Positions 1-64,000 of a stretch of 64,000 bases of DNA are shown here, piece after piece; position 1 is the stretch's first letter, and every line of letters starts with the position of its first letter. The notes beneath the pieces are model-generated. The model was not told the DNA's origin and did not search any database. It saw only the letters and a list, made by a program, of their open reading frames with translations. Source of the stretch: an uncultured Gemmatimonadota bacterium (lineage in GTDB: Bacteria; GCA-2686955); the NCBI GenBank assembly GCA_964490075.1, contig CAZBBK010000028.1, positions 1 to 64,000 on the forward strand. Direction: 5' to 3'. Position numbers and translations under genes: made by a program.

Positions 1-146
1 TAGGGTAGGATGTAGGTCCAAGATGCGCGTCATCAGCCGGGGGGACCGGTGGACGAGGCGTGATCGATCGCGAAAATGTGTTGCGGCCACGGGCGGCGCC
101 GCGCACCTCGTGGCACGGCCGTCCGCGATGCTCTCTGGAGAAGCCG

Positions 147-623
147 ATGGCACTCGACGATTCCCAATTCACCCCTTCGTCGGAGCCGCGCGTGCCACGC
201 GCCGGATGTCGGCCCACGGGTCGTTCGCGGGATTTGTTGCGCGAGCACGCCGGCCGCTGGTTGGATGAATGGTCGGCGCTGGAGCAGCTGGGCGCGGAGC
301 TCGAGGCGCTCGAGGCGCGGGCGCGGGAGCGGATGAAGGAGGCGATGCAGCGGGCGTCGGAGGCGGGGGCGGTCGAAGAGGACCGGCTGGCCGCATCGCC
401 GCTCGCCGCCCGGCACGGGGCGCGCATGAGTGAGCTGCGCGCGGGGGTGGCGCGGCGCGACGTGCTGCTGGCGCGGCGCGATCTGGGCGAGGTGTCGCGG
501 GCGCGCAAAGGTCTGGAGCGCAGCAAGCGCGACGTGCTGCTGAGAGTGCGGCAGCTCGAAGGGTTGCTGGGCGAGTCGATCGAGCTCGCTCCCGGCGGCG
601 CGGTGGTGCAGCAGCTGGGGTAG
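147..623 (+). CDS. Hypothetical coiled-coil protein (~158 aa)
   Basis: ORF 60..623. ATG at 147 follows GGAG (137-140). Heptad-like E/A/L/R-rich helices (LEQLGAELEALEARARERMKEAMQ). No recognised family motif. Confidence 0.6.
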   Translation: MALDDSQFTPSSEPRVPRAGCRPTGRSRDLLREHAGRWLDEWSALEQLGAELEALEARARERMKEAMQRASEAGAVEEDRLAASPLAARHGARMSELRAGVARRDVLLARRDLGEVSRARKGLERSKRDVLLRVRQLEGLLGESIELAPGGAVVQQLG

Positions 624-677
624 TACGGCGGCCGCGCGAGCGGTTGCACGGAAGCCTGAGCAGGACATGCGCCTTGT

Positions 678-1715
678 GTGTACTTCGCACATCGCCTCCG
701 CGGCTTTGTGCCGCGCCCATGGCGATGCCGACGTGATGGGCGTAACCACTTTCACTCCAACCCGAAAGCGCCCTTGTCCGTGCAATTCCGAGGTCCCGAG
801 CCCTCGCTGCGTCTGGCCGCCGGCGAGGATCTCCAGCGCCAGGCTCTGGCCCAGGCCGCGCGTGGCTGCGTGGAGCGCGCCGGCCGCACCGCCGCCGACT
901 TCGAGCTGCTGGAGGCACAGCTCCACGACTCGGCCGTGGTCGGTGTGGCGGCGGTGGCGGAGCTGCTGGCGCGGATCGTGCGCGACGCCGGCACCCTGGC
1001 GACCGCGCTGCACCGGCGAATCATCGACGCGACGCAGATCGAGCCCTTCGTGCGTGTGCTCGATCCCTGGGTGATGGCCGCGTCGGCGGCGCGGGCGATG
1101 CAGGAGCGTCCGCCGCGGACTCCGGTGGCGGGTTGGGCGGCGCGTTCGTTGCGCGGTCCGGCCTACGGACCGGAGCCGCTCGGGGAGCACGTCGATCGTT
1201 GGCTGCGCGACACGGCGCTGGCGCACGCGGTCCAGGGCGGCGTCGACTGGTTGGAGCGGGCGCTGGTCGACACGCTGCGCGGGCGTCCCGGGGCGCGTGA
1301 GCTGACGGTCCGCCTGACGGCGGGAGCCGGCCCGCTCTCGCCCCTGCTGGCGCGCTCGCTGGGCGGCGCCTGCGGGCGGCCGCTGCGCATCGGCCTGTTC
1401 TCCGACGCGGTCCCGGATCCCGACGTGATCATCGGTTTCGGTGATCTCGACGAGGTGGCCGACGTCGACGCCTTGGCGATGCTCGACGCGGTGCACGCGG
1501 CGCTGCGCCCGGGCGGGACCTTCGCCCACGTCGGGCTGCCCGAGGCCGGCGCCATGGCCGGCTTCGCGGAGCTCTTCCTGGACTGGCCCCGCGGCGGACG
1601 CCCCGCCGGCGACACCGGGGCCTTGCTGGCGGCCAGCGCCTTCGGAACCGGCGGGCGGATCGCCGGTGAAGACGGGGCGCCGATTCCGCGCTTGCTCGCC
1701 CGCCGCCGGGATTGA
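678..1715 (+). CDS. Class I SAM-methyltransferase-fold protein, degenerate PhcB-like; start uncertain
   Basis: C-terminal DVIIGFGDLDEV...LDAVHAALRPGGTFAHVG...FAELFLDWP resembles the end of PhcB-type methyltransferases. The N-terminal ~30 codons look non-coding, so the real start may be near 774-780. Confidence 0.55.
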   Translation: MYFAHRLRGFVPRPWRCRRDGRNHFHSNPKAPLSVQFRGPEPSLRLAAGEDLQRQALAQAARGCVERAGRTAADFELLEAQLHDSAVVGVAAVAELLARIVRDAGTLATALHRRIIDATQIEPFVRVLDPWVMAASAARAMQERPPRTPVAGWAARSLRGPAYGPEPLGEHVDRWLRDTALAHAVQGGVDWLERALVDTLRGRPGARELTVRLTAGAGPLSPLLARSLGGACGRPLRIGLFSDAVPDPDVIIGFGDLDEVADVDALAMLDAVHAALRPGGTFAHVGLPEAGAMAGFAELFLDWPRGGRPAGDTGALLAASAFGTGGRIAGEDGAPIPRLLARRRD

Positions 1716-1846
1716 AGAAGCCGGGGAGCGGGCGCTGCCACGAGAGTGGGAGGGACGCCGGTTCCGAAGGCGCTGTCGCGGGAGTGGCCGAGCCGAGAGG
1801 CGAGATCGGCGTATGATGCCGGGTCGGAATCGTTGCGCGGACCCTT

Positions 1847-2821
1847 ATGAACAACCCCAAAGACGGCGCTCGCCTGCTGCCCGAGGTGCGCGACCTCGAC
1901 GAGTACCGCCGGGTGTTTCACGATTCCCGCATCTGGGGACCGGCGCTGGGGGCGATCGCCGAGCGTCATCGCTTGGCGAAGCTGCCGCGGCGGCGGGTGC
2001 AGGAGGGCACCCATATCGTGGCGCTGCTGGGCGACCGCTTCGCGATCAAGCTCTTCACGCCGCTCTTCCCGCGCGACGCCGCCGTGGAGCTGGCGGCGAT
2101 GGAGACCCTGGGAGGGAGATTGCCGGTGCCGACGCCGGCGCTGGTGGCGAGGGGGGAGCTGGACGGGTGGGAATACGTGGTGATGACGCAGATCCACGGG
2201 CGGGCGGTCGGCGATCTCTGGCCCGATCTTGCGCCGCCCGACCGGTGCCGGATCGCGGGCGGGATCGGGCGCCTGATCGCGGCCCAGCACGCCCTGCCGC
2301 CCACCGATGCTCCGGTGCTGCAGCGCGACTGGGGGGACTTCGTCGCGGCGCAAAGCGCGTCGGCGGCGCAGCGCCAGCGGGAGAGCGGCTTGCCCGAGGA
2401 GTTGGCGGCGGGGATTCCGGGCTGCCTGGAGGCGGTGGCCGGGCTCGACCGGCCGGGCGAGCCGCCGGTGCTGCTGCACGCCGACCTCACCCACGAGCAT
2501 GTGTTGCTGGAAATGCGTGGGGGGGAGTGGGAGATCAGCGGCTACCTGGATTTCGGCGACGCCTTCGTCGGGCCGCGGGAGTACGAGCTGCCGGCGCCGG
2601 GGCTGTTGATCGTACGCGGCGAGGCGGGGCCGCTGGCGGCCTTGGTGAGTGGGGCGGGGATTCGGGAAGAGGCCCTCGGACCGGGGCTGCGACGTCGGCT
2701 GATGGCCTACACCCTGCTCCATCGCTACGCCGACCTGGAGTGGATCCGGCACTGGATTCCCGGGGCGGAGCGGGCGCGGGATCTGGATGCTCTGGCGGAG
2801 TGTTTCTGGCCCTTGGCATGA
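1847..2821 (+). CDS. Aminoglycoside phosphotransferase / choline kinase-like family protein
   Basis: AIKLF lysine, Brenner-type LLHADLTHEHVL motif, YLDFGDA metal-binding motif. TATGAT -10-like hexamer at 1812-1817. Confidence 0.85.
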   Translation: MNNPKDGARLLPEVRDLDEYRRVFHDSRIWGPALGAIAERHRLAKLPRRRVQEGTHIVALLGDRFAIKLFTPLFPRDAAVELAAMETLGGRLPVPTPALVARGELDGWEYVVMTQIHGRAVGDLWPDLAPPDRCRIAGGIGRLIAAQHALPPTDAPVLQRDWGDFVAAQSASAAQRQRESGLPEELAAGIPGCLEAVAGLDRPGEPPVLLHADLTHEHVLLEMRGGEWEISGYLDFGDAFVGPREYELPAPGLLIVRGEAGPLAALVSGAGIREEALGPGLRRRLMAYTLLHRYADLEWIRHWIPGAERARDLDALAECFWPLA

Positions 2822-2842
2822 GCCGCCGCCGGGCGAGCGAAG

Positions 2843-2871
2843 TTGAGCCGCGCGTGCGCTTCGGCTACCGT
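2843..2871 (+). promoter_or_regulatory. Putative sigma70-type promoter of the pnt operon
   Basis: TTGAGC (2843-2848), 17-nt spacer, TACCGT (2866-2871), 46 nt before the pntAA ATG. Confidence 0.5.
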
Positions 2872-2917
2872 CCCCGGCGAGATTCCACCGCCGAACCCGA
2901 CCCCATTGGAGCTGCGA

Positions 2918-4051
2918 ATGCCGACACTCTTCATTCCCCGGGAGCGCGAGGCGGGCGAAACCCGCGTCGCCGCGACTCCCGAAACCGTGCGCCGCTATGT
3001 CAAGAAGGGGATCGCGGTGCGTGTCGAGGCCGGGGCGGGAGCCGGTGCGCACCTGCCCGACGAGCTCTTCGCCGAGGCGGGGGCCGAGATCGTCGGCGAC
3101 GCGGCGGCTGGCTACGCGGGCGCTGACATGGTCCTGAAGGTCGGCGCGCCGGATCCCGACGAGACCGCATCGATCGCCGAGGGGACGCTGCTGGCGGCGC
3201 ACCTGTGGCCCCTGAACGACGGCGCCGCGACCCGCCGCCTGGCGGAGCGCAAGGTGACCGGCTTCTCGATGGACCGGCTGCCGCGCATCACCCGGGCGCA
3301 GAAGATGGATTCCTTGAGCTCTCAGAGCAACATCGCCGGCTACAAGGCGGTGCTGCTGGGAGCCGATGCGCTGCCGCGTCTCTTCCCGCTCTTGATGACC
3401 GCGGCCGGCACCATCACACCGGCCAAGGTGGTGATCATGGGGGCCGGAGTGGCCGGCCTGCAGGCGATCGCCACCGCCAAGCGCCTGGGCGCGGTGGTGG
3501 AGGTGAGCGACATCCGGCCGGCGGTGAAAGAGCAGGTGGAGAGCCTGGGCGGGCGTTTCATCGAGGTCGAGACCGACGAGTCGCTCGAGGACGAAGGGGG
3601 CTACGCCAAGGAGGCCTCGGCGGAGTTCCTGGCGCGCCAGCAGGCGGTGATTCGAGAGCACGTGGTGGCCGCCGACGTGGTCATCACCACCGCTTTGGTG
3701 CCGGGCAAGAGGGCGCCGGTGCTGATCACCGACGACATGGTTCGCGAGATGCGCCCGGGATCGGTGATCGTCGACCTGGCGGTCGAGCAGGGCGGCAACT
3801 GCGAGGGAAGTGTCGCCGGCGAGGTGGTCGAAGCGCACGGCGTGACCCTGATCGGCCATCGCAACCTGCCGGCCATGGTGCCCTATCATTCGAGCGACGT
3901 CTACGCACGCAACATGCTGGCGGTGGTGGAGCATTTCTGCCCCGAAGGCGACATCGTGCTCGACTTCGACGACGAGATTACCGGCGGCGCCGTGGTGACC
4001 CACGCCGGCGAGCTGCGCATCGAGCTGCCGCCCGCGACCGAGGAGACCTGA
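2918..4051 (+). CDS. pntAA: NAD(P) transhydrogenase subunit alpha part 1 (domain I)
   Basis: PREREAGETRVAATPET, PRITRAQKMDSLSSQSNIAGYKAV, GAGVAGLQAIATAKRLGA, EGGYAKE, DLAVEQGGNC. ATG at 2918 after GGAG. Confidence 0.95.
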   Translation: MPTLFIPREREAGETRVAATPETVRRYVKKGIAVRVEAGAGAGAHLPDELFAEAGAEIVGDAAAGYAGADMVLKVGAPDPDETASIAEGTLLAAHLWPLNDGAATRRLAERKVTGFSMDRLPRITRAQKMDSLSSQSNIAGYKAVLLGADALPRLFPLLMTAAGTITPAKVVIMGAGVAGLQAIATAKRLGAVVEVSDIRPAVKEQVESLGGRFIEVETDESLEDEGGYAKEASAEFLARQQAVIREHVVAADVVITTALVPGKRAPVLITDDMVREMRPGSVIVDLAVEQGGNCEGSVAGEVVEAHGVTLIGHRNLPAMVPYHSSDVYARNMLAVVEHFCPEGDIVLDFDDEITGGAVVTHAGELRIELPPATEET

Positions 4052-4054
4052 CCC

Positions 4055-4342
4055 GTGCTTTCTCCCCTGATGATCGGCTTCTACGTGTTCGTTCTGGCCA
4101 TCTTCGTTGGCTTCGAGCTGATCACCAAAGTGCCGCCTACGCTGCACACGCCCTTGATGTCCGGTGCCAACGCGATTTCCGGAATCACCATCGTCGGCGC
4201 GCTGGAATGCGCGCGTGTCGTAGGCGACCCCACGGTGGCCAACTACATCGGCTTCTTCGCGGTGGTGATGGCGATGATCAACGTGGTGGGCGGATTCCTG
4301 GTCACCGACCGCATGCTCAAGATGTTCGGAAAGAAAGGCTAG
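4055..4342 (+). CDS. pntAB: NAD(P) transhydrogenase subunit alpha part 2 (membrane)
   Basis: KVPPTLHTPLMSGANAISGI and INVVGGFLVTDRMLKMF signatures. Confidence 0.95.
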   Translation: MLSPLMIGFYVFVLAIFVGFELITKVPPTLHTPLMSGANAISGITIVGALECARVVGDPTVANYIGFFAVVMAMINVVGGFLVTDRMLKMFGKKG

Positions 4343-4345
4343 GCC

Positions 4346-5749
4346 GTGGAAACTCTGATCCATGTCGCCTATCTGGTGGCGTCGGTACTCTTCATCCTCG
4401 GGCTGAAGCAGCTCGCCAACGTCAGAAAATCACGCCAGGGCAACACTCTGGCCGCGGCCGCCATGGCCCTGGCGATCATTGCCGCGCTGGTCGATCTGGG
4501 CACCGTCGACTACACCTTTATCCTCGCGGGGATCGTGGTCGGCTCGGCGATCGGCGCGGTGGCGGCGCTCAAGGTCGAGATGACCGCCATGCCGCAGATG
4601 GTGGCGATCTTCAACGGCATGGGGGGCGGTGGCTCGTTGCTGGTGGGGATCTCCTATTTCTGGGGACGAGCCGGAGACGGATCCGGGCCGCTGGCTGGCG
4701 TGTTCGGCAGCGATGTCGGCGTGACCCTGGTGCTTTCGGTCCTGGTCGGCGGGGTGACGCTATCTGGATCGCTGATCGCATTCGCCAAGCTGCAGGATCT
4801 GATGACCGGGCGCCCGGTGCAGTTCCCCGGGCAGAAAGTGTTCAATGCGCTGGCGTTGGCCGCCTCGCTGGCGATCGGCGGCTGGTTGCTCTTCGTCGGC
4901 GGTGGCGCCGGCGTTGGTCAGACGGCTCTGGTGGTGACCGCGGTGGTGGCGCTGGTGCTCGGCGTGACGCTGGTGCTGCCGATCGGCGGCGCCGACATGC
5001 CGGTGGTGATCTCGCTGCTCAACTCCTACTCCGGTGTCGCGGCGTCGATGACCGGCTTTGTGCTGCAGAACAACCTGTTGATCATCAGCGGTGCTTTCGT
5101 CGGTGCGGCCGGGCTGATCTTGACGCAGATCATGTGCAAGGCGATGAACCGCTCGCTGGCCAACGTGCTCTTCGGTGGAGTGGGGGCCGAGATCGCCGGC
5201 GGCGGCGGTGAGTACACCAATGTGAAAGAGGCCGGCGCGGAAGAGGCGGCGATGATCCTGGAGTCGGTCTCGTCGGTGATCGTGGTGCCGGGCTACGGGC
5301 TGGCGGTGGCCCAGGCGCAGCACGTGATCCGTGAGATGGCCGAGCTGCTGGAGGCCAACGGGGCAACGGTGCGCTACGGCATCCACCCGGTGGCGGGGCG
5401 CATGCCGGGACACATGAACGTGCTCCTGGCCGAGGCCAACGTGCCCTATGAGTCGCTCTTCGAGATGGACCAGATCAACGGCGACTTCAAGAACACCGAA
5501 GCGGTGATGGTGGTGGGCGCCAACGACGTGGTCAATCCGGGCGCGTTGCACGACGAGTCGAGCCCGATCTACGGCATGCCGATCCTGACGGTGCATGAGG
5601 CGCAAACGGTTTTCGTGCTGAAACGCAGCCTCGCGGCCGGCTTCGCCGGGATCAAGAACGAGCTCTTCGAGGCACCGAATACGCTGATGGTCTACGGCGA
5701 CGCCAAGAAGACGATCACCAAGGTGGTGGAGGAGCTGAAGGCGTCATAG
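4346..5749 (+). CDS. pntB: NAD(P) transhydrogenase subunit beta
   Basis: EMTAMPQMVA, IGGADMPVVISLLNSYSG, VPGYGLAVAQAQH, HPVAGRMPGHMNVLLAEA, GANDVVNP. Confidence 0.97.
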   Translation: METLIHVAYLVASVLFILGLKQLANVRKSRQGNTLAAAAMALAIIAALVDLGTVDYTFILAGIVVGSAIGAVAALKVEMTAMPQMVAIFNGMGGGGSLLVGISYFWGRAGDGSGPLAGVFGSDVGVTLVLSVLVGGVTLSGSLIAFAKLQDLMTGRPVQFPGQKVFNALALAASLAIGGWLLFVGGGAGVGQTALVVTAVVALVLGVTLVLPIGGADMPVVISLLNSYSGVAASMTGFVLQNNLLIISGAFVGAAGLILTQIMCKAMNRSLANVLFGGVGAEIAGGGGEYTNVKEAGAEEAAMILESVSSVIVVPGYGLAVAQAQHVIREMAELLEANGATVRYGIHPVAGRMPGHMNVLLAEANVPYESLFEMDQINGDFKNTEAVMVVGANDVVNPGALHDESSPIYGMPILTVHEAQTVFVLKRSLAAGFAGIKNELFEAPNTLMVYGDAKKTITKVVEELKAS

Positions 5750-5763
5750 TGCGGAGAGCTACG

Positions 5764-7467
5764 ATGGCGCGCGGCCGGCGGCATTGGATCGGCGGCGTGC
5801 TGGTGGCGTTCGCGCTGCTGCAGGCCTGGAGCTGGCGGCCCGGGGCGGCCTGGAGGCTGGTGGGTCGGCTCGGGATGGATCGCTCCCAGGTGGCTCGTGC
5901 CCGCTGGTCCTGGGACGCCGGGCCGACGGTGGCGCTGTCTGGAATCTCCGTGGCGTCGGATGGATGGGCGCTGCGGGCCGGGGCGGCGCGCGTAGGGGTG
6001 GCGTTCGGGCCGCTGGTGCTGGGACGGATGCGGCCCTCCGAGGTGCAGATCGACTCCCCGCGGCTGACGGTCGACCTGAGAGCGCCGGAGCGCGCGGCGC
6101 CCGATGCCCGGATCGGGGCGGGCGCCCTGCCACTGGCGATCGCCGAGGCCGAGCTCGAAGCGAGATGGGGCGCCTTCGCCTACGGTTTGCCGGGGCACTG
6201 GCGCGGGACCGGGCGGTGGTCCGCGGAGGGTCTCGTGCTGGCCGAGCTGAGCGCGGAGCGGGGGACGGTGGAGGAGCTCGACCTGGCCCCGGGGGAGTGG
6301 GCGCTGCGTGGGCTGCGGGTCTCGGGGGGGGATTCCGATTGGCGCGCCGAGGGGCGCCTCGGGAGTGAGGTCGGCCGGATCGAGGCCGCGGGCAGCGCGG
6401 CGGATATCCCCTGGTCCGCGCGGGCGGTGTTGGCCCTGCGGCCGGCCGGATGGTTGGTCGATAGCCTGGTGGTAGAGCCCGGGGATGTGCGCTGGGAGGT
6501 GTGGCGGAGCGGCGGCGGTGGGGGCGCGGAGCGCTACGCGGCGCGCCTGAGAGCGACCAGCCAGGCGCAGCTCGCGACGCAGCTGGCGTGGCTCCCACGA
6601 GTCCTGGAGCGCAGTCCGGCGGCACTGGTGGCGCATCTGGATGCGGAGCCCTGCAGCCTCGCCGAGGGTGAGACCTGGGGGCCGGTGTCGGTCGACTGCC
6701 GAGCAGACGGCGGCGGCGCTTCGCGCGGCGTGCTGGCGGGGCCGGGGCTCGAGCTCGACTGGCGATTGCCGGCGGGTGGGGACGGGAGCGCGACCGCGGT
6801 GCTCGACGGCGTTCCGCTCTCGGGCGTCGGACCCTTGACCGGCGTGGCTTCGGGGATTCTGCGCGCCTCGACCGAGAGCTCCGGCGGATGGAAGGTGGAA
6901 GGCGAGCTCGAGCTGAGCGCGGGCGACCTGGCAGCGACCCCCCTGGGCGTCGCGCTGCGGCGCGCGCTGCCGGGACTGGGAGCGGGCGGGCCCGCCTTCG
7001 AGCGGATCGCCGGACACCTGAGCATCCGCGACAGGGGCGCGGGCGCGGCGCCGGCCTGGCGGGTGAGCTCGCTGGCCTTCGAGGGAGCGGACTGCCACTT
7101 CCGCGGGGCGGTGTCCTGCGCCGACTCGCTCGAGGGGCGGCTCGAGGGCGGCTTCTTCGGTGCACCGGCACGCGCGCTGGCCGACGTGGCCGGCCTGGGA
7201 CCGGTGTTGCTCGATTCGGGCGGCGAGCTGCGCGGTACCATCCGGCTCGGCGGGAGCTGGCGGGCGCCGACGGTGGCCTGGAAGGGCTCGGCGCGAGCCG
7301 ATTCGGTGCTGCAAGCCTGGACGCAGGATCGAACCCGAGCCTTGCAGCGTTCACTGGAAGCCGCCCTCGGGCTCGGCGAGGGCGGGCTCGATGATCCGCT
7401 CGAGCAACCGACTCTGGAGCGGGTGACGGAGCTGCTCGGTCAGATGCGCAGTGCGCGGAGGCGGTAG
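5764..7467 (+). CDS. AsmA-like envelope protein
   Basis: N-terminal membrane anchor, then beta-rich repeats (RPSEVQIDSPRLTVDL), C-terminal FERIAGHLSIRD...LEGRLEG...IRLGGSWRAPTV typical of the AsmA-like C-terminal region. Confidence 0.55.
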   Translation: MARGRRHWIGGVLVAFALLQAWSWRPGAAWRLVGRLGMDRSQVARARWSWDAGPTVALSGISVASDGWALRAGAARVGVAFGPLVLGRMRPSEVQIDSPRLTVDLRAPERAAPDARIGAGALPLAIAEAELEARWGAFAYGLPGHWRGTGRWSAEGLVLAELSAERGTVEELDLAPGEWALRGLRVSGGDSDWRAEGRLGSEVGRIEAAGSAADIPWSARAVLALRPAGWLVDSLVVEPGDVRWEVWRSGGGGGAERYAARLRATSQAQLATQLAWLPRVLERSPAALVAHLDAEPCSLAEGETWGPVSVDCRADGGGASRGVLAGPGLELDWRLPAGGDGSATAVLDGVPLSGVGPLTGVASGILRASTESSGGWKVEGELELSAGDLAATPLGVALRRALPGLGAGGPAFERIAGHLSIRDRGAGAAPAWRVSSLAFEGADCHFRGAVSCADSLEGRLEGGFFGAPARALADVAGLGPVLLDSGGELRGTIRLGGSWRAPTVAWKGSARADSVLQAWTQDRTRALQRSLEAALGLGEGGLDDPLEQPTLERVTELLGQMRSARRR

Positions 7468-7504
7468 TACGTCCCGAATCAGAATCGCCGCTCCAGGAGC
7501 ACGG

Positions 7505-9949
7505 TCAGCCGCCCTCCCGCTCCGCGAAGCGCACCGCCCAGCCGACGACCTCCCGGGTGGGATCGAGGACCAGCCGCAGCACCTCGCCCTGCTGCTCCAT
7601 GGCCAGCTCGGCGCCTCGGGCGCCGAGGTCGGAGGGCACGAAGCCGGCCGGCAGATGGATCGCGATCCCTTCGCGATAGCCCGGCACCGCCTTCTGCTTC
7701 GCGGCGAGCACCCGGCGGGTTTTGTCCCAGCGCAACGAGAGCAGCTCGGCGCCGCCCATCGTGACGTGCCGGTCCGAGCCCAGGTAGCAGGGACGCGGAG
7801 GGTCGGGCAGGGGGCGCAGCGCCACCAGCTTGCAGTCCCTGGGCTCGACCTCTGTCTCGATCCGTCCGCTCACCACCCCGAGCAGCTCGCCGCTCCAGAA
7901 TTCGTAAGCGAGATGGGGATCGCTCGGATCGAGCCCGAGGTCGGCCAGATCGCGGCTCACGACGCGCGCCGCCTCCTCGATCGGCTCGCGCTCTACCAAG
8001 TCGCGGTTGCGCCCCCAGTTGAAGAGCCCGACCACGTTCCACCCGCCCCATCCTCGCTCCAGGCGCATATTCCAGACTTCGGGCAGGTCGCGCTCGAAGA
8101 GGTCGACCGGCCGGGACAGCTCGGGATCGACCACCGGCAACACTTTGTGGATCACGTCGACCTGCTCCGGGGTCATCTCGAGCACCTTGTCGCCGAGCTT
8201 CACGATCCCTCCCATCAGGCCGATCGCGCTGGTCCAGGTGCGCGACTCGGTGGCGGTGGCCGGCTCGCGGAAGAAGATCACGTCGGGGTGGTTGATCCAC
8301 AAATTGCGGTGCATCCAGTAACGCCGGGCGGACACCCGGTAGGTGGCGGTCACCGACTGCTCGCCGAGCCGGTTGGCTCCGTCGATGCGCCATCTTGGTG
8401 TGTTGTCGAGAGTGAGGCGGGCGCCGTCGGCAAGGTCGCTGATCAACAGCCCGGGTGCCACCTCGAGAAGAAAGGTGTTGTCACCACAGCCCTCGCGCGC
8501 CGCCACGCTCAGGCTGCGATATGCCTCCTCGCGGGTGACATTTGGATCGTAGTGCCCATCACCGAAGAGCGTCCAGTAGCCGAAGTCCAGCTTGATCCAC
8601 TTGTAACCCCACTGCTGGGCCAACTTGTGTAGCAGGCTACGGGTCCAGTCCTGGACCTCGGGGTTCGATCCATCGAGGATGCCCCACTCTTCGGGGATCG
8701 CCAGTCGCCCCAGCGCGCTCTTGCGCAGGAACCACTCCGGGTGTTCCCGGTAGAGACCGGATTCGAGATCGGCCACGTGGGGGGCGATCCAGAGCCCCGG
8801 GATCATGTCGCGGGCGCGAATCTCCTCCGCCAGCCAGGCCATACCGTGCGGGAAATCGTCGTTGGCCTCCCAGTCCCCTTCGGTAATCTCCCATCCGTCG
8901 TCGACCTGGAAGTAGTCCATGCCCCAGTCGCGGAAGTTCTCGGCCATGAAATCGAGCGAGGCCAGCATCAGCTCCTCGTTGATGTTGGTGCCGTAGCCTC
9001 CTTCGCCCGAGCCGCCCCCCCAGGAGTTCCAGCCGGTCGGCACCGGCGCGGGCCATTGCGGCCGGCCCTGGGTGAGGGCGCGGCGCCGCGCGTATTCCTC
9101 CAGGCCTTCGTGCGCCGAGTCGCTGATCGGATCGAGGCAGAGCCAGCCCGACTCGATCGTCTCGCCGGCTCGCACCCGCTTGGCGGGATTGAAGGGGACC
9201 TTGGCGGAGAAGAGCGAGAAGCCGCGGCGTCCCGTGGGGCGGTCGATCGGCGGCGCCGGCGGGTTGGCCATTGTGCGCAGCGCGGGTACGCCGTAGCGGT
9301 TGGTCAGAAAGCCCGCCACCAGGGTGGCGTCACTTTCGAGATCGTGGAAGGCCAGCACCCAGTTGGCCCAGGTCGGCGTGGTGCCTGCCACGACCCGGGT
9401 CAGGTAGTCGGCGAAGCGCAGCGTGCCGTGCTCGAGCAGGCGCTGAGAGCCGGGCTTCTCGCCCACGTAGAGCGCGCCCTGCCGAAGCTGTTCGGCGCGT
9501 GCCGGCCAAATATCCCAGACCCGGAAGGGAAGAAGGGGTCCGGCGCTCGCCGCCGCCCGCACGCGTACGAACTCAGCGCCCTCGTTCAGACGCCAGGTCA
9601 GATCGAGATCGGGCACCCCGGGCAGGCCGGTGTAGTGGGTGACGAGCTGGGCTCCGGCGCCGAACTGATCGGTGAAGTCGGAGCGCTCGAAGCGCACCAC
9701 CGGATAGGCCGAGCTGCTCGTCGTGACCGGCAGGGGCCCGTGGCTCCAGCGCAAGGCCGCGTGCGCCGCGGCCACGATCACCTCGCCCCTGTCTTCGCGA
9801 AACAGCGACCAGGTCCCGGTCAGTGGGCTGGCCTGGATTCGCAGCACTCCGTTGGAGAGCTGCTCCGGCGCCGCCAGGGCGGGGGACTGCGAGGACCACA
9901 GGATCACCAGAAGCGACAGAGCCGCGCGGCCGATGCGATGGCGAGACAT
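7505..9949 (-). CDS. Secreted alpha-galactosidase-like glycoside hydrolase (GH36, clan GH-D)
   Basis: Signal peptide ending ALA-APE; TGWNSW, YFQVDDGW, FPHGM, PGLWIAP, WIKLDF (nucleophile), WINHPD motifs. Confidence 0.85.
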   Translation of the reverse strand: MSRHRIGRAALSLLVILWSSQSPALAAPEQLSNGVLRIQASPLTGTWSLFREDRGEVIVAAAHAALRWSHGPLPVTTSSSAYPVVRFERSDFTDQFGAGAQLVTHYTGLPGVPDLDLTWRLNEGAEFVRVRAAASAGPLLPFRVWDIWPARAEQLRQGALYVGEKPGSQRLLEHGTLRFADYLTRVVAGTTPTWANWVLAFHDLESDATLVAGFLTNRYGVPALRTMANPPAPPIDRPTGRRGFSLFSAKVPFNPAKRVRAGETIESGWLCLDPISDSAHEGLEEYARRRALTQGRPQWPAPVPTGWNSWGGGSGEGGYGTNINEELMLASLDFMAENFRDWGMDYFQVDDGWEITEGDWEANDDFPHGMAWLAEEIRARDMIPGLWIAPHVADLESGLYREHPEWFLRKSALGRLAIPEEWGILDGSNPEVQDWTRSLLHKLAQQWGYKWIKLDFGYWTLFGDGHYDPNVTREEAYRSLSVAAREGCGDNTFLLEVAPGLLISDLADGARLTLDNTPRWRIDGANRLGEQSVTATYRVSARRYWMHRNLWINHPDVIFFREPATATESRTWTSAIGLMGGIVKLGDKVLEMTPEQVDVIHKVLPVVDPELSRPVDLFERDLPEVWNMRLERGWGGWNVVGLFNWGRNRDLVEREPIEEAARVVSRDLADLGLDPSDPHLAYEFWSGELLGVVSGRIETEVEPRDCKLVALRPLPDPPRPCYLGSDRHVTMGGAELLSLRWDKTRRVLAAKQKAVPGYREGIAIHLPAGFVPSDLGARGAELAMEQQGEVLRLVLDPTREVVGWAVRFAEREGG

Positions 9950-9977
9950 GTGCCCCCCTTTGGGCGTCGTTGGACGA

Positions 9978-12185
9978 CTACTGCGACAAGATCAGCACAC
10001 TGTAGGGCGCCACCGAGACCAGGCCGTGGTGGTCCATGCCGTCCCAGCTTCCGCCTTGGGCCTCGACCGTGGCACTTCCGTAGTCGTCGAAATCGTCGCT
10101 GTAGAGGCTCGAGTCGCTGTTGAAGCGCACCGTCCACGTTCCCGCGCCGGGCAAGCCGATCTTGCGATCGGCACGGGCGACATTGGCGAAGTTGATGGCG
10201 ACGATGGTGTCGTCGCCGGGGGTGGGTCCGCCGGCATCCCAGCGATGGAAGGCGAGGAACTTGTCGCTGTTGTCTACGTGGTGCACGCTCACGCTCTGAC
10301 CGCGCAGTCCCCTCGTGTTGTCGTACCAGTTGCGCCGCAACCGGATCAGGTCGCGATAGAGCGCGTGAATTCCGGCGTAGGTCTGGAGCTTCGACCAGTC
10401 GATCGGATCGTCGTCGGCGAACCAGCCGTCTTCGAGAATCTCCTGCCCCTCGAAGATCAGCGGCACGCCGGGAGAGGTCATGACCAGCGCTGCGCCGATC
10501 GTGGATCGCTTGCGCGAGTACCAGCTCCCGGCGTTGCCCGGCCAGATCTCCTCGGGAACCCGGCTGCGGCCGTTGGCCACTTCGTCGTGGCTCTCGGTGT
10601 AGATCACCCGCTCGAAGGCGTCGAGGTTGTATCCGTGGGTGATGGCGTCGCGGACCGCGTACATGTCGCGACCCGGATCGTCGGTACGGATGATGGCATC
10701 GCGCACCGGGTGCACGAAGTTCTCGTCCCACTGGCCGTCGAATCCCGCGCCGCCCGCCCCGGTGGTCTTGGTGATCCACTCGTTGTCGCGCATGTCTTCG
10801 GCGACCACGAACTTCCAGGGCTGGCTGGCGTCTACCTCGTCGTTGATCCACTGCATCAGGCTCCAGCCGTCCGGAATGTCCTCTCCGAATCCGTCCACTT
10901 TGCGGATCCAGGCGGTGCCGTCGAAGCGCAGGCCGTCAACGTGGAAATCCTCGAGCCACATCAAGGCGTCGTCGCGGATGTAGCTGCGCACTTCGGAGCG
11001 GCCGTAATCGGGCCGGGTGTCGCCCCAGGGCGTGGACTTGCGATAATCGTTGTAGAAGTAGATGCCGCCGCCGTCTCCCTGGCCCCAGCCGTCGTATCGC
11101 CACAGCTCCAGATCGGAGGGACCGAAATGGTTGAAGACCACATCCTGAAACACCGCGAGCCCACGGGCGTGGGCGGCGTCGACGAATTCTTTGTAGCCGG
11201 TCGGACCGCCGTAGACGGATTCCACGGCGTAGGGCTGCGCCGGGTTGTAGCCCCACGAGTAGTCCCCGGGGAACTCGCAGATCGGCATCACTTCGACGGC
11301 GGTGACGCCGAGATCGGCCAGGTAATCGAGCTTCTCGATACAGTCGTCGAAACCACCGGGACGGCCTCCCGGTGTATCGTTGAAGGTGCCGACGTGCATC
11401 TCGTAGATGACCAGCTCGTTCCACGTCGCCATCGAGAAGGAGCCGTCGGTCCAGCCGAAACGTGGATCGAAGATGATCGAGTTGCCGGTCGAGTTGACGA
11501 CCTCGAGCGAGCGAGCGTCGGTTTTCCAGAAGGTCGATCCGTTCTTCAATACGTACTTGTACTCCTGGCCGGGTATGGCATCGCGGAAGTCGATCGACCA
11601 ATGCCCGTTACCCTCGGCAACCAGCGGAGTGTTGCTGGAGGACCAGCCGTTGAACTGGCCGGCGACATGGGCCGCCGCAACATTGGGCGCCCAGACCCGG
11701 AACGCGGTGCCGCCGAAGTAGGGGATGGCACCGACTCCGGCATGGGAAGAAGGCAGCAGGTAGCGCTTGGCGGCGACACCGTACGAGGCCGCCGTGCGGC
11801 CGTGGACGCCGAGGTAGTAGCGGTCGGTGTGGAGCTCGGGCGAGGTCCGGGCATCGACCAGCACCCATTCGATGGGAGTATTCCAGTACGGGCGGAAATC
11901 CCATTCGCTCTCGGTGGGAAGCTGGCCGCGGCGCACGTACAGATCGGGGTTGCCGCCGTCGAGAGCCTTGATGGCGAAACCGGCCTTGGCGTTCCAGTCC
12001 TTCACATCGATGTAGTAATAGTCCCACTCGCCCAGGCCGACCTGGTCGGCGATCGGCACGGAGTCCTCGAGCGGGGTCGCGGCCATGGCGGCGCTGGTCG
12101 CCAAGGGGAGCGCGATCAGCGGCAGAAGGTGAAGCCTAGGTCGTGACAGTGGAGTCCGGGCGCGGGGAACGCGGGGGAAGTGCAT
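9978..12185 (-). CDS. Secreted GH13 protein (signal peptide + PPC-like domain + CBM48 + branching-enzyme/MTHase-like catalytic domain)
   Basis: Signal peptide ending AMA-AT; GNPDLYVRRG PPC-like segment; FRVWAPN (CBM48); IYEMHVGTF, SWGYNP, DVVFNH, DGLRFDG, VAED, YTESHDE. Confidence 0.9.
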   Translation of the reverse strand: MHFPRVPRARTPLSRPRLHLLPLIALPLATSAAMAATPLEDSVPIADQVGLGEWDYYYIDVKDWNAKAGFAIKALDGGNPDLYVRRGQLPTESEWDFRPYWNTPIEWVLVDARTSPELHTDRYYLGVHGRTAASYGVAAKRYLLPSSHAGVGAIPYFGGTAFRVWAPNVAAAHVAGQFNGWSSSNTPLVAEGNGHWSIDFRDAIPGQEYKYVLKNGSTFWKTDARSLEVVNSTGNSIIFDPRFGWTDGSFSMATWNELVIYEMHVGTFNDTPGGRPGGFDDCIEKLDYLADLGVTAVEVMPICEFPGDYSWGYNPAQPYAVESVYGGPTGYKEFVDAAHARGLAVFQDVVFNHFGPSDLELWRYDGWGQGDGGGIYFYNDYRKSTPWGDTRPDYGRSEVRSYIRDDALMWLEDFHVDGLRFDGTAWIRKVDGFGEDIPDGWSLMQWINDEVDASQPWKFVVAEDMRDNEWITKTTGAGGAGFDGQWDENFVHPVRDAIIRTDDPGRDMYAVRDAITHGYNLDAFERVIYTESHDEVANGRSRVPEEIWPGNAGSWYSRKRSTIGAALVMTSPGVPLIFEGQEILEDGWFADDDPIDWSKLQTYAGIHALYRDLIRLRRNWYDNTRGLRGQSVSVHHVDNSDKFLAFHRWDAGGPTPGDDTIVAINFANVARADRKIGLPGAGTWTVRFNSDSSLYSDDFDDYGSATVEAQGGSWDGMDHHGLVSVAPYSVLILSQ

Positions 12186-12260
12186 GGTTGGATCGCTCTA
12201 CTGGCTGGGGTGGGTTGAGGCTCTCGACCATCCCCAGCATAGCCCCGTTCCGGTCGCGCT

Positions 12261-13097
12261 TCAGTCCCGGCTCATGTCGGCCGGCATCGCCTGCAGTCCC
12301 AGCAGCCAGAAGACGGCGATGTCGCTGACCGTGGCGTTGTCGCCGTAGGGCGAGTCGAGGGAGGGAGCGGTGAAGGCGTTGGCGTCGCCGAAGAGCAGCA
12401 CGCGGCCGGCGTCGATCTCGTCCAATACGCCGACGACGCCATCGGTGTAGCCGTCCACCGCCCAGGACAAGCCGCCGTCCACCGCGCCGCAGCCCGCGGT
12501 GACCACGGTCCGGGCACCGAAGAGGGAGTGGTTGGTGAAGGCGTAGTAATCGGCGGCGTCGACGGCGACCGAGAGCCCCAGCCGCTCGGTCACGGCCCAG
12601 AGATTCTGGTTCGGAGCGGTGACGCCGTCGGAGAGGATCTGCAGCGCGCCTCCGGCCTCGACGTAGGAGCCGATCAGCTCCGCTTCCTGTGTCGAGAATG
12701 CGCCGTACCAGTTGGCCGGCAGGGCCAGCCAGACCATGTCGTAGCCGGCCAGATCGGACGCGTGGAGCGGATCGCCGTGCGTGACGTCGATGCGGGCGCC
12801 GAGCTCCCGGTAGCGATCGAGCAGCGGCCGATAGCGATGCTCCGCGTCGTAGCAGCCGGCGCCGCAGTAGACCCCCTTCGACTCGATCCAGAGCAGCCGC
12901 ACGTGGCTCAGCAGGCCGCCTGGGTCCGGATCGGGATCCCGGCTGCGGCTCGGCTCGACGATCGGCGCCGATCCATAGGCAGCGCCGGTCAAGTCGACCT
13001 GGTCCTCCGGTCCGGCGAGCTGATCGCCGCAGCCCGCGGCGACGCATGCGAAGAGCGCGGGTCGCAGGTTTCGAAGGATCTGGATCGGCTGGCGCAC
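12261..13097 (-). CDS. Putative lipoprotein with a GATase-like/DUF4350-like domain
   Basis: GTG at 13097 after GGAG gives MRQPIQILRNLRPALFACVAAG-C (lipobox-like). LAGYDMVWL, ELIGSYVEAGGALQILSD and GRVLLFGDANAF are typical of DUF4350-like folds. Confidence 0.6.
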   Translation of the reverse strand: MRQPIQILRNLRPALFACVAAGCGDQLAGPEDQVDLTGAAYGSAPIVEPSRSRDPDPDPGGLLSHVRLLWIESKGVYCGAGCYDAEHRYRPLLDRYRELGARIDVTHGDPLHASDLAGYDMVWLALPANWYGAFSTQEAELIGSYVEAGGALQILSDGVTAPNQNLWAVTERLGLSVAVDAADYYAFTNHSLFGARTVVTAGCGAVDGGLSWAVDGYTDGVVGVLDEIDAGRVLLFGDANAFTAPSLDSPYGDNATVSDIAVFWLLGLQAMPADMSRD

Positions 13098-13287
13098 GCT
13101 CGGCTCCAGGCAGAGGTCGACACCGAGATGGGACATTCCCTCTTCTTCTTCCCTATCGGAGCAACCTTGGGATGGCTGTTGCGCAAACTCCGGGCCGCGC
13201 TGTTCGAAGTGCGGGCAATGGCGGACTGGTTCGCTCATTGCGGCTATGGTTCCCCTCGAATCAAGCGCTAAATGGAGGCTGAACGCC

Positions 13288-14637
13288 GTGAAAGAGATCG
13301 AAACGCTGCGTCCGGACTACGAACGTGCCCTGCGCGAGCTGGTGGAGATTCCGAGCGTGTCGGGCGGCGACCACGCGGCCGACTGCCGGCGCTGTGCCGA
13401 GGCGGCGGCGGCGCTGATCCGCTCTCTGGGCGGCGAGGCGCATCTGGTGGAGACCGGTGGACACCCGGCGCTGCACGGCCGCATCCGCTCCGGCTCTCGC
13501 GCCCCCAAGGTGGTGATCTACAACCACCTGGACGTGCAGCCGGCGGGCGCCGAAGGTTGGACCAGCGATGACCCCTTTCGCATGGAGATCGAGGCCGGCG
13601 GTCGCTACCTGGGACGCGGAGTCACCGACGACAAGGGGCCGGCGCTGGCGGCGCTCTACGGCGCGGTCCTGGCCCGCGAGGCAGGCGTTCCGATCGACGT
13701 GGAGCTGCTCTGGGAGCTGGAGGAAGAGATCGGCAGCCCCAGCTTCGGATCTTTCCTCGACTCCCTCCCCAGCGACCTCCGACCCGACGTGATCGCGGTC
13801 TCCGATACCATCTGGGTGAGCACCGACCGACCCGCGATGCCCTACGGGTTGCGCGGCATTCTGACCTTCTTCCTGCGCCTGGAGACGGCGCGCGGCGGCG
13901 CGACCCATTCCGGGTTGACGGGTGGCCTGGCACGCAATCCGCTCGCCGAGCTGGCGGCGCTCGTCTCCGAATGCGTCGATGCCCGCAGCGGCGAGATCCT
14001 GATTCCCGGCGTGCATGACGCGGTGCGTCCGCTCGCCGACGAGGAGCAGGAGGGCTTTTTGGCCTCGGGATGGAGCGCCGAGGATTTCAAGGCCGCCCAT
14101 CGTCTGAAGTCGCTGCGCAGCGAAGACCCCGCCGACGCGACGGAGCGCATCTGGGCGCGGCCGACCTTCGAGCTGCACGGCCTGACCGGCGGCTACGAGG
14201 GCCCCGGCATCCTGACGGCGGTGCCGCCGCGCGCCGAGGCAAAATGCTCGATGCGCCTGGTGCCGGATCAGGAGCCGCTGGAGATCTTCGAGCTCGTGAA
14301 GGCGTTCGTGGCAAGCCGCAACCCCGACGTCGAAGTGGTCTTCGACGCCCAGCTCGCCCCCTTTCTCGGGCCGCGCAGCGGGCCCTACGCCGAGGCGGCG
14401 GCGGCCGCGATCGAGGGCGCCTTCGGCCGCCGTCCGGCCTTCACCCGCGAGGGCGGCTCGATCGGGGCGGTGGTGCTGATGCAACGCAAGTTCGACGCGC
14501 CGATCGTGCTCATGGGGCTCTCGCTTCCCGAGCACAACTACCATGGCGACGACGAAAACTTCTCCTGGTCGCAGGCCTCGCGCGGGATGATGATGTTCCA
14601 CGACTTCCTGGCGCGAGTGAGGAGCATCGAGCGCTAG
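13288..14637 (+). CDS. M20/M25/M40 family metallo-dipeptidase
   Basis: YNHLDVQP, GRGVTDDKGP, LEEEIGS, THSG, REGGSI, HGDDENF. GTG start after GGAGG (13274-13278). Confidence 0.92.
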   Translation: MKEIETLRPDYERALRELVEIPSVSGGDHAADCRRCAEAAAALIRSLGGEAHLVETGGHPALHGRIRSGSRAPKVVIYNHLDVQPAGAEGWTSDDPFRMEIEAGGRYLGRGVTDDKGPALAALYGAVLAREAGVPIDVELLWELEEEIGSPSFGSFLDSLPSDLRPDVIAVSDTIWVSTDRPAMPYGLRGILTFFLRLETARGGATHSGLTGGLARNPLAELAALVSECVDARSGEILIPGVHDAVRPLADEEQEGFLASGWSAEDFKAAHRLKSLRSEDPADATERIWARPTFELHGLTGGYEGPGILTAVPPRAEAKCSMRLVPDQEPLEIFELVKAFVASRNPDVEVVFDAQLAPFLGPRSGPYAEAAAAAIEGAFGRRPAFTREGGSIGAVVLMQRKFDAPIVLMGLSLPEHNYHGDDENFSWSQASRGMMMFHDFLARVRSIER

Positions 14638-14726
14638 AGCAGGGCCAAGCGAAGTGGGAATAGAGAAGAGGGGACACAAATGAAGGAGCCTGAGGCACGC
14701 GAGCGCGCGCTCGGTGTGCCATCGCC

Positions 14727-16595
14727 ATGGGGCTGGTGGGCGCCTCTGTCGGCGCCGCCTGGGGGGCGCTCGAGGCGCTGTTGATGACCCCACTGGTAGC
14801 CTACTCGAGCCAATTTCCGAGCGGTTCGCTCGGCGCCTTCGTCGCCTTCGCCTCGATCGGGATCAATGCGCTCTTGGCGGCGCTGGTGGTCGGAGGCGGC
14901 GCTTCGCTCTCGGTGGCGCGGCGCGGCGCGCGCGGCGGCTCGGGGGCGGCGTGGATCGCCTCGCTCTACGTCCTGATCACCGGCGAGATGGTGGTCCACA
15001 CGCAACTCTTCCGCGCGGTGCCGATCGGCAACCCGCGGGTGGTGGTGGTCAGCGCCGCCTTGCTGCCGGTCGCGGCCGCGGTCTGGCTCCTGGTGCGGCG
15101 CCGGATGCGCGGGGTGGGTCCGTGTTGGGAGCGGAAGGGCGCCGCGCTCGGATTGCTCGCGGCGGGGGTCACGGTGCTGGTGCTGGGGCTGCGGCTGAAA
15201 GGCGGCGGTGGAAGCGCCGGGCTTCCGGCGCAGCGCAGCGACGACGCGCCGACGCTGCTGCTGATCACCCTCGACACGCTGCGTTCCGACGTGCTCGGTT
15301 GCTACGGGGCGCCGGCCCCCTCGCCCTCGCCGCGCATCGACCGCCTGGCGGCGGACGGCGTCCGATTCGCCAACGCTTTCGCCCAGGTGCCGATCACGCT
15401 GCCCTCCCACACCTCGATGATGAGCGGCCGCTACCCCTTCCGCCACGGCGTACGACGCAACGGCGCTCCGATCGGCGCGGCAACGGCGCGTCTGCTCGCG
15501 CAGCGGCTCATCGAGGAAGGCTGGGCGACCGGTGCCTTCACCGCGGCCTTTCCCCTGGCGCGCCGTTTCGGGCTCGACCGGGGCTTCGACCACTACCTCG
15601 ATCCGGCCACGAGCCTCGGTCCCCACCCAACCACGGTGAAGCCTCATGTCGGCTGGTTGGCCCTCGCCGCGCGGCGTTTCGGCAAGATGAGCGCGCTTTC
15701 CGAGCTCCCGGCCGACGTGCCGGTCACCCGGGCGCTGCAGTGGATGGAGCGCAATCCCGGCCACCCGCTCTTCGTCTGGGTGCATCTCTACGATCCCCAC
15801 ATGCCGCTGACGCCGCCCTCGGAGTTCCGGGGCCGCCACCAGGCGACGGCCGAAGAGCGTGCGCGGGTGGCGCGCCACGTGGCCGCCGGCACCCTGCTGG
15901 ACACCCACGGGCGGCCGGTCGCGCGGCTCGATCCGGGGCTCTATCGCGACGAGGTGGCCTTCGCGGACGCCCAGGTGGGGCGCCTGCTGGACGGGCTGGA
16001 GGCGCTTGGAAGGCTCGACTCGGCGTGGGTGCTGCTCACGGCCGACCACGGGGAAGCGCTGGCGGAGCACGGTTACTACGGCCATGCGGCCCAGGTGATC
16101 GAGTGCTGCATGGCGGTGCCGCTGGTGGTGCGGCGGCCCGGCGCAGTGGGCGCTGGACGGGCTCGCGAAGATCTGGCCGAGCTGGTCGACGTGGCGCCGA
16201 CCCTGCTCGCGGCGGCGGGATTGCCGCCGGCGGCGCTGGATGCGGCCGAGATGGACGGGCGCGACCTCTTCGCCGCCGGCCTGGAGCAGCGCTGGGTCTA
16301 CTCGGAGAGCCTGGAGGCACGGGATCCGGCCCGACACCGCTTCGCGCTGCGCACGGCGCGCTGGACCTACTGGCGGGACGCGGCGGGTCGAGCCGAAGGG
16401 TTCTTCGACCGCTCCGCCGACCCGCGGGAGATGGCGAGCCTGATCGGCGCGGACCTCGACGAGACCGCGGCGCACGCGCTGGCCGAGGCCCGCGAGCGCC
16501 TGGCGGCATTGCGCGCTCTGGACCGGGGGGACGGAGCGGAGGTGGAGATCGACGCGGAAACCCGACGCCGGCTGCACGCGCTCGGTTACATGTAG
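14727..16595 (+). CDS. Membrane-anchored sulfatase-like hydrolase/transferase (alkaline phosphatase superfamily, Thr-type)
   Basis: About 5 N-terminal TM helices; ITLDTLRSD, ITLPSHTSMMSG, WVHLYDPHMP, TADHGE; C-terminal LHALGYM. Confidence 0.85.
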   Translation: MGLVGASVGAAWGALEALLMTPLVAYSSQFPSGSLGAFVAFASIGINALLAALVVGGGASLSVARRGARGGSGAAWIASLYVLITGEMVVHTQLFRAVPIGNPRVVVVSAALLPVAAAVWLLVRRRMRGVGPCWERKGAALGLLAAGVTVLVLGLRLKGGGGSAGLPAQRSDDAPTLLLITLDTLRSDVLGCYGAPAPSPSPRIDRLAADGVRFANAFAQVPITLPSHTSMMSGRYPFRHGVRRNGAPIGAATARLLAQRLIEEGWATGAFTAAFPLARRFGLDRGFDHYLDPATSLGPHPTTVKPHVGWLALAARRFGKMSALSELPADVPVTRALQWMERNPGHPLFVWVHLYDPHMPLTPPSEFRGRHQATAEERARVARHVAAGTLLDTHGRPVARLDPGLYRDEVAFADAQVGRLLDGLEALGRLDSAWVLLTADHGEALAEHGYYGHAAQVIECCMAVPLVVRRPGAVGAGRAREDLAELVDVAPTLLAAAGLPPAALDAAEMDGRDLFAAGLEQRWVYSESLEARDPARHRFALRTARWTYWRDAAGRAEGFFDRSADPREMASLIGADLDETAAHALAEARERLAALRALDRGDGAEVEIDAETRRRLHALGYM

Positions 16596-16667
16596 GCGCG
16601 ATCCTTGACGCTTGGTCGCCTGGGATCCAGCGGCTACGATGCGCGCCATCATGAGAGCCTTCCCGCG

Positions 16668-17474
16668 ATGAGTCGATCGGCGATCCGCGCCACGGGTCTG
16701 CGCAAGAGCTTCGACTCCAAGGAGGTGCTGAGCGGCATCGATCTCGAGGTCGAGGCCGGCACCATCTTCGGCACCATCGGTCCCAACGGCGCCGGCAAGA
16801 CCACCACCGTCAAGATCCTGACCGGGCAGCTCGCCTCGTTCGAAGGCGAGGCGCGGGTGGCCGATCTCGACCCGCGCGACGATTCCTGTGCCGTGAAGGC
16901 GATGATCGGCTACGTGCCGGAGCATGGCGCGCTCTACGGCGCGCTCACGATTGCCCAGCTCTTGCTCTTCGTCGGTCGCCTGCACCGCCTCGACGACCCC
17001 ACCATCCGCGCCCGGGCCGGCGAGCTGCTGGAGGTGTTCGGGCTCGGCGCCGAGCTCGGCACGCGCATCTCGACGCTGTCCAAGGGGATGCGTCAGAAGC
17101 TCCTGATCACCGCCGCGCTGCTGCACGATCCCAAGCTGATCTTCCTGGACGAACCGCTCTCCGGGCTCGACGTGCACGCGTCGCTGCTCGTGAAAGAGCT
17201 GCTGCGGCAGCTCGCCGATACCGGGCGCACCATCTTCTACTGCTCGCACATGATGGACGTGGTGGAGCAGGTCTGCGATTCCGTGGCGATCATCGACGGC
17301 GGAGAGATCGTGGCACGTGGCACTCCGGCGGAGATCGCGAGCACCGCCGGAGGAGGCTCGCTGGAGCAGGTATTCGCGCGCCTCACCCACGCTCCCTCCC
17401 AGGAGCAGGGCGTCGAGCGCATCGTGCGCTCCCTATCCATCACCGAGGATCGAGGCGATGCCGGCGGCGGCTGA
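16668..17474 (+). CDS. ABC exporter ATP-binding protein
   Basis: Walker A GPNGAGKTT, signature LSKGMRQK, Walker B IFLDEP, H-loop CSH. Confidence 0.95.
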   Translation: MSRSAIRATGLRKSFDSKEVLSGIDLEVEAGTIFGTIGPNGAGKTTTVKILTGQLASFEGEARVADLDPRDDSCAVKAMIGYVPEHGALYGALTIAQLLLFVGRLHRLDDPTIRARAGELLEVFGLGAELGTRISTLSKGMRQKLLITAALLHDPKLIFLDEPLSGLDVHASLLVKELLRQLADTGRTIFYCSHMMDVVEQVCDSVAIIDGGEIVARGTPAEIASTAGGGSLEQVFARLTHAPSQEQGVERIVRSLSITEDRGDAGGG

Positions 17475-19104
17475 TCCCTGGTCGGCTCCCGAGGATCGAT
17501 CGGCGCTGATTCGGCCTTTGCTACGGCTGATCGCGGCACTCGCGGTGCCCTTGCGTTGGCTCGGGATCGATCCCGGGCTCTTCGCGGAGATCGTGCGCGT
17601 CAACGCGATTGTGATCCTGCGCGCCGCGCCGCTCGGCCTGGGCGGGCTGCCGCAAGGGGGCCTGGTGCTCTTCCTGACGCTCGGCTTCTTCTGGCTGCTC
17701 GGGCTGACGACCGGCATCGCCGCCTTGCTGGGCCTCGAGCCCGGCGCCTGGATCGCCCTCGCTTCGGGCATGCAGCTCGGGCTCCTGGCCATGGTGATGC
17801 TGATGCAGTACGCCGCCATCCTGGCCGATCCGATCGACATCGCCGTCATCGTTTCGCGGCCGGTGCCGGGCCGCGAGCTCTTCGCCGCTCGTCTGCTCCA
17901 CGTCCTGCTCCTGACCGCCGCCCTCTCGGCGGCCTTCACCTGCGGATCGGCGTTCTTGGCGAGCTTCGCCTATCCGGCGTGGGCGATGCTGACCATCTAC
18001 CCCTTGCTGACCATGCTCTGCGCCCTGCTGACGCTGGGCGGGATCGCCCTCGGCTTCGCCGCAGCGGTGTGGATATTCGGGCCGCGGTCCTTTCAGCGCG
18101 CGACACTGCTTTTTCAGGTGCTGGTGGTCGCGCTGCTGGGGGCCGCCTACCAGCTGACGCCGGTCGTCTCCGCCGAGCGCCTGGCCGACCTCTTCGAGCA
18201 CCATCCCCGGCTCGCCTTCGCGTTTCCTCCCCTGAACTATGCCGGCGCCTTCGCCCTCGCGACCGGGCGCGGGACCACCGACAACCTGATCCACACGCTG
18301 CTCGCGATCGCCCTGCCCCTGGGGCTCCTGGCGCTGGCCCTGCGCCTGGCGGCGCGGCGTTTCGTCGCCGCCCTCGAAGGCGAGCTTCCGCCCCGCACCG
18401 CCCGCACGCGCGGCTGGCCCTCCGGACCGATCGAGCGGCTGGGGGCGGACCTGACGGCATCAAGCGCCGAGCGTGCCGCCTTCGCCCTCACGGCGGCGGT
18501 CGCGCGCTCCGAGTCCGACTACCTCCGCAACGTGCTGCCGGCCCTGGTCGGCACCCTCGTCATGTGCGCCGTGCTCAGCTTTCGCATCACCGCGCCCCAG
18601 AGCGTCGCCGTGTTCTGCGTGGTGCTGGTCTTCCACCTGGCGCCGATTCTCGACCGGGCGCGCACCAGCGTCGACGCCGAGGCCGCCTGGCTGCTCGACC
18701 TGGCCCGCGCCGAGGACCGCGACCGGCTGCTGCGCGGAGCCATCAAGGGACTGCTCTGCGCCGTGCTGGGTCCGGCGACCATCGCGGCCGCCCTCTTCGT
18801 CGTGGCGAGAGGCGGGATCGAGGTCGTGCCCCATGCCCTGCTCGGCCTGGAGCTGGTGTGGGCCGCGGCGCTCTTGTTCGCCGCCGCCGCCGCCTCGGCG
18901 CAGCCCTTTACCGCGCCCTCGCGATCGGCCGATGCCAGCGCCCGCTCGGTCCTCACCTGGATCGGAGCGCTGCTGGCCGCCGCACTGACCGGCGGGCTGC
19001 ACTTCGTGCTCTGCCTGCACCCGGCGGCGCTCTGGGGCGGCATCGTGCTCGGACTTCCCTTGCTGCGCCTCGCCTTTCTGTCGTTGGAACGAGCGCGGCG
19101 ATGA
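17458..19104 (+). CDS. ABC exporter permease (large, multi-TM, ~548 aa)
   Basis: Overlaps the ATPase gene; many hydrophobic helices; DIAVIVSRPVPGRELFAARLLH motif typical of ABC-2-type permeases. Confidence 0.75.
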   Translation: MPAAADPWSAPEDRSALIRPLLRLIAALAVPLRWLGIDPGLFAEIVRVNAIVILRAAPLGLGGLPQGGLVLFLTLGFFWLLGLTTGIAALLGLEPGAWIALASGMQLGLLAMVMLMQYAAILADPIDIAVIVSRPVPGRELFAARLLHVLLLTAALSAAFTCGSAFLASFAYPAWAMLTIYPLLTMLCALLTLGGIALGFAAAVWIFGPRSFQRATLLFQVLVVALLGAAYQLTPVVSAERLADLFEHHPRLAFAFPPLNYAGAFALATGRGTTDNLIHTLLAIALPLGLLALALRLAARRFVAALEGELPPRTARTRGWPSGPIERLGADLTASSAERAAFALTAAVARSESDYLRNVLPALVGTLVMCAVLSFRITAPQSVAVFCVVLVFHLAPILDRARTSVDAEAAWLLDLARAEDRDRLLRGAIKGLLCAVLGPATIAAALFVVARGGIEVVPHALLGLELVWAAALLFAAAAASAQPFTAPSRSADASARSVLTWIGALLAAALTGGLHFVLCLHPAALWGGIVLGLPLLRLAFLSLERARR

Positions 19105-19147
19105 GCGCGCACCCACCCGCCACACCCACGCCGAGGCGCCCCCGACC

Positions 19148-19783
19148 ATGCCGATGATCGTGGCGATGCCAAAGAGCGCCTCGACCTCGCTGCTGAGGAC
19201 CCTCGGGGATGCCAATCGGCTGCGCGCGCGACAGATTTTTCGCGATCCGCCGCCCCTCTCCGGCAGCCGCCTCGGGCGTCTGCTGCAACGCCCTTTCGGC
19301 GCCGATCCGCCGCGCCTGCGCGACCGCTACCCGGCGCTCGGCTTCGAGATGCTCGCCCGCCTCCACTCCGACGTCTGCGCCCCACCAGCCGAGCGCTTTC
19401 GGCGTATCTTCCGCCATCTCGACCGCGACCTCTACAAGCAGCATCTTCCCCCCACCGCGCCCAACATCGCCGCCCTCGACTCGCGCCCCATCGTGCTGCT
19501 GGCACGCGCCCCCGCCGAGATCGTCGCCGCCTACGCCCGCATCGAGCGCCAGGAGCAGCGCGCCGCCACCCTCTCCTGGCCGCGGCCCGAGCTGACCCGT
19601 CTCGAGGCGGAGCTGGCCGCCTTTCGCGACGGCTGGCGCGTGCGCGACAGGGTTCTCGAGATCGCCTTCGCCAACCTGATCGCCGATCCGCTCGAGCAGA
19701 TCAACCGCATCCAGCGACACCTCGGGTTCGCGCCGCTGGCTAGAGTGACACTGGCGCGCGAGCGCTTTACTGGCGGCGAATAG
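19148..19783 (+). CDS. Sulfotransferase-like P-loop protein
   Basis: N-terminal VAMPKSASTSL resembles the 5'-PSB loop; YKQH, IVLLARAPAEIVAAY (3'-PB-like) and LEIAFANLIADP...RIQRHLG match the sulfotransferase fold. Confidence 0.6.
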   Translation: MPMIVAMPKSASTSLLRTLGDANRLRARQIFRDPPPLSGSRLGRLLQRPFGADPPRLRDRYPALGFEMLARLHSDVCAPPAERFRRIFRHLDRDLYKQHLPPTAPNIAALDSRPIVLLARAPAEIVAAYARIERQEQRAATLSWPRPELTRLEAELAAFRDGWRVRDRVLEIAFANLIADPLEQINRIQRHLGFAPLARVTLARERFTGGE

Positions 19784-19793
19784 TACTCGGTCC

Positions 19794-22349
19794 TCAACCA
19801 GGCACAAAAATCCGAAGCCCCCCCTCCCGGTCACCCGCGTCGTCGCTGATCCGGAAGTAACGGTTTTCCAGGTAGTCTTCGGTCAGGTCGCCCCAGTGGC
19901 CGCTGTCGGGTCCGCCGTTGCCGGTCGGCAGCATCCACCAGGAGCGAATCCCGGTCGGATCGAGCTCGGCGATGAAGCGCATCGCCGCCTGGTGCCGGCA
20001 GCTCAGGTCGGCCGGATCGACGCCGGTCGAGGCCACGTCGACGGTGTAGGCGGCGCCACGCCGGCCGTAGCCGGGCAGTGGCTCCTCGCCCTCCGGCGGC
20101 AGATTGTAGTCGCCGCGCAGCGGATGCAACAGAGTGACGCCGTGGGCATCGCCCCAACGCCACTGGTCCTGGTCGGCGCCGCCGAAGATGTCGGCCAAAG
20201 TGACGATCGCCGCGTCCATGGCGGCAAGGATCGCCTCTTCCCGAGTCTCGCGTGTGAAAAGTGTCGCCAGATCGTCGAAGAGGCTCTCGCCGGTCGCCGA
20301 CTCGGCGGGGTGCTCGAGCACGTAGAGCAGGCCCTTGGATGCCAGTCCGGTGTCCATGAAGAGGGGGTAGGTGGGCCCCATGTCGTCGCCCAAAACCGTG
20401 TCGCAAAGGTGGCCGAACCAGGACTGGAAGATCGAAGGCTCGACCGCATCGGTGCCGGTCTCGAAGCCCCAGTCCCGCAGTCGGTCGATCGCTTCCTCGC
20501 TGGGGCCGGAAACCAGGTCGGGACGGGCGTCGGCGGCGGCGACCAGGTGCGCGGTGAAGCGCTCGGCCATGCTCCAGTGGCCGTCGGCCTGGATGCGCGC
20601 CATGTGCAGCGGGCCCAGCGGCCCGGCGGCGGCCAGCGAATCGATCAGGGTGGCGATGCGCTGGGCACGGAAGCCGGGGGCGTAGGAGGTGCCGTGGTAG
20701 CTGCCCTCGTTCAGCGGCTTGTTGTCGAAGCAGAGGCCGAGGGGATCGTTGTTGGCGGTGGCGATCCAGCCCCGTGGCGGGTCGCTGAGGAAGGGCTGGT
20801 CCTCGGGCGGCAGCGAGCCCTGCCAGTCGAAGAGGCCGCCGCCCGGCAGGATCCACCAGGGCGGCGAGATGCGCGGGAAGCTGCGGCGCGGATAACGCAG
20901 CGGCGCGGCGTAGTGGATGCGCCCCTCGACGTCGCCGTAGATGGCGTTGGCGGCGGTCACCTGGCGGCTCGCCTCGGCGGCCAGGAAGTCGTCGAAGCTG
21001 GTGGTGGTCAGGGCCTCGAGCATGGCGTTGACCTCGCCGCCGGGACGGTGGCCGGTCCACTTGAAGCTGATCGCGTCGAGGCGCAGCGGACCCCACGCGA
21101 GGATCGGACCGTGGTGGGGCACCCAGTAGGTGTCGGGATCGGGGAAGTTGAAAGTGAAGTCGACCAGCTCGCCCTCGAGATTGGCGAGGTAGGTCTCGCG
21201 GGTCTTCTGGATCGGCACCAGGGTGCCGGCGTGCTGCACGAAACCGGGGAGGGGCACGATCTCGTGGAAGAGGTCGAGGTTGTCGGCGTTCAGGGCGGTG
21301 AAGCCGACCGCGTGGTGATCGTTGTGGCCGAAGAGGATGCCGGGCAGAGGGGCGAAGTTGGCGCCGGTGTAGGTCGCGTCGGGGGTGATCATGCGCACCA
21401 GGAAGACTTGGGCGTAGGCCTGGGGGTCGAGGTGGGGGTCGTTGCAGACCAGGGCGTGGCCGGAGGCGCTGAGCTCGGGGCCGACGACCCAGGAGTTGGA
21501 GGCGCCGAGGCGAGCGCTCTCGGCGATTCCGGCGGCGTCGAGGGTGGCGCGCAGGGTGGCGGCGAGCTCGTGCAGCCGGTCCGGGTCGAGGTAGCGGTCC
21601 CGTTCGGCGAGGGCGGCAAGCGCCGCGCCGTCGGCCGGATCGGCGGGAATGCCGCGGGACGCGCGCCGCGGAGCCGGATCATCGGGGTAGATCGCCGGAG
21701 TGTCGGTGGCCGGAGCGACGCGGGTCAGGTCGCGGGCGGTGGCGGGAGGCAGCAGCTCCCGGGGCAGACCGGTGAGGAGCTCGGGCAGGAAGGGCGAGGA
21801 GAGGCCGAAGAGCACCAGAGAGCCGGCGAGCGCGGAGTCGTGGATGGTCCAGTCGGCGATGTCGCCGGCGTCGAGCCCGAGCGCGGCGTACTCCGAAGGC
21901 AGCTCGACGCGGCCGGCCCGAACCCGGGCCAGGAAGGTGTTGATGCCGCGCGCGAAGGCCTCGTAGAGGGCGATGTTGTCGGGGCTGGCGCCCTGGATGA
22001 AGGCGTCGGCGGCGCGGATCAGCTGCAGGCGGCGCAGCAGCAGGTCTGCCGACAGGTTGCCGGGGCCGAAGAGCTCCGCCGTGCGCCCCGAGGCGACGTG
22101 GCGCTGGTGGTCGAGCTGGAAGAGGCGCGCGCTGGCGGCGGCGTAGCCCTGGATCGCGAAGGCGTCCTCCAGGCTCTGGGCCTCGATGTGGGCGACGCCG
22201 TGGTCGTCCCACCACAAGGCGGCGGAGGCGGCGAGCCCGTCGATCGCCAGCGCGGCCGGCGGAGAATCGGCGGCGGCCTGGGCGAGCGGGGCATGGAGGA
22301 GGCCGAAGAGCAGCAGCGCGGCGCGGGAGCGGCGGGGGTGGGAGGGCAT
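19794..22349 (-). CDS. Secreted penicillin acylase family Ntn hydrolase (~851 aa)
   Basis: ATG at 22349 gives a signal peptide (ALLLFGLLHAPLAQA); DDHGVAHIEA, ARLFQLD, beta-chain start SNSWVVGP, NDPHL, HHGP, WIATANN, WRWGDAH. Confidence 0.92.
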   Translation of the reverse strand: MPSHPRRSRAALLLFGLLHAPLAQAAADSPPAALAIDGLAASAALWWDDHGVAHIEAQSLEDAFAIQGYAAASARLFQLDHQRHVASGRTAELFGPGNLSADLLLRRLQLIRAADAFIQGASPDNIALYEAFARGINTFLARVRAGRVELPSEYAALGLDAGDIADWTIHDSALAGSLVLFGLSSPFLPELLTGLPRELLPPATARDLTRVAPATDTPAIYPDDPAPRRASRGIPADPADGAALAALAERDRYLDPDRLHELAATLRATLDAAGIAESARLGASNSWVVGPELSASGHALVCNDPHLDPQAYAQVFLVRMITPDATYTGANFAPLPGILFGHNDHHAVGFTALNADNLDLFHEIVPLPGFVQHAGTLVPIQKTRETYLANLEGELVDFTFNFPDPDTYWVPHHGPILAWGPLRLDAISFKWTGHRPGGEVNAMLEALTTTSFDDFLAAEASRQVTAANAIYGDVEGRIHYAAPLRYPRRSFPRISPPWWILPGGGLFDWQGSLPPEDQPFLSDPPRGWIATANNDPLGLCFDNKPLNEGSYHGTSYAPGFRAQRIATLIDSLAAAGPLGPLHMARIQADGHWSMAERFTAHLVAAADARPDLVSGPSEEAIDRLRDWGFETGTDAVEPSIFQSWFGHLCDTVLGDDMGPTYPLFMDTGLASKGLLYVLEHPAESATGESLFDDLATLFTRETREEAILAAMDAAIVTLADIFGGADQDQWRWGDAHGVTLLHPLRGDYNLPPEGEEPLPGYGRRGAAYTVDVASTGVDPADLSCRHQAAMRFIAELDPTGIRSWWMLPTGNGGPDSGHWGDLTEDYLENRYFRISDDAGDREGGLRIFVPG

Positions 22350-22514
22350 GGAGGGGCTCTCGGTGGAGGGATTTTGGATGGATGGGGACGGGGCCCAGGA
22401 CAGGATAATGTGTCGGCGGCGCGAGGGCCGCGCGGCGCGGCGGGCAGCCGGGGCGAATCTGCTACTGTCCGGAACGCTTTCGCCCCTGATCCACTCCCAA
22501 TCCGGCCGATCTCG

Positions 22515-23492
22515 ATGGACCTCAGCGTTGTCGTTCCGCTCTTCGACGAAGAAGAGAGCCTGGAGGATCTCTACGCCGAGATCCGCGCGGCGCTGGAGCC
22601 GGAGGGGCTGGACTGGGAGCTGATCTTCGTCGACGACGGGTCGACCGACGGCGGCTTCGAGGTGCTGCGCGGGCTGCACGAGGGCGATCCCGGGCGGGTG
22701 CGGGTGATCTCGTTTCGCAAGAACAGCGGCAAGGCCCACGCGCTGGCCGAGGGCTTCGCCCACGCCCGCGGCCGCCGCATCGTGACCCTCGACGCCGACC
22801 TGCAGGACGTGCCGGCGGAGATCCCCCGCCTGCTGGGGGCGCTCGAGGACGGGCTCGACCTGGTCTCGGGATGGAAGCGAAAACGCCGCGATCCGCTCTC
22901 CAAGACGATCCCCTCGCGGCTCTTCAACTTCGTGACGGCCAAGACCACCGGCATCGACATCCACGACTTCAACTGCGGTTTGAAGGCCTACCGGCGCGAG
23001 GTGACGGAGGCGATTCCGGTCTACGGAGAGCTGCACCGCTACCTGCCGGTGCTGGCCAACTGGCAGGGCTTCGCGGTGGGCGAGGTCGAGGTGCGCCACC
23101 GGCCGCGCACCCGCGGCCGCACCAAGTACGGGCTGAGCCGCTTTCTCAACGGCTTTCTCGATCTGTTGACGGTGATCTTGCTGACCCGCTACGACCACAA
23201 GCCCCTGCATCTCTTCGGCGGGATCGGCGCGCTGCTCCTGGCGCTGGGGGGCGGGGCGCTGAGCTACCTGGTCGCCGGCTGGTTCCTGGGCGTCTGGATC
23301 GGCGATCGACCCCTGCTGCCGCTGTCGATCCTGGTGACGCTGACCGGGCTGCAGTTCCTGCTCTTCGGGCTCCTGGCGGAGCTGGTCTCGGCGCACCACG
23401 CCTCGACGCGGGCGCCGATCCGGCGCACCCTGGGGCTCGAGGCCGCGGCCGAGGCGCGGACCGGAGACGAGGCAGCGGCGCGGCGTGGTTGA
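22515..23492 (+). CDS. GT2 polyprenyl-phosphate glycosyltransferase (GtrB/ArnC-like, two C-terminal TM helices)
   Basis: LSVVVPLFDEEESL, FVDDGSTDG, TLDADLQD, HDFNCGLKAYR, GELHRYLP. Real start is at 22515 inside the long 19896..23492 ORF. Confidence 0.92.
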   Translation: MDLSVVVPLFDEEESLEDLYAEIRAALEPEGLDWELIFVDDGSTDGGFEVLRGLHEGDPGRVRVISFRKNSGKAHALAEGFAHARGRRIVTLDADLQDVPAEIPRLLGALEDGLDLVSGWKRKRRDPLSKTIPSRLFNFVTAKTTGIDIHDFNCGLKAYRREVTEAIPVYGELHRYLPVLANWQGFAVGEVEVRHRPRTRGRTKYGLSRFLNGFLDLLTVILLTRYDHKPLHLFGGIGALLLALGGGALSYLVAGWFLGVWIGDRPLLPLSILVTLTGLQFLLFGLLAELVSAHHASTRAPIRRTLGLEAAAEARTGDEAAARRG

Positions 23493-24666
23493 GGCGAACG
23501 CGCAGCGAGGAGGCGGGGCCGACGTGGGGATCGTCGGGCCGACCTATCCCCTGCGCGGCGGGCAGGCGCTCTTGCTCGGGCACGTGCACGAGGCGCTGGA
23601 GCGGCGCGGGCTCGAGACACGCGTGATCACCTTCGCGCGGCTCTATCCGCGGCTGCTCTTCCCGGGCAAGCGCGAGGACAACGCCAGCGCGCGGCCGGTG
23701 AAGGCGATCCCCTCCGAAGCGCTGCTCACGCCCACCGACCCCCGGACCTGGCGGCGGGCGCTGCGCGCCCTCGAGGATGGGCCTGGCGGGGCCCCGCGGA
23801 TGCTGCTGATGACCTGGTGGAACCCCTTCTTCGGGCCGATGTTCCGCGCCATCGCCCGCGGCGCGCGGCGGCGCTTCGGGGCGCCGACCCTGATGATCTG
23901 CGAGAACGTGGTGTCGCACGAGGGGCGTGTCATCGACGGGCTGCTGACGCGCATCGGCCTGGCCGAGCCGGCGGAGTTCATCGTGCTTTCGGAGGCGGTG
24001 CGCGAGCAATTGCGCCGCTACCGGCCCGACGCGCCGCTGCATCGCTCGCGGCTGCCGGTCTACGACTGCTACGGCGCGCCGCCGGGGCGGGCGGAGGCGC
24101 GCGCGCAGCTCGGCATCGCCGAGGACAAGGTGGTGCTCTTCTTCGGCCTGGTGCGGGCCTACAAGGGGCTGGATCTCTTGATCGACGCCTTCGCGCGCGC
24201 GGCGCCGCGGGTGGCCGGGATGCGCCTCCTGGTGGTGGGGGAGTTCTACGAGGGGGAGCGGGAGCGGCGCGAGCAGATCGAAGAGCTCGGGATCGCGCAG
24301 AGCACCACGGTGGTCGCCGACTACGTGCCGGATGAGCGGGTGGCCCGCTACTTCGGAGCGGCCGATTGCGTGGTGCTGCCCTACCGCTCGGCGACCCAGA
24401 GTGGAATCACGCAAGTCGCTCTGGGGATGGGAGTTCCGATGATCGCTACGGCCGTGGGCGGGCTTCCGGAGGTGGTCCGGCCGGGCGTGAACGGAGTGCT
24501 GGTGCCGCCCGACGACGCCCAAGCTCTGGGCGACGCGCTGGTGCGCTTCTTCGAGGAGGAGCAGGGGGTGGGGTTGCGGCGGCGGATGGAGGAGGCGCGG
24601 GGGAGTGGGGAGCGGGCGGAAGATGAGATCGCGGGGGTGGTGGCTGGGTTTTTGGGGGCGAGATGA
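23485..24666 (+). CDS. GT4 family glycosyltransferase
   Basis: GPTYPLRGG, LFFGLVRAYKGLDLL, VLPYRSATQSG, TAVGGLPEVV. Confidence 0.92.
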   Translation: MVEANAQRGGGADVGIVGPTYPLRGGQALLLGHVHEALERRGLETRVITFARLYPRLLFPGKREDNASARPVKAIPSEALLTPTDPRTWRRALRALEDGPGGAPRMLLMTWWNPFFGPMFRAIARGARRRFGAPTLMICENVVSHEGRVIDGLLTRIGLAEPAEFIVLSEAVREQLRRYRPDAPLHRSRLPVYDCYGAPPGRAEARAQLGIAEDKVVLFFGLVRAYKGLDLLIDAFARAAPRVAGMRLLVVGEFYEGERERREQIEELGIAQSTTVVADYVPDERVARYFGAADCVVLPYRSATQSGITQVALGMGVPMIATAVGGLPEVVRPGVNGVLVPPDDAQALGDALVRFFEEEQGVGLRRRMEEARGSGERAEDEIAGVVAGFLGAR

Positions 24667-26111
24667 GAAAGACCGGAATGATGCATCCAACGATGATCCG
24701 TTGCGGAGCGCTCCTCTTGTGCGTTGCTGCTCTCCTGGGAACGGGGTGCGAAGCAGATTCTCCGCAGAGCCGGTCGCCATCGGCCGGAGCCACCGATCCG
24801 CCGCAGCTCGGTTCCTCCGCAGCGCAGGTCTCCGACTCGACCGAGTTGATCGTCCTCGGCCTCGACGGCGCGACCTTTCACGTCATCGACGAGCTGATCG
24901 CCGCCGGCCGCCTCCCGAACTTCGAGCGACTGATCGCCACCGGTGCGCGTGCCGTGCTCAATTCGGAGCGCCCGCTGCGCTCGCCACCGATCTGGACCAC
25001 CATTGCGACCGGGAGGACCCGCGAGGACCACGGCATCGAGTCGTTCTTCGTGGAGACCGACGATGGCAGGAAGATCCCGGTTACCAGCCGCATGCGCAAG
25101 AGCCGGACTTTCTGGGAGATCTTGGCGGAGAAAGGTGTGTCCACCGGCATCGTCGGATGGTGGCCGAGTTGGCCCGCAGATTCGCTCGCCAACGGCTTCA
25201 TCGTGGCCGATCGCGCCTGGCCCATCCAATTCAGTCCAAACGCGGTCCCCTACGGAGCCCGGAGAGACTCCCAAGGGCAGCTGGCCGAGTGGGACATGGC
25301 GGGGCGCACCTGGCCGCCGGATCTGTTCGAGGAGTTCCGGCCTTTCATCCTCACCGAGGAGTCGGTCGTCAACCCCCGCTACACCAAGGCGATCTTCGGA
25401 GTAGACGCCAAGCCGTCCAAGGAGATGTGGAACGCATACTGGGCGTTCGCCAAAGACCACACATTTTTCCGTGCAGGAGTGCATTTCCTGAACGCGCGCT
25501 CTCCGCGTGTCTTCGTGTTTTACCTGGAGGGGCCGGACGTGATGTCGCACTACTACTGGCATTACCGAGACTCCGAGGGCTTCGAGATCGACCAGGCAAA
25601 GCGCGAGCTTTTCGGAGAGGTCGTGAATCGGTACTATGTCTACTGCGACGGTGTGATTGCTGCTCTGCAGGAGGCTGCCGGAAAGGGAGCCTCGATTGTC
25701 GTCGTTTCCGATCACGGGTTCACGACCTTCCCCGATCTCAAGGAGCGCTGGGAGCGAGGCGAGACGATCGAGCACGGCGGCGGCCAGGGTGGCTATCCTT
25801 TCTGGCACGATGTAGGCGGGATTTTCTTGGCTGCAGGGCCCGGTTTCGCTGCCGGGGAAGAGTTGCCGGACGCATCCATCTACGATGTTGCGCCCACGAT
25901 TCTCTATCGCATGGACACCGCCACCGGAGCCGACATGCCCGGGAAGATCCTGGCCAGCGCCTTCTCTGAGTCGTTTCGCGTCGCTCACCACCCCAGAACA
26001 GTTCCGACCTGGGAGCGCAAGGGACTGAGACCTGAGGCACCCGCACTTGCGCCCAGTGCCGTGGATGACGCGATTCTGGAGAAGCTCAAGTCGCTTGGCT
26101 ATGTGAATTGA
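24663..26111 (+). CDS. Alkaline phosphatase superfamily (type I phosphodiesterase/NPP-like) lipoprotein
   Basis: Lipobox-like LLGTGC; VLGLDGAT, SPPIWTTIATG, DVMSHYYW, VSDHGF, DVAPTIL; C-terminal LKSLGYVN. Confidence 0.85.
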   Translation: MRKTGMMHPTMIRCGALLLCVAALLGTGCEADSPQSRSPSAGATDPPQLGSSAAQVSDSTELIVLGLDGATFHVIDELIAAGRLPNFERLIATGARAVLNSERPLRSPPIWTTIATGRTREDHGIESFFVETDDGRKIPVTSRMRKSRTFWEILAEKGVSTGIVGWWPSWPADSLANGFIVADRAWPIQFSPNAVPYGARRDSQGQLAEWDMAGRTWPPDLFEEFRPFILTEESVVNPRYTKAIFGVDAKPSKEMWNAYWAFAKDHTFFRAGVHFLNARSPRVFVFYLEGPDVMSHYYWHYRDSEGFEIDQAKRELFGEVVNRYYVYCDGVIAALQEAAGKGASIVVVSDHGFTTFPDLKERWERGETIEHGGGQGGYPFWHDVGGIFLAAGPGFAAGEELPDASIYDVAPTILYRMDTATGADMPGKILASAFSESFRVAHHPRTVPTWERKGLRPEAPALAPSAVDDAILEKLKSLGYVN

Positions 26112-26119
26112 CCGCAGCC

Positions 26120-26956
26120 ATGGATGAGTACACCAAGACCACCAAGAGCTGGCTCGAGGACGAGTTTCAGGCGTATGGGGACGCTTGCTACAACGATTAC
26201 TTCGATCTGAAGCGCTTCGATCGCAGCCAAGCCGAGCACTACTTCTACAACCTCGTTCAGATGAGCCACCTGCGGCGTTTTCGCTTTCGTTCCTTCGTCG
26301 ATCTCGGAGGCGCGGAAGGAAGCTACGCATTCCATGTGCGCAAGGCGTGCGCGTCGTTCACCGCCAACCTGGACTTGTCCTGGACCGCGGTTCGCAAAGG
26401 AATGAGGCTCTTCGGCCGCCCGGGGTGCGTGGCGGACGTTCATGCGTTGCCGCTGCGTGACGGGTCCTTCGAGATGGCGTTCTCGTCGAACTCCCTGGAG
26501 CATGTTTCTCGGCCGCAGGAAGCGCTCGCTGAGATGGCCCGGATCGCTGCTCGGAGCGTGGTCGTGATCACTCCGGGACGTTGGACCAAGAGGAGCAAGG
26601 ATCGCTTCTGTGATCCGTCCCCTGAGACGCGCCATCGACACCTACATTTCTTTTCTCCGGACGACTATCGGCGCATGCTACCAGGGCACGCGCTCGAGCT
26701 CAGGGGAGTGGGCTTCGTCCCCCTCTACTACCTGAGCGTGCTGGCCTCGCGGCGCGAGGTGACCGATCGCCAGCGTCGCAAGTACTCCGCTGCTCAGCTC
26801 GCCGTCTATCGACTGGTTCGTGGCCTGGGCCTGATCTCGGGCGCCTGGACCATCCGCCTGGCCGCCCGCCTCGATCCCCTACTCTCACGCCTGTTCCGGC
26901 GCTGGACGACGCATATCATGGTCATCGCGCGGGCTGCGCCACCAGGCACCCCTTGA
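26120..26956 (+). CDS. Class I SAM-dependent methyltransferase
   Basis: FVDLGGAEG (motif I), ADVHALPLRDGSFE, SNSLEHV, LAEMARIA. Confidence 0.85.
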   Translation: MDEYTKTTKSWLEDEFQAYGDACYNDYFDLKRFDRSQAEHYFYNLVQMSHLRRFRFRSFVDLGGAEGSYAFHVRKACASFTANLDLSWTAVRKGMRLFGRPGCVADVHALPLRDGSFEMAFSSNSLEHVSRPQEALAEMARIAARSVVVITPGRWTKRSKDRFCDPSPETRHRHLHFFSPDDYRRMLPGHALELRGVGFVPLYYLSVLASRREVTDRQRRKYSAAQLAVYRLVRGLGLISGAWTIRLAARLDPLLSRLFRRWTTHIMVIARAAPPGTP

Positions 26957-26959
26957 TGG

Positions 26960-28246
26960 CTACAGCTGTGGCGTTGCGGTCGATTCGTCGGCCTCGTCAG
27001 TGCTCAGGGGACCGAGCCATAGCCTACCGCCGGGGCCGCCATAGGCCCCCATGTCCGACAGCTGGGGGCTGTTGTAGTACCAGTCCGGCCACGGGTGACC
27101 GTCCGGGATCTCCGGGTTTCCGGAGTCGATGCAGGGCGAGCTGGTCTTGAGCAGATAGCGAAATCCCTCCCGCTCACCGAATCTTGGATCTCCGCTGATG
27201 TTGCCGATGCCGTCCCAGATTCCCTGCACATCCGAATAGCTGATCCGCACCTCTCCGGTCTCGATGTTGATCTGCTGCGGCCGGTTGCTCCACAGGATCG
27301 AGTTCTCGACCAAGGTGTTGGACGAGTACAGATTTTGAATGCCGCCGCCGATCTGGGCTTCGTTTTCCACCAGCGTGCAGTTCAGCAGCGCAACTCTGTC
27401 GCAGCGAGTGCTGATCAATGCACCGCCTTCGTGCGATGCGTGATTGAGGGCGCAGAGCACGTTCTCGAAATGATGCGATCCACGGATCGCCATCAGTGCT
27501 CCACCGCGCTCCGCCCGGTTGGCGATGAAGGTGCAATTGGTGACGATGCCGTTGGAGTTGTACAAGTGCAGCCCGCCAGATTCGTAGTCGGCTTCGTTGG
27601 CCTCGAAGTGGCAGCGGTGGATTACTGGCGAGCTGCCCTCCGAGGTCAGGCCGCCGCCGTTGTGGCTGGAGATGTTGCCTACGAACACGCAGTCGACCAC
27701 GTGCGCGGCCGAATGGTAGAGATAGAGTCCACCGCCCCCCATCGTTGCCGCCATGTTCCTCTCGAAGTGACAGGACTCGAATCTGGGATCACCGAGGGCG
27801 ACATAGACACCTCCGGCGCGATGGTCCGCCAAATTGCCGACGATGCGGCAATGATGAATGGTCGGTGAGGAGGCCGTCACGTAGATCGCGGCACCGGTGT
27901 GGGCATTGCCTCCGGTGAGGGTCAGACCCGCCAGGACGCAATGTTCCGACTCCCTGGACTCGAAGAGGAAATGGCGGTCCCTTTCCGCTGCGTCGATGAT
28001 CGTGCGCTCCACGATCTCAGGATTGTGCGGATCGACGCTGCGCACGGCGATTTGCTTTCCGTGGAAGTTCATCCCCCACTCGGAATAGGCCCCTGGAGCG
28101 ATGATCACCTGATCACCGTCTTCGGCGGCGTCGATGGCGTCCTGGATCGACTCGAAGTCCGCCGGAACATGGATCTCGGCCGCTGGTGTCCAGACCGCCA
28201 GGGCGAGGGAGCAGATGGCGAGCAGGATCGAGCGAGTGCCCTTCAT
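26960..28246 (-). CDS. Secreted right-handed beta-helix (pectin-lyase fold, GGA/FxxN repeat) protein
   Basis: Signal peptide; IHVPADFESIQDAIDAA start; repeated GGG(L/I)...F..N units; C-terminal SSPCIDSGNP...DMGAYGGP. Confidence 0.85.
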   Translation of the reverse strand: MKGTRSILLAICSLALAVWTPAAEIHVPADFESIQDAIDAAEDGDQVIIAPGAYSEWGMNFHGKQIAVRSVDPHNPEIVERTIIDAAERDRHFLFESRESEHCVLAGLTLTGGNAHTGAAIYVTASSPTIHHCRIVGNLADHRAGGVYVALGDPRFESCHFERNMAATMGGGGLYLYHSAAHVVDCVFVGNISSHNGGGLTSEGSSPVIHRCHFEANEADYESGGLHLYNSNGIVTNCTFIANRAERGGALMAIRGSHHFENVLCALNHASHEGGALISTRCDRVALLNCTLVENEAQIGGGIQNLYSSNTLVENSILWSNRPQQINIETGEVRISYSDVQGIWDGIGNISGDPRFGEREGFRYLLKTSSPCIDSGNPEIPDGHPWPDWYYNSPQLSDMGAYGGPGGRLWLGPLSTDEADESTATPQL

Positions 28247-28328
28247 GGCGCATTCCCTTCGCTGGATGGGTATTTCGCGAACATGCCTCCGTTGGCAGCA
28301 CGATCAGGGTAACACGGGGGACGGTCCC

Positions 28329-28357
28329 TTGAGCACGCGGCGCTGCTTCGATAGCGT
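28329..28357 (+). promoter_or_regulatory. Putative sigma70 promoter, probably giving a leaderless GT9 transcript
   Basis: TTGAGC (28329-28334), 17-nt spacer, TAGCGT (28352-28357); ATG only 6 nt downstream and no Shine-Dalgarno sequence. Confidence 0.5.
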
Positions 28358-28363
28358 TAGCGG

Positions 28364-29551
28364 ATGAAAGCCAGCGAAGCACACAGAGTCCGTACCGACT
28401 GCCGTCACTACCGCGGGGACCGCCCATGCTTCAAGGACTACCGTTGCACTGAAGCGTGCGACCGCTTCGCGCCGATCGGCACTCGGGTGCTGATCGTGAA
28501 GTTGGCCGCCTTGGGCGATGTGCTCCGCACCACTCCCTTGCTGCGGACGCTACGGACGCATCTGGGCGATTGCCAGATCACCTGGGTCACCGAGAGCCAG
28601 GCGTTGCCCCTGCTGAAGGGTGCGCGAGATCTCGATCGCGCGATCGCGTTCGAAGATCCGGCCCTGCCCTTCATCGTCGCATCGGAGTCGTTCGACATCG
28701 CGATCTGCCTGGACAAGGAGCCGCGGGCCTGTGCGCTGCTGGCCACTGTCCAATCGACCGACAAGCGCGGCTTCGTGCTCGCCTCGAACGGGTCGGTGAT
28801 GCCGGCCACGGATTCGGCGCAGCACTTTTGGCGGCTGGGGCTGGACGACCGCCTGAAATTCGTCGAAAACGACCGTAGCTACCCGGATCTCATGCATGAA
28901 GCGATCGATGTCCCCTATCACGGAGAGGGTTACGTCCTAGAGATCGCCGAACGGGACCGACACGCCGCGCGCGAGCATCTGAAGGGACTGGGTTTGGAGC
29001 CGGGGCGAGATGTCCTGGTGGGGTTTCAGACTGGCGCGGGGGGGGTATTCGCGAACAAGGCTTGGACCCTGACCGGGATGGCCGCAGCGATCCGGGCCAC
29101 GGTCGCGCAGCTGGGAGCCCGGCCGGTGCTGCTCGGCGGGCCGCGCGAAGCCGAGCTCAACGAGGCGGTGGCCGGCACGGCGGGAGTGGAGGTCGTGGAT
29201 AGCGGCACCGGTCACGATCTGGTGACCTTCTCCGCCATCATTGATGCGATGGACGTGGTGGTCGCCGGGGATACGTTGGCGATGCACCTCGCCATCGCCC
29301 GGGGCTGCTTCGTGGTGGCTCTTTTCGGTCCCACCTGCTCCCAGGAGATCGATCTCTTCGGGCGCGGCGAGAAGGTCGTGACAGGCCTCGATTGCTCGCC
29401 CTGCTATCGACGAGAGTGCGATCTTTCTCCGTCGTGCATGGACGAGATCTCGGCGCAGAATGTGGTGGCTGCGTTCGCCGGTGAGGTCGATCGAGTGCGT
29501 CGCGAGCGCTCCCGCCAGCAGGCGGCACAGGAGCCGGATCCACCCTCGTGA
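28364..29551 (+). CDS. GT9 family (heptosyltransferase-like) glycosyltransferase
   Basis: IVKLAALGDVLRTTPLL, ANKAW, VAGDTLAMHLAIA, ALFGPT; Cys clusters at both termini. Confidence 0.9.
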   Translation: MKASEAHRVRTDCRHYRGDRPCFKDYRCTEACDRFAPIGTRVLIVKLAALGDVLRTTPLLRTLRTHLGDCQITWVTESQALPLLKGARDLDRAIAFEDPALPFIVASESFDIAICLDKEPRACALLATVQSTDKRGFVLASNGSVMPATDSAQHFWRLGLDDRLKFVENDRSYPDLMHEAIDVPYHGEGYVLEIAERDRHAAREHLKGLGLEPGRDVLVGFQTGAGGVFANKAWTLTGMAAAIRATVAQLGARPVLLGGPREAELNEAVAGTAGVEVVDSGTGHDLVTFSAIIDAMDVVVAGDTLAMHLAIARGCFVVALFGPTCSQEIDLFGRGEKVVTGLDCSPCYRRECDLSPSCMDEISAQNVVAAFAGEVDRVRRERSRQQAAQEPDPPS

Positions 29552-30489
29552 GCAACGCCAGCGCGCCACCCGAACCCGCGGACACGGCCGGGAAACCCTC
29601 AGTGTGGCTGATCATCCTGCAATGGAACGGGTTCGCCAACACGCAGGCGTGCCTGCGCTCTCTGGAGGCGGTGGACTACCCGGATCTGCACATCCTGGTC
29701 CTCGACAACGGCTCGACGGATGGGTCCGCCGAGGCCGTCGAAGCCGAGTTTCCGGCTGTCACGGTGGTCCGGCTCTACGCCAATCTGTTGGTGGCAACCG
29801 GTAGAAACGTCGGACTCGGCCTGGCGATGGAGGGCGGTGCCGATCTGATCGTCTTCCTCGACAACGACACCGAAGTCGCGGCCGATTTCTTGGATGAGCT
29901 GCTGGGGGCGATCTCCGCCAACAAAGTCGGGATCGTCGGGCCGAAGATCCTCTACCACGATCGACGGACCCGGATCTGGTCGGCCGGGACCAGCATCGTA
30001 TGGCCGCTCGGATGGATTCACCACTTGGGGATTCGCAAGGAGGACGACGGCGCTTTCGACACCCTCCGCCAGGTAGATGCCCTGCCGGGATGTTGTCTGG
30101 CCGCAAGAAGGGAGGTGGTCGAGGCGATCGGAGGGTTCGACGCGGACTACGTGATCTACACCGAAGATACCGATTGGTGCACGCGGGCCAGGGAGGCCGG
30201 GTGGGTCTCGATGCTGGTGCCGAGCGCGCGCGTGTATCACAGGGTCTCGGCGTCGTCCGGCGGTGGGTTGACCCGCTTCAAGGCCTACCATCGCGTGTTC
30301 TCCACCTGGAGGTTTTTCCGCAAGCACGGCCGCTGGTGGCATTGGCCTTCGCTGCTTCTCTTCGTCTCAGCCGGGACCCTGGCTTTCACGGTTTTCGAGC
30401 TTCGTCGCGGCAATCGCCAAGGCGTGGGGGGACTCTACCGAGCGCTTCTCGACATCGCCTTGGGCAGGAGCCCTCGTGTCAGACCGTAG
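29548..30489 (+). CDS. GT2 family glycosyltransferase (rhamnosyltransferase-like)
   Basis: IILQWNG, LDNGSTDGS, FLDNDT, GGFDADYVIYTEDTDWCTR. Confidence 0.9.
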   Translation: MSNASAPPEPADTAGKPSVWLIILQWNGFANTQACLRSLEAVDYPDLHILVLDNGSTDGSAEAVEAEFPAVTVVRLYANLLVATGRNVGLGLAMEGGADLIVFLDNDTEVAADFLDELLGAISANKVGIVGPKILYHDRRTRIWSAGTSIVWPLGWIHHLGIRKEDDGAFDTLRQVDALPGCCLAARREVVEAIGGFDADYVIYTEDTDWCTRAREAGWVSMLVPSARVYHRVSASSGGGLTRFKAYHRVFSTWRFFRKHGRWWHWPSLLLFVSAGTLAFTVFELRRGNRQGVGGLYRALLDIALGRSPRVRP

Positions 30490-32041
30490 CGAAGCCCGCC
30501 GCGGCAGAGTCTCGGCCCGCGTCGCATCACTGATCGTCGCGAGCGGCAGCATCGCCGTCGCGATATCGGAGCTGACCCGGGAAGGCGCGATCGCGGCGGT
30601 CTTCGGCACCAGCCGAGAGCTCGACGCGTTCTTCGGAGTCTGGATCATTCCCGCGGTGGTGATCGGCACCGGCATCTACCTGGGCAAGCTGGCGGTGGTG
30701 CCCGCGGTCGCCGCCCGCTTGCACGAGTCCCGCGGCTCGCTGACAGCGGATCTCGCGCAGACCTCTGGCTGGGTCATGGCGGCGGCGGCCGCGCTCGGAC
30801 TGTTGGTCGCGGCTCTTGCCCCTCTGCTCGTGCCGGTTGCATTGCCCGGACTCGATTCTGTTCACCGTCATCTGGCCGTTCAGGCTCTGCGCGCCCTGGC
30901 TCCGCATCTGTCTCTGGGGATCATCTGTGGCTACCTGATGGCTCTGCTGCAAGCGGATCGCCATTTCAAGGCCGCGGCTTTCGCGGCGGTCTTGCCGAAT
31001 CTCATGGTTGCCGCCGCGGCCATCTGGATGCAGCACCGTGGCGTGCTCGCCCTCGGCTGGGCGTTTTCGCTCGGCAGTCTGCTGCAGGCGATCGCTCTGT
31101 GGCTGGCCTTGCGGGGCGCGGGACTCGCCGCCTGGCCGCGTCTGCGTGCCCCGACCGAGTTCAGCAAAGGGCTGCTCGTGCTCGCGGCGGCCCCGGCATT
31201 GCTCGTCGTCATCCGGAATCTCGGCCCGGTGGTCGACCGTGCCTGCGCCTCGTTTCTGGATCCGGGGGCTCTGGCCTGCCTGAACTACGCCTACCGGCTG
31301 ACGGTCGGCGTGCGGGTGCTGATCACGGGCACGGCGTTCACAGTCAGCATCCCCTTCCTCGCTACGCTGCATGCTCGCGGTCGCGAGCGGGAGGCGGACG
31401 GCCATGTAGAGCGCAGCGTACGCGCGACTGTTGTCATCCTGGCTCCGATCTGCGCGTATCTCGCCGTTCTCGGTCCGCAAGTCGTGGGTCTTCTTCTCAT
31501 GCGCGGAGCATTCGGCGTGGCCGGGGCGACCGCGACCGGTCACGTGCTGGCGATCATGGCTCAGACGCTGTTGCCGGATACCATCTTTGCCCTCCTCGCG
31601 GCACCGTATTTCGCGCGCCGGGAACCCACGACTCCCCTGCGGGTGGTTCTGTTCATCTGGCCCTTTCATCTGCTCTTGGTGTGGCCCATGACCTGGTGGC
31701 TGGGCCTGCTCGGCATCCCTTCCACGGGCGTGATCATCACGGTCGCCACGGCCCTCGTCATGTGGCGCAGAATGCGCCGTTCGCGGCGGGCGCCGCTACT
31801 GAGTGCGGCTGGGCGAAGAGACATCCAGGCCGCCCTGATCGGCGCTCTCGCTGTAGGATCTCTGGGCTTCGTTGCGGCAGCTCTGCTGCCCGGGCTCGAC
31901 GCCCCCTTCGCGGCTCGAGCCGCCGCTTTGAGTGCGTGCAGCCTGGCGCTCGGGGCGGTCTACGTGGTCAGTTTGCTGCTCTTCTCGTCCCGTCGCGGGC
32001 CTCGGGGATTGCTGGAGTTGTTGCGTGCGAACACGACGTGA
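30476..32041 (+). CDS. MurJ/MviN-like MOP flippase
   Basis: TREGAIAAVFGTSRELDAF, VDRACASFLDPGALACLNYAYRL, MRGAF; about 14 TM helices. Confidence 0.8.
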   Translation: MSDRSEARRGRVSARVASLIVASGSIAVAISELTREGAIAAVFGTSRELDAFFGVWIIPAVVIGTGIYLGKLAVVPAVAARLHESRGSLTADLAQTSGWVMAAAAALGLLVAALAPLLVPVALPGLDSVHRHLAVQALRALAPHLSLGIICGYLMALLQADRHFKAAAFAAVLPNLMVAAAAIWMQHRGVLALGWAFSLGSLLQAIALWLALRGAGLAAWPRLRAPTEFSKGLLVLAAAPALLVVIRNLGPVVDRACASFLDPGALACLNYAYRLTVGVRVLITGTAFTVSIPFLATLHARGREREADGHVERSVRATVVILAPICAYLAVLGPQVVGLLLMRGAFGVAGATATGHVLAIMAQTLLPDTIFALLAAPYFARREPTTPLRVVLFIWPFHLLLVWPMTWWLGLLGIPSTGVIITVATALVMWRRMRRSRRAPLLSAAGRRDIQAALIGALAVGSLGFVAAALLPGLDAPFAARAAALSACSLALGAVYVVSLLLFSSRRGPRGLLELLRANTT

Positions 32042-34700
32042 AGATCTGCTGGTCGGAGGTTTGCTGCTGCTGGCGGTGGGCCTGATCTTCTCGTCGGTGC
32101 TCGGAAATGCGTCGGTTCCTTTCGGGGGGGAAGATGCGATCACCGGGCGGATCTTCGAGAGACAGCTTTCCGACGCGATCTCCCAAACCCAAACCGTCCC
32201 CCTCTGGAACCCCCACATCTTCGGCGGCATGCCGACCGTCGATTCCTTGAGCTACCCGCTCTTCTACCCCCTGCACGCCCTCTACAGCCTCTTTCCCCGG
32301 ATGCGCGAGATCTTCCACCACATTCCGCTGCACCTGGTGATCGGCGGCATGCTGGCCTACCTGCTGGCGCTCGACCTGGGGTTGGGGCGGCGCAGCGCCG
32401 TGCTGCCGGCGTTGGCATTCGCGCTCACCGGCTACCTGGTCACGCTCACCATGAGCGGCCACGGCGGCAAGATCTGGACCTGCGCCTACCTGCCCCTGGT
32501 GATCTTCACCCAGCGCCGATTGCTGCGCGAGCCGAGCGTGGCGCACGCCGCGGCGGCGGGGCTGAGCGCCGGCGTGCAGATGCTCGCCGGGCATTACCAG
32601 ATCGTCTTCTACACCTGGCTGGCGGCCGGGTTGCAGCTGCTCTGGCATCTGAGCGGGGCGGCCCGCGCCACCGATGCTCGGGGCGCGGCGGGGGCGTCGA
32701 TCGGGCGACGCCTGCTGCTCTGGAGCGTCGTGCCGGTGATCGCGGTGGCGATCGCCGCCGCCCAGTTCGTGCCGGCCGCCAAGTACGCGCCCTGGTCGAA
32801 CCGCGCCGAGCCTGATCTCGACTACCTGGCCTCGTTTTCGTTCCCGCCGGGCGAGATCGTCACCTTCGCGGCGCCGGCCTTCTACGGCTTCGACCCCGAC
32901 AGCGGCATGGCGCGCTACTGGGGCTCGCTGGTGATCCGCGGCAGCACCGAGTACATGGGGGTCGCGGTGCTGCTCCTGGCCCTGCTCGGCGTGGGCGCCG
33001 CCGGGCCGCGGGTGCTGAGGCGGATCGGTGCCGGCGCGGGCGGCCTGCTGGCGTTCTTGCTCGCGGCCGGTCTGCTGCCACTGCCCGACGCGCTGCGTCC
33101 GGCCCTCGGCCTCGACCTGGTCGCGACCTGCCTGATTCTCGCCGCCCTCGTCGTCGCCCACTGGAACTGGTTCGAGCGCGTCCGGGCCCGTGACCCCGGG
33201 GGCGGCGATCGGCGCGCCGAGGCCGCCGGGCTCTTTCTGCTGATCGCCGCCTGGGCCGCCTTCCTGATGGTCGGCGATCACCTGCCCAGCTACCGACTCT
33301 TCGCGGCGCTGCCGGGCTTCGACCGCTTCCGCGCTCCCCATACCCTGGTGGTGCTGGTCGCCTTCGCGGTCGCCATGCTCGCCGGGCTCGGGCTCGATCG
33401 ACTGTTGCGCGCTCCCTCGGGTGACGGTGCGGCTCCCAAGAAAGGCAAGGGCCGCCCCTCCGACGCGGCGCTGCAAGAGCTGGTTCGCTCGCCGATCGCC
33501 GCGCCGCCGCTGGCGGTGCTCGCGCTGCTGGCTACTCTGCTTCTGGTCGGCCTGGTGCTGCGCCAACCCCTGGCGGGCGCCATCGCCGGCCACCTCTCGG
33601 AGGACAGCGCCGCGCGCATCGCCGCGATGGCCGGCGGGCGTGCCTCGGCCGCCGGCAGCACGGCGGTGGTCGGGGTGCTCTTCGGCGGCGCTCTCGGCTC
33701 TCTGGCGATCGCCTGCCTGCTCTGGGGGGGCGCGACGGCCTTGGTCGTGGCCACGCTCCGGGGCCGATTGACGCCGCGCGGCTGCGTCATCGCCTTCGGC
33801 CTGATCACCTTCGTCGAGCTCGGCGTGGTCGGCCGCGACTACGTGCGCCCGGTGCTCGAGTCGGAGTCCTTCGCCGGGATCGAGGCCAATCCGCTGCTGC
33901 GCCACGTGGCGGAGAAAGCGCAGGCCGCGGCGGCCGCCGGCAGCCCCGTCCGCGTCGCCAACCTCGAAGGCAATCGGATCCGCCCCAACGATCCGGTGGT
34001 GCACGACCTGCATCTAACAAGCGGCTATCACGGCGCTCCGATGGGGGCCGCCTGGGACGCCCTGCACAGCGATATTCCGGGCTTCGCCGAGAGCTACCTG
34101 GCGCTGATGGGCGCCCGCTATCTGCTCTATCCCCAGGCGCTGGAGGTGCCCGGCCGCTATCGACCGGTGGCCAACCTCTCCGCCGAGGGGCGCGCGACGG
34201 GCCCCTTCCTGATCGAGAACCTGAGCGCCTTGCCCCGCGCGCGCATGGTGTTCCACGCCGAGGTCGTCGAGGAGGGCGAGCAAGTGCTCAGGCGACTCGC
34301 CGCTCCGGGCCACGATCCCCGATCCAAAGCGATCCTCGACCGGCCGCTCGTCCCACCCCTGGCCGGCGAAGGTCAGGGCCAGGCACGCATCACCGAGTAT
34401 GGCACCGCGCGCGTGGTGGTCGAAACCGAGGCGAGCGCTCGCGGCCTGCTGGTCCTCTCCGACGCCTACTACCCCGGCTGGACCGCCACCGTGGACGGCG
34501 TCGGCGAGCCGATCCTGCGCGCCGATCATCACCTGCGCGGAGTCGTGTTGCCGCCCGGCAAGCACCGCGTGGTGTTCGACTTCGACCCGATCGAGAACCG
34601 CATCGGCGCCGGGATCAGCCTGCTGACCGCGATCGCGGTGGCGGCGGCGATCGCTTTGGGCCGGCGGCGGAACGCAGGCTCGGCGGGTCCCGTAGCGTAG
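32025..34700 (+). CDS. YfhO-like GT-C membrane glycosyltransferase (~891 aa)
   Basis: PLWNPHIFGGMP, LFYP, LAGHYQ, EYMG, FRAP, C-terminal LVLSDAYYPGWTATVDG...LRGVVLPPGKHRV. GTG at 32025 after GGAG. Confidence 0.85.
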   Translation: MRTRREDLLVGGLLLLAVGLIFSSVLGNASVPFGGEDAITGRIFERQLSDAISQTQTVPLWNPHIFGGMPTVDSLSYPLFYPLHALYSLFPRMREIFHHIPLHLVIGGMLAYLLALDLGLGRRSAVLPALAFALTGYLVTLTMSGHGGKIWTCAYLPLVIFTQRRLLREPSVAHAAAAGLSAGVQMLAGHYQIVFYTWLAAGLQLLWHLSGAARATDARGAAGASIGRRLLLWSVVPVIAVAIAAAQFVPAAKYAPWSNRAEPDLDYLASFSFPPGEIVTFAAPAFYGFDPDSGMARYWGSLVIRGSTEYMGVAVLLLALLGVGAAGPRVLRRIGAGAGGLLAFLLAAGLLPLPDALRPALGLDLVATCLILAALVVAHWNWFERVRARDPGGGDRRAEAAGLFLLIAAWAAFLMVGDHLPSYRLFAALPGFDRFRAPHTLVVLVAFAVAMLAGLGLDRLLRAPSGDGAAPKKGKGRPSDAALQELVRSPIAAPPLAVLALLATLLLVGLVLRQPLAGAIAGHLSEDSAARIAAMAGGRASAAGSTAVVGVLFGGALGSLAIACLLWGGATALVVATLRGRLTPRGCVIAFGLITFVELGVVGRDYVRPVLESESFAGIEANPLLRHVAEKAQAAAAAGSPVRVANLEGNRIRPNDPVVHDLHLTSGYHGAPMGAAWDALHSDIPGFAESYLALMGARYLLYPQALEVPGRYRPVANLSAEGRATGPFLIENLSALPRARMVFHAEVVEEGEQVLRRLAAPGHDPRSKAILDRPLVPPLAGEGQGQARITEYGTARVVVETEASARGLLVLSDAYYPGWTATVDGVGEPILRADHHLRGVVLPPGKHRVVFDFDPIENRIGAGISLLTAIAVAAAIALGRRRNAGSAGPVA

Positions 34701-34721
34701 ACTGCACCCTGAACCCGCCGG

Positions 34722-35492
34722 ATGGATGAGCAAATGCGCGCCCTGGTCGTCGTCCCCACCTACAACGAGGCCGAGAACCTCGAGACCTTCGTGAGTCGTG
34801 TGCTTGCGGTCGACCCCGGCGTTCCTCTCGATCTGCTCATCGTCGACGACAACTCGCCCGACGGCACCGGCCGCATCGCCGATTCCATCGCCGCCACCGA
34901 GCCGCGGGTGCGGGTCCTGCACCGCGCCGCCAAGCTCGGCCTGGGCTCGGCATACCGCGACGGCTTCCGGGTCGCGCTGGAGGGGAGCTGGGGCCTGATT
35001 CTGGAGATGGACGCCGACCTGAGCCACGATCCCGGCTACCTGCCGCGCTTCATCGAGGCGGCGCGCGACGCCGACCTGGTGATCGGATCGCGCTACGTGC
35101 AAGGGGTCTGTGTCGTCAACTGGCCGATGCCCCGCCTCTTGCTCTCCTACTTCGCCAATATCTACGCCCGCTTCGTGACCGGCATGCCGGTCTTCGACGC
35201 CACCGGCGGCTTCAAGTGCTTTCGCAGAGAGGTGCTCGAGTCGATTGATCTCGACCGGGTCGGCTCGGACGGCTACGCCTTCCAGATCGAGATGAACTTC
35301 AAGAGCTGGCTCAGCGGCTGGCGGCTGCGCGAGATTCCGATCATCTTCACCGATCGCACCGAGGGCTCCTCCAAGATGAGCAAGACGATCATCCGCGAGG
35401 CGATCTGGATGGTCTGGCGGCTGCGCTTCGCCTCGCTCCTGGGACGCACCGGAGAGCGGCGCGCCGCCGCCGATCCCGCGACGGAGGGCTGA
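34722..35492 (+). CDS. Polyprenol monophosphomannose synthase (DPM1/Ppm1-like GT2)
   Basis: VPTYNEAEN, VDDNSPDGTG, KLGLGSAY, EMDADLSHDP, DATGGFKCFR, GYAFQIEM, FTDRTEGSSKMS. Confidence 0.92.
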   Translation: MDEQMRALVVVPTYNEAENLETFVSRVLAVDPGVPLDLLIVDDNSPDGTGRIADSIAATEPRVRVLHRAAKLGLGSAYRDGFRVALEGSWGLILEMDADLSHDPGYLPRFIEAARDADLVIGSRYVQGVCVVNWPMPRLLLSYFANIYARFVTGMPVFDATGGFKCFRREVLESIDLDRVGSDGYAFQIEMNFKSWLSGWRLREIPIIFTDRTEGSSKMSKTIIREAIWMVWRLRFASLLGRTGERRAAADPATEG

Positions 35493-35497
35493 GCGCG

Positions 35498-36618
35498 GTG
35501 CTGGTTCCCTTCCTCCTGGCCTTCGGCATCGCGCTGGCGATCTCGCTGACCGGCACGCCGCTGATCCGGCGCGCCGCGCGGCGGCTCGGCGTGGTCGATC
35601 ATCCCGGCGGTCGGCGGATCCACCTCGGGGCGGTGCCGCGCATGGGGGGCGTCGCGATCTTCGGCGCCTATTTCGCCGGCGAGGCGGCGGCCTGGCTGGC
35701 GGTGCGGATGCGCTGGGTCTGGCCGGCGGTCGAGGGGTTGCGCCCGCACATCCTCTACCCGGGCCACGCCAACCTGCGGCGCATTCTGATCGTCAGCGCC
35801 GCCGCTCTGCTGCTCGGTCTGGCCGACGATCTGTGGAATCTGCGCGGCACCACCAAGATCGTCGCGCAGGTGGCAATCGCCTGCCTGGCCCTGGCCCTCG
35901 GCTTCCGCATCGAGGTGCTCAGCAACCCCCTCGGCGGCGCCCTGGTGCTCGGGATCTGGAGCGCTCCGGTCACCATCGCCTGGATCCTGACCCTGATGAA
36001 CGCCATGAACCTGGTCGACGGCGTCGACGGCCTGGCGGGCGGCATGGCGCTGATCGCGGCGCTCTCGCTCTTCGCCATCTCGGTGCTGCGCGGCAACCTG
36101 GAGATCGCGCTCCTCTTGGCCGGCCTGAGCGGTGCGCTGCTCGGCTTTCTGAAGCTCAACCTGCACCCGGCCAGCGTCTTCATGGGCGACGCCGGCTCGC
36201 TCTTCCTGGGAACCGCCCTGGCGCTGATCACCATCGTCGCCAACTTCAAGAGCGCCGCCGCCATCGCTCTGATCATCCCGATGGTGGTGCTGATCGTGCC
36301 CCTGGCCGAGATCGTCATCACCACGTTGCGCCGCGCCGCGCGCCGCCGCCCGCTCTTCGAGGCCGACCGCCGTCATTTCCATCACCGGCTGCTCGACCTC
36401 GGCCTGTCGACCCCGCAGACGGTCACGGTGCTCTACTCCTTCGCGGCCTGCGGCGGGTTGGTCGCGGTGGCGCTGGTCCATCCCAGCCGACGTCTCACGC
36501 TCTTGGTGTTCGCCGCCCTGATCGCCACCTGCACCGCGGTGCTGCGGGTGATCGCCCGCATCACGGCCGACCGGCGCGGCGCGGGCGGTGCCGGTGCCGG
36601 TGCCGAAAGGAGGTCCCA

Positions 36619-36622
<4 letters not shown>
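35498..36622 (+). CDS. Undecaprenyl-phosphate N-acetylhexosamine-1-phosphate transferase (WecA/TagO-like)
   Basis: RRIH...VPRMGG, GLADD, NAMNLVDGVDGLA, VFMGDAGS, DRRHFHHRL. Confidence 0.92.
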
Positions 36623-38056
<1,434 letters not shown>

Positions 38057-38064
<8 letters not shown>

Positions 38065-39184
38065 CGCGCACGCGACGCTTGCGCGCCCGGGCCATGACGC
38101 GCTCTCGATCCGCGTCGATCACGACCGGATCCCGGCCGACTGGGACCGGCTGGTGGCGGCCGATCCGGCGGCCGACTACTTCCACACCGTGGCCTGGTGG
38201 CGGGTCTGCGTGGGGGCCGCGCGGTGCGGCCGCGTGGTGGCGGTGAGCGCGCGTCATGGAGAGACCCTGGTCGGCGGGATCGCGGCGGTCGAAGAGCGGC
38301 TGGGGCCGCTGCGCCGGATCTTCGCACTGCCCCTCGGCACCCACGGCGGACCCTTGATCGCGCGCGGCGCGCCCGGCGGCTGGACGCGTCATCCGGGTGC
38401 GCCGGGCCACGCGGCCTGGCACGACGACAGGGGCGACGACTGGATGGATGGCACCCCGTTGGGGGGGCAACTGGCTCGGGCGCTCTTCCAGATTCCGGGC
38501 ATCGCCGAGATCCACCTGGTCGATGCGTCGGGAGCGGCCGGGGAGGATCTGGCCTATCTGCCGGGGACCGAGTGCCACTTTCCGGTCCGGCGCCTGGTCG
38601 ACCTGGATTGGGGCGACGCCGGTGAGCTCTGGAAGCGGATGGATGCGCGCTGCCGCAACAAGATCCGCAAGGCGCGCAAGGCCGGCCTGAGGACCGAGCG
38701 GGTCTCCGACCCCGAGCGGCGCGGGTCCGAGCTGCGGCGCCTGATCGACGCCACCGAGGAGGCGCGAGGGTTTCGGCCGAATATCCCGGCGGCGGTGGTC
38801 GACGCGCTGGCGCGCGCGCCGCGGAGCCGCGGCGGCGAGGGCATCGATCTCTGGCTGGCGCACGCGCCGCGGAGCCGCGGCGGCGAGGGCGGTCCGCCCC
38901 TGGCCGCCGCGCTGAACCTGGTGCACGGCGCGCGGGTGCAGAACTTCCTGGCGCTCTCGACCGCCGAAGGGCGTTCCCTGGCGGCTCACAACCTGCTGCA
39001 CTGGAGCGCCATGGAGCAGGCGGTCGCCGAGAGCCGGAGGCTCTTCGATCTCGGCTGCACCGACGCCCTGCCGGGAGTCGACGCATTCAAGGCCTCGCTC
39101 GGCGCAAGCGCGGTGCGGCTGCACGCCTGGCGGCGCCTGCGCCCGCCCTGGCGCTGGCTGCAGCAGGCGCGGGGAAGGCTCTGA
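38057..39184 (+). CDS. GNAT/FemAB-like acyltransferase (polysaccharide-associated)
   Basis: WDRLVAADPAADYFHTVAW, THGGPL, RNKIRKARKAGL, HNLLHWSAM, FDLG, FKASLGA. Confidence 0.8.
38807..38890 (+). repeat. 36-bp in-frame direct repeat (2 copies, 48-bp period) inside the GNAT gene
   Basis: ctggcgcgcgcgccgcggagccgcggcggcgagggc at 38807-38842 and ctggcgcacgcgccgcggagccgcggcggcgagggc at 38855-38890, one mismatch. Confidence 0.9.
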
Positions 39185-39188
39185 GAGC

Positions 39189-40298
39189 GTGCGCATCCTC
39201 TACCTCGGCATCGCCGAAAGCGAACATCTCAGGCGCTGGGTCGGGGCCGCGGCGGCGCGCGGTCACGAGGCGCACCTCGCCAGCTTCGAGCCGGCGCCCG
39301 TCGAGGGCGCCACCCTGCACCCGCTGATCCGCCACGCCGGCAAGGCGCGGCGCTACGCCCGCGCCCTGGGCGACATCCGGCGGCTGATCTCGCGCCTCGC
39401 ACCCGATCTGGTGCATGCACATTTTCTGACCGGCTACGGCTACCTGGCGCCCTGGCTCGGCTTCCATCCCTGGGCGCTGACCCTCTGGGGAACCGACATC
39501 CTCCAGAATCCCCAGCGTTCTCGCGCCGATCGATGGCTGTCGCGAGCGGCGCTGCGCTCCGCCGACCTGGTGATCGCCGACTCGCGCGACGCGCTGCGGG
39601 CGGCGCAGCGCCTCGGCGCGCGCCCCGATCGCTCCCTGGCGATTCCCTGGGGGGTCGAGGTCGACCGCTTCCGCCCGCCGGCGACCCACGATGAGCGGCG
39701 CCAGCTGCTGCGCGCCCTGGAGCTTCCCGACTCGGCCCTGGTGGTGCTCTCGGCGCGCAGCCTCACCGAGCCCTTCTACCGGGTCGAGGACGTGGTTCGG
39801 GGGACTCTGCAAGCGATGCAATCCAGCGACGACCTGTTTCTGGTGGTGGCCGGAGGAGGGGAGTTGCTGGAGCCGCTGCGGGCAGCGGTTCGCGACCATC
39901 CCGGCGCCGCCCGAATCCGTTGGTTGGGGCAGGTCGAGCGACGGCGAATGGTGTCGCTCATGGCGCTGGCCGACATCTACGTCAGCGTGCCGACCCACGA
40001 CGCGACCAGCGTCGCGCTGCTCGAGGCGATGGCCTCCGGCTGTGCCCTGGTCGCCTCCGATCTGCCGAGCAACCGCGAGTGGGTGGTTCCGCTCCCGGGC
40101 AGCGACGCGACCGGCACGCTGGTGCCGGCGCGCGCGCCCGAGGCGGTCGCCGCGGCGATCACGGCCTACGCCCAGGACCGCTTCACCCGCGAGCGCGTCG
40201 CCCGCGCCGCGCGCGCGCGGGTGGTGCGCCACGGGGAGTTCGAGCGCTGTCAGGGGCGCGTGGATCGGGCGTTGCGAGGGGTGGTTCAGTCGCTGTAG
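39189..40298 (+). CDS. GT4 family glycosyltransferase
   Basis: SEHLRRW, PDLVHAH, LWGTDI, DATSVALLEAMASGC, SDLPSNREWV. Confidence 0.9.
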   Translation: MRILYLGIAESEHLRRWVGAAAARGHEAHLASFEPAPVEGATLHPLIRHAGKARRYARALGDIRRLISRLAPDLVHAHFLTGYGYLAPWLGFHPWALTLWGTDILQNPQRSRADRWLSRAALRSADLVIADSRDALRAAQRLGARPDRSLAIPWGVEVDRFRPPATHDERRQLLRALELPDSALVVLSARSLTEPFYRVEDVVRGTLQAMQSSDDLFLVVAGGGELLEPLRAAVRDHPGAARIRWLGQVERRRMVSLMALADIYVSVPTHDATSVALLEAMASGCALVASDLPSNREWVVPLPGSDATGTLVPARAPEAVAAAITAYAQDRFTRERVARAARARVVRHGEFERCQGRVDRALRGVVQSL

Positions 40299-41791
40299 AC
40301 GCCGGTTCGGAAGCCGTCCGAATCGTAGCTGACCCCGAGCTCCGGTCCCACGCTCACGCGCAGATCCCAATCGCCCTCGCCGATCCAGTCCGGCACCCTC
40401 AGGGTAGCGTCGAGACGCTTCTGCTCGCCCGGCTGCAGGTCCGCGTGTCGCTGCTGATCGAGCAGAGTGAGGTGGCCGGTATCTCGATCTTGGGCGGTGA
40501 TGAAGGCCGAGAACGGTCCTGCCGCGTCGGTCCAGTTTCCGACATCGAAGGACAAAGTGTAGCTGATGCCGGGGTCGACCGCCTTCAGAGCCGTATCCTC
40601 GTCGATGGTGACTCCGAAGTCATGAGGATCGTCGGGGATGGACCAGGCCACGACCGCGGTGGTGAAGAACTGCGAAGTCCAGGTTTCGTCGCCGTAGACC
40701 GCCATCAGCGATCCGTCCTGGAAGGGAAGGAACCCGCAGAATTCTGTTGCGGCGCGGATGGTGTTGTTGATGCGGCGGCGTGGCCCGATCGTGCCGGGGC
40801 GGAGCACCTGATAGTGGATGTTGTCGGCGTAGCTGTACTTCTTCGAAGGGCAAAGATAGCCGATCATCATGCCGCTACCGTCGGGCAGCGCCATGAGGGT
40901 GAGGTCCCGGATGTCCTGGAATCTGGTGAATCGATCGACCACCAGTGGGTTGCTCCAGGTGAGACCGTCGTCGTCGGAGTAGACATAGTTCAGGGACTTG
41001 CTTGGAGCGTAGACCACGTGTAGCGAGCCGTCGGCCACCAGGAGGGAGGCGTCGGAGATCCCTGGCTCGCCGTCGGGGGGGCCGATTCTAGAAGGCGAGG
41101 ACCAGGTGACTCCGTTGTCCGAAGACTGAGTCAGGTAGGGATTGCCGTCGCTGACGGTGATGAGACGAAGCGTGCCGCCAGCGTCGATCTCCATGTCATC
41201 GATCCAGCTGTCGCTATCGGGGATGATCTTCGGGATCGACCCCGGAGCGGACCAGGTCTCTCCTCGGTCGGTGCTGCGCGAGACGTATTGCTGGTTGACG
41301 TGTTGGCCGAATCTGTCGGTGTAGATCACCACGAGTGTACCGTCTTGCGGATTGCGCGCCAGCTCGGGGTATTTGGCGCTGGACTCCTCGGTGATGATCC
41401 GAATGTCGCTCCAGATCTCGCCGCCATCGTCGGAGCGCGAGCTCACGATTCCTTCATAGGCGCATGCGAACACGCAGCAGAGTGTGTTGGGACCGTTCAC
41501 GTCCACCGCCAATTGCCCGTCCGCGATGCTCTGGGACCAGTTGAGCCTCCGGAACACCCGTCCGGGCCTCGACCAGGTCGCTCCCTCGTCGTGGGAGCGG
41601 CGCACGAAGAGCCCTCCGGCGCCGGCACTGGCGGTATAGGCGATGAAGATGGTGGCGTCCGAAGCGCGGGCGAGATCGTGCAGGTCCTGGACCTGTTCCT
41701 CGACCGGCGCAACCACGAGGGGATCTTGGAAGTTCTGGTACTCGGCCGCGGCGAAGGCGGCGCAAGCGACGGTGAGCAAGGCTGAGAGCAT
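40286..41791 (-). CDS. Secreted BNR/Asp-box (sialidase-fold beta-propeller) protein with C-terminal Ig-like domain
   Basis: Signal peptide MLSALLTVACAAFAA; five Asp-boxes (SHDEGATWS, SDDGGEIWS, STDRGETWS, SSDNGVTWS, SDDDGLTWS); AGGAG upstream of the ATG at 41791. Confidence 0.8.
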   Translation of the reverse strand: MLSALLTVACAAFAAAEYQNFQDPLVVAPVEEQVQDLHDLARASDATIFIAYTASAGAGGLFVRRSHDEGATWSRPGRVFRRLNWSQSIADGQLAVDVNGPNTLCCVFACAYEGIVSSRSDDGGEIWSDIRIITEESSAKYPELARNPQDGTLVVIYTDRFGQHVNQQYVSRSTDRGETWSAPGSIPKIIPDSDSWIDDMEIDAGGTLRLITVSDGNPYLTQSSDNGVTWSSPSRIGPPDGEPGISDASLLVADGSLHVVYAPSKSLNYVYSDDDGLTWSNPLVVDRFTRFQDIRDLTLMALPDGSGMMIGYLCPSKKYSYADNIHYQVLRPGTIGPRRRINNTIRAATEFCGFLPFQDGSLMAVYGDETWTSQFFTTAVVAWSIPDDPHDFGVTIDEDTALKAVDPGISYTLSFDVGNWTDAAGPFSAFITAQDRDTGHLTLLDQQRHADLQPGEQKRLDATLRVPDWIGEGDWDLRVSVGPELGVSYDSDGFRTGVYSD

Positions 41792-41984
41792 GAGGGGACT
41801 CCTGGATGTGGGGGCGTCGACGAGATCCGTCGACCGCAAGCGCCATGCCAGGCAGCGGGATCGGGAGTACGCGACCAGAGAAGGGGGAAGCCGTCGGAAT
41901 CGCTGACGCTCGATGCCGCTTCGCGTCGGAATCTCCTACAACCGGGGGGATGCGTGGCGCCCCCGGGCCGCACCCTGCGAATCC

Positions 41985-42051
41985 TCCCCAAGGTCGGTCC
42001 ACCCGCGCCGCATGTCCCTTCGGTTTGAAGTTCTTCCCCACCGTTCCCCAC
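41985..42051. promoter_or_regulatory. Putative MraZ operator repeats (GTGGGG-type, on the minus strand)
   Basis: TTCCCCAC at 42034 and 42044 (10-bp period), plus TCCCCA at 41985 in the same phase, upstream of mraZ. Confidence 0.5.
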
Positions 42052-42230
42052 GGAGCTGAAGATCCCGTGCGTACCGCCGAATAGACTGGTTATGAAGAAT
42101 CTACCTCGCTCTCTTTCCTTTTGTTCACGGCGAGATTAGTCTCTCGCCTAGCAAATCGGCTTCAATGTGGGAGACGGTGCACTTCCGTCCCTGCATCCGC
42201 CTCTCCACTCCACCACCCAGGGCTCTCCCG

Positions 42231-42737
42231 ATGGCGCCCGTCTTCGAAGGCTCCAAGACCTCCAAGTTCGACGCGAAGGGCCGCATGGCCTTTCCGGCGA
42301 GCTTTCGCAACCGCCTCGACGAAGATCACGGCGGGGCGATCGTGGTCACCATCGCCTCCGAGGGTTGCCTGGTCGTTTACAGCCCCGACGAGTGGAAGGC
42401 CAAGCGCGCCGAGCTCGAGGAGATGCTGCGCGCCCAGCCGCGCAATCGGCGGCTGCGCCGCTTCGTGCGCATGCTGGTCGGGGCCAAGGAGACGATCGTG
42501 ATCGATCGCCAGGGCCGCGCACTGATTCCCGACCACCTGCGGTTGCGCGCCGGGCTCGAGAGCGACGCGATGGTGGTCGGCTGCCTCGACAAGGTCGAGA
42601 TCTGGGACGGGAAGCTCTACCGCGATCACATGGAGGACGAGGGCCTGGGCACGCTGCAGGAGCTGGAGGACGAGTTCGACACCGCGCCCGCAGCCTCACC
42701 GCCCGACTCGGACTGGATCACGGGGATCGAGCCGTGA
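42231..42737 (+). CDS. mraZ: Division/cell wall cluster transcriptional repressor MraZ
   Basis: FDAKGRMAFPASFR, IDRQGRALIP, VGCLDKVEIWD; first gene of the dcw cluster. Confidence 0.95.
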   Translation: MAPVFEGSKTSKFDAKGRMAFPASFRNRLDEDHGGAIVVTIASEGCLVVYSPDEWKAKRAELEEMLRAQPRNRRLRRFVRMLVGAKETIVIDRQGRALIPDHLRLRAGLESDAMVVGCLDKVEIWDGKLYRDHMEDEGLGTLQELEDEFDTAPAASPPDSDWITGIEP

Positions 42738-43687
42738 GTCCGCCGCAGCCTTTGACGCACCATCCGGTGCTCTTGACGCAGTGCGTCGAGCTGCTGGGGC
42801 GCGACTCCGGCGGGCGCTTCCTGGACGCCACCCTGGGGCTCGGGGGACACGGCCGCGGGCTGCTGCGGCGGGCCGGCGATGACGCACTGCTGGTCGGTGT
42901 CGACCTCGACGCAGGCGCCCTCGCCCGCGCCCGCGAGACGCTGCGCGACGCTCCGGGGCGTTGCTTTCTGCTGCGCTCCTCCTTCGCCTGGATCGACTCC
43001 GTGCTGGCCGGCGCGCGGGGCAGCTTCGACGCGGTGCTGCTCGACCTGGGCTACTCGAGCGCTCAGCTCGACGATCCGGCGCGCGGCCTGAGCTACTCGC
43101 TCGACGGCCCGCTCGACATGCGTCTCACGCCCTCCATCGGTCCCCCCGCGAGCCACCTGGTCAACTCGCTCGAGGTCGGCGACCTGGCCGACCTGATCCG
43201 CAGCTTCGGCGAGGAGCGGCAGGCGCGCAAGATCGCAGGCGCGATCGACGCGGCGAGGCGCCGCACACCGATCTACACCACCGGGGAGCTCGCGGCGGCG
43301 ATCTCATCGGTGGCACCGACCCGTTTCCGCACCAAGACCCTGGCACGGGTCTTCCAGGCGCTGAGGATTCGGGTCAACCGCGAACTCGAGGCGCTGGAGG
43401 AGGCGCTTCCGGCAGCCGTCCGTCTACTGGCACCAGACGGCCGCCTGGGAGTGATCTCATTCCACAGCCTCGAAGATCGAATCGTCAAGCGCTTCATGGT
43501 GCTCTCGGCCACCGACTGCATCTGTCCTCCGGCGCTGCCCGAATGCCGTTGCGAGCACCGCGCGACTCTGCGCCTGGTGACGCGGCGCGTGGTTCGTGCA
43601 TCGCGGGAGGAGATCGAGCGCAACCCACGAAGCCGATCGGCGCGGCTACGAGTGGCGGCCCGCATCCCGGACCGGAGGGCCGCCTGA
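42734..43687 (+). CDS. rsmH: 16S rRNA m4C1402 methyltransferase RsmH (MraW)
   Basis: HHPVLL, DATLGLGGH, DLGYSSAQLD, GPLDMR, FQALRIRVNREL, ISFHSLEDRIVK, NPRSRSARLR. Confidence 0.97.
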   Translation: MSPPQPLTHHPVLLTQCVELLGRDSGGRFLDATLGLGGHGRGLLRRAGDDALLVGVDLDAGALARARETLRDAPGRCFLLRSSFAWIDSVLAGARGSFDAVLLDLGYSSAQLDDPARGLSYSLDGPLDMRLTPSIGPPASHLVNSLEVGDLADLIRSFGEERQARKIAGAIDAARRRTPIYTTGELAAAISSVAPTRFRTKTLARVFQALRIRVNRELEALEEALPAAVRLLAPDGRLGVISFHSLEDRIVKRFMVLSATDCICPPALPECRCEHRATLRLVTRRVVRASREEIERNPRSRSARLRVAARIPDRRAA

Positions 43688-43773
43688 AAAGGAGAGCAGA
43701 AACGACATGACTGAGCGGCCTCGACGGCGTGACCGGGGAGCGATCGTCCGGGGCCGAGAGACAAGGGGAAACG

Positions 43774-44166
43774 ATGAGAATCGATCGCTTGCGCTTCGGC
43801 GGCAGGTTGCGGCTCCTGGTTCCGGCCCTGACCACGATCGGATTGATAGCGGCCACCAGCTGCGCCCGCAACCTGAGCATGGTGCGGGCGATCGAGCTCG
43901 CCAAGCTGGACGGCGAGCTGGCGGCCCTGGAGAACCGCGAGGAGGAGCTCGGCCTGTCGCTGCGGGCGTTGCAGGCGCCGGAGCGGATCGGGCCTCTGGC
44001 GCGCGACATGGGGCTGACCGACCAATGGAACGCGCGACGGGTCTACGCGGTGGCGCCGGCGCCGGCGCGCGGCGACGGCCTGCTGGCGGCGCTGTGGCAT
44101 ACAACTCAAGGGGTCGTCGACGGTCTGATCGGGACCCGCGAGGCGTATGCACTGGATCAACGATAG
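43774..44166 (+). CDS. ftsL: Cell division protein FtsL-like
   Basis: Lies between rsmH and ftsI; one TM helix, leucine-zipper-like heptads, LQAPERIGPLARDMGL. Confidence 0.7.
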   Translation: MRIDRLRFGGRLRLLVPALTTIGLIAATSCARNLSMVRAIELAKLDGELAALENREEELGLSLRALQAPERIGPLARDMGLTDQWNARRVYAVAPAPARGDGLLAALWHTTQGVVDGLIGTREAYALDQR

Positions 44167-44239
44167 GAGCTGCGACCGGGTTTCTCAGCGCGGAGGCGTG
44201 TAGGAAGCAAGAGCGGATCGGGCCCCGGGAGACCGAGCG

Positions 44240-46171
44240 ATGACAGTCGAGGATCGCGGACGCGTGGCGGCGTGGATCGTGCTCGCCGCCGGGGTGGTCC
44301 TGGTGCTGCGCCTGCTGTTGGTGCAGGTCATCGCCGGCGAGGAGCTGCGCCAGGCGGGCCGCGGGCAGCACGAGCGCAGCACGGCGCTCGAGCCGCGTCG
44401 GGGATCGATCTACGACCGCGATCTGCGGCCCATGGCGCACACCGTCGCCGACTCGTCGCCGGCGCGCGGGAGCAGCGCGGTGCCGCTCTCCAGTCGCGGC
44501 GGCCGGGTCTACGAGGGGCGCCGGGCGGCGGCCCACGTGATCGGCTTCATCGGCAAGGATGGGACCGGGCTAGAGGGGATCGAGCTGGAGCGCGACTCGG
44601 CGCTGACCGGGGTCGCGGGGCGCGCTCTCTTGGGGCGCTTCGCCGACCAGCGCACCATCGAGCTGGAGCGCCGTGATCCGGTCGACGGCGGGCACGTGAT
44701 CACCAGCCTCGACCTGGAGCTGCAGCAGGCCGCCCATCGCGCGCTGCGGAGGGGTGTCACCGAGCAGCGCGCGCAGTCGGGCTCCGCGGTGGTGCTCGAT
44801 CCGATCTCCGGCGAGCTGTTGGCGCTGGCCAACTTCCCCAGCTACGACCCGGGCGCGCCCGGCCGATCGCGGCTCGACGCGCGGCGCAATCGGGCCATCA
44901 CCGACGCCCTGGAGCCCGGGTCGGTGTTCAAGATGGTGGCCTTCGCGGCGGCGATCGAAGAGGGCCTGATCGCGGCAGGGAGCGAGATCGACTGCGGCAA
45001 GGGTCGCATTCGCATCGGCCGGCACACCATCCGCGACGTGCACCGCTACCGCGCGCTGCCTTTCGAGGAGGTGTTGGTTCAGTCGAGCAACGTCGGCACC
45101 ATTCGGGTTGCTGAGCGGGTCGGCTCGGAAATGCTCTATCGCTACGCGAAGGATTTCGGGTTCGGAGAGCCGACCGGGGTCGACCTGCCCGGCGAGGCCC
45201 GAGGGATTCTGAACGGTCCCGGGAGCGCCACCTGGTCGGGGCTCTCGCGCGCCTGCCTGGCGATCGGCCAGGAGGTCTCGGTGACCACCTTGCAGATGGC
45301 CTGCGCGATGGGGGTGTTCGCGGCCGACGGTATCCTGGTCGAGCCGCACCTGGTGCTGCGGATCCTGGGACCGGAGGGCGCGCTGCGGGCGCAGGCGACG
45401 CGGCGCCCGATCCGGCGCGTGGTGAGCGCCGCGACGGCAGACCGCATGACGCGGATCTTGACGCGCGCCGTGGAGCAGGGGACGGGAGGGGCTGCGGCGA
45501 TCGAGGACGTGCCGATCGCCGGCAAGACCGGCACCGCGCAGCGGGCCAATCCGGCGGGCGGCTACGAGGGAGGCGGCTACAACAGCACCTTCGTCGGCTT
45601 CCTCGCCGAGCGCACCCCGCCCCTGGTGATCGCGGTGGCGGTGGTCGATCCCCAAGAGGAGTACTTCGGCGGCGAGGTGGCGGCGCCGATCTTCCGCGAG
45701 ATCGCCGACGTGGTGGTGAGCCGCGACGCGGTGCGCGGGCCCAGGATCGAGTCGGCGTCGGCCCTGGAGCGGATCCGGGTCCCGGCACTGGTCGGACTCA
45801 GGGCGCGCGAGGCGCGGGCCGCGCTGGAGCGCCTGGACCTGCGGGCGCGGATCGAAGGCGCCGATCGCTCGGGGCGCGTCGCACAGCAGGATCCGGCGCC
45901 GGGAACCGCACTCACGCGCGGGGCGTCGGTGCTGCTCCTGGCGCAGCCGACGACGGCGCAAGAGGGCGCGGAAGATGCCGCGGTGGTGGTGCCGCGGCTG
46001 GTCGGCCTGACGATCCGCCAGGCGCACCGGGCGCTGCTCGACGCGGGGCTCGCCATGACGCTGGACGGCCACGGCCACGTGGTGGGTCAGCTGCCGGCGG
46101 CGGGGCGTACGGTGGCGCCGCGCTCGGTGTGCGCGCTGCGCGCCCGGCCGCGTCCGGAAGACGCGTCGTGA
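44240..46171 (+). CDS. ftsI: Class B penicillin-binding protein FtsI with two C-terminal PASTA domains
   Basis: RRGSIYDR, GLEGIE, EPGSVFK (SxxK), QSSNVG (SxN), GKTGTAQ (KTG); PASTA starts VPALVGL and VPRLVGL. Confidence 0.93.
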   Translation: MTVEDRGRVAAWIVLAAGVVLVLRLLLVQVIAGEELRQAGRGQHERSTALEPRRGSIYDRDLRPMAHTVADSSPARGSSAVPLSSRGGRVYEGRRAAAHVIGFIGKDGTGLEGIELERDSALTGVAGRALLGRFADQRTIELERRDPVDGGHVITSLDLELQQAAHRALRRGVTEQRAQSGSAVVLDPISGELLALANFPSYDPGAPGRSRLDARRNRAITDALEPGSVFKMVAFAAAIEEGLIAAGSEIDCGKGRIRIGRHTIRDVHRYRALPFEEVLVQSSNVGTIRVAERVGSEMLYRYAKDFGFGEPTGVDLPGEARGILNGPGSATWSGLSRACLAIGQEVSVTTLQMACAMGVFAADGILVEPHLVLRILGPEGALRAQATRRPIRRVVSAATADRMTRILTRAVEQGTGGAAAIEDVPIAGKTGTAQRANPAGGYEGGGYNSTFVGFLAERTPPLVIAVAVVDPQEEYFGGEVAAPIFREIADVVVSRDAVRGPRIESASALERIRVPALVGLRAREARAALERLDLRARIEGADRSGRVAQQDPAPGTALTRGASVLLLAQPTTAQEGAEDAAVVVPRLVGLTIRQAHRALLDAGLAMTLDGHGHVVGQLPAAGRTVAPRSVCALRARPRPEDAS

Positions 46172-47706
46172 GCGCCGCCGTCGATCCCCGTCCGCTGTGG
46201 CCGCTGCTGGACGCCATTCGCGGTCCCGACGCCAATCTGGTCAGCGAGCCACCGCGCGCCCGGCAGCCGAGCTGGAGCGGAGTGGCGCACGACTCCCGGC
46301 GGGTCGCGCCGGGCGACGTGTTCGTGGCGATCAGCGGGGCGCGTCACGAGGGGCTGACACATGCCCGGGAGGCGCTCGCCGCGGGGGCGGTGGCGCTGGT
46401 GGCGGAAGAGGATCCCGGCCTCGACGCGCCGCTGATCCGGGTGCGCAGCGCGCGCCGGGCGCTGGGCCGGGCGGCGCGCTTCTGGGCGGGAGCGCCGTCC
46501 CGAGCGCTGCGCGTCATCGCCGTCACCGGGACCAACGGCAAGAGCACCGTGGCCTGGATGGTGCGCGACCTGCTGCGGCACATGGGGCTGCGCGTGGGGC
46601 TGCTGGGCACTCTGCTCTACGACACCGGCAAGCGCCGCAGGGCCGCACCCCTGACAACACCCGATGCCCTGGAGCTGCAGAGCTTGCTGGCCGAGATGGT
46701 GGAGGCCGGCTGTGACGCGGCGGTCCTGGAGGCCTCGTCGCACGGGCTCGATCTGCACCGGCTGGAAGGCTGCGACGTGCACGTCGGGGTCTATACCAAC
46801 CTGAGTCGCGATCACCTGGACTACCACGGCTCCATGGAGCGCTACCGCGAGGTGAAGCTGCGACTGATCGACCAGGTGCGTCATTCCACCGGTCCCTGGG
46901 ACCGGGCGGTGGTCTACGATCGCGGCGTCGCCGCCTGGAGAACAATCCCCGAGCGTGCCGATCGGCTGCCCCTGGTGGTCTACGACTCGAGCGCCGGGGA
47001 ATGCTGCGAAGGGGCCTACTCGGTCTGCGCTCGGGGCGCCGACCTGCGGGGATCGACCTTCGCGCTGCACGGGCCCGATCTGCCGGCGGCCGGGCTCGAG
47101 GGCCGTCTGCCGCTTCCGGGCCGCCACAATCTGGCCAATGCGCTGGCCGCCCTGAGCGCCTGCGTCGCCTGCGGACTCGATCCCGCGGCGTTGGTCGCGG
47201 GCCTGGCCGAGTTCGGCGGCGTGCCGGGCCGGCTGGAGCCGGTGGCCGGGGGCGCCGGCACGCCGAGGGTGCTGGTCGACTACGCCCACACCCCGGACGC
47301 CGTCGCCCGCGTGTTGCGCGAGCTGCGGCCCTTGGTGCCGGGTCGGCTGATCGCGGTATTCGGCTGCGGGGGAGACCGCGACCGCGGCAAGCGGCCGGAG
47401 ATGGGGCGCGCGGCGACCACCATCGCCGACCTCGCCATTCTCACCAACGACAATCCGCGCAGCGAGGATCCGCGGCGCATTGCAGACGATGTGCTGGCGG
47501 GGGTGGAGGGAAGTTGCGAGCTGATCCTGGACCGTCGCGAGGCGATCGCCCGGGCGATCGACGCGGCGAGCCGGGAGGACGTCGTCGTGCTGCTCGGCAA
47601 GGGGCACGAGGACTACCAGATCGTGGGCAGCGAGCGGCGCGCCTTCGACGACCGCCAGGTCGCCGCGGCGCTGCTCGAGGCCCGCGCGGGGGAATCGCAA
47701 TCATGA
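46168..47706 (+). CDS. murE: UDP-MurNAc-tripeptide synthetase MurE (meso-DAP type)
   Basis: HDSRRV, VTGTNGKST, LTTPD, EASSHGL, TNLSRDHLDYH, VDYAHTPDA, FGCGGDRDRGKRPEMG, DNPR, GKGHEDYQ. Confidence 0.97.
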   Translation: MSAAVDPRPLWPLLDAIRGPDANLVSEPPRARQPSWSGVAHDSRRVAPGDVFVAISGARHEGLTHAREALAAGAVALVAEEDPGLDAPLIRVRSARRALGRAARFWAGAPSRALRVIAVTGTNGKSTVAWMVRDLLRHMGLRVGLLGTLLYDTGKRRRAAPLTTPDALELQSLLAEMVEAGCDAAVLEASSHGLDLHRLEGCDVHVGVYTNLSRDHLDYHGSMERYREVKLRLIDQVRHSTGPWDRAVVYDRGVAAWRTIPERADRLPLVVYDSSAGECCEGAYSVCARGADLRGSTFALHGPDLPAAGLEGRLPLPGRHNLANALAALSACVACGLDPAALVAGLAEFGGVPGRLEPVAGGAGTPRVLVDYAHTPDAVARVLRELRPLVPGRLIAVFGCGGDRDRGKRPEMGRAATTIADLAILTNDNPRSEDPRRIADDVLAGVEGSCELILDRREAIARAIDAASREDVVVLLGKGHEDYQIVGSERRAFDDRQVAAALLEARAGESQS

Positions 47707-48071
47707 TCGAGATCTTGATCGTTGACGACAGCCCGGAGATCCGCGCCTTCATGGGTGAATGCGTGGAGATGATGGGCATGCGGGCCACCGTGGCGGCGAG
47801 CGCCGGCGAGGCCCTGAGGCGGCTGGCGAGCCAGCCGGTCGACCTGGTCATCTCCGACCTGGCGATGCCCGGCATCGACGGCTGGGGACTGATCGACCGC
47901 CTGCGCGGCGTGCATCCCGGTGTGCCGGTGGTGCTGATGAGCGGCTGGGATGTCGATCGCCGGCTGGCCCGCGCGCGCGGGGCCGCCGGTTGGCTCTCCA
48001 AGCCCTTTGGATACCGCGCGATGAAAGAGGCGATCCGTCCCTGGGTCGCCCTGGAGGAAGAGCTGGTATGA
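47703..48071 (+). CDS. Stand-alone response regulator receiver domain protein (122 aa)
   Basis: ILIVDDS (D8, D9), DLVISDLAMPGIDG (phosphoacceptor D52), LMSG (S80), LSKPF (K100); ATGA overlap with the murE stop. Confidence 0.92.
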   Translation: MIEILIVDDSPEIRAFMGECVEMMGMRATVAASAGEALRRLASQPVDLVISDLAMPGIDGWGLIDRLRGVHPGVPVVLMSGWDVDRRLARARGAAGWLSKPFGYRAMKEAIRPWVALEEELV

Positions 48072-48277
48072 CCGCCGAACGATTCTACTGCGACCGCAAT
48101 GGACTGGTGGACCGGAGCGCCTGCGGGCTCTGCTTCGCGGCTGACGCGCAGCGCGCCGCCACCTACGTCACGCGAGCGATCTGCGCCTCGGCCCACGGCC
48201 GCTGGCTCGATGAAGGGCTCGTGACGCAACCGGCCCGAGTGCCGATCCTGATCCCGGTCGAGAGCCGGGTGGCCTGA
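48068..48277 (+). CDS. Small Cys-rich hypothetical protein (69 aa), putative metal-binding
   Basis: GGAGGA at 48053-48058; ATGA overlap with the receiver-gene stop; MTAERFYCDRNGLVDRSACGLCF...AICASAH; fills the gap to murF. Confidence 0.7.
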   Translation: MTAERFYCDRNGLVDRSACGLCFAADAQRAATYVTRAICASAHGRWLDEGLVTQPARVPILIPVESRVA

Positions 48278-48290
48278 GGAGGTCGCGATC

Positions 48291-49685
48291 GTGGCCTGGA
48301 CCGTCGCCGAGATCGCCGCCATCGCCAGGGGCGTGGTGCTGCGCGGGGACGCGTCCGCGACCCTCACCGGTGTCAGCATCGACAGCCGGCGCGTGACCCC
48401 CGGTGATCTCTTCGTGGCTTTGCCGGGGGAACAGAGCGACGGCCACGACCACGTCGACGCGGCTCTGGCCGCCGGCGCGGTCGCGGCGTGCGTGCGTCAT
48501 TCCTGGACGTCTCCGCACGCCGTGGAGGGGACGCTGCTCGGTGTCTCCGACCCGCTGGCGGCGCTGCAGAGCTGGGCCGAGGCCCACCTGCTGAGCCTGA
48601 CAGCGCGCACCGTCGGTGTGACCGGCAGCAACGGCAAGACCACCACCAAGGACCTGGCGCGCGTCGCTCTCGGGGGCGGGGCGCGGATCGGTGCCACCCT
48701 CGGCAACTACAACAACCAGATCGGCCTGCCGCTCTCGATCCTGGCCATGGGGCCCGAGGTGCGGATCGCGGTGCTGGAGATGGGGATGTCGACTCCCGGC
48801 GAGATCGCGCGCCTGGTCGAGATCGCCCCGCCGGAGGTGGCGGTGATCACCAACGTGGGGCCGGCCCACCTGGAGAGCCTGGGAAGCATCGAGGCGATCG
48901 CCCGCGCCAAGCTGGAGATCCTGAACCGCGCTCCGGCGCTCGCGCTGCTGCCCTGTGGCGCGCCGCGGCTGCTGGAACCGGCCCGCGAGCGGCTCGCCGC
49001 GGGACAGAGCCTGCGCACCTTCGGCACCCAGCCCGAGGCCGACTACCGGGCCACCGACATCGAGGCGACGGGCGCCGGGGGCACGCGCTTCCTGGTCAAC
49101 GGCAAGGGGCCGGTCGAGCTGCCGATCTTCGGCGTCCACAACGTGTTGAACGCTCTGGCGGCGATCGCCGTCGCGGAGCGCATGGGGCGCGCCTGGGACG
49201 AGATCCGCGCCGCCCTGGCGGCGGCCTCGCCGGCGCCGATGCGCTCGGAGTGGAGGCGGATCGGCGCCCTGCGTCTGATCAACGACGCCTACAACGCCAA
49301 CCCCGCCTCGATGGTCGCGGCGATCAAGTCCCTGGCCGCCACGCCGGCCCAGGGGCGGCGAGTGCTGGTGCTCGGCGACATGTTGGAGCTCGGGCCGCGC
49401 GCCGCTGAGCACCATCGCAGCGTCGGCCTGGCCGCCGATTCCGCCGGCATCGATCTGCTGCTGACGGTGGGAGAGCGGGCGGCCGAGATCAGCGCCGCGG
49501 CGAGCCGTCTGAGCGGCGCCGGACAGGCCCATCATTTCGCAGCAATAGGCGCGGCCGCCGAGTTTCTGGCCGGAGCCGGCGCGGCCGGCGACCTGGTGCT
49601 GATCAAGGCCTCGCGCGGCATGGCCCTGGAGGGGCTGATCGACGAGCTGGCGCTGATTCTGGGCGCCCGCGAGGGGGACGACTGA
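48291..49685 (+). CDS. murF: UDP-MurNAc-pentapeptide synthetase MurF
   Basis: IDSRRV, DGHDH, VTGSNGKTTTKD, NYNNQIGLP, LEMGM, NDAYNANP, LGDMLELG, IKASRGM. Confidence 0.97.
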   Translation: MAWTVAEIAAIARGVVLRGDASATLTGVSIDSRRVTPGDLFVALPGEQSDGHDHVDAALAAGAVAACVRHSWTSPHAVEGTLLGVSDPLAALQSWAEAHLLSLTARTVGVTGSNGKTTTKDLARVALGGGARIGATLGNYNNQIGLPLSILAMGPEVRIAVLEMGMSTPGEIARLVEIAPPEVAVITNVGPAHLESLGSIEAIARAKLEILNRAPALALLPCGAPRLLEPARERLAAGQSLRTFGTQPEADYRATDIEATGAGGTRFLVNGKGPVELPIFGVHNVLNALAAIAVAERMGRAWDEIRAALAAASPAPMRSEWRRIGALRLINDAYNANPASMVAAIKSLAATPAQGRRVLVLGDMLELGPRAAEHHRSVGLAADSAGIDLLLTVGERAAEISAAASRLSGAGQAHHFAAIGAAAEFLAGAGAAGDLVLIKASRGMALEGLIDELALILGAREGDD

Positions 49686-50779
49686 TGCTCTACCACCTGC
49701 TGGCACCGCTGGCGCCGCATTTCGCGTTGTTCAACGTCTTTCGCTATATCACCTTCCGCGCCACCTACGCGGCCGTCACCGCGCTGGTGGTCAGTCTGCT
49801 GCTGGGGCCCTGGGTGATCGAGCGCCTGCGCCGCTCGAGCTATCGCGAGTCGATCCGCAGCGAGGGGCCGGAGTCGCACCGCAGCAAGGCCGGGACGCCG
49901 ACCATGGGCGGCGTGCTGATCCTGATGGCGGTGCTCGGCTCGACCCTGCTCTGGGCCGACCTCACCAATCGCTCGGTGCTGCTGGTGCTGCTGGTCACAT
50001 CCGTGCTCGGCGGCGTCGGCTTCCTCGACGACCATCTCAAGAACGTGCGCCGTCTGCCGGAGGGACTGATCGCTCGCTACAAGCTGGTGGCGCAGGTCGC
50101 CCTGGGGCTGATCGTCGGCGCCGCGCTCTACTTCTGGCCCGAGAACCCCGCGCTGCACGACGCGACCACCGTCCCCTTCTTCAAGGTCCAGACCCTGACC
50201 CTGCACCTCTCCCTTCTCTATATCCCCTTCGTCACCTTCGTGATCACCGGCTCGTCCAACGCCGTCAACCTCACCGACGGACTGGACGGCCTGGCGATCG
50301 GCCTGGTGGCGATCGCCGCCACCGGCCTCGGGATCTTCGCCTACCTCACTGGTCACCAGGACTTCGCCGACTACCTCGGCCTGCATCACATCCCCAGCGC
50401 CGGCGAGCTGACGGTGTTCTGTTCGGCGCTGGCGGGGGCGTCGCTCGGCTTTCTCTACTACAACTGCCATCCCGCCGACGTCTTCATGGGCGACACCGGC
50501 TCCTTGCCGATCGGTGGGGCGCTGGGGGCGATGGCGGTGCTGCTCAAGCGGGAGCTGGTCTGGGCGGTGATCGGCGGTGTGTTCTTCGTCGAGACCCTGA
50601 GCGTGATCATCCAGGTCTGGTACTTCCGCCGCACAGGGGGCAAGCGTTTCTTTCGGATGGCGCCGATCCACCATCACTTCGAACAGCTCGGCTGGGCCGA
50701 GAATCGCGTCGTGGTGCGCTTCTGGCTGGCCGGCGTGTTGCTGCTCCTGGTGGCTCTCTCGACCCTCAAGGTGCAATGA
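49685..50779 (+). CDS. mraY: Phospho-MurNAc-pentapeptide transferase MraY
   Basis: YITFR, KAGTPTMGG, GFLDD, SNAVNLTDGLDGL, VFMGDTGSL, MAPIHHHFE. Confidence 0.98.
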   Translation: MLYHLLAPLAPHFALFNVFRYITFRATYAAVTALVVSLLLGPWVIERLRRSSYRESIRSEGPESHRSKAGTPTMGGVLILMAVLGSTLLWADLTNRSVLLVLLVTSVLGGVGFLDDHLKNVRRLPEGLIARYKLVAQVALGLIVGAALYFWPENPALHDATTVPFFKVQTLTLHLSLLYIPFVTFVITGSSNAVNLTDGLDGLAIGLVAIAATGLGIFAYLTGHQDFADYLGLHHIPSAGELTVFCSALAGASLGFLYYNCHPADVFMGDTGSLPIGGALGAMAVLLKRELVWAVIGGVFFVETLSVIIQVWYFRRTGGKRFFRMAPIHHHFEQLGWAENRVVVRFWLAGVLLLLVALSTLKVQ

Positions 50780-52086
50780 CCGACACTTTCCCCCCCAGGT
50801 TCGATGGCCGGCGGGTCTGCATCGTCGGCGCGGCCCGCAGCGGGCTGGCGGCGGCGCGCGCGGTGGCGGCGTGCGGGGGCGTGCCTTTCGTGACCGACTC
50901 GGCGCGCGGCGGGGAGCGGGAGCTCACGCGCTCCGGCTTCGAGTTCGAGCTCGGCGGGCATACGGCGGCGGCGCTGCGCGGCGTCGGTCTGGTGGTGGTC
51001 AGCCCCGGCGTGCCCTGGTCGGCCCCGCTGCTGGAGCGGGCCCGGGCGCGCGCCATCGAGGTGATCGCCGAGGTCGAGCTGGCCTGGCGCCTGACCCGCG
51101 CCACACTGGTCGGCATCACCGGATCGAACGGCAAGTCGACCACCACCGCGCTGGCCGCCCATCTGCTGCGGGCTCTGGGCCGCGACGCCGAGGCCTGCGG
51201 CAACATCGGCCGCCCGCTCTGCGATCTGGCACTGGACGCACCGGCCGAGCGCATTCTGGTGGCGGAGCTCTCGAGCTTTCAGCTCGAAGGCGTGGTCGAC
51301 TTCCGGCCACGGGTCTCGGCGCTGCTGAACCTGAGCCCCGATCACCTGGAGCGCCACGGCGGCTTCACCGGCTACGTCGAGGCCAAGACCGCCATCTTCC
51401 GGCGCGCTCGGCTGGGCGACCACGTGGTGCTCTCGGCGGTCGATCCGGCCACCCGGGCGCTGGCCCGGAGAGTTCCACCGGGGGTGCGGATTCGCCTGGT
51501 CGGGGCCGAGTTCCCACCCGATCCGGCGCTCGACGCCCTGGCCCTGCCGGGGACCCACAACCGTGCCAACGCCGCGGCGGCGCTGGCCATCGTGCGCTGC
51601 CTGGTTCCGGCCGCCGCGACTCCGACGCTCGAGGCCGCCTGCGCCTCTTTCCGCGCCCTGCCGCACCGCCAGGAGACGCTGGGCGAGCGCCAGCGGGTGC
51701 TCTACGTCAACGACTCCAAGGCGACCAATGTCGACTCGACCTGCATGGCGCTACGCACTTACGCCAAGGGCGTGATCTGGATCGCTGGCGGCCGCGACAA
51801 GGGATCCGACCTGCGGCCTCTGGTGGAAGCGGCGCGCGGTCGGGTGCTGCGCGCACTGCTGATCGGTGAGGCGGCGCGGCGCCTGGCTGGGGCCCTGGAG
51901 GAAGCGATCGAGGTCGAGCAAGTCGGCACGCTCGACGCCGCGATCACCCGCGCCCGCGCCATCGCCCGGCCGGGAAATGTGGTGCTGCTTTCGCCCGCCT
52001 GCTCATCCTACGACCAGTTCGCCGACTTCGAGCAACGCGGCGAGGCCATGCGCACGTTGATCGGCGCCGCGGGAGAGGGCTCATGA
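50776..52086 (+). CDS. murD: UDP-MurNAc-L-Ala:D-Glu ligase MurD
   Basis: GAARSG, VSPGVP, ITGSNGKSTTT, ELSSFQL, LNLSPDHLERH, NDSKATN, LSPACSSYDQF. Confidence 0.96.
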   Translation: MTDTFPPRFDGRRVCIVGAARSGLAAARAVAACGGVPFVTDSARGGERELTRSGFEFELGGHTAAALRGVGLVVVSPGVPWSAPLLERARARAIEVIAEVELAWRLTRATLVGITGSNGKSTTTALAAHLLRALGRDAEACGNIGRPLCDLALDAPAERILVAELSSFQLEGVVDFRPRVSALLNLSPDHLERHGGFTGYVEAKTAIFRRARLGDHVVLSAVDPATRALARRVPPGVRIRLVGAEFPPDPALDALALPGTHNRANAAAALAIVRCLVPAAATPTLEAACASFRALPHRQETLGERQRVLYVNDSKATNVDSTCMALRTYAKGVIWIAGGRDKGSDLRPLVEAARGRVLRALLIGEAARRLAGALEEAIEVEQVGTLDAAITRARAIARPGNVVLLSPACSSYDQFADFEQRGEAMRTLIGAAGEGS

Positions 52087-53255
52087 GGGGATTGCACTCG
52101 TGGCTCGCCCGCACCCGGGATCAGCTGAGCGACCCGCTGGTGGGACGCATCTTCTTCGTCAGCGTGGTGCTCCTGCTGCTCGGTACGGGCTTCGTCTTCA
52201 GTGCCTCCTCCGCCCGCGCGGTGCGCGACTATGGGGACTCCTACTTCTTCGTGCGCGAGCATTTCTGGCGCGTGATCGCGGCGCTCGGGTTCTGCCTCGC
52301 GATCTCGGCGATCGACTATCACCATCTGAAGCGCGCCGGCAAGGCGGCGTGCGCATTGTCGCTGGTGGTCCTGGTGGCGATGTTGATGCTGCCCACCTCG
52401 GTGGTGCCGGAGATCAACGGCGCGCGGCGTTGGCTCGACCTGCAGATCGTGCCGCGCCTGCAGCCCTCGGAGTTCGCGCGGTTGGCGATTCTGCTCTACC
52501 TGGCGGAGTTCCTGTCGCGCAAGGGCGATTCGGTGCGGGACTTCTGGAACGGCGTGCTGCCGGCGATGGTGGCCGGAACGATGGTCGCCGCGGTGGTGCT
52601 GGCGGGACGCGATCTGGGCACCGCGATCACCCTCGGCGCGCTGGTCTGGAGCATGATCTGGCTCGGCGGCGCGCGCCACCGGCACATGCTGGCGGCCGGC
52701 GCGGTCGGCCTGGCGGCGGCGGCCTGCGCGATCTATCTCTCGCCCTACCGGCGTCTGCGCTGGACCGCCCATATCACGGGCGATGCCGACCCCCTGGGTG
52801 CCGGCTACCACGCCCACCAGTCGCTGATCGGCCTGGCCGGAGGGGGCTGGTTCGGCGAGGGGATCGGTCAGTCGTGGCAGAAGCATTTTTTCCTGCCGGA
52901 GGCCCACACCGATTTCGTGTTCGCGATCGTCGGCGAGGAGATCGGTTTCTTCGGCGCGACCGGTGTGCTGGTCCTCTACGGCTGGCTGGCCTGGCTCTGC
53001 CTGCAGGCCGCACGCCGCGCAAACGACGATTTCGGTCGCTATCTGGCGCTGGGCGCCGGGGTGTCGCTGGTTCTCAATACCCTGCTTCACGCCGCGGTGG
53101 TCTCGGCTCTGATCCCGCCCACCGGAGTGCCGATGCCGCTGCTCTCCTACGGTGGCTCCTCGCTGATCGCGACGATGATCTCGCTCGGCATGGTGATGAG
53201 TGTCGCGGCGCGGGGCAAGGTCGTTCCGGTCCCCGGCAAAGCGAGGAGCGGGTGA
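52083..53255 (+). CDS. ftsW: Peptidoglycan polymerase FtsW (SEDS)
   Basis: FSASS, NGARRW, LQPSEF, DLGT, FLPEAHTDFVFAIVGEEIG, PPTGVPMPLLSYGGSS. Confidence 0.96.
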   Translation: MRGLHSWLARTRDQLSDPLVGRIFFVSVVLLLLGTGFVFSASSARAVRDYGDSYFFVREHFWRVIAALGFCLAISAIDYHHLKRAGKAACALSLVVLVAMLMLPTSVVPEINGARRWLDLQIVPRLQPSEFARLAILLYLAEFLSRKGDSVRDFWNGVLPAMVAGTMVAAVVLAGRDLGTAITLGALVWSMIWLGGARHRHMLAAGAVGLAAAACAIYLSPYRRLRWTAHITGDADPLGAGYHAHQSLIGLAGGGWFGEGIGQSWQKHFFLPEAHTDFVFAIVGEEIGFFGATGVLVLYGWLAWLCLQAARRANDDFGRYLALGAGVSLVLNTLLHAAVVSALIPPTGVPMPLLSYGGSSLIATMISLGMVMSVAARGKVVPVPGKARSG

Positions 53256-54418
53256 TGCGGGTGCTCTTCGCCGGCGGCGGTACCGGAGGACATGTCTACC
53301 CGGCCCTGGCGGTCGCCGAGTTCATGGCCGGCGCCGAGATGCTCTTCGTCGGCTCGCAGCGCGGAATCGAGGAGGGGATCGTGCGCGGTGCCGGTCTGGA
53401 GTATCGGGGTCTGCCGATCGAGGGGCTGCACCGGCGCCTGACGGCCGAAAATCTGTTGTTTCCGGTGCGCCTGGCGACGGCCCTGGCGGCGGCCTGGGCC
53501 CTGGTGCGTGCTTTTCGGCCGCAGGTGGTGCTGGGGACCGGCGGATTCGCCAGCGCTCCGCCGGTGCTGGCGGCGCAGCTGCGCGGGGTGCCGACGCTGC
53601 TCCAGGAACAGAATGCCTATCCCGGAGTGACCACGCGGCTGCTGGCGCGGCGCGCATGCGAGGTGCACATCGCCTTCCAGGAGGCGGCGGCACGGTTGCC
53701 GCGCAGCGCCGAAGCACGCACCCGGCTGACCGGCAATCCGGTGCGCGGCTCGCTGGTCGAGCGCCTTGGCGCTGCCGGCTCCCGCGCGCAGGGAGCGGCG
53801 GAGCGGCGCGCCGCGCGGGCACGAATCGAGGGGCTCGATGCCGACCTGCCGGTGGTTCTGGTGTTCGGCGGCAGCCAGGGCTCGCGCCTGCTCAATACCG
53901 CGCTGGCGGCCTTCCTGGAGGCGGGTCCGGATGCCGTGACGATCCCGTTCCAGATCCTCTGGGCCACCGGGCGCAAGCTCCACCAGGAGGTACTGGAGCG
54001 TCAGCTTCCGGCCGAGCCGGCGCTGCCCGTGCAAGTGCGTCCCTACCTGGAGGAGATCTCGGTGGCCTATGCCGCGGCCGACCTGGTGGTTTGTCGGGCA
54101 GGGGCGATCACCTGCGCGGAGCTGGCCCTGGTCGGCCGGCCGGCGCTGCTGGTGCCGCTGGCGTCGGCGGCCGGCGACCACCAGGGCCACAACGCAGCCG
54201 CCCTCGCCGGGGCCGGGGCGGCACGGATGCTGGAAGAGCGCCGGCTGCGCGAGGGCGCCGCCGGAGGCCGCGAGCTGGGGCGGATGATCGGCGAGCTGAT
54301 GGCCGACCGTGCCGCGTTGGAGAGGATGGCGGGCGCCGCACGCGCCCTGGCACGCCCCGATGCCGCACGCACCATCTCGGAGCGGCTGCGGGCGCTGGCC
54401 GGAGGAGCGCGATCATGA
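53255..54418 (+). CDS. murG: Lipid II synthase MurG
   Basis: AGGGTGGHVYP, GTGGFAS, EQNAYPG, TGNPVR, FGGSQGS, CRAGA, HQGHNA. Confidence 0.97.
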   Translation: MRVLFAGGGTGGHVYPALAVAEFMAGAEMLFVGSQRGIEEGIVRGAGLEYRGLPIEGLHRRLTAENLLFPVRLATALAAAWALVRAFRPQVVLGTGGFASAPPVLAAQLRGVPTLLQEQNAYPGVTTRLLARRACEVHIAFQEAAARLPRSAEARTRLTGNPVRGSLVERLGAAGSRAQGAAERRAARARIEGLDADLPVVLVFGGSQGSRLLNTALAAFLEAGPDAVTIPFQILWATGRKLHQEVLERQLPAEPALPVQVRPYLEEISVAYAAADLVVCRAGAITCAELALVGRPALLVPLASAAGDHQGHNAAALAGAGAARMLEERRLREGAAGGRELGRMIGELMADRAALERMAGAARALARPDAARTISERLRALAGGARS

Positions 54419-56847
54419 CCAGGGCAAGGCCGCGGACCTCGCCGCGCTCGCAGCGCACCCGCGCCGAGCACTCGCTCTTCGGCAGCGTGCGCCGCATCCA
54501 CCTGGTGGGGATCGGCGGCACCGGCATGTGCGGCATCGCCGAAGTGTTGCTGAACCTCGGCTTCACCGTGACCGGCACCGACCTCGGCTCCACCGAGGTG
54601 ACGAATCGTCTCGAGGCGCTGGGTGCTCGCATCGCCCACGACCACCACAGTCCCCTGGTGCTCGACGCCGACGTTGTGGTGGTCTCGACGGCGATTGGGC
54701 CGGACAACCCGGAGCTGCGGGCCGCGCGCGAGCGCGCGCTGCCGGTGATTCGCCGTGCCGAGATGCTGGCGGAGCTGATGCGTATGAAGCGCGGCATCGC
54801 CGTCGGTGGTTCGCACGGCAAGACCACCGTCAGCTCCATGGCCGGCGGGGTGCTGATCGAAGGTGGGCTCGATCCGACCGTGGTGGTGGGGGGGCGGGTC
54901 AAGCGCCTGGGGTCGAACGCGCGGGTCGGCGCCGGCGACACCATGGTGGTGGAGGCCGACGAGTCGGACGGTACTTTTCTGCACCTACAGCCGACGATCG
55001 CGATCGTCACCAACATCGACTGGGAGCACGTCGACTACTACGCCGACCTCGACCAGACCCTGGACGCCTTCGTCCACTTCGCCAACGGTGTTCCCTTCTA
55101 CGGCGCCGTGGTCCTTTGCCTGGACGATCCCAACGCGCGGCTGGCGATTCCACGCATCACGCGCCGCATCCTGACCTACGGGCTGGAGCCGGGCGCCGAC
55201 CTGGTGGCGACCAAGGTGCGCGCCATCGAGGGCGGCTCGCGTTTCGAGCTGGTGTGGCAGGGCGACACCCTGGGAAGCTGCGATCTGGCGGTTCCCGGAA
55301 GACACAATATCGCCAACGCGCTGGCCGCCGCCACCGTGGGGCTCGAGCTGGGCCTCGACGCCGCCGACATCTTTCGCGGGCTGGAGAGCTTCTCCGGAGT
55401 GGCGCGCCGCCTGGAGCGTCGCGGAGAGAGCCGAGGGGTGGTGGTCTACGACGACTATGCGCACCACCCGCGCGAAATCGAAGCGACGCTGCGGGCCCTT
55501 CGCGAGCAGTGGCCCGGACGCGTGGTGGCGGTGTTTCAGCCGCACCGTTACAGCCGGGCGGAAGCCCTGGCGGACGACTTCGGTCGCTCCTTCTACGGCG
55601 CCGACAGCCTGATCGTGGTGCCGATCTACCCCGCCGGCGAAGAGCCGCGAGAGGGGATCGACGCCTCGATGTTGGCCGGCAAGTGTCGCGCTTATGGCCA
55701 CAAAGACGTGCACCTGGCCGACGATCTCGAGGCCGCCGCGGCGACCTTGGCGGCCAGCGCTGCGGCCGGCGACCTGGTGATCACCTTGGGGGCCGGATCG
55801 GTGTGGCGGGTCGGGTCGACGCTCCTGGAGCTGCTCGCGCGCCAGCCGGCGGCGAGCGTCGCTTCCGGCGGCGAGGGAAGCGCCGCGGCACCCGCGGTGC
55901 ATGCCCCTTCGGCCGACGCACGCGCCCTGGTGGCCGATCTCGAGGGAGAGGCGCTGCCAGAGCATTCTCTGGAACGGTGCACCTCGCTGCGCCTCGGGGG
56001 ACCCGCCGAAGTGCTCTTCGTGCCGGCATCCGCCGCTGCCGCCGCCGAGGCGATCAGCCGCGCACTGGCCGCCGAGCTGCCGGTGACGACGATCGGAGGC
56101 GGCACCAATCTGCTGATCGCCGAGCGCGGCGTGCGCGGCCTGGTTCTGTCGCTGGGTGGGGCATTCCGCGGCATCTCGATCGAAAGCGAGGCCCGGGTGC
56201 TATGTGGCGCCGCGGCGCCGCTGGCGAAGGTCATGCGCGACACTCTGCGCGCCGGACTGGTGGGCATGGAGCCACTGGCCGGAGTACCCGGTTCGCTGGG
56301 AGGGGCGCTGGTCATGAACGCCGGAACGCGCGACGGAGAGATCGGCGATCTGGTGGTGGCGGTGCGCGGTGTCGATGCCGCCGGTCGCCTGGTCGAGGTG
56401 GCCGGAAATGATCTCGCCTTCGGCTATCGTCGCTCCGCCGTGGCCGAGCTCGGTCTCACCCTGCTCGAAGTGGAGCTGGCACTGGAGGAGGGAGATTCGG
56501 CGGCGGCACTGGAGCGAGCCCGCGAGCTGCGCGATTATCGCAACGCCACCCAGCCGCACAAAGTGCGCTCCGCCGGCTCGGTGTTCAAGAATCCGCCCGG
56601 CGACGCCGCCGGCAGGTTGATCGATTCCTGTGGACTCAAGAGCTCGACCCTCGGCGGGGCGCGGGTATCGCCGGTCCATGCCAACTTCCTGGTGGCCGAG
56701 ACGGGCTGCTCCTCGCGACACATGGCGCGCCTGATCGAACGCTGCCGGCGCGCGGTCTGGAAGCAGCACGGCATCGCCTTGGAGCTGGAGATCCGACCCC
56801 TGGGCTTCGCCGCCGGCGAGCTGCCCCCGACCTGGAGCGGGCGATGA
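54415..56847 (+). CDS. murC-murB: Bifunctional MurC-MurB fusion (810 aa)
   Basis: MurC motifs GIGGTGMCG, GSHGKTT, EADESDG, DDYAHHP, FQPHRYSR, TLGAG; Ala-rich linker; MurB motifs TSLRLGGPA, GGGTNLL, PGSLGGALVMNAG, FGYRRS, SAGSVFKNP, HANF, LELE; one frame, no stop. Confidence 0.93.
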   Translation: MTRARPRTSPRSQRTRAEHSLFGSVRRIHLVGIGGTGMCGIAEVLLNLGFTVTGTDLGSTEVTNRLEALGARIAHDHHSPLVLDADVVVVSTAIGPDNPELRAARERALPVIRRAEMLAELMRMKRGIAVGGSHGKTTVSSMAGGVLIEGGLDPTVVVGGRVKRLGSNARVGAGDTMVVEADESDGTFLHLQPTIAIVTNIDWEHVDYYADLDQTLDAFVHFANGVPFYGAVVLCLDDPNARLAIPRITRRILTYGLEPGADLVATKVRAIEGGSRFELVWQGDTLGSCDLAVPGRHNIANALAAATVGLELGLDAADIFRGLESFSGVARRLERRGESRGVVVYDDYAHHPREIEATLRALREQWPGRVVAVFQPHRYSRAEALADDFGRSFYGADSLIVVPIYPAGEEPREGIDASMLAGKCRAYGHKDVHLADDLEAAAATLAASAAAGDLVITLGAGSVWRVGSTLLELLARQPAASVASGGEGSAAAPAVHAPSADARALVADLEGEALPEHSLERCTSLRLGGPAEVLFVPASAAAAAEAISRALAAELPVTTIGGGTNLLIAERGVRGLVLSLGGAFRGISIESEARVLCGAAAPLAKVMRDTLRAGLVGMEPLAGVPGSLGGALVMNAGTRDGEIGDLVVAVRGVDAAGRLVEVAGNDLAFGYRRSAVAELGLTLLEVELALEEGDSAAALERARELRDYRNATQPHKVRSAGSVFKNPPGDAAGRLIDSCGLKSSTLGGARVSPVHANFLVAETGCSSRHMARLIERCRRAVWKQHGIALELEIRPLGFAAGELPPTWSGR

Positions 56848-57755
56848 GACGCGTCAAGAAAGCGCGGCGAACCATGCAGATGCAAACGATGGCGCGGCCG
56901 CGGCGCCCCGCGCGGCGCCGGATCTCTGCGCCGGCGAATCCCCTGCGGCGCCTCGCGCGACTCCCCGCGCGCCTGCCCCCAGCGCTGCGCAGGGCGGCGG
57001 CGGCGGCGTGCGCGCTCGTGCTGCTGGCGGCTGCTCTGGGAGCCGCGGCCGATGCCGCCTCCGAGCCTCTGCGGGCGGAGCTGCACGACGCAGCCTGGCT
57101 GAGGGTGCGCGGAATCGCGGTGCGCGGAACCTGCACTCTGAACCCGGAGCAAGTGCGGGCCGCCCTGCCCGGCGTGACCGGCACCCATATCTTCGTCGCC
57201 AACTGCGACAGTCTCGCGGAGCGGGTGGAAGGAATCGAGCGCGTGCTCAGTGCACGCGTGACTCGCAATCTGCTGCTTCGTAGAATCGATGTTTGCGTCG
57301 AGGAACGGACCGCGGTAGCATTGGCGCTCGATGCCGCGGGACGCCCGCAGGAAATCGACGCCACCGGAGTTTTTTTGCCGATCGATCCCGACCGAGTAGA
57401 ACGAGATCTGGTGTTCCTCGTCGGCACCGCGGAAGGTGGTGTCGCCGGAATCGAGGCCGGTTTGGCGGTGATCCAGGCGCTGCGCGTGCGGGGACTCGAA
57501 GTGTTGCTGAGTGAGCTCGACGTCTCCGATCCGGCCTTCCCGGTCGGTGTCGAAGTCGCGACCGGTACCCGGGTCGAGTTTTCCGATCGCTACCCCGCCG
57601 CGCGCCAGGCCGAGCACCTGGCGGTGGTGCTGCAGACGATCGGAGAGAAGAACCTGATCCCCGAGCGAATCGATTTGCGTTTCCCGGGTCTGGTCGAGGT
57701 CATCCCGAAGAATCAGGCGGACGGGCCCCCGCCCGCGCGCCAGGAGAGGGGGTGA
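56844..57755 (+). CDS. ftsQ: Cell division protein FtsQ/DivIB
   Basis: Basic N-terminus, TM helix, POTRA-like LRVRGIAVRG...IDVCVEER, C-terminal IDLRF; directly before ftsA. Confidence 0.8.
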   Translation: MRRVKKARRTMQMQTMARPRRPARRRISAPANPLRRLARLPARLPPALRRAAAAACALVLLAAALGAAADAASEPLRAELHDAAWLRVRGIAVRGTCTLNPEQVRAALPGVTGTHIFVANCDSLAERVEGIERVLSARVTRNLLLRRIDVCVEERTAVALALDAAGRPQEIDATGVFLPIDPDRVERDLVFLVGTAEGGVAGIEAGLAVIQALRVRGLEVLLSELDVSDPAFPVGVEVATGTRVEFSDRYPAARQAEHLAVVLQTIGEKNLIPERIDLRFPGLVEVIPKNQADGPPPARQERG

Positions 57756-59044
57756 AGATCGTGCCCCGAACAGAGAACGTCATCGTTGGCCTGGACATCG
57801 GAACGACCAAGATCTGTGCTTTGATCGGTGAGCTGATGGCCGATGGCCAGGTCAAGATCATCGGTGTCGGACGATCACCGTCCAAGGGCCTGAAACAGGG
57901 CGTGGTGGTGAATTTCGAGCACACCGTGGCGTCGATCCGCGCGGCGGTCGAGGAGGCGGAGGTAAAGGCCGATATGCGCGTCGACCGGCTCTTCGCGGGA
58001 ATCGCCGGCGACCATATTCGCAGCTCAAACTCCCGGGGCGTGATCGCGGTGTCGAACGAAGACAACGAGATCTTGCGCCCCGATGTCGATCGCGTGGTCG
58101 CGGCAGCGCGTCAGATCGGTCTGCCGAGAGAGCAGCAGATCATCCATGCGATCCCCCAGGAGTTCATCATCGACGATCAGAGCGGGATTCGCGAGCCGGT
58201 GGGCCTCTCCGGAGTGCGCCTGGAAGCGATCGTGCACATCGTCACCGGTTCCGTCACATCGGTCGCCAACATCGTGAAATGTGTGCGCCGCGCCGGCTAT
58301 GAAGTGGCCGACCTGGTGCTGGAGCCGATCGCTTCGTCCTACTCGGTGCTGGCGCCCGACGAGCAGGAGCTGGGAGTGATCCTGCTCGACATCGGCGGAG
58401 GAACCACCGATTTTTCGCTCTTCTACCAGGGCGCGGTGCGCCACTCCGGCGTGGTTGCCGTGGGCGGCGACTACGTCACCCGCGACCTGGCCTACGGCCT
58501 GCGCACCTCGCACGCCAATGCCGAGGCGCTGAAACGCAAGGTCGGCTCCTGCCTGGTCGACGCGATCGATCCGGAGGAGACCGTACTGGTACCCAAGCTC
58601 GGCGTCGGCGGTGGCGAGCAGCTGCGCAACGGTACTTCCGAGCGCGCGGTGGGGCTCGAACGGATGATCCGCCAGCAGCTCCTGGTGGAGATCATCACAC
58701 CGCGCATGGACGAGATCTTGACGATGGTGCGCCGCGAGCTGCTGCGCTCGGAGCACTTCGAGCTGGCGGCCGGCGGCATGGTTCTCACCGGCGGCGCATC
58801 GCAGCTGCACGGCACGCCGGAGCTGGCCGAGCAGATCTTCGGGGTCCCGGTGCGGCGCGGAGTGCCGCGCGGCGTGATCGGATTGACCGACGGCTTGCTC
58901 GATCCGGCCAACGCCACCGGCATCGGGCTCCTGCAATACGGCGTGAGGCACCGCGATCACCACTTGGCCGCCGCAGACGATGACGACGGACTTCTCAAGG
59001 CGCTCTTCCACTGGACGAAGCGCGTCGTGGAGAATTGGTTTTGA
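57752..59044 (+). CDS. ftsA: Cell division protein FtsA
   Basis: GLDIGTTKI, GLKQGVVVN, GIAGDHI, GVRLEA, DIGGGTTD, VLTGG; amphipathic C-terminal helix. Confidence 0.97.
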   Translation: MKIVPRTENVIVGLDIGTTKICALIGELMADGQVKIIGVGRSPSKGLKQGVVVNFEHTVASIRAAVEEAEVKADMRVDRLFAGIAGDHIRSSNSRGVIAVSNEDNEILRPDVDRVVAAARQIGLPREQQIIHAIPQEFIIDDQSGIREPVGLSGVRLEAIVHIVTGSVTSVANIVKCVRRAGYEVADLVLEPIASSYSVLAPDEQELGVILLDIGGGTTDFSLFYQGAVRHSGVVAVGGDYVTRDLAYGLRTSHANAEALKRKVGSCLVDAIDPEETVLVPKLGVGGGEQLRNGTSERAVGLERMIRQQLLVEIITPRMDEILTMVRRELLRSEHFELAAGGMVLTGGASQLHGTPELAEQIFGVPVRRGVPRGVIGLTDGLLDPANATGIGLLQYGVRHRDHHLAAADDDDGLLKALFHWTKRVVENWF

Positions 59045-59110
59045 ACCCATGCATCCCCGCACCGGGAGCAGGCGCTTCGGGGCGGATGCATGCCATGCGA
59101 GGAAAGCACC

Positions 59111-60427
59111 ATGTTTGAGGCAGCGCAGGAACAGATGCTGTTCCACTTCGAGGACGAAGACAAGCCCTTGGGAGCCGTCATCAAGGTCGTCGGAGTCGGC
59201 GGAGCGGGATGCAACGCCGTCGACCGGATGATCGAGGACGGACTCTCGGGAGTGGAGTTCATCGCTGTGAACACCGATGCTCAGGCCCTGATAAACTCGC
59301 GGGCCGACAACCGGATTCAGATCGGCGTCGATCTGACCCGGGGCCTGGGCGCGGGCGGCAATCCCAATCGAGGGTTGCTCTCCGCGGAAGAGAATGAGGA
59401 GTCGTTGCGGACCGCGATGGACGGTGCCGACATGGTGTTCGTGACCTGCGGCGAAGGTGGCGGCACCGGAACCGGCGCGGCGCCGGTGGTGGCCAAGATC
59501 TCGCGCGAGCTCGGTGCCCTGACCGTCGGCGTGGTGACCACACCTTTCCGGATGGAAGGTGGGCGACGCGGCGCTCAGGCGGCCAAGGGCATCGCCTATC
59601 TGCGACAGCACGTAGACACCCTGATCGTGATTCCCAACGAGCGGCTGCTGGCGCTGGTCCCGGAGGATGTGACATTCCTCCAGGCCCTCAAGATGGCCGA
59701 CTCGGTCCTGCACCAGGCGACCAAAGGGATCGCCGACCTGATCACCATCCACGGCGTGATCAACGTCGACTTCGCCGACGTGCGCTCGGTGATGCACGAG
59801 CGCGGCGATGCGCTGATGGGCACCGGGGCGCAGTCGGGCGAAAACCGGGCCCGGCGTGCGGCGGAAGAGGCGATCTCCAGCCCGCTCCTGGAGGATGTAT
59901 CGATCACCGGGGCGCGCGGCGTGCTGGTCAACGTGACCGGATCGGAGACCATGACCCTGGCCGAGACCGCCGAGGCGCTGCGCGTGGTGCACGACGCCGC
60001 GGGCGACGATGCCAACATCATTCTCGGCGCCGTGGTGCAGCCGACCATGGAAGATGCGATCCGAGTGACGGTGATCGCCACCGGGTTCAACGACAGCGCC
60101 GACGTCGGCCGCGACGAGGAGCAGGACCTGATCGCCGAGCGGCTGGCGGCGGCCTCGATTCCCGTTCCGCAGGTCTGCGAGATACCGACCTACACGGCGC
60201 CGCGGCCGGCGGCGTGCGCCGTGAACGGTGCATCGCGCGAGCCGCGCTCCCACGACCTGGCGATCGTGCCCGGAGCCGCGGCGGCAGAGACCCGACAATC
60301 CGAATCGGTAGACACTCCGGCTTTCATTCGTGCCGGCGCGGCCGCCCCCGGCCGCGGGCTGGCTCGCAAAGACGCTTCCTCCGACGACCTCGAGGTTCCC
60401 ACCTTCATCCGCCGCCAAATGGACTGA
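59111..60427 (+). CDS. ftsZ: Cell division protein FtsZ (alternative start at 59135)
   Basis: IKVVGVGGAGCNAV, NTDAQAL, GLGAGGNP, GEGGGTGTG, INVDFADV, VTVIATG; C-terminal DDLEVPTFIRRQMD. Confidence 0.98.
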   Translation: MFEAAQEQMLFHFEDEDKPLGAVIKVVGVGGAGCNAVDRMIEDGLSGVEFIAVNTDAQALINSRADNRIQIGVDLTRGLGAGGNPNRGLLSAEENEESLRTAMDGADMVFVTCGEGGGTGTGAAPVVAKISRELGALTVGVVTTPFRMEGGRRGAQAAKGIAYLRQHVDTLIVIPNERLLALVPEDVTFLQALKMADSVLHQATKGIADLITIHGVINVDFADVRSVMHERGDALMGTGAQSGENRARRAAEEAISSPLLEDVSITGARGVLVNVTGSETMTLAETAEALRVVHDAAGDDANIILGAVVQPTMEDAIRVTVIATGFNDSADVGRDEEQDLIAERLAAASIPVPQVCEIPTYTAPRPAACAVNGASREPRSHDLAIVPGAAAAETRQSESVDTPAFIRAGAAAPGRGLARKDASSDDLEVPTFIRRQMD

Positions 60428-60445
60428 TTCTGCATACTGGGGCCG

Positions 60446-60679
60446 ATGCCCGGAACGCGGACCAGCCGACCCCGACGCCTGCTCTTCGCTCTGCTCGCGA
60501 TGCTCTCGAGCCTCGCGGCACTCGAAGGCGGGGCGCGGCTGGTCGCGCGGCGGATCCCCATCGCCGGTCTCGACGCCGATCCCTTCTTCGGCTTCTTCGG
60601 CTTCCAGACCTTCTTCGAGGCGCTGCCCTCCGCCGCTGACAGCCTGCGCACTCGCCCGGCCATGTCGACGATTCGATGA
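60446..60679 (+). CDS. Membrane-anchor peptide, probably the N-terminal fragment of the downstream SGNH gene (frameshift)
   Basis: RRLLFALLAMLSSLAALEGGARL...DPFFGF...LRTRP resembles the usual N-terminus of membrane-anchored SGNH proteins; ends with an ATGA overlap. Confidence 0.6.
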   Translation: MPGTRTSRPRRLLFALLAMLSSLAALEGGARLVARRIPIAGLDADPFFGFFGFQTFFEALPSAADSLRTRPAMSTIR

Positions 60680-63285
60680 TGCGCGACCTGCGCTTCGCGC
60701 GTCGGGCGCCCAAGGAGCGCATGCGCATCGTCTGCCTGGGCGGCTCGGTGACCCGCGCCGAGTACCCCTTCTACATGGCCGACTATCTCGGCGGTGAGGT
60801 GGGCCACCCGGGAGTCGATCCCCCGCCTCCCTTCGACTCGATCGAGCTCATCAACTCCGGCTTCGGCGGCATGGGATCGACCCGGGTGATGCTCCTGATG
60901 CGCGAGATCCTGGGCTACGACCCCGATCTGATCGTCCTCTCCTCGGGCCACAACGAGTTTCTCGAACGCAACTTCTACCGTCCCCTGCTGGAGCGCAGCC
61001 CCTGGCTTCTGCGCCTGCAGGCTCTCTTCTATCGCAGCACCGCCGCGCGCCTGGCGCGGGTCGCGCTGCGCGCCCTGCGCGACACCTACGGCGGCTTCGA
61101 GCACGAGTCGGTCTCGCCCCTCTATCTCGACATGGAGAACCGCCCCTTCGTGGATCCGCGGCCCACGGCGGACGCTTCTTTCTGCGATCCGGTGCTGCTC
61201 AACTACACACGCAATCTGCTGGCCATGGTCGAAATGGCCCGCGAGCGCGGCGTGGCGCTGGTGCTGGCCACCCTGCCGACCCACCTGGCGGTCAATTCCG
61301 GGTTTCTGCGTCCCTACTGGCCCGATCCCTCGCGGCCTCCGATCGAGACCCCCTGGGCGGGGGACCGCAACGCGATCGGCCACGAGGTCGACGTGGCGGT
61401 GGCTCTGAACCTGCTGGCCGAGGGCCGCGCCGCGCCGGCCCTGTCCCGGATCGACGCGCTGCCCGACGACCTGGCGCGGCATCCGATGGTGCCGGTGTGG
61501 CGGGCGGAATGCCTCGATTCGCTCGGGCGCGGCGACCGGGCCTGGGCCGCGCGCTTCGAAGCGCTGCGCCGGACCACTCCCGCCGGCGATCGCAGCCTCC
61601 AGAACATCGCCATCCGAATCGCCGCACGCCTCGGCGGCGCGCCGGTGATCGATGTGGTGCGCGGAATGCGCCGCGCCGGAGAGGCGATGGGCGATCCACT
61701 GCACGAGTTTCTCTGGGGAGACAGTGTGCACCCGGCCTTCAGCGGCTACGCGACCATGGGGGAGGCGGCCGCTCGCGACATCGAGGCCTGGTGGGCAAGG
61801 GGCGGCACCATGCCGGCCGCCGGCTCCGGCTTCCGCCCCGGCCCGGAGCGAGACCGACGGCTGCGGGCCGCGCTGGCCGCGGCGATCGACCCCTGCGCGG
61901 AATCCGAGAGCTGGTTCGCCGATCCCGATCCGCTGATCCGCGAGGCCGCCGCCTGGGGAGCCGGCTCCCCGCTCTGCGCCTGCGGCGACCGCGTTCTCAG
62001 CCGGCTCGCGGCTGCCGAGGCCGATCCCGGAGTGCGGATCGCCCTGCTCACCAGCGCGGCGGTGCGCGCCCACCCCGCGGCCGCGGCTCTGGTGCTCGAC
62101 GCCCTCGAATCGGATGTCGAAGCCCTACACCTGGCGGCGATCCGGGCCGCAGGACTGGCCCGGCTCGAAGAGCTGGCCCCCGAGCTTCACGCCCGGCTCG
62201 TCGCTCCGGATGCCAGCGCGGCCGAGCAGGCCGAGCTGCTCTGGGCACTGGGGAGGATCGGCAGCGCGCCCGATCCCGCCCCGCTGCGGGACTTCTGCCG
62301 CGCCCATCTCGATCGAGGCTGCGACGCCCAGGTGGCCGCCGCGGCCTGCTTCGCCCTGGGCCGCATCGCATGCGAAGACGCGGCGGTGTTGCTGGAAGCG
62401 ATGCTCGATCATCCCCACCCCTCGGTGGTCACCAACGCCCTCTGGGCACTGGCGGTGCTCGCCGGGGACGGGCTCCGCGTGGTCCCCGGGGTGCTGAGCG
62501 CCGCCGCGCCGCAGAACTGCAACGCTCCCCCGCGTCGGGCGAGGCTCGAAGCGAACTGGCACCCTCAGCTCGCGACCCGCGTCGCAGGGCTGGTCGCCAA
62601 CCCCTGGCCGCCGATCGCCAGCGCCGCGGTGTCGCTCCTGGCACGGCTGCCGCGGCGGGCCGGTCTGGAGGCGCTGCTGCGCCATCCCGAGCTCGCGTCC
62701 CGGGAAGGGGTCGTCGAGCTCTACCTGGCCGAGCTCGCCGATCTGGTCGGTCCGGCCGATGCGGATGCACTGCGGCGCCTTGCGCGCACCGCGCCGGCCC
62801 ACTTCTTGCCCCTGTTGGCGCTGGTCGATCCAGAGGCCGCGCTCGCCCTGGGCGGCACCGAGGCGGTCTGGAACGAGTGGAGCGTCACCGTGTCCAGGGC
62901 CCGCGCCGGCGATCGCGATGCGCTCGAGCGGATCCACCGCGATCTGCGGGAGCAGACGACGCCCGGAGCCGCACCGGTCGGCTCCCATCGGCCCGAGACG
63001 GCCTGGCAGATCGAGGCGTTGGGGATCTGCGGCGCTGAATCACACGCCCAGGTGTTGCGCCGCATCCTGCGCGACTCCCGGGTGACGGTCGACATCCAGG
63101 AGCCGGCGGCGACCGCCCTGGGGCGCATCGGCGACCGCGCCTGGCTCTCCGACTTGCCGGCCGTGCTGCCGGAAGGCGGCTTGCACCTCAGGATCGCGGT
63201 GGCGCGGGCGCTCCTGCGCAGGAACGACGAAACCGAGGTCCGAGACCTCTTCGAGCGCTCGCTCGGGGCCGGTCCGAGTCCATGA
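60676..63285 (+). CDS. SGNH/GDSL hydrolase with helical insert and C-terminal HEAT-like repeats
   Basis: RIVCLGGSVT (block I), INSGFGG (II), SGHNE (III), DSVHP (V); repeated (A/W)ALGRIG and HPHPSVVTNALWAL HEAT-like units. Confidence 0.8.
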   Translation: MMRDLRFARRAPKERMRIVCLGGSVTRAEYPFYMADYLGGEVGHPGVDPPPPFDSIELINSGFGGMGSTRVMLLMREILGYDPDLIVLSSGHNEFLERNFYRPLLERSPWLLRLQALFYRSTAARLARVALRALRDTYGGFEHESVSPLYLDMENRPFVDPRPTADASFCDPVLLNYTRNLLAMVEMARERGVALVLATLPTHLAVNSGFLRPYWPDPSRPPIETPWAGDRNAIGHEVDVAVALNLLAEGRAAPALSRIDALPDDLARHPMVPVWRAECLDSLGRGDRAWAARFEALRRTTPAGDRSLQNIAIRIAARLGGAPVIDVVRGMRRAGEAMGDPLHEFLWGDSVHPAFSGYATMGEAAARDIEAWWARGGTMPAAGSGFRPGPERDRRLRAALAAAIDPCAESESWFADPDPLIREAAAWGAGSPLCACGDRVLSRLAAAEADPGVRIALLTSAAVRAHPAAAALVLDALESDVEALHLAAIRAAGLARLEELAPELHARLVAPDASAAEQAELLWALGRIGSAPDPAPLRDFCRAHLDRGCDAQVAAAACFALGRIACEDAAVLLEAMLDHPHPSVVTNALWALAVLAGDGLRVVPGVLSAAAPQNCNAPPRRARLEANWHPQLATRVAGLVANPWPPIASAAVSLLARLPRRAGLEALLRHPELASREGVVELYLAELADLVGPADADALRRLARTAPAHFLPLLALVDPEAALALGGTEAVWNEWSVTVSRARAGDRDALERIHRDLREQTTPGAAPVGSHRPETAWQIEALGICGAESHAQVLRRILRDSRVTVDIQEPAATALGRIGDRAWLSDLPAVLPEGGLHLRIAVARALLRRNDETEVRDLFERSLGAGPSP

Positions 63286-64000
63286 GGTTGCATCCCGGGG
63301 CCTCCCGAATCCTCGCGCACGCCACGTTCTTTCTGCTCTCGGCGCTCCTGGTGCTGGCGGCACCCGATCTGGTCGGCTGGGGCGACGCGCTCGCGCCCCG
63401 GACCCGGGCCGGCGACGTGGTCGACCCGGAGATCGAGGTGCGTGGCGAGGTCGGCTGGCGCAAGGGCCTCTTCGAGCTGAACGCCTCCAACAGCCTGGTG
63501 CACCAGGGCGGAATCGAGGCGCCGGGAGGCCTGCGCCTGCGCTTGGAGCGGGGCCGCGGGGCCGGTCAGCTGCGCGTCGAGTTCGCCGCCGGGGCGGCAA
63601 CCCGCTACGCCTGTGTCCTGCACGCCGATCCCGAACAAGGCGGCGTGTTCGCCGGCGACGAGCGTCTGCTGGGACCCTTTCGCTTCGACTCGATGCGCGA
63701 TCCGGGTGGCACCGGCAAGCGCGCGCTCCGGTTTCGCCAGCTGGTCGTGGAGGTCTCCGAGGACGGGGTCGTGCGAGCCTCGGTCGACGGCCGGCCGGCC
63801 GGATCGGCGCCGGCGCCGCTGCCGATCGAGCGCGGGATCCTCGAGATCGAGGCGCCCCGCGACCCCCACTACAGCGGGTTCCACTTCGCCTCCGCGACCC
63901 TCGGCGACGGGCGGCAGGAGCTGCGCGTGGCGGCCGGATTCGCCCCGCTGATCGACCTGCGTTTCGGTCCCTGCGGAAGCTGGCAGCGGCCGACCCAGTG
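63282..64000 (+). CDS. Partial hypothetical exported/membrane protein (runs off the window)
   Basis: ATG at 63282 overlaps the upstream TGA; MRLHPGASRILAHATFFLLSALLVLAAP...; frame open to base 64000. Absent from the ORF track, probably because it has no stop. Confidence 0.7.
   Translation, partial: MRLHPGASRILAHATFFLLSALLVLAAPDLVGWGDALAPRTRAGDVVDPEIEVRGEVGWRKGLFELNASNSLVHQGGIEAPGGLRLRLERGRGAGQLRVEFAAGAATRYACVLHADPEQGGVFAGDERLLGPFRFDSMRDPGGTGKRALRFRQLVVEVSEDGVVRASVDGRPAGSAPAPLPIERGILEIEAPRDPHYSGFHFASATLGDGRQELRVAAGFAPLIDLRFGPCGSWQRPTQ

Follow-up and report, generated by a model that had tools for sequence, protein, structure and literature searches.

A stand-alone CheY-like receiver and a 69-residue protein with four cysteines (hereafter the Cys4 mini-protein) are encoded between murE and murF in the dcw cluster of an uncultured Gemmatimonadota bacterium, within the stretch of 64,000 nucleotides analysed here (the window). 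The mini-protein is linked to dcw genes in two phyla and, judged from its sequence, founds an unnamed and undescribed protein family. Whether its target is the machinery of division or of peptidoglycan-precursor synthesis, with the receiver in control, is, in our estimate, evenly balanced. The dcw cluster is among the most conserved of bacterial gene arrays; additions to it are rare and are usually lineage-specific division or wall factors.

Organization of the locus

The insert is part of an ungapped mraZ-to-ftsZ order on a single strand, as it is in relatives. The cluster opens with mraZ, rsmH, a possible ftsL (without a Pfam match), ftsI with PASTA domains and murE, and continues beyond the receiver and the small ORF with murF, mraY, murD, ftsW, murG, murC–murB (which share one frame), ftsQ, ftsA and ftsZ (Table 1). 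The two flanking ligases score well above their family cut-offs: murE gives 469.7 bits against TIGR01085 (cut-off 257.3) and murF gives 411.8 bits against TIGR01143 (cut-off 288.6). An earlier note on this DNA had described ATGA overlaps between murE and the receiver gene and between the receiver gene and a 69-residue cysteine-rich ORF, the stop of which runs into the ribosome-binding site of murF. All three junctions are present in the sequence, the overlaps at 47703 and 48068 and the last as TGAGGAGG, in which the TGA (48275–48277) leads directly into GGAGG; the GTG start of murF follows 8 bases further on, at 48291. No promoter-like or terminator-like sites were seen between 46129 and 49685, and the gene spacing suggests that the receiver and the mini-protein are co-transcribed and translationally coupled as part of the dcw operon.

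Table 1. Features of the murE–murF region and the surrounding cluster, in window coordinates
Feature	Position	Strand	Basis and remarks
murE (UDP-MurNAc-tripeptide synthetase)	46129..47706	+	ORF; upstream neighbour; three Pfam Mur ligase domains
murE stop/receiver start, ATGA overlap	47703..47706	+	DNA reads caatcATGAtcg
Receiver, CheY-like, stand-alone, 122 aa	47703..48071	+	Translation; PF00072 match
Receiver stop/small-ORF start, ATGA overlap	48068..48071	+	DNA reads ggtATGAccg
Cys4 mini-protein, 69 aa	48068..48277	+	Translation, alignments
TGAGGAGG, small-ORF stop fused with Shine–Dalgarno-like GGAGG of murF	48275..48282	+	Sequence
murF (D-Ala-D-Ala-adding enzyme)	48291..49685	+	ORF, GTG start; downstream neighbour; Pfam Mur ligase domains
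dcw cluster around the insert	42165..60427	+	Pfam scans

The earlier note saw neither a histidine kinase nor mobile-element traces in the window. In agreement with this, a scan for HisKA (PF00512) alone places none of the 51 listed matches in the genome on the contig of the window, and flanking repeats are absent apart from imperfect GC-rich matches. A full-text search of the literature found no description of the insert.

There is very little chance that the insert is an artefact, be it a chimeric assembly, a recent mobile insertion or a non-coding spacer that is open by chance because the genome is rich in GC. High-GC DNA does yield many spurious long ORFs, and overlapping frames are visible here. 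A chimera had been expected in the earlier note to show as junctions that reads do not span; each junction is crossed by contigs from four runs, all drawn from one study, and X1 may be the source. The identical order recurs in four other, separately deposited genomes, and conservation of the mini-protein family extends over two phyla. Purifying selection acts on both genes, with dN/dS values of 0.16–0.26 for the receiver and 0.14–0.25 for the core of the mini-protein (0.73–0.76 for its tail). Composition shows no break (GC content of 0.68–0.71 in the insert and 0.70–0.78 in the adjoining DNA). Chimeric assembly and random insertion are ruled out by the gene order in relatives, the contigs and the dN/dS values.

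Conservation within the phylum

When the murE–murF neighbourhoods of relatives were surveyed, as the earlier note had advised, the small ORF was found between the two genes as a single copy in all five genomes of the sparsely sampled phylum and the receiver at the locus in four of them, with the order receiver-then-mini-protein kept across two families; four of the five genomes come from one family and the counts are not independent. G003 repeats both ATGA overlaps, the coordinates of G002 imply an identical 4-nt overlap of the receiver and mini-protein genes, and in G004 the receiver starts 26 nt inside murE, preceded by GGAGGAGG. The DNA of G002 and G003 conserves the motif that joins the small-ORF stop to the GGAGG of murF, in the form TAGGGAGG. 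Direct reading of the locus in G001 (83% complete) gave the order murE–small ORF–murF, the receiver being absent; the top receiver match anywhere in this genome is 85 bits.

The receiver

The receiver matches Pfam Response_reg (PF00072) with an E value of 5.5e-23 (81.7 bits, cut-off 30.2), its residues 4–112 covering profile positions 1–111 of 111. The phosphorylation-site residues named in the earlier note (D8/D9, D52, S80 and K100) could all be located in the 122-residue translation, and by the same count W97 occupies the aromatic switch position. No domain follows downstream, the protein ending at residue 122 (stop at 48069–48071), and the one other Pfam match, FleQ, is sub-threshold (17.3 bits versus 22) and covers the same residues. 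Since it has no output domain, the receiver would have to act via protein–protein contact. Its orthologues are 62, 60 and 41% identical to it, and D8, D9, D52 and K100 are invariant across the four sequences.

Using a profile built for the receiver (A2), the four dcw copies score 201–223 bits, their top paralogues in the same genomes ∼87 bits and the top match across 396 other sampled genomes 114.8 bits; neither murE nor murF lies within 1.5 kb at any of the six best-matching loci outside the phylum. By these scores the receiver is a distinct orthogroup, confined to the phylum of the window among the genomes searched. A protein homologue search with the receiver, which missed known orthologues, returned one 99%-identical and one 43%-identical protein, and PADLOC gave weak matches (E values of 0.0013 and 0.0055). 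The closest solved structures are the receiver domains of FleR, NtrC and DctD, followed by CheY2 and Spo0F (E values of 1e-14 to 1e-11). The receiver reaches neither the CpdR equivalog (NCBIfam NF046022; 52.3 bits versus a cut-off of 180), which nevertheless ranks among its better NCBIfam matches, nor the NtrC equivalog (64.4 bits versus 558.6), and no DivK-specific model is found among the best 25 of its 96 NCBIfam matches.

The receiver thus resembles single-domain regulators such as CheY, Spo0F, DivK and CpdR in its receiver fold (by Pfam), its complete acceptor residues and its lack of an output domain. It differs from them in the location of its gene, which lies between murE and murF in the dcw operon, and in reaching no equivalog. 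DivK and CpdR connect phosphorelays with the cell cycle. The genome of the window holds at least 43 receiver matches and at least 51 HisKA matches, and as none of the latter lies on this contig, a remote kinase would be available.

The Cys4 mini-protein

The cysteine-rich character that the earlier note ascribed to the 69-residue ORF is borne out by its translation, which has four cysteines (C8, C19, C22 and C39) with the spacing C-x10-C-x2-C-x16-C. An N-terminal domain of about 46 residues carries this pattern together with G12 and R36 and is followed by a variable tail that ends in SRVA. C8, G12, C19, C22, R36 and C39 are invariant across 22 aligned sequences, and the cysteine pattern is present in 47 of the 48 family sequences (46–81 residues in length), the exception being an N-terminally short form of 46 residues. 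The four cysteines most likely bind a metal, either zinc or an Fe–S cluster. A metal or redox input, as the earlier note had suggested, is plausible because the cysteines are invariant in the 22 sequences and nearly so in the 48.

The family comprises about 30 clusters among 5.8 billion proteins, those with names all being annotated as `hypothetical'. The mini-protein gave no match in Pfam (E ≤ 0.01), NCBIfam or the PDB (best E value of 0.09 in a sequence-profile search), none in PADLOC and no usable match in the protein atlas, and a metagenome profile scan with alignment A6 found no relative. DUF6485 (PF20095), the sole Pfam family with matches to more than two members (three of 48, best E value of 0.0015), was rejected as an identity: the matches fall below its 24-bit cut-off, and in G032 and G401 the genome-wide matches of the model fall at other loci and not at the dcw-linked genes. 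Two further candidates were judged spurious, namely L024 from the metagenome scan with A7 (residues 1–25 alone match, at a flagellin locus and antisense to another gene) and L021 in G151 (an ORF antisense to a 492-residue gene).

The alignments omit P0004, P0009 and P0012 (526–3910 residues with 7–13 short matched stretches, probably repetitive false matches), P0013 (a repeated motif without the cysteine pattern), and P0003 and P0015, which are identical to L002 and L026; P0016 (140 residues) was left out of alignments A8 and A10. In a tree of the 48 family sequences (first 50 residues), in which the forks are mostly unresolved, the sequence from G004 falls with those of the Fibrobacterota type. 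Separately, L022 (G326) and L023 (G173) show a C-x9-C-x2-C-x16-C `TRANC' motif, which in L023 ends a 95-residue ORF in a non-dcw setting; these possible distant relatives were not counted.

AlphaFold2 (AF2) models predict a small, mostly helical domain with a core pLDDT of ∼86–89; the models as a whole are of moderate confidence (mean pLDDT of 72.5 and 73.9, pTM of 0.49 and 0.53). With these moderate-confidence models, structural searches gave no clear match to a solved metal-binding module such as a zinc-ribbon or treble-clef Cys4 fold: Foldseek found nothing in the PDB at E ≤ 0.001 (top match a sirtuin Zn module with an E value of 5.8), and a VIA wide fold search gave best Z scores of 2.8 and 2.7, that is, no fold match to solved structures.

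A small, mostly helical domain with four invariant cysteines that include a C-x2-C pair brings to mind the Wbl proteins of Actinobacteria, which are small four-cysteine [4Fe–4S] proteins with a genetic link to septation. A WhiB-like mini-protein would be a redox or Fe–S sensor that binds the transcription machinery and tunes dcw expression, the receiver serving as a second input. We consider this improbable. There is no sequence match, as none of the 48 members matches the Pfam family Whib at E ≤ 1; the spacing is unlike the C-Xn-C-X2-C-X5-C of Wbl proteins; the fold searches against solved structures returned nothing comparable; the phylum is a different one; and the mini-protein carries no testable DNA-binding or sigma-binding motif.

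The tail gives rise to another reading, in which the receiver would be a CpdR-like ClpXP adaptor and the mini-protein, by virtue of its R-V-A ending, a degron-tagged substrate or a co-adaptor through which the abundance of a Mur ligase or of a divisome protein is set. Alanine-rich, ssrA-like C-termini are ClpX signals, and sequences of the family-f1 type retain SRVA, TRVA or KVA at their ends while the other tail positions drift at the high dN/dS given above; the rank of the CpdR model among the receiver matches points the same way. We nonetheless give little credence to a proteolytic switch. The CpdR score is far under its cut-off, the C-termini differ in G004 and most Fibrobacterota members, and the conserved 3′ end overlaps the ribosome-binding region of murF, so that its conservation may be at the RNA level.

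Occurrence outside the phylum

In Fibrobacterota the mini-protein gene was found in seven of the 296 genomes searched, and in all seven loci it has the orientation of ftsZ and starts 16–115 nt beyond the stop of that gene. At L026, the one locus read with 4-kb flanks, no receiver is present among the ORFs. The domain also forms the C-terminus of proteins of 208–209 residues (hhalign probability of 95.1%, E value of 3.4e-8, 46 columns). One locus with such a fused copy was read widely, and its neighbours are CheW, CheR, two stand-alone receivers, FapA and CheB; this is weak support for a pairing with receivers because chemotaxis clusters always contain CheY-like genes. As the dcw positions differ between the phyla (murE/murF and ftsZ), the neighbourhood implies no single partner.

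The two-gene insert described in the earlier note is real and conserved inside a complete dcw cluster, but it is not indivisible, since G001 and the Fibrobacterota locus L026 keep the mini-protein without the receiver. The best reading is that the mini-protein is the older, ancestral dcw-linked element and the receiver a phylum-specific addition. The persistence of the mini-protein without a receiver in G001 and at one Fibrobacterota locus suggests that the receiver is dispensable for its basic role and may have another target.

Taken further, the same observations allow the two proteins to be passengers of the operon with no functional tie, the mini-protein acting by itself on the divisome or in the Mur pathway and the receiver serving as a phosphate sink or a relay of an unrelated pathway that borrows dcw expression. 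G001, which has no orthologue-level receiver match elsewhere, and L026 are in keeping with this, and the abundance of receivers and kinases in the genome makes sinks and relays plausible. We regard such independence as unlikely: the ATGA overlap of the receiver and mini-protein genes is kept in G000 and G003 and implied in G002, their order is the same in two families, and the receiver orthogroup is distinct, well conserved and, among the genomes searched, found only here.

Functional implications

A role of the mini-protein in division or wall synthesis is marginally favoured, and the idea that the receiver acts through it is somewhat less likely than not to hold. We envisage that protein–protein contact lets the mini-protein act on the machinery of division or of peptidoglycan-precursor synthesis; FtsZ and the Mur ligases are the candidate targets. 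In the phylum of the window the gene of an orphan CheY-like receiver came to lie immediately upstream of that of the mini-protein and would be translationally coupled to it. An unlinked histidine kinase would phosphorylate D52, and the phosphorylated receiver would most likely bind the mini-protein or its target, and cell-wall synthesis or division would thereby be coupled to a signal from outside or from the cell cycle. The fullest form of this proposal, that the mini-protein is an unrecognised regulator of the divisome or of precursor synthesis in the dcw clusters of at least two phyla, gated here by aspartate phosphorylation of a dedicated CheY-like partner, is doubtful as a whole.

The idea has parallels in ReoM/IreB–MurA and CwlM–MurA, in which a small phosphorylatable protein sets the flux through a Mur enzyme; these systems use Ser/Thr kinases, are not known to lie between genes for Mur ligases and have no known homology to the present proteins. 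Similarly, SepF, ZapA, MciZ and SidA are short proteins encoded beside ftsZ or in the dcw cluster, as is the mini-protein in all of its Fibrobacterota loci, but they are absent from the Pfam scans made here and are not known to have a Cys4 domain. To our knowledge, two-component signalling is otherwise linked to the Mur pathway or FtsZ via transcription factors encoded elsewhere, or the link is made via Ser/Thr kinases.

The host organisms are uncultured and tests will therefore have to be heterologous. A new family of mini-proteins is tied to the dcw cluster in two phyla and at two positions, and in one of them is paired with a phospho-receiver. If the proposed role is correct, the family would add a new class to the small regulators of division or the wall and would connect two-component signalling directly with the Mur pathway or FtsZ. 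The receiver would then be the first of the two-component type to be built into the dcw operon, allowing a histidine kinase to time wall synthesis or septation directly.

Genomic context of the insert

ORF calls and Pfam scans of the window show a complete dcw cluster with all genes on the same strand (see table). Between murE and murF it holds two further ORFs, a 122-residue receiver and a 69-residue small ORF with four cysteines, here called the mini-protein. Read in the window sequence, the junctions are as the earlier note described them: ATGA at 47703–47706 combines the stop codon of murE with the start of the receiver, ATGA at 48068–48071 joins the receiver to the small ORF in the same way, and the TGA of the small ORF is fused to GGAGG, with the GTG of murF eight bases further on. 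A sequence scan of 46129–49685 found no promoter-like or terminator-like site (weak evidence); the arrangement suggests that murE, the two inserted genes and murF share a transcript, and the overlapping codons would couple translation.

Features of the dcw region
Feature	Position	Strand	Remark
Second MraY-like Glycos_transf_4 gene	35498–36622	+	5′ of dcw cluster
FemAB/GNAT-like gene	38057–39184	+	5′ of dcw cluster
Group-1 glycosyltransferase gene	39189–40298	+	5′ of dcw cluster
mraZ	42165–42737	+	First gene of cluster
rsmH	After mraZ	+	dcw order
Short ORF at ftsL position	Between rsmH and ftsI	+	No Pfam match
ftsI	44240–46171	+	Transpeptidase and PASTA domains
murE	46129–47706	+	Directly 5′ of the two inserted ORFs
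Receiver	47703–48071	+	122 residues
Small ORF (mini-protein)	48068–48277	+	69 residues
murF	48291–49685	+	GTG start; 3′ of insert
mraY, murD, ftsW	In that order after murF	+	
murG	53252–54418	+	
murC and murB	54400–56847	+	Single open frame
ftsQ, ftsA	In that order after murC-murB	+	
ftsZ	59090–60427	+	
869-residue ORF	60676–63285	+	Right after ftsZ

The PASTA domains detected with Pfam lie at the C-terminus of the FtsI-type transpeptidase; such domains are more familiar in PBP2x-type proteins of Gram-positive bacteria and in Ser/Thr kinases. The murE gene was called from a GTG about 45 residues before the first profile-matched position, giving a 43 nt overlap with the end of ftsI, and its true start may lie further downstream. 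No stop codon separates murC (three Mur ligase domains) from murB (FAD_binding_4 and MurB_C), and this frame of ∼815 residues suggests a MurC–MurB fusion protein. The 869-residue ORF (HEAT and Armadillo repeats, weak GDSL-lipase match) is an unusual neighbour for ftsZ, and the genes at 35498–40298 may constitute a cell-envelope glycan cluster.

Chimeric assembly, a spurious ORF and a recent mobile insertion were rejected as origins of the insert on the basis of the same locus in relatives, dN/dS values, junction-crossing contigs and the lack of repeats or a composition break. All three junctions are crossed by contigs from four runs of one marine-metagenome study (X1–X4, of which X1 is possibly the source of the assembly), for example X1 record 2 at 47595–48650, X3 records 19 and 20 and X2 records 10 and 12, which answers the concern about chimerism. 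Neither a composition break at the insert nor flanking terminal-repeat-like sequence was found, bearing out the earlier impression that mobile-element traces are absent. Nei–Gojobori counts for two genome pairs (G003 versus G002 and G000 versus G003, all from the family of the source genome, G000) gave dN/dS values of 0.16 and 0.26 for the receiver, 0.14 and 0.25 for residues 1–46 of the small ORF and 0.73 and 0.76 for its residues 47–69. These values show that selection acts on both ORFs as protein-coding genes and that, in the small protein, the N-terminal domain is constrained while the tail drifts.

Some contigs of the same runs match only two short anchors, 47595–47634 (murE GKGHE region) and 48621–48652 (murF P-loop region), with 401–404 other letters between them versus 986–989. 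The shorter spacing corresponds to 72 nt of remaining murE plus 330 nt of murF and therefore probably represents the usual direct murE–murF junction, the contigs probably deriving from other GC-rich organisms.

Conservation within the phylum

The source genome (5.7 Mb, 95% complete) is one of only five species genomes of its phylum in the genome collection; G000–G003 form one family (f1) and G004 represents another family in the same class. A survey of related murE–murF neighbourhoods, proposed in the earlier note as a check, recovered the insert in relatives: a profile search found exactly one copy of the small protein in each of the five genomes, and the receiver is present at the locus in G000, G002, G003 and G004. 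The order in G003 and G002 is murE, a 127-residue receiver, a 69-residue small ORF and murF, and G003 retains both ATGA overlaps. In G004 a 125-residue receiver, preceded by GGAGGAGG, begins 26 nt inside murE; a 68-residue small ORF behind GGAGG and then murF follow. Read directly, the G001 locus has no receiver; a 74-residue small ORF is joined to murE by ATGA and murF begins at the next base. Identities to the window's proteins are 62, 60 and 41% for the three receiver orthologues and 54, 51, 42 and 26% for the four small proteins. With G004 as the outgroup family, the most parsimonious history for this small sample of five genomes would be a single loss of the receiver in G001. Less probably, the two genes are independent passengers of the operon; the receiver-less G001 locus favours this reading, and the overlaps shared by the window and G003 speak against it.

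The receiver

The receiver matches Pfam Response_reg from end to end (E = 5.5 × 10−23) and has no output domain. Its translated sequence contains the phosphorylation-site residues that had been reported (D8, D9, D52, S80 and K100), together with W97. The genome has at least 43 receiver matches at E ≤ 10−8, the best paralogue showing 34–39% identity (61 bits). A profile of the four dcw copies scores these at 201–223 bits and the next best sequences in G001–G004 at ∼87 bits; G001, a genome 83% complete, yielded no orthologue, its best match reaching 85 bits. In the 396 outside genomes of a 401-genome sample the best match scored 114.8 bits, and no murE or murF lay within 1.5 kb of any of the six top-scoring outside loci. 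Among solved structures, the closest sequences are receiver domains of a generic kind (FleR, NtrC, DctD, CheY2 and Spo0F). A CpdR-like proteolysis switch is a less likely rival explanation for the pair; the receiver reaches no NCBIfam equivalog cut-off, scoring 52.3 against 180 for CpdR and 64.4 against 558.6 for NtrC. In line with the earlier note's remark on histidine kinases in the window, a HisKA search gave no match on the contig, compared with at least 51 in the genome. The receiver is thus classed as an orphan response regulator of a single domain, specific to this phylum among the genomes searched, whose acceptor site is intact.

The mini-protein family

The small ORF has no match in Pfam or NCBIfam. 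When 1.84 billion cluster representatives were searched with a profile, 17 reached E ≤ 0.001. Thirteen of these are proteins of 49–140 residues; the other four were set aside, three as long proteins matched in numerous short stretches and one as a repeat protein lacking the cysteine pattern. A 22-sequence profile run against 5.8 billion proteins in a word-indexed search yielded 30 proteins of 46–72 residues, none with a Pfam domain, all named 'hypothetical protein' where a source name was given and bearing the organism labels Candidatus Raymondbacteria, Fibrobacteres and Fibrobacterota. C8, G12, C19, C22, R36 and C39 are invariant in 22 sequences and F23 nearly so; C-x9–11-C-x2-C-x14–18-C occurs in 47 of 48 family sequences (median length 63 residues). 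The Cys4 domain starts only a few residues in from the N-terminus, and the tail that follows is short and mostly acidic. In family f1 the tail ends in a conserved SRVA that overlaps the murF ribosome-binding region and may be a protein signal or may instead reflect that overlap.

AlphaFold2 models from 17 and then 48 sequences show a β-hairpin (residues 5–8 and 12–15) followed by short helices (16–25, 27–33 and 36–43) and a disordered tail, with core pLDDT of 85–89, mean pLDDT of 72.5 and 73.9 and pTM of 0.49 and 0.53. No solved structure resembled the model (Foldseek best E = 5.8; VIA best Z = 2.8 and 2.7), and the best PDB sequence-profile match had E = 0.09. DUF6485 was weakly touched by three of the 48 members, but in the genomes tested its model matches other loci. 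The four cysteines probably bind metal; a WhiB-like redox sensor would share such a feature but is a less likely reading, the small ORF having no Pfam match. The family is new, rare and under selection.

Distribution outside the phylum

A species-genome scan revealed a 64-residue member in the genome of an uncultured member of the Fibrobacterota, where it lies 80 nt 3′ of the ftsZ that ends ftsQ–ftsA–ftsZ. Seven of 296 Fibrobacterota genomes have a match at E ≤ 0.001 (289 do not), and in all seven loci (tblastn) ftsZ lies directly upstream on the same strand, 16–115 nt from the mini-protein start, which in three may be 6 nt further upstream. No receiver is present among the ORFs of the one locus read with 4 kb flanks; the other six had 1.5 kb flanks. 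In a rough tree with few forks resolved, the G004 sequence groups with the Fibrobacterota type and not the f1 type.

Among the 401 genomes sampled around the source genome, 11 have a profile match, five being the phylum's own. In G032, G200 and G351 the domain forms the C-terminus of a 208–209-residue protein without a Pfam match and is homologous to the mini-protein by profile–profile comparison (probability 95.1%, E = 3.4 × 10−8, 46 columns). The remaining three matches are weak, one being treated as spurious and two as uncertain. The G032 gene order is GAF-SpoIIE phosphatase, a 113-residue unknown, the 208-residue protein, CheW, CheR, two stand-alone receivers (129 and 123 residues), FapA and CheB. 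The 208-residue protein (6988–7611 of locus L036, G032:C14:83000–97000) has several cysteines in its N-terminal part also, and upstream there are two genes resembling FeFe-hydrogenases, one of which includes a PAS domain. Around 1500–1790 of loci L022 (G326) and L023 (G173), ORFs ending in C-x9-C-x2-C-x16-C with 'TRANC' may be distant members of the superfamily; that in L023 has 95 residues and adjoins a 483-residue ORF, with no dcw genes nearby. Scans of JGI metagenomes gave no additional members.

Functional implications

In each of two phyla the mini-protein family is linked to the dcw cluster, though at a different position, and in one of them a dedicated orphan receiver directly precedes it, its stop codon overlapping the mini-protein start. 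Because G001 and Fibrobacterota have the mini-protein but not the receiver, we regard the mini-protein as ancestral and the receiver as a later addition. Wbl, ReoM, CwlM, SepF, MciZ, DivK and CpdR served as systems for comparison. We infer a mechanism in which the mini-protein would contact a division or Mur component and the phosphorylated receiver would modulate the mini-protein.

Among the listed titles and abstract openings of a full-text literature search, none describes a dcw cluster that contains a receiver or a Cys4 mini-protein; the nearest published cases in this material are the two-component systems NtrYX (PMC7240162) and CenKR (PMC9275681), which are linked to the cell envelope and division. 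The earlier observation is confirmed, and the proposal of an undescribed signalling module is partly supported, in that the insert is a genuine, conserved and so far undescribed pair embedded in the dcw cluster. It is also refined: the more widespread of the two components belongs to a new family of Cys4 mini-proteins, associated in two phyla with genes for division and the cell wall.
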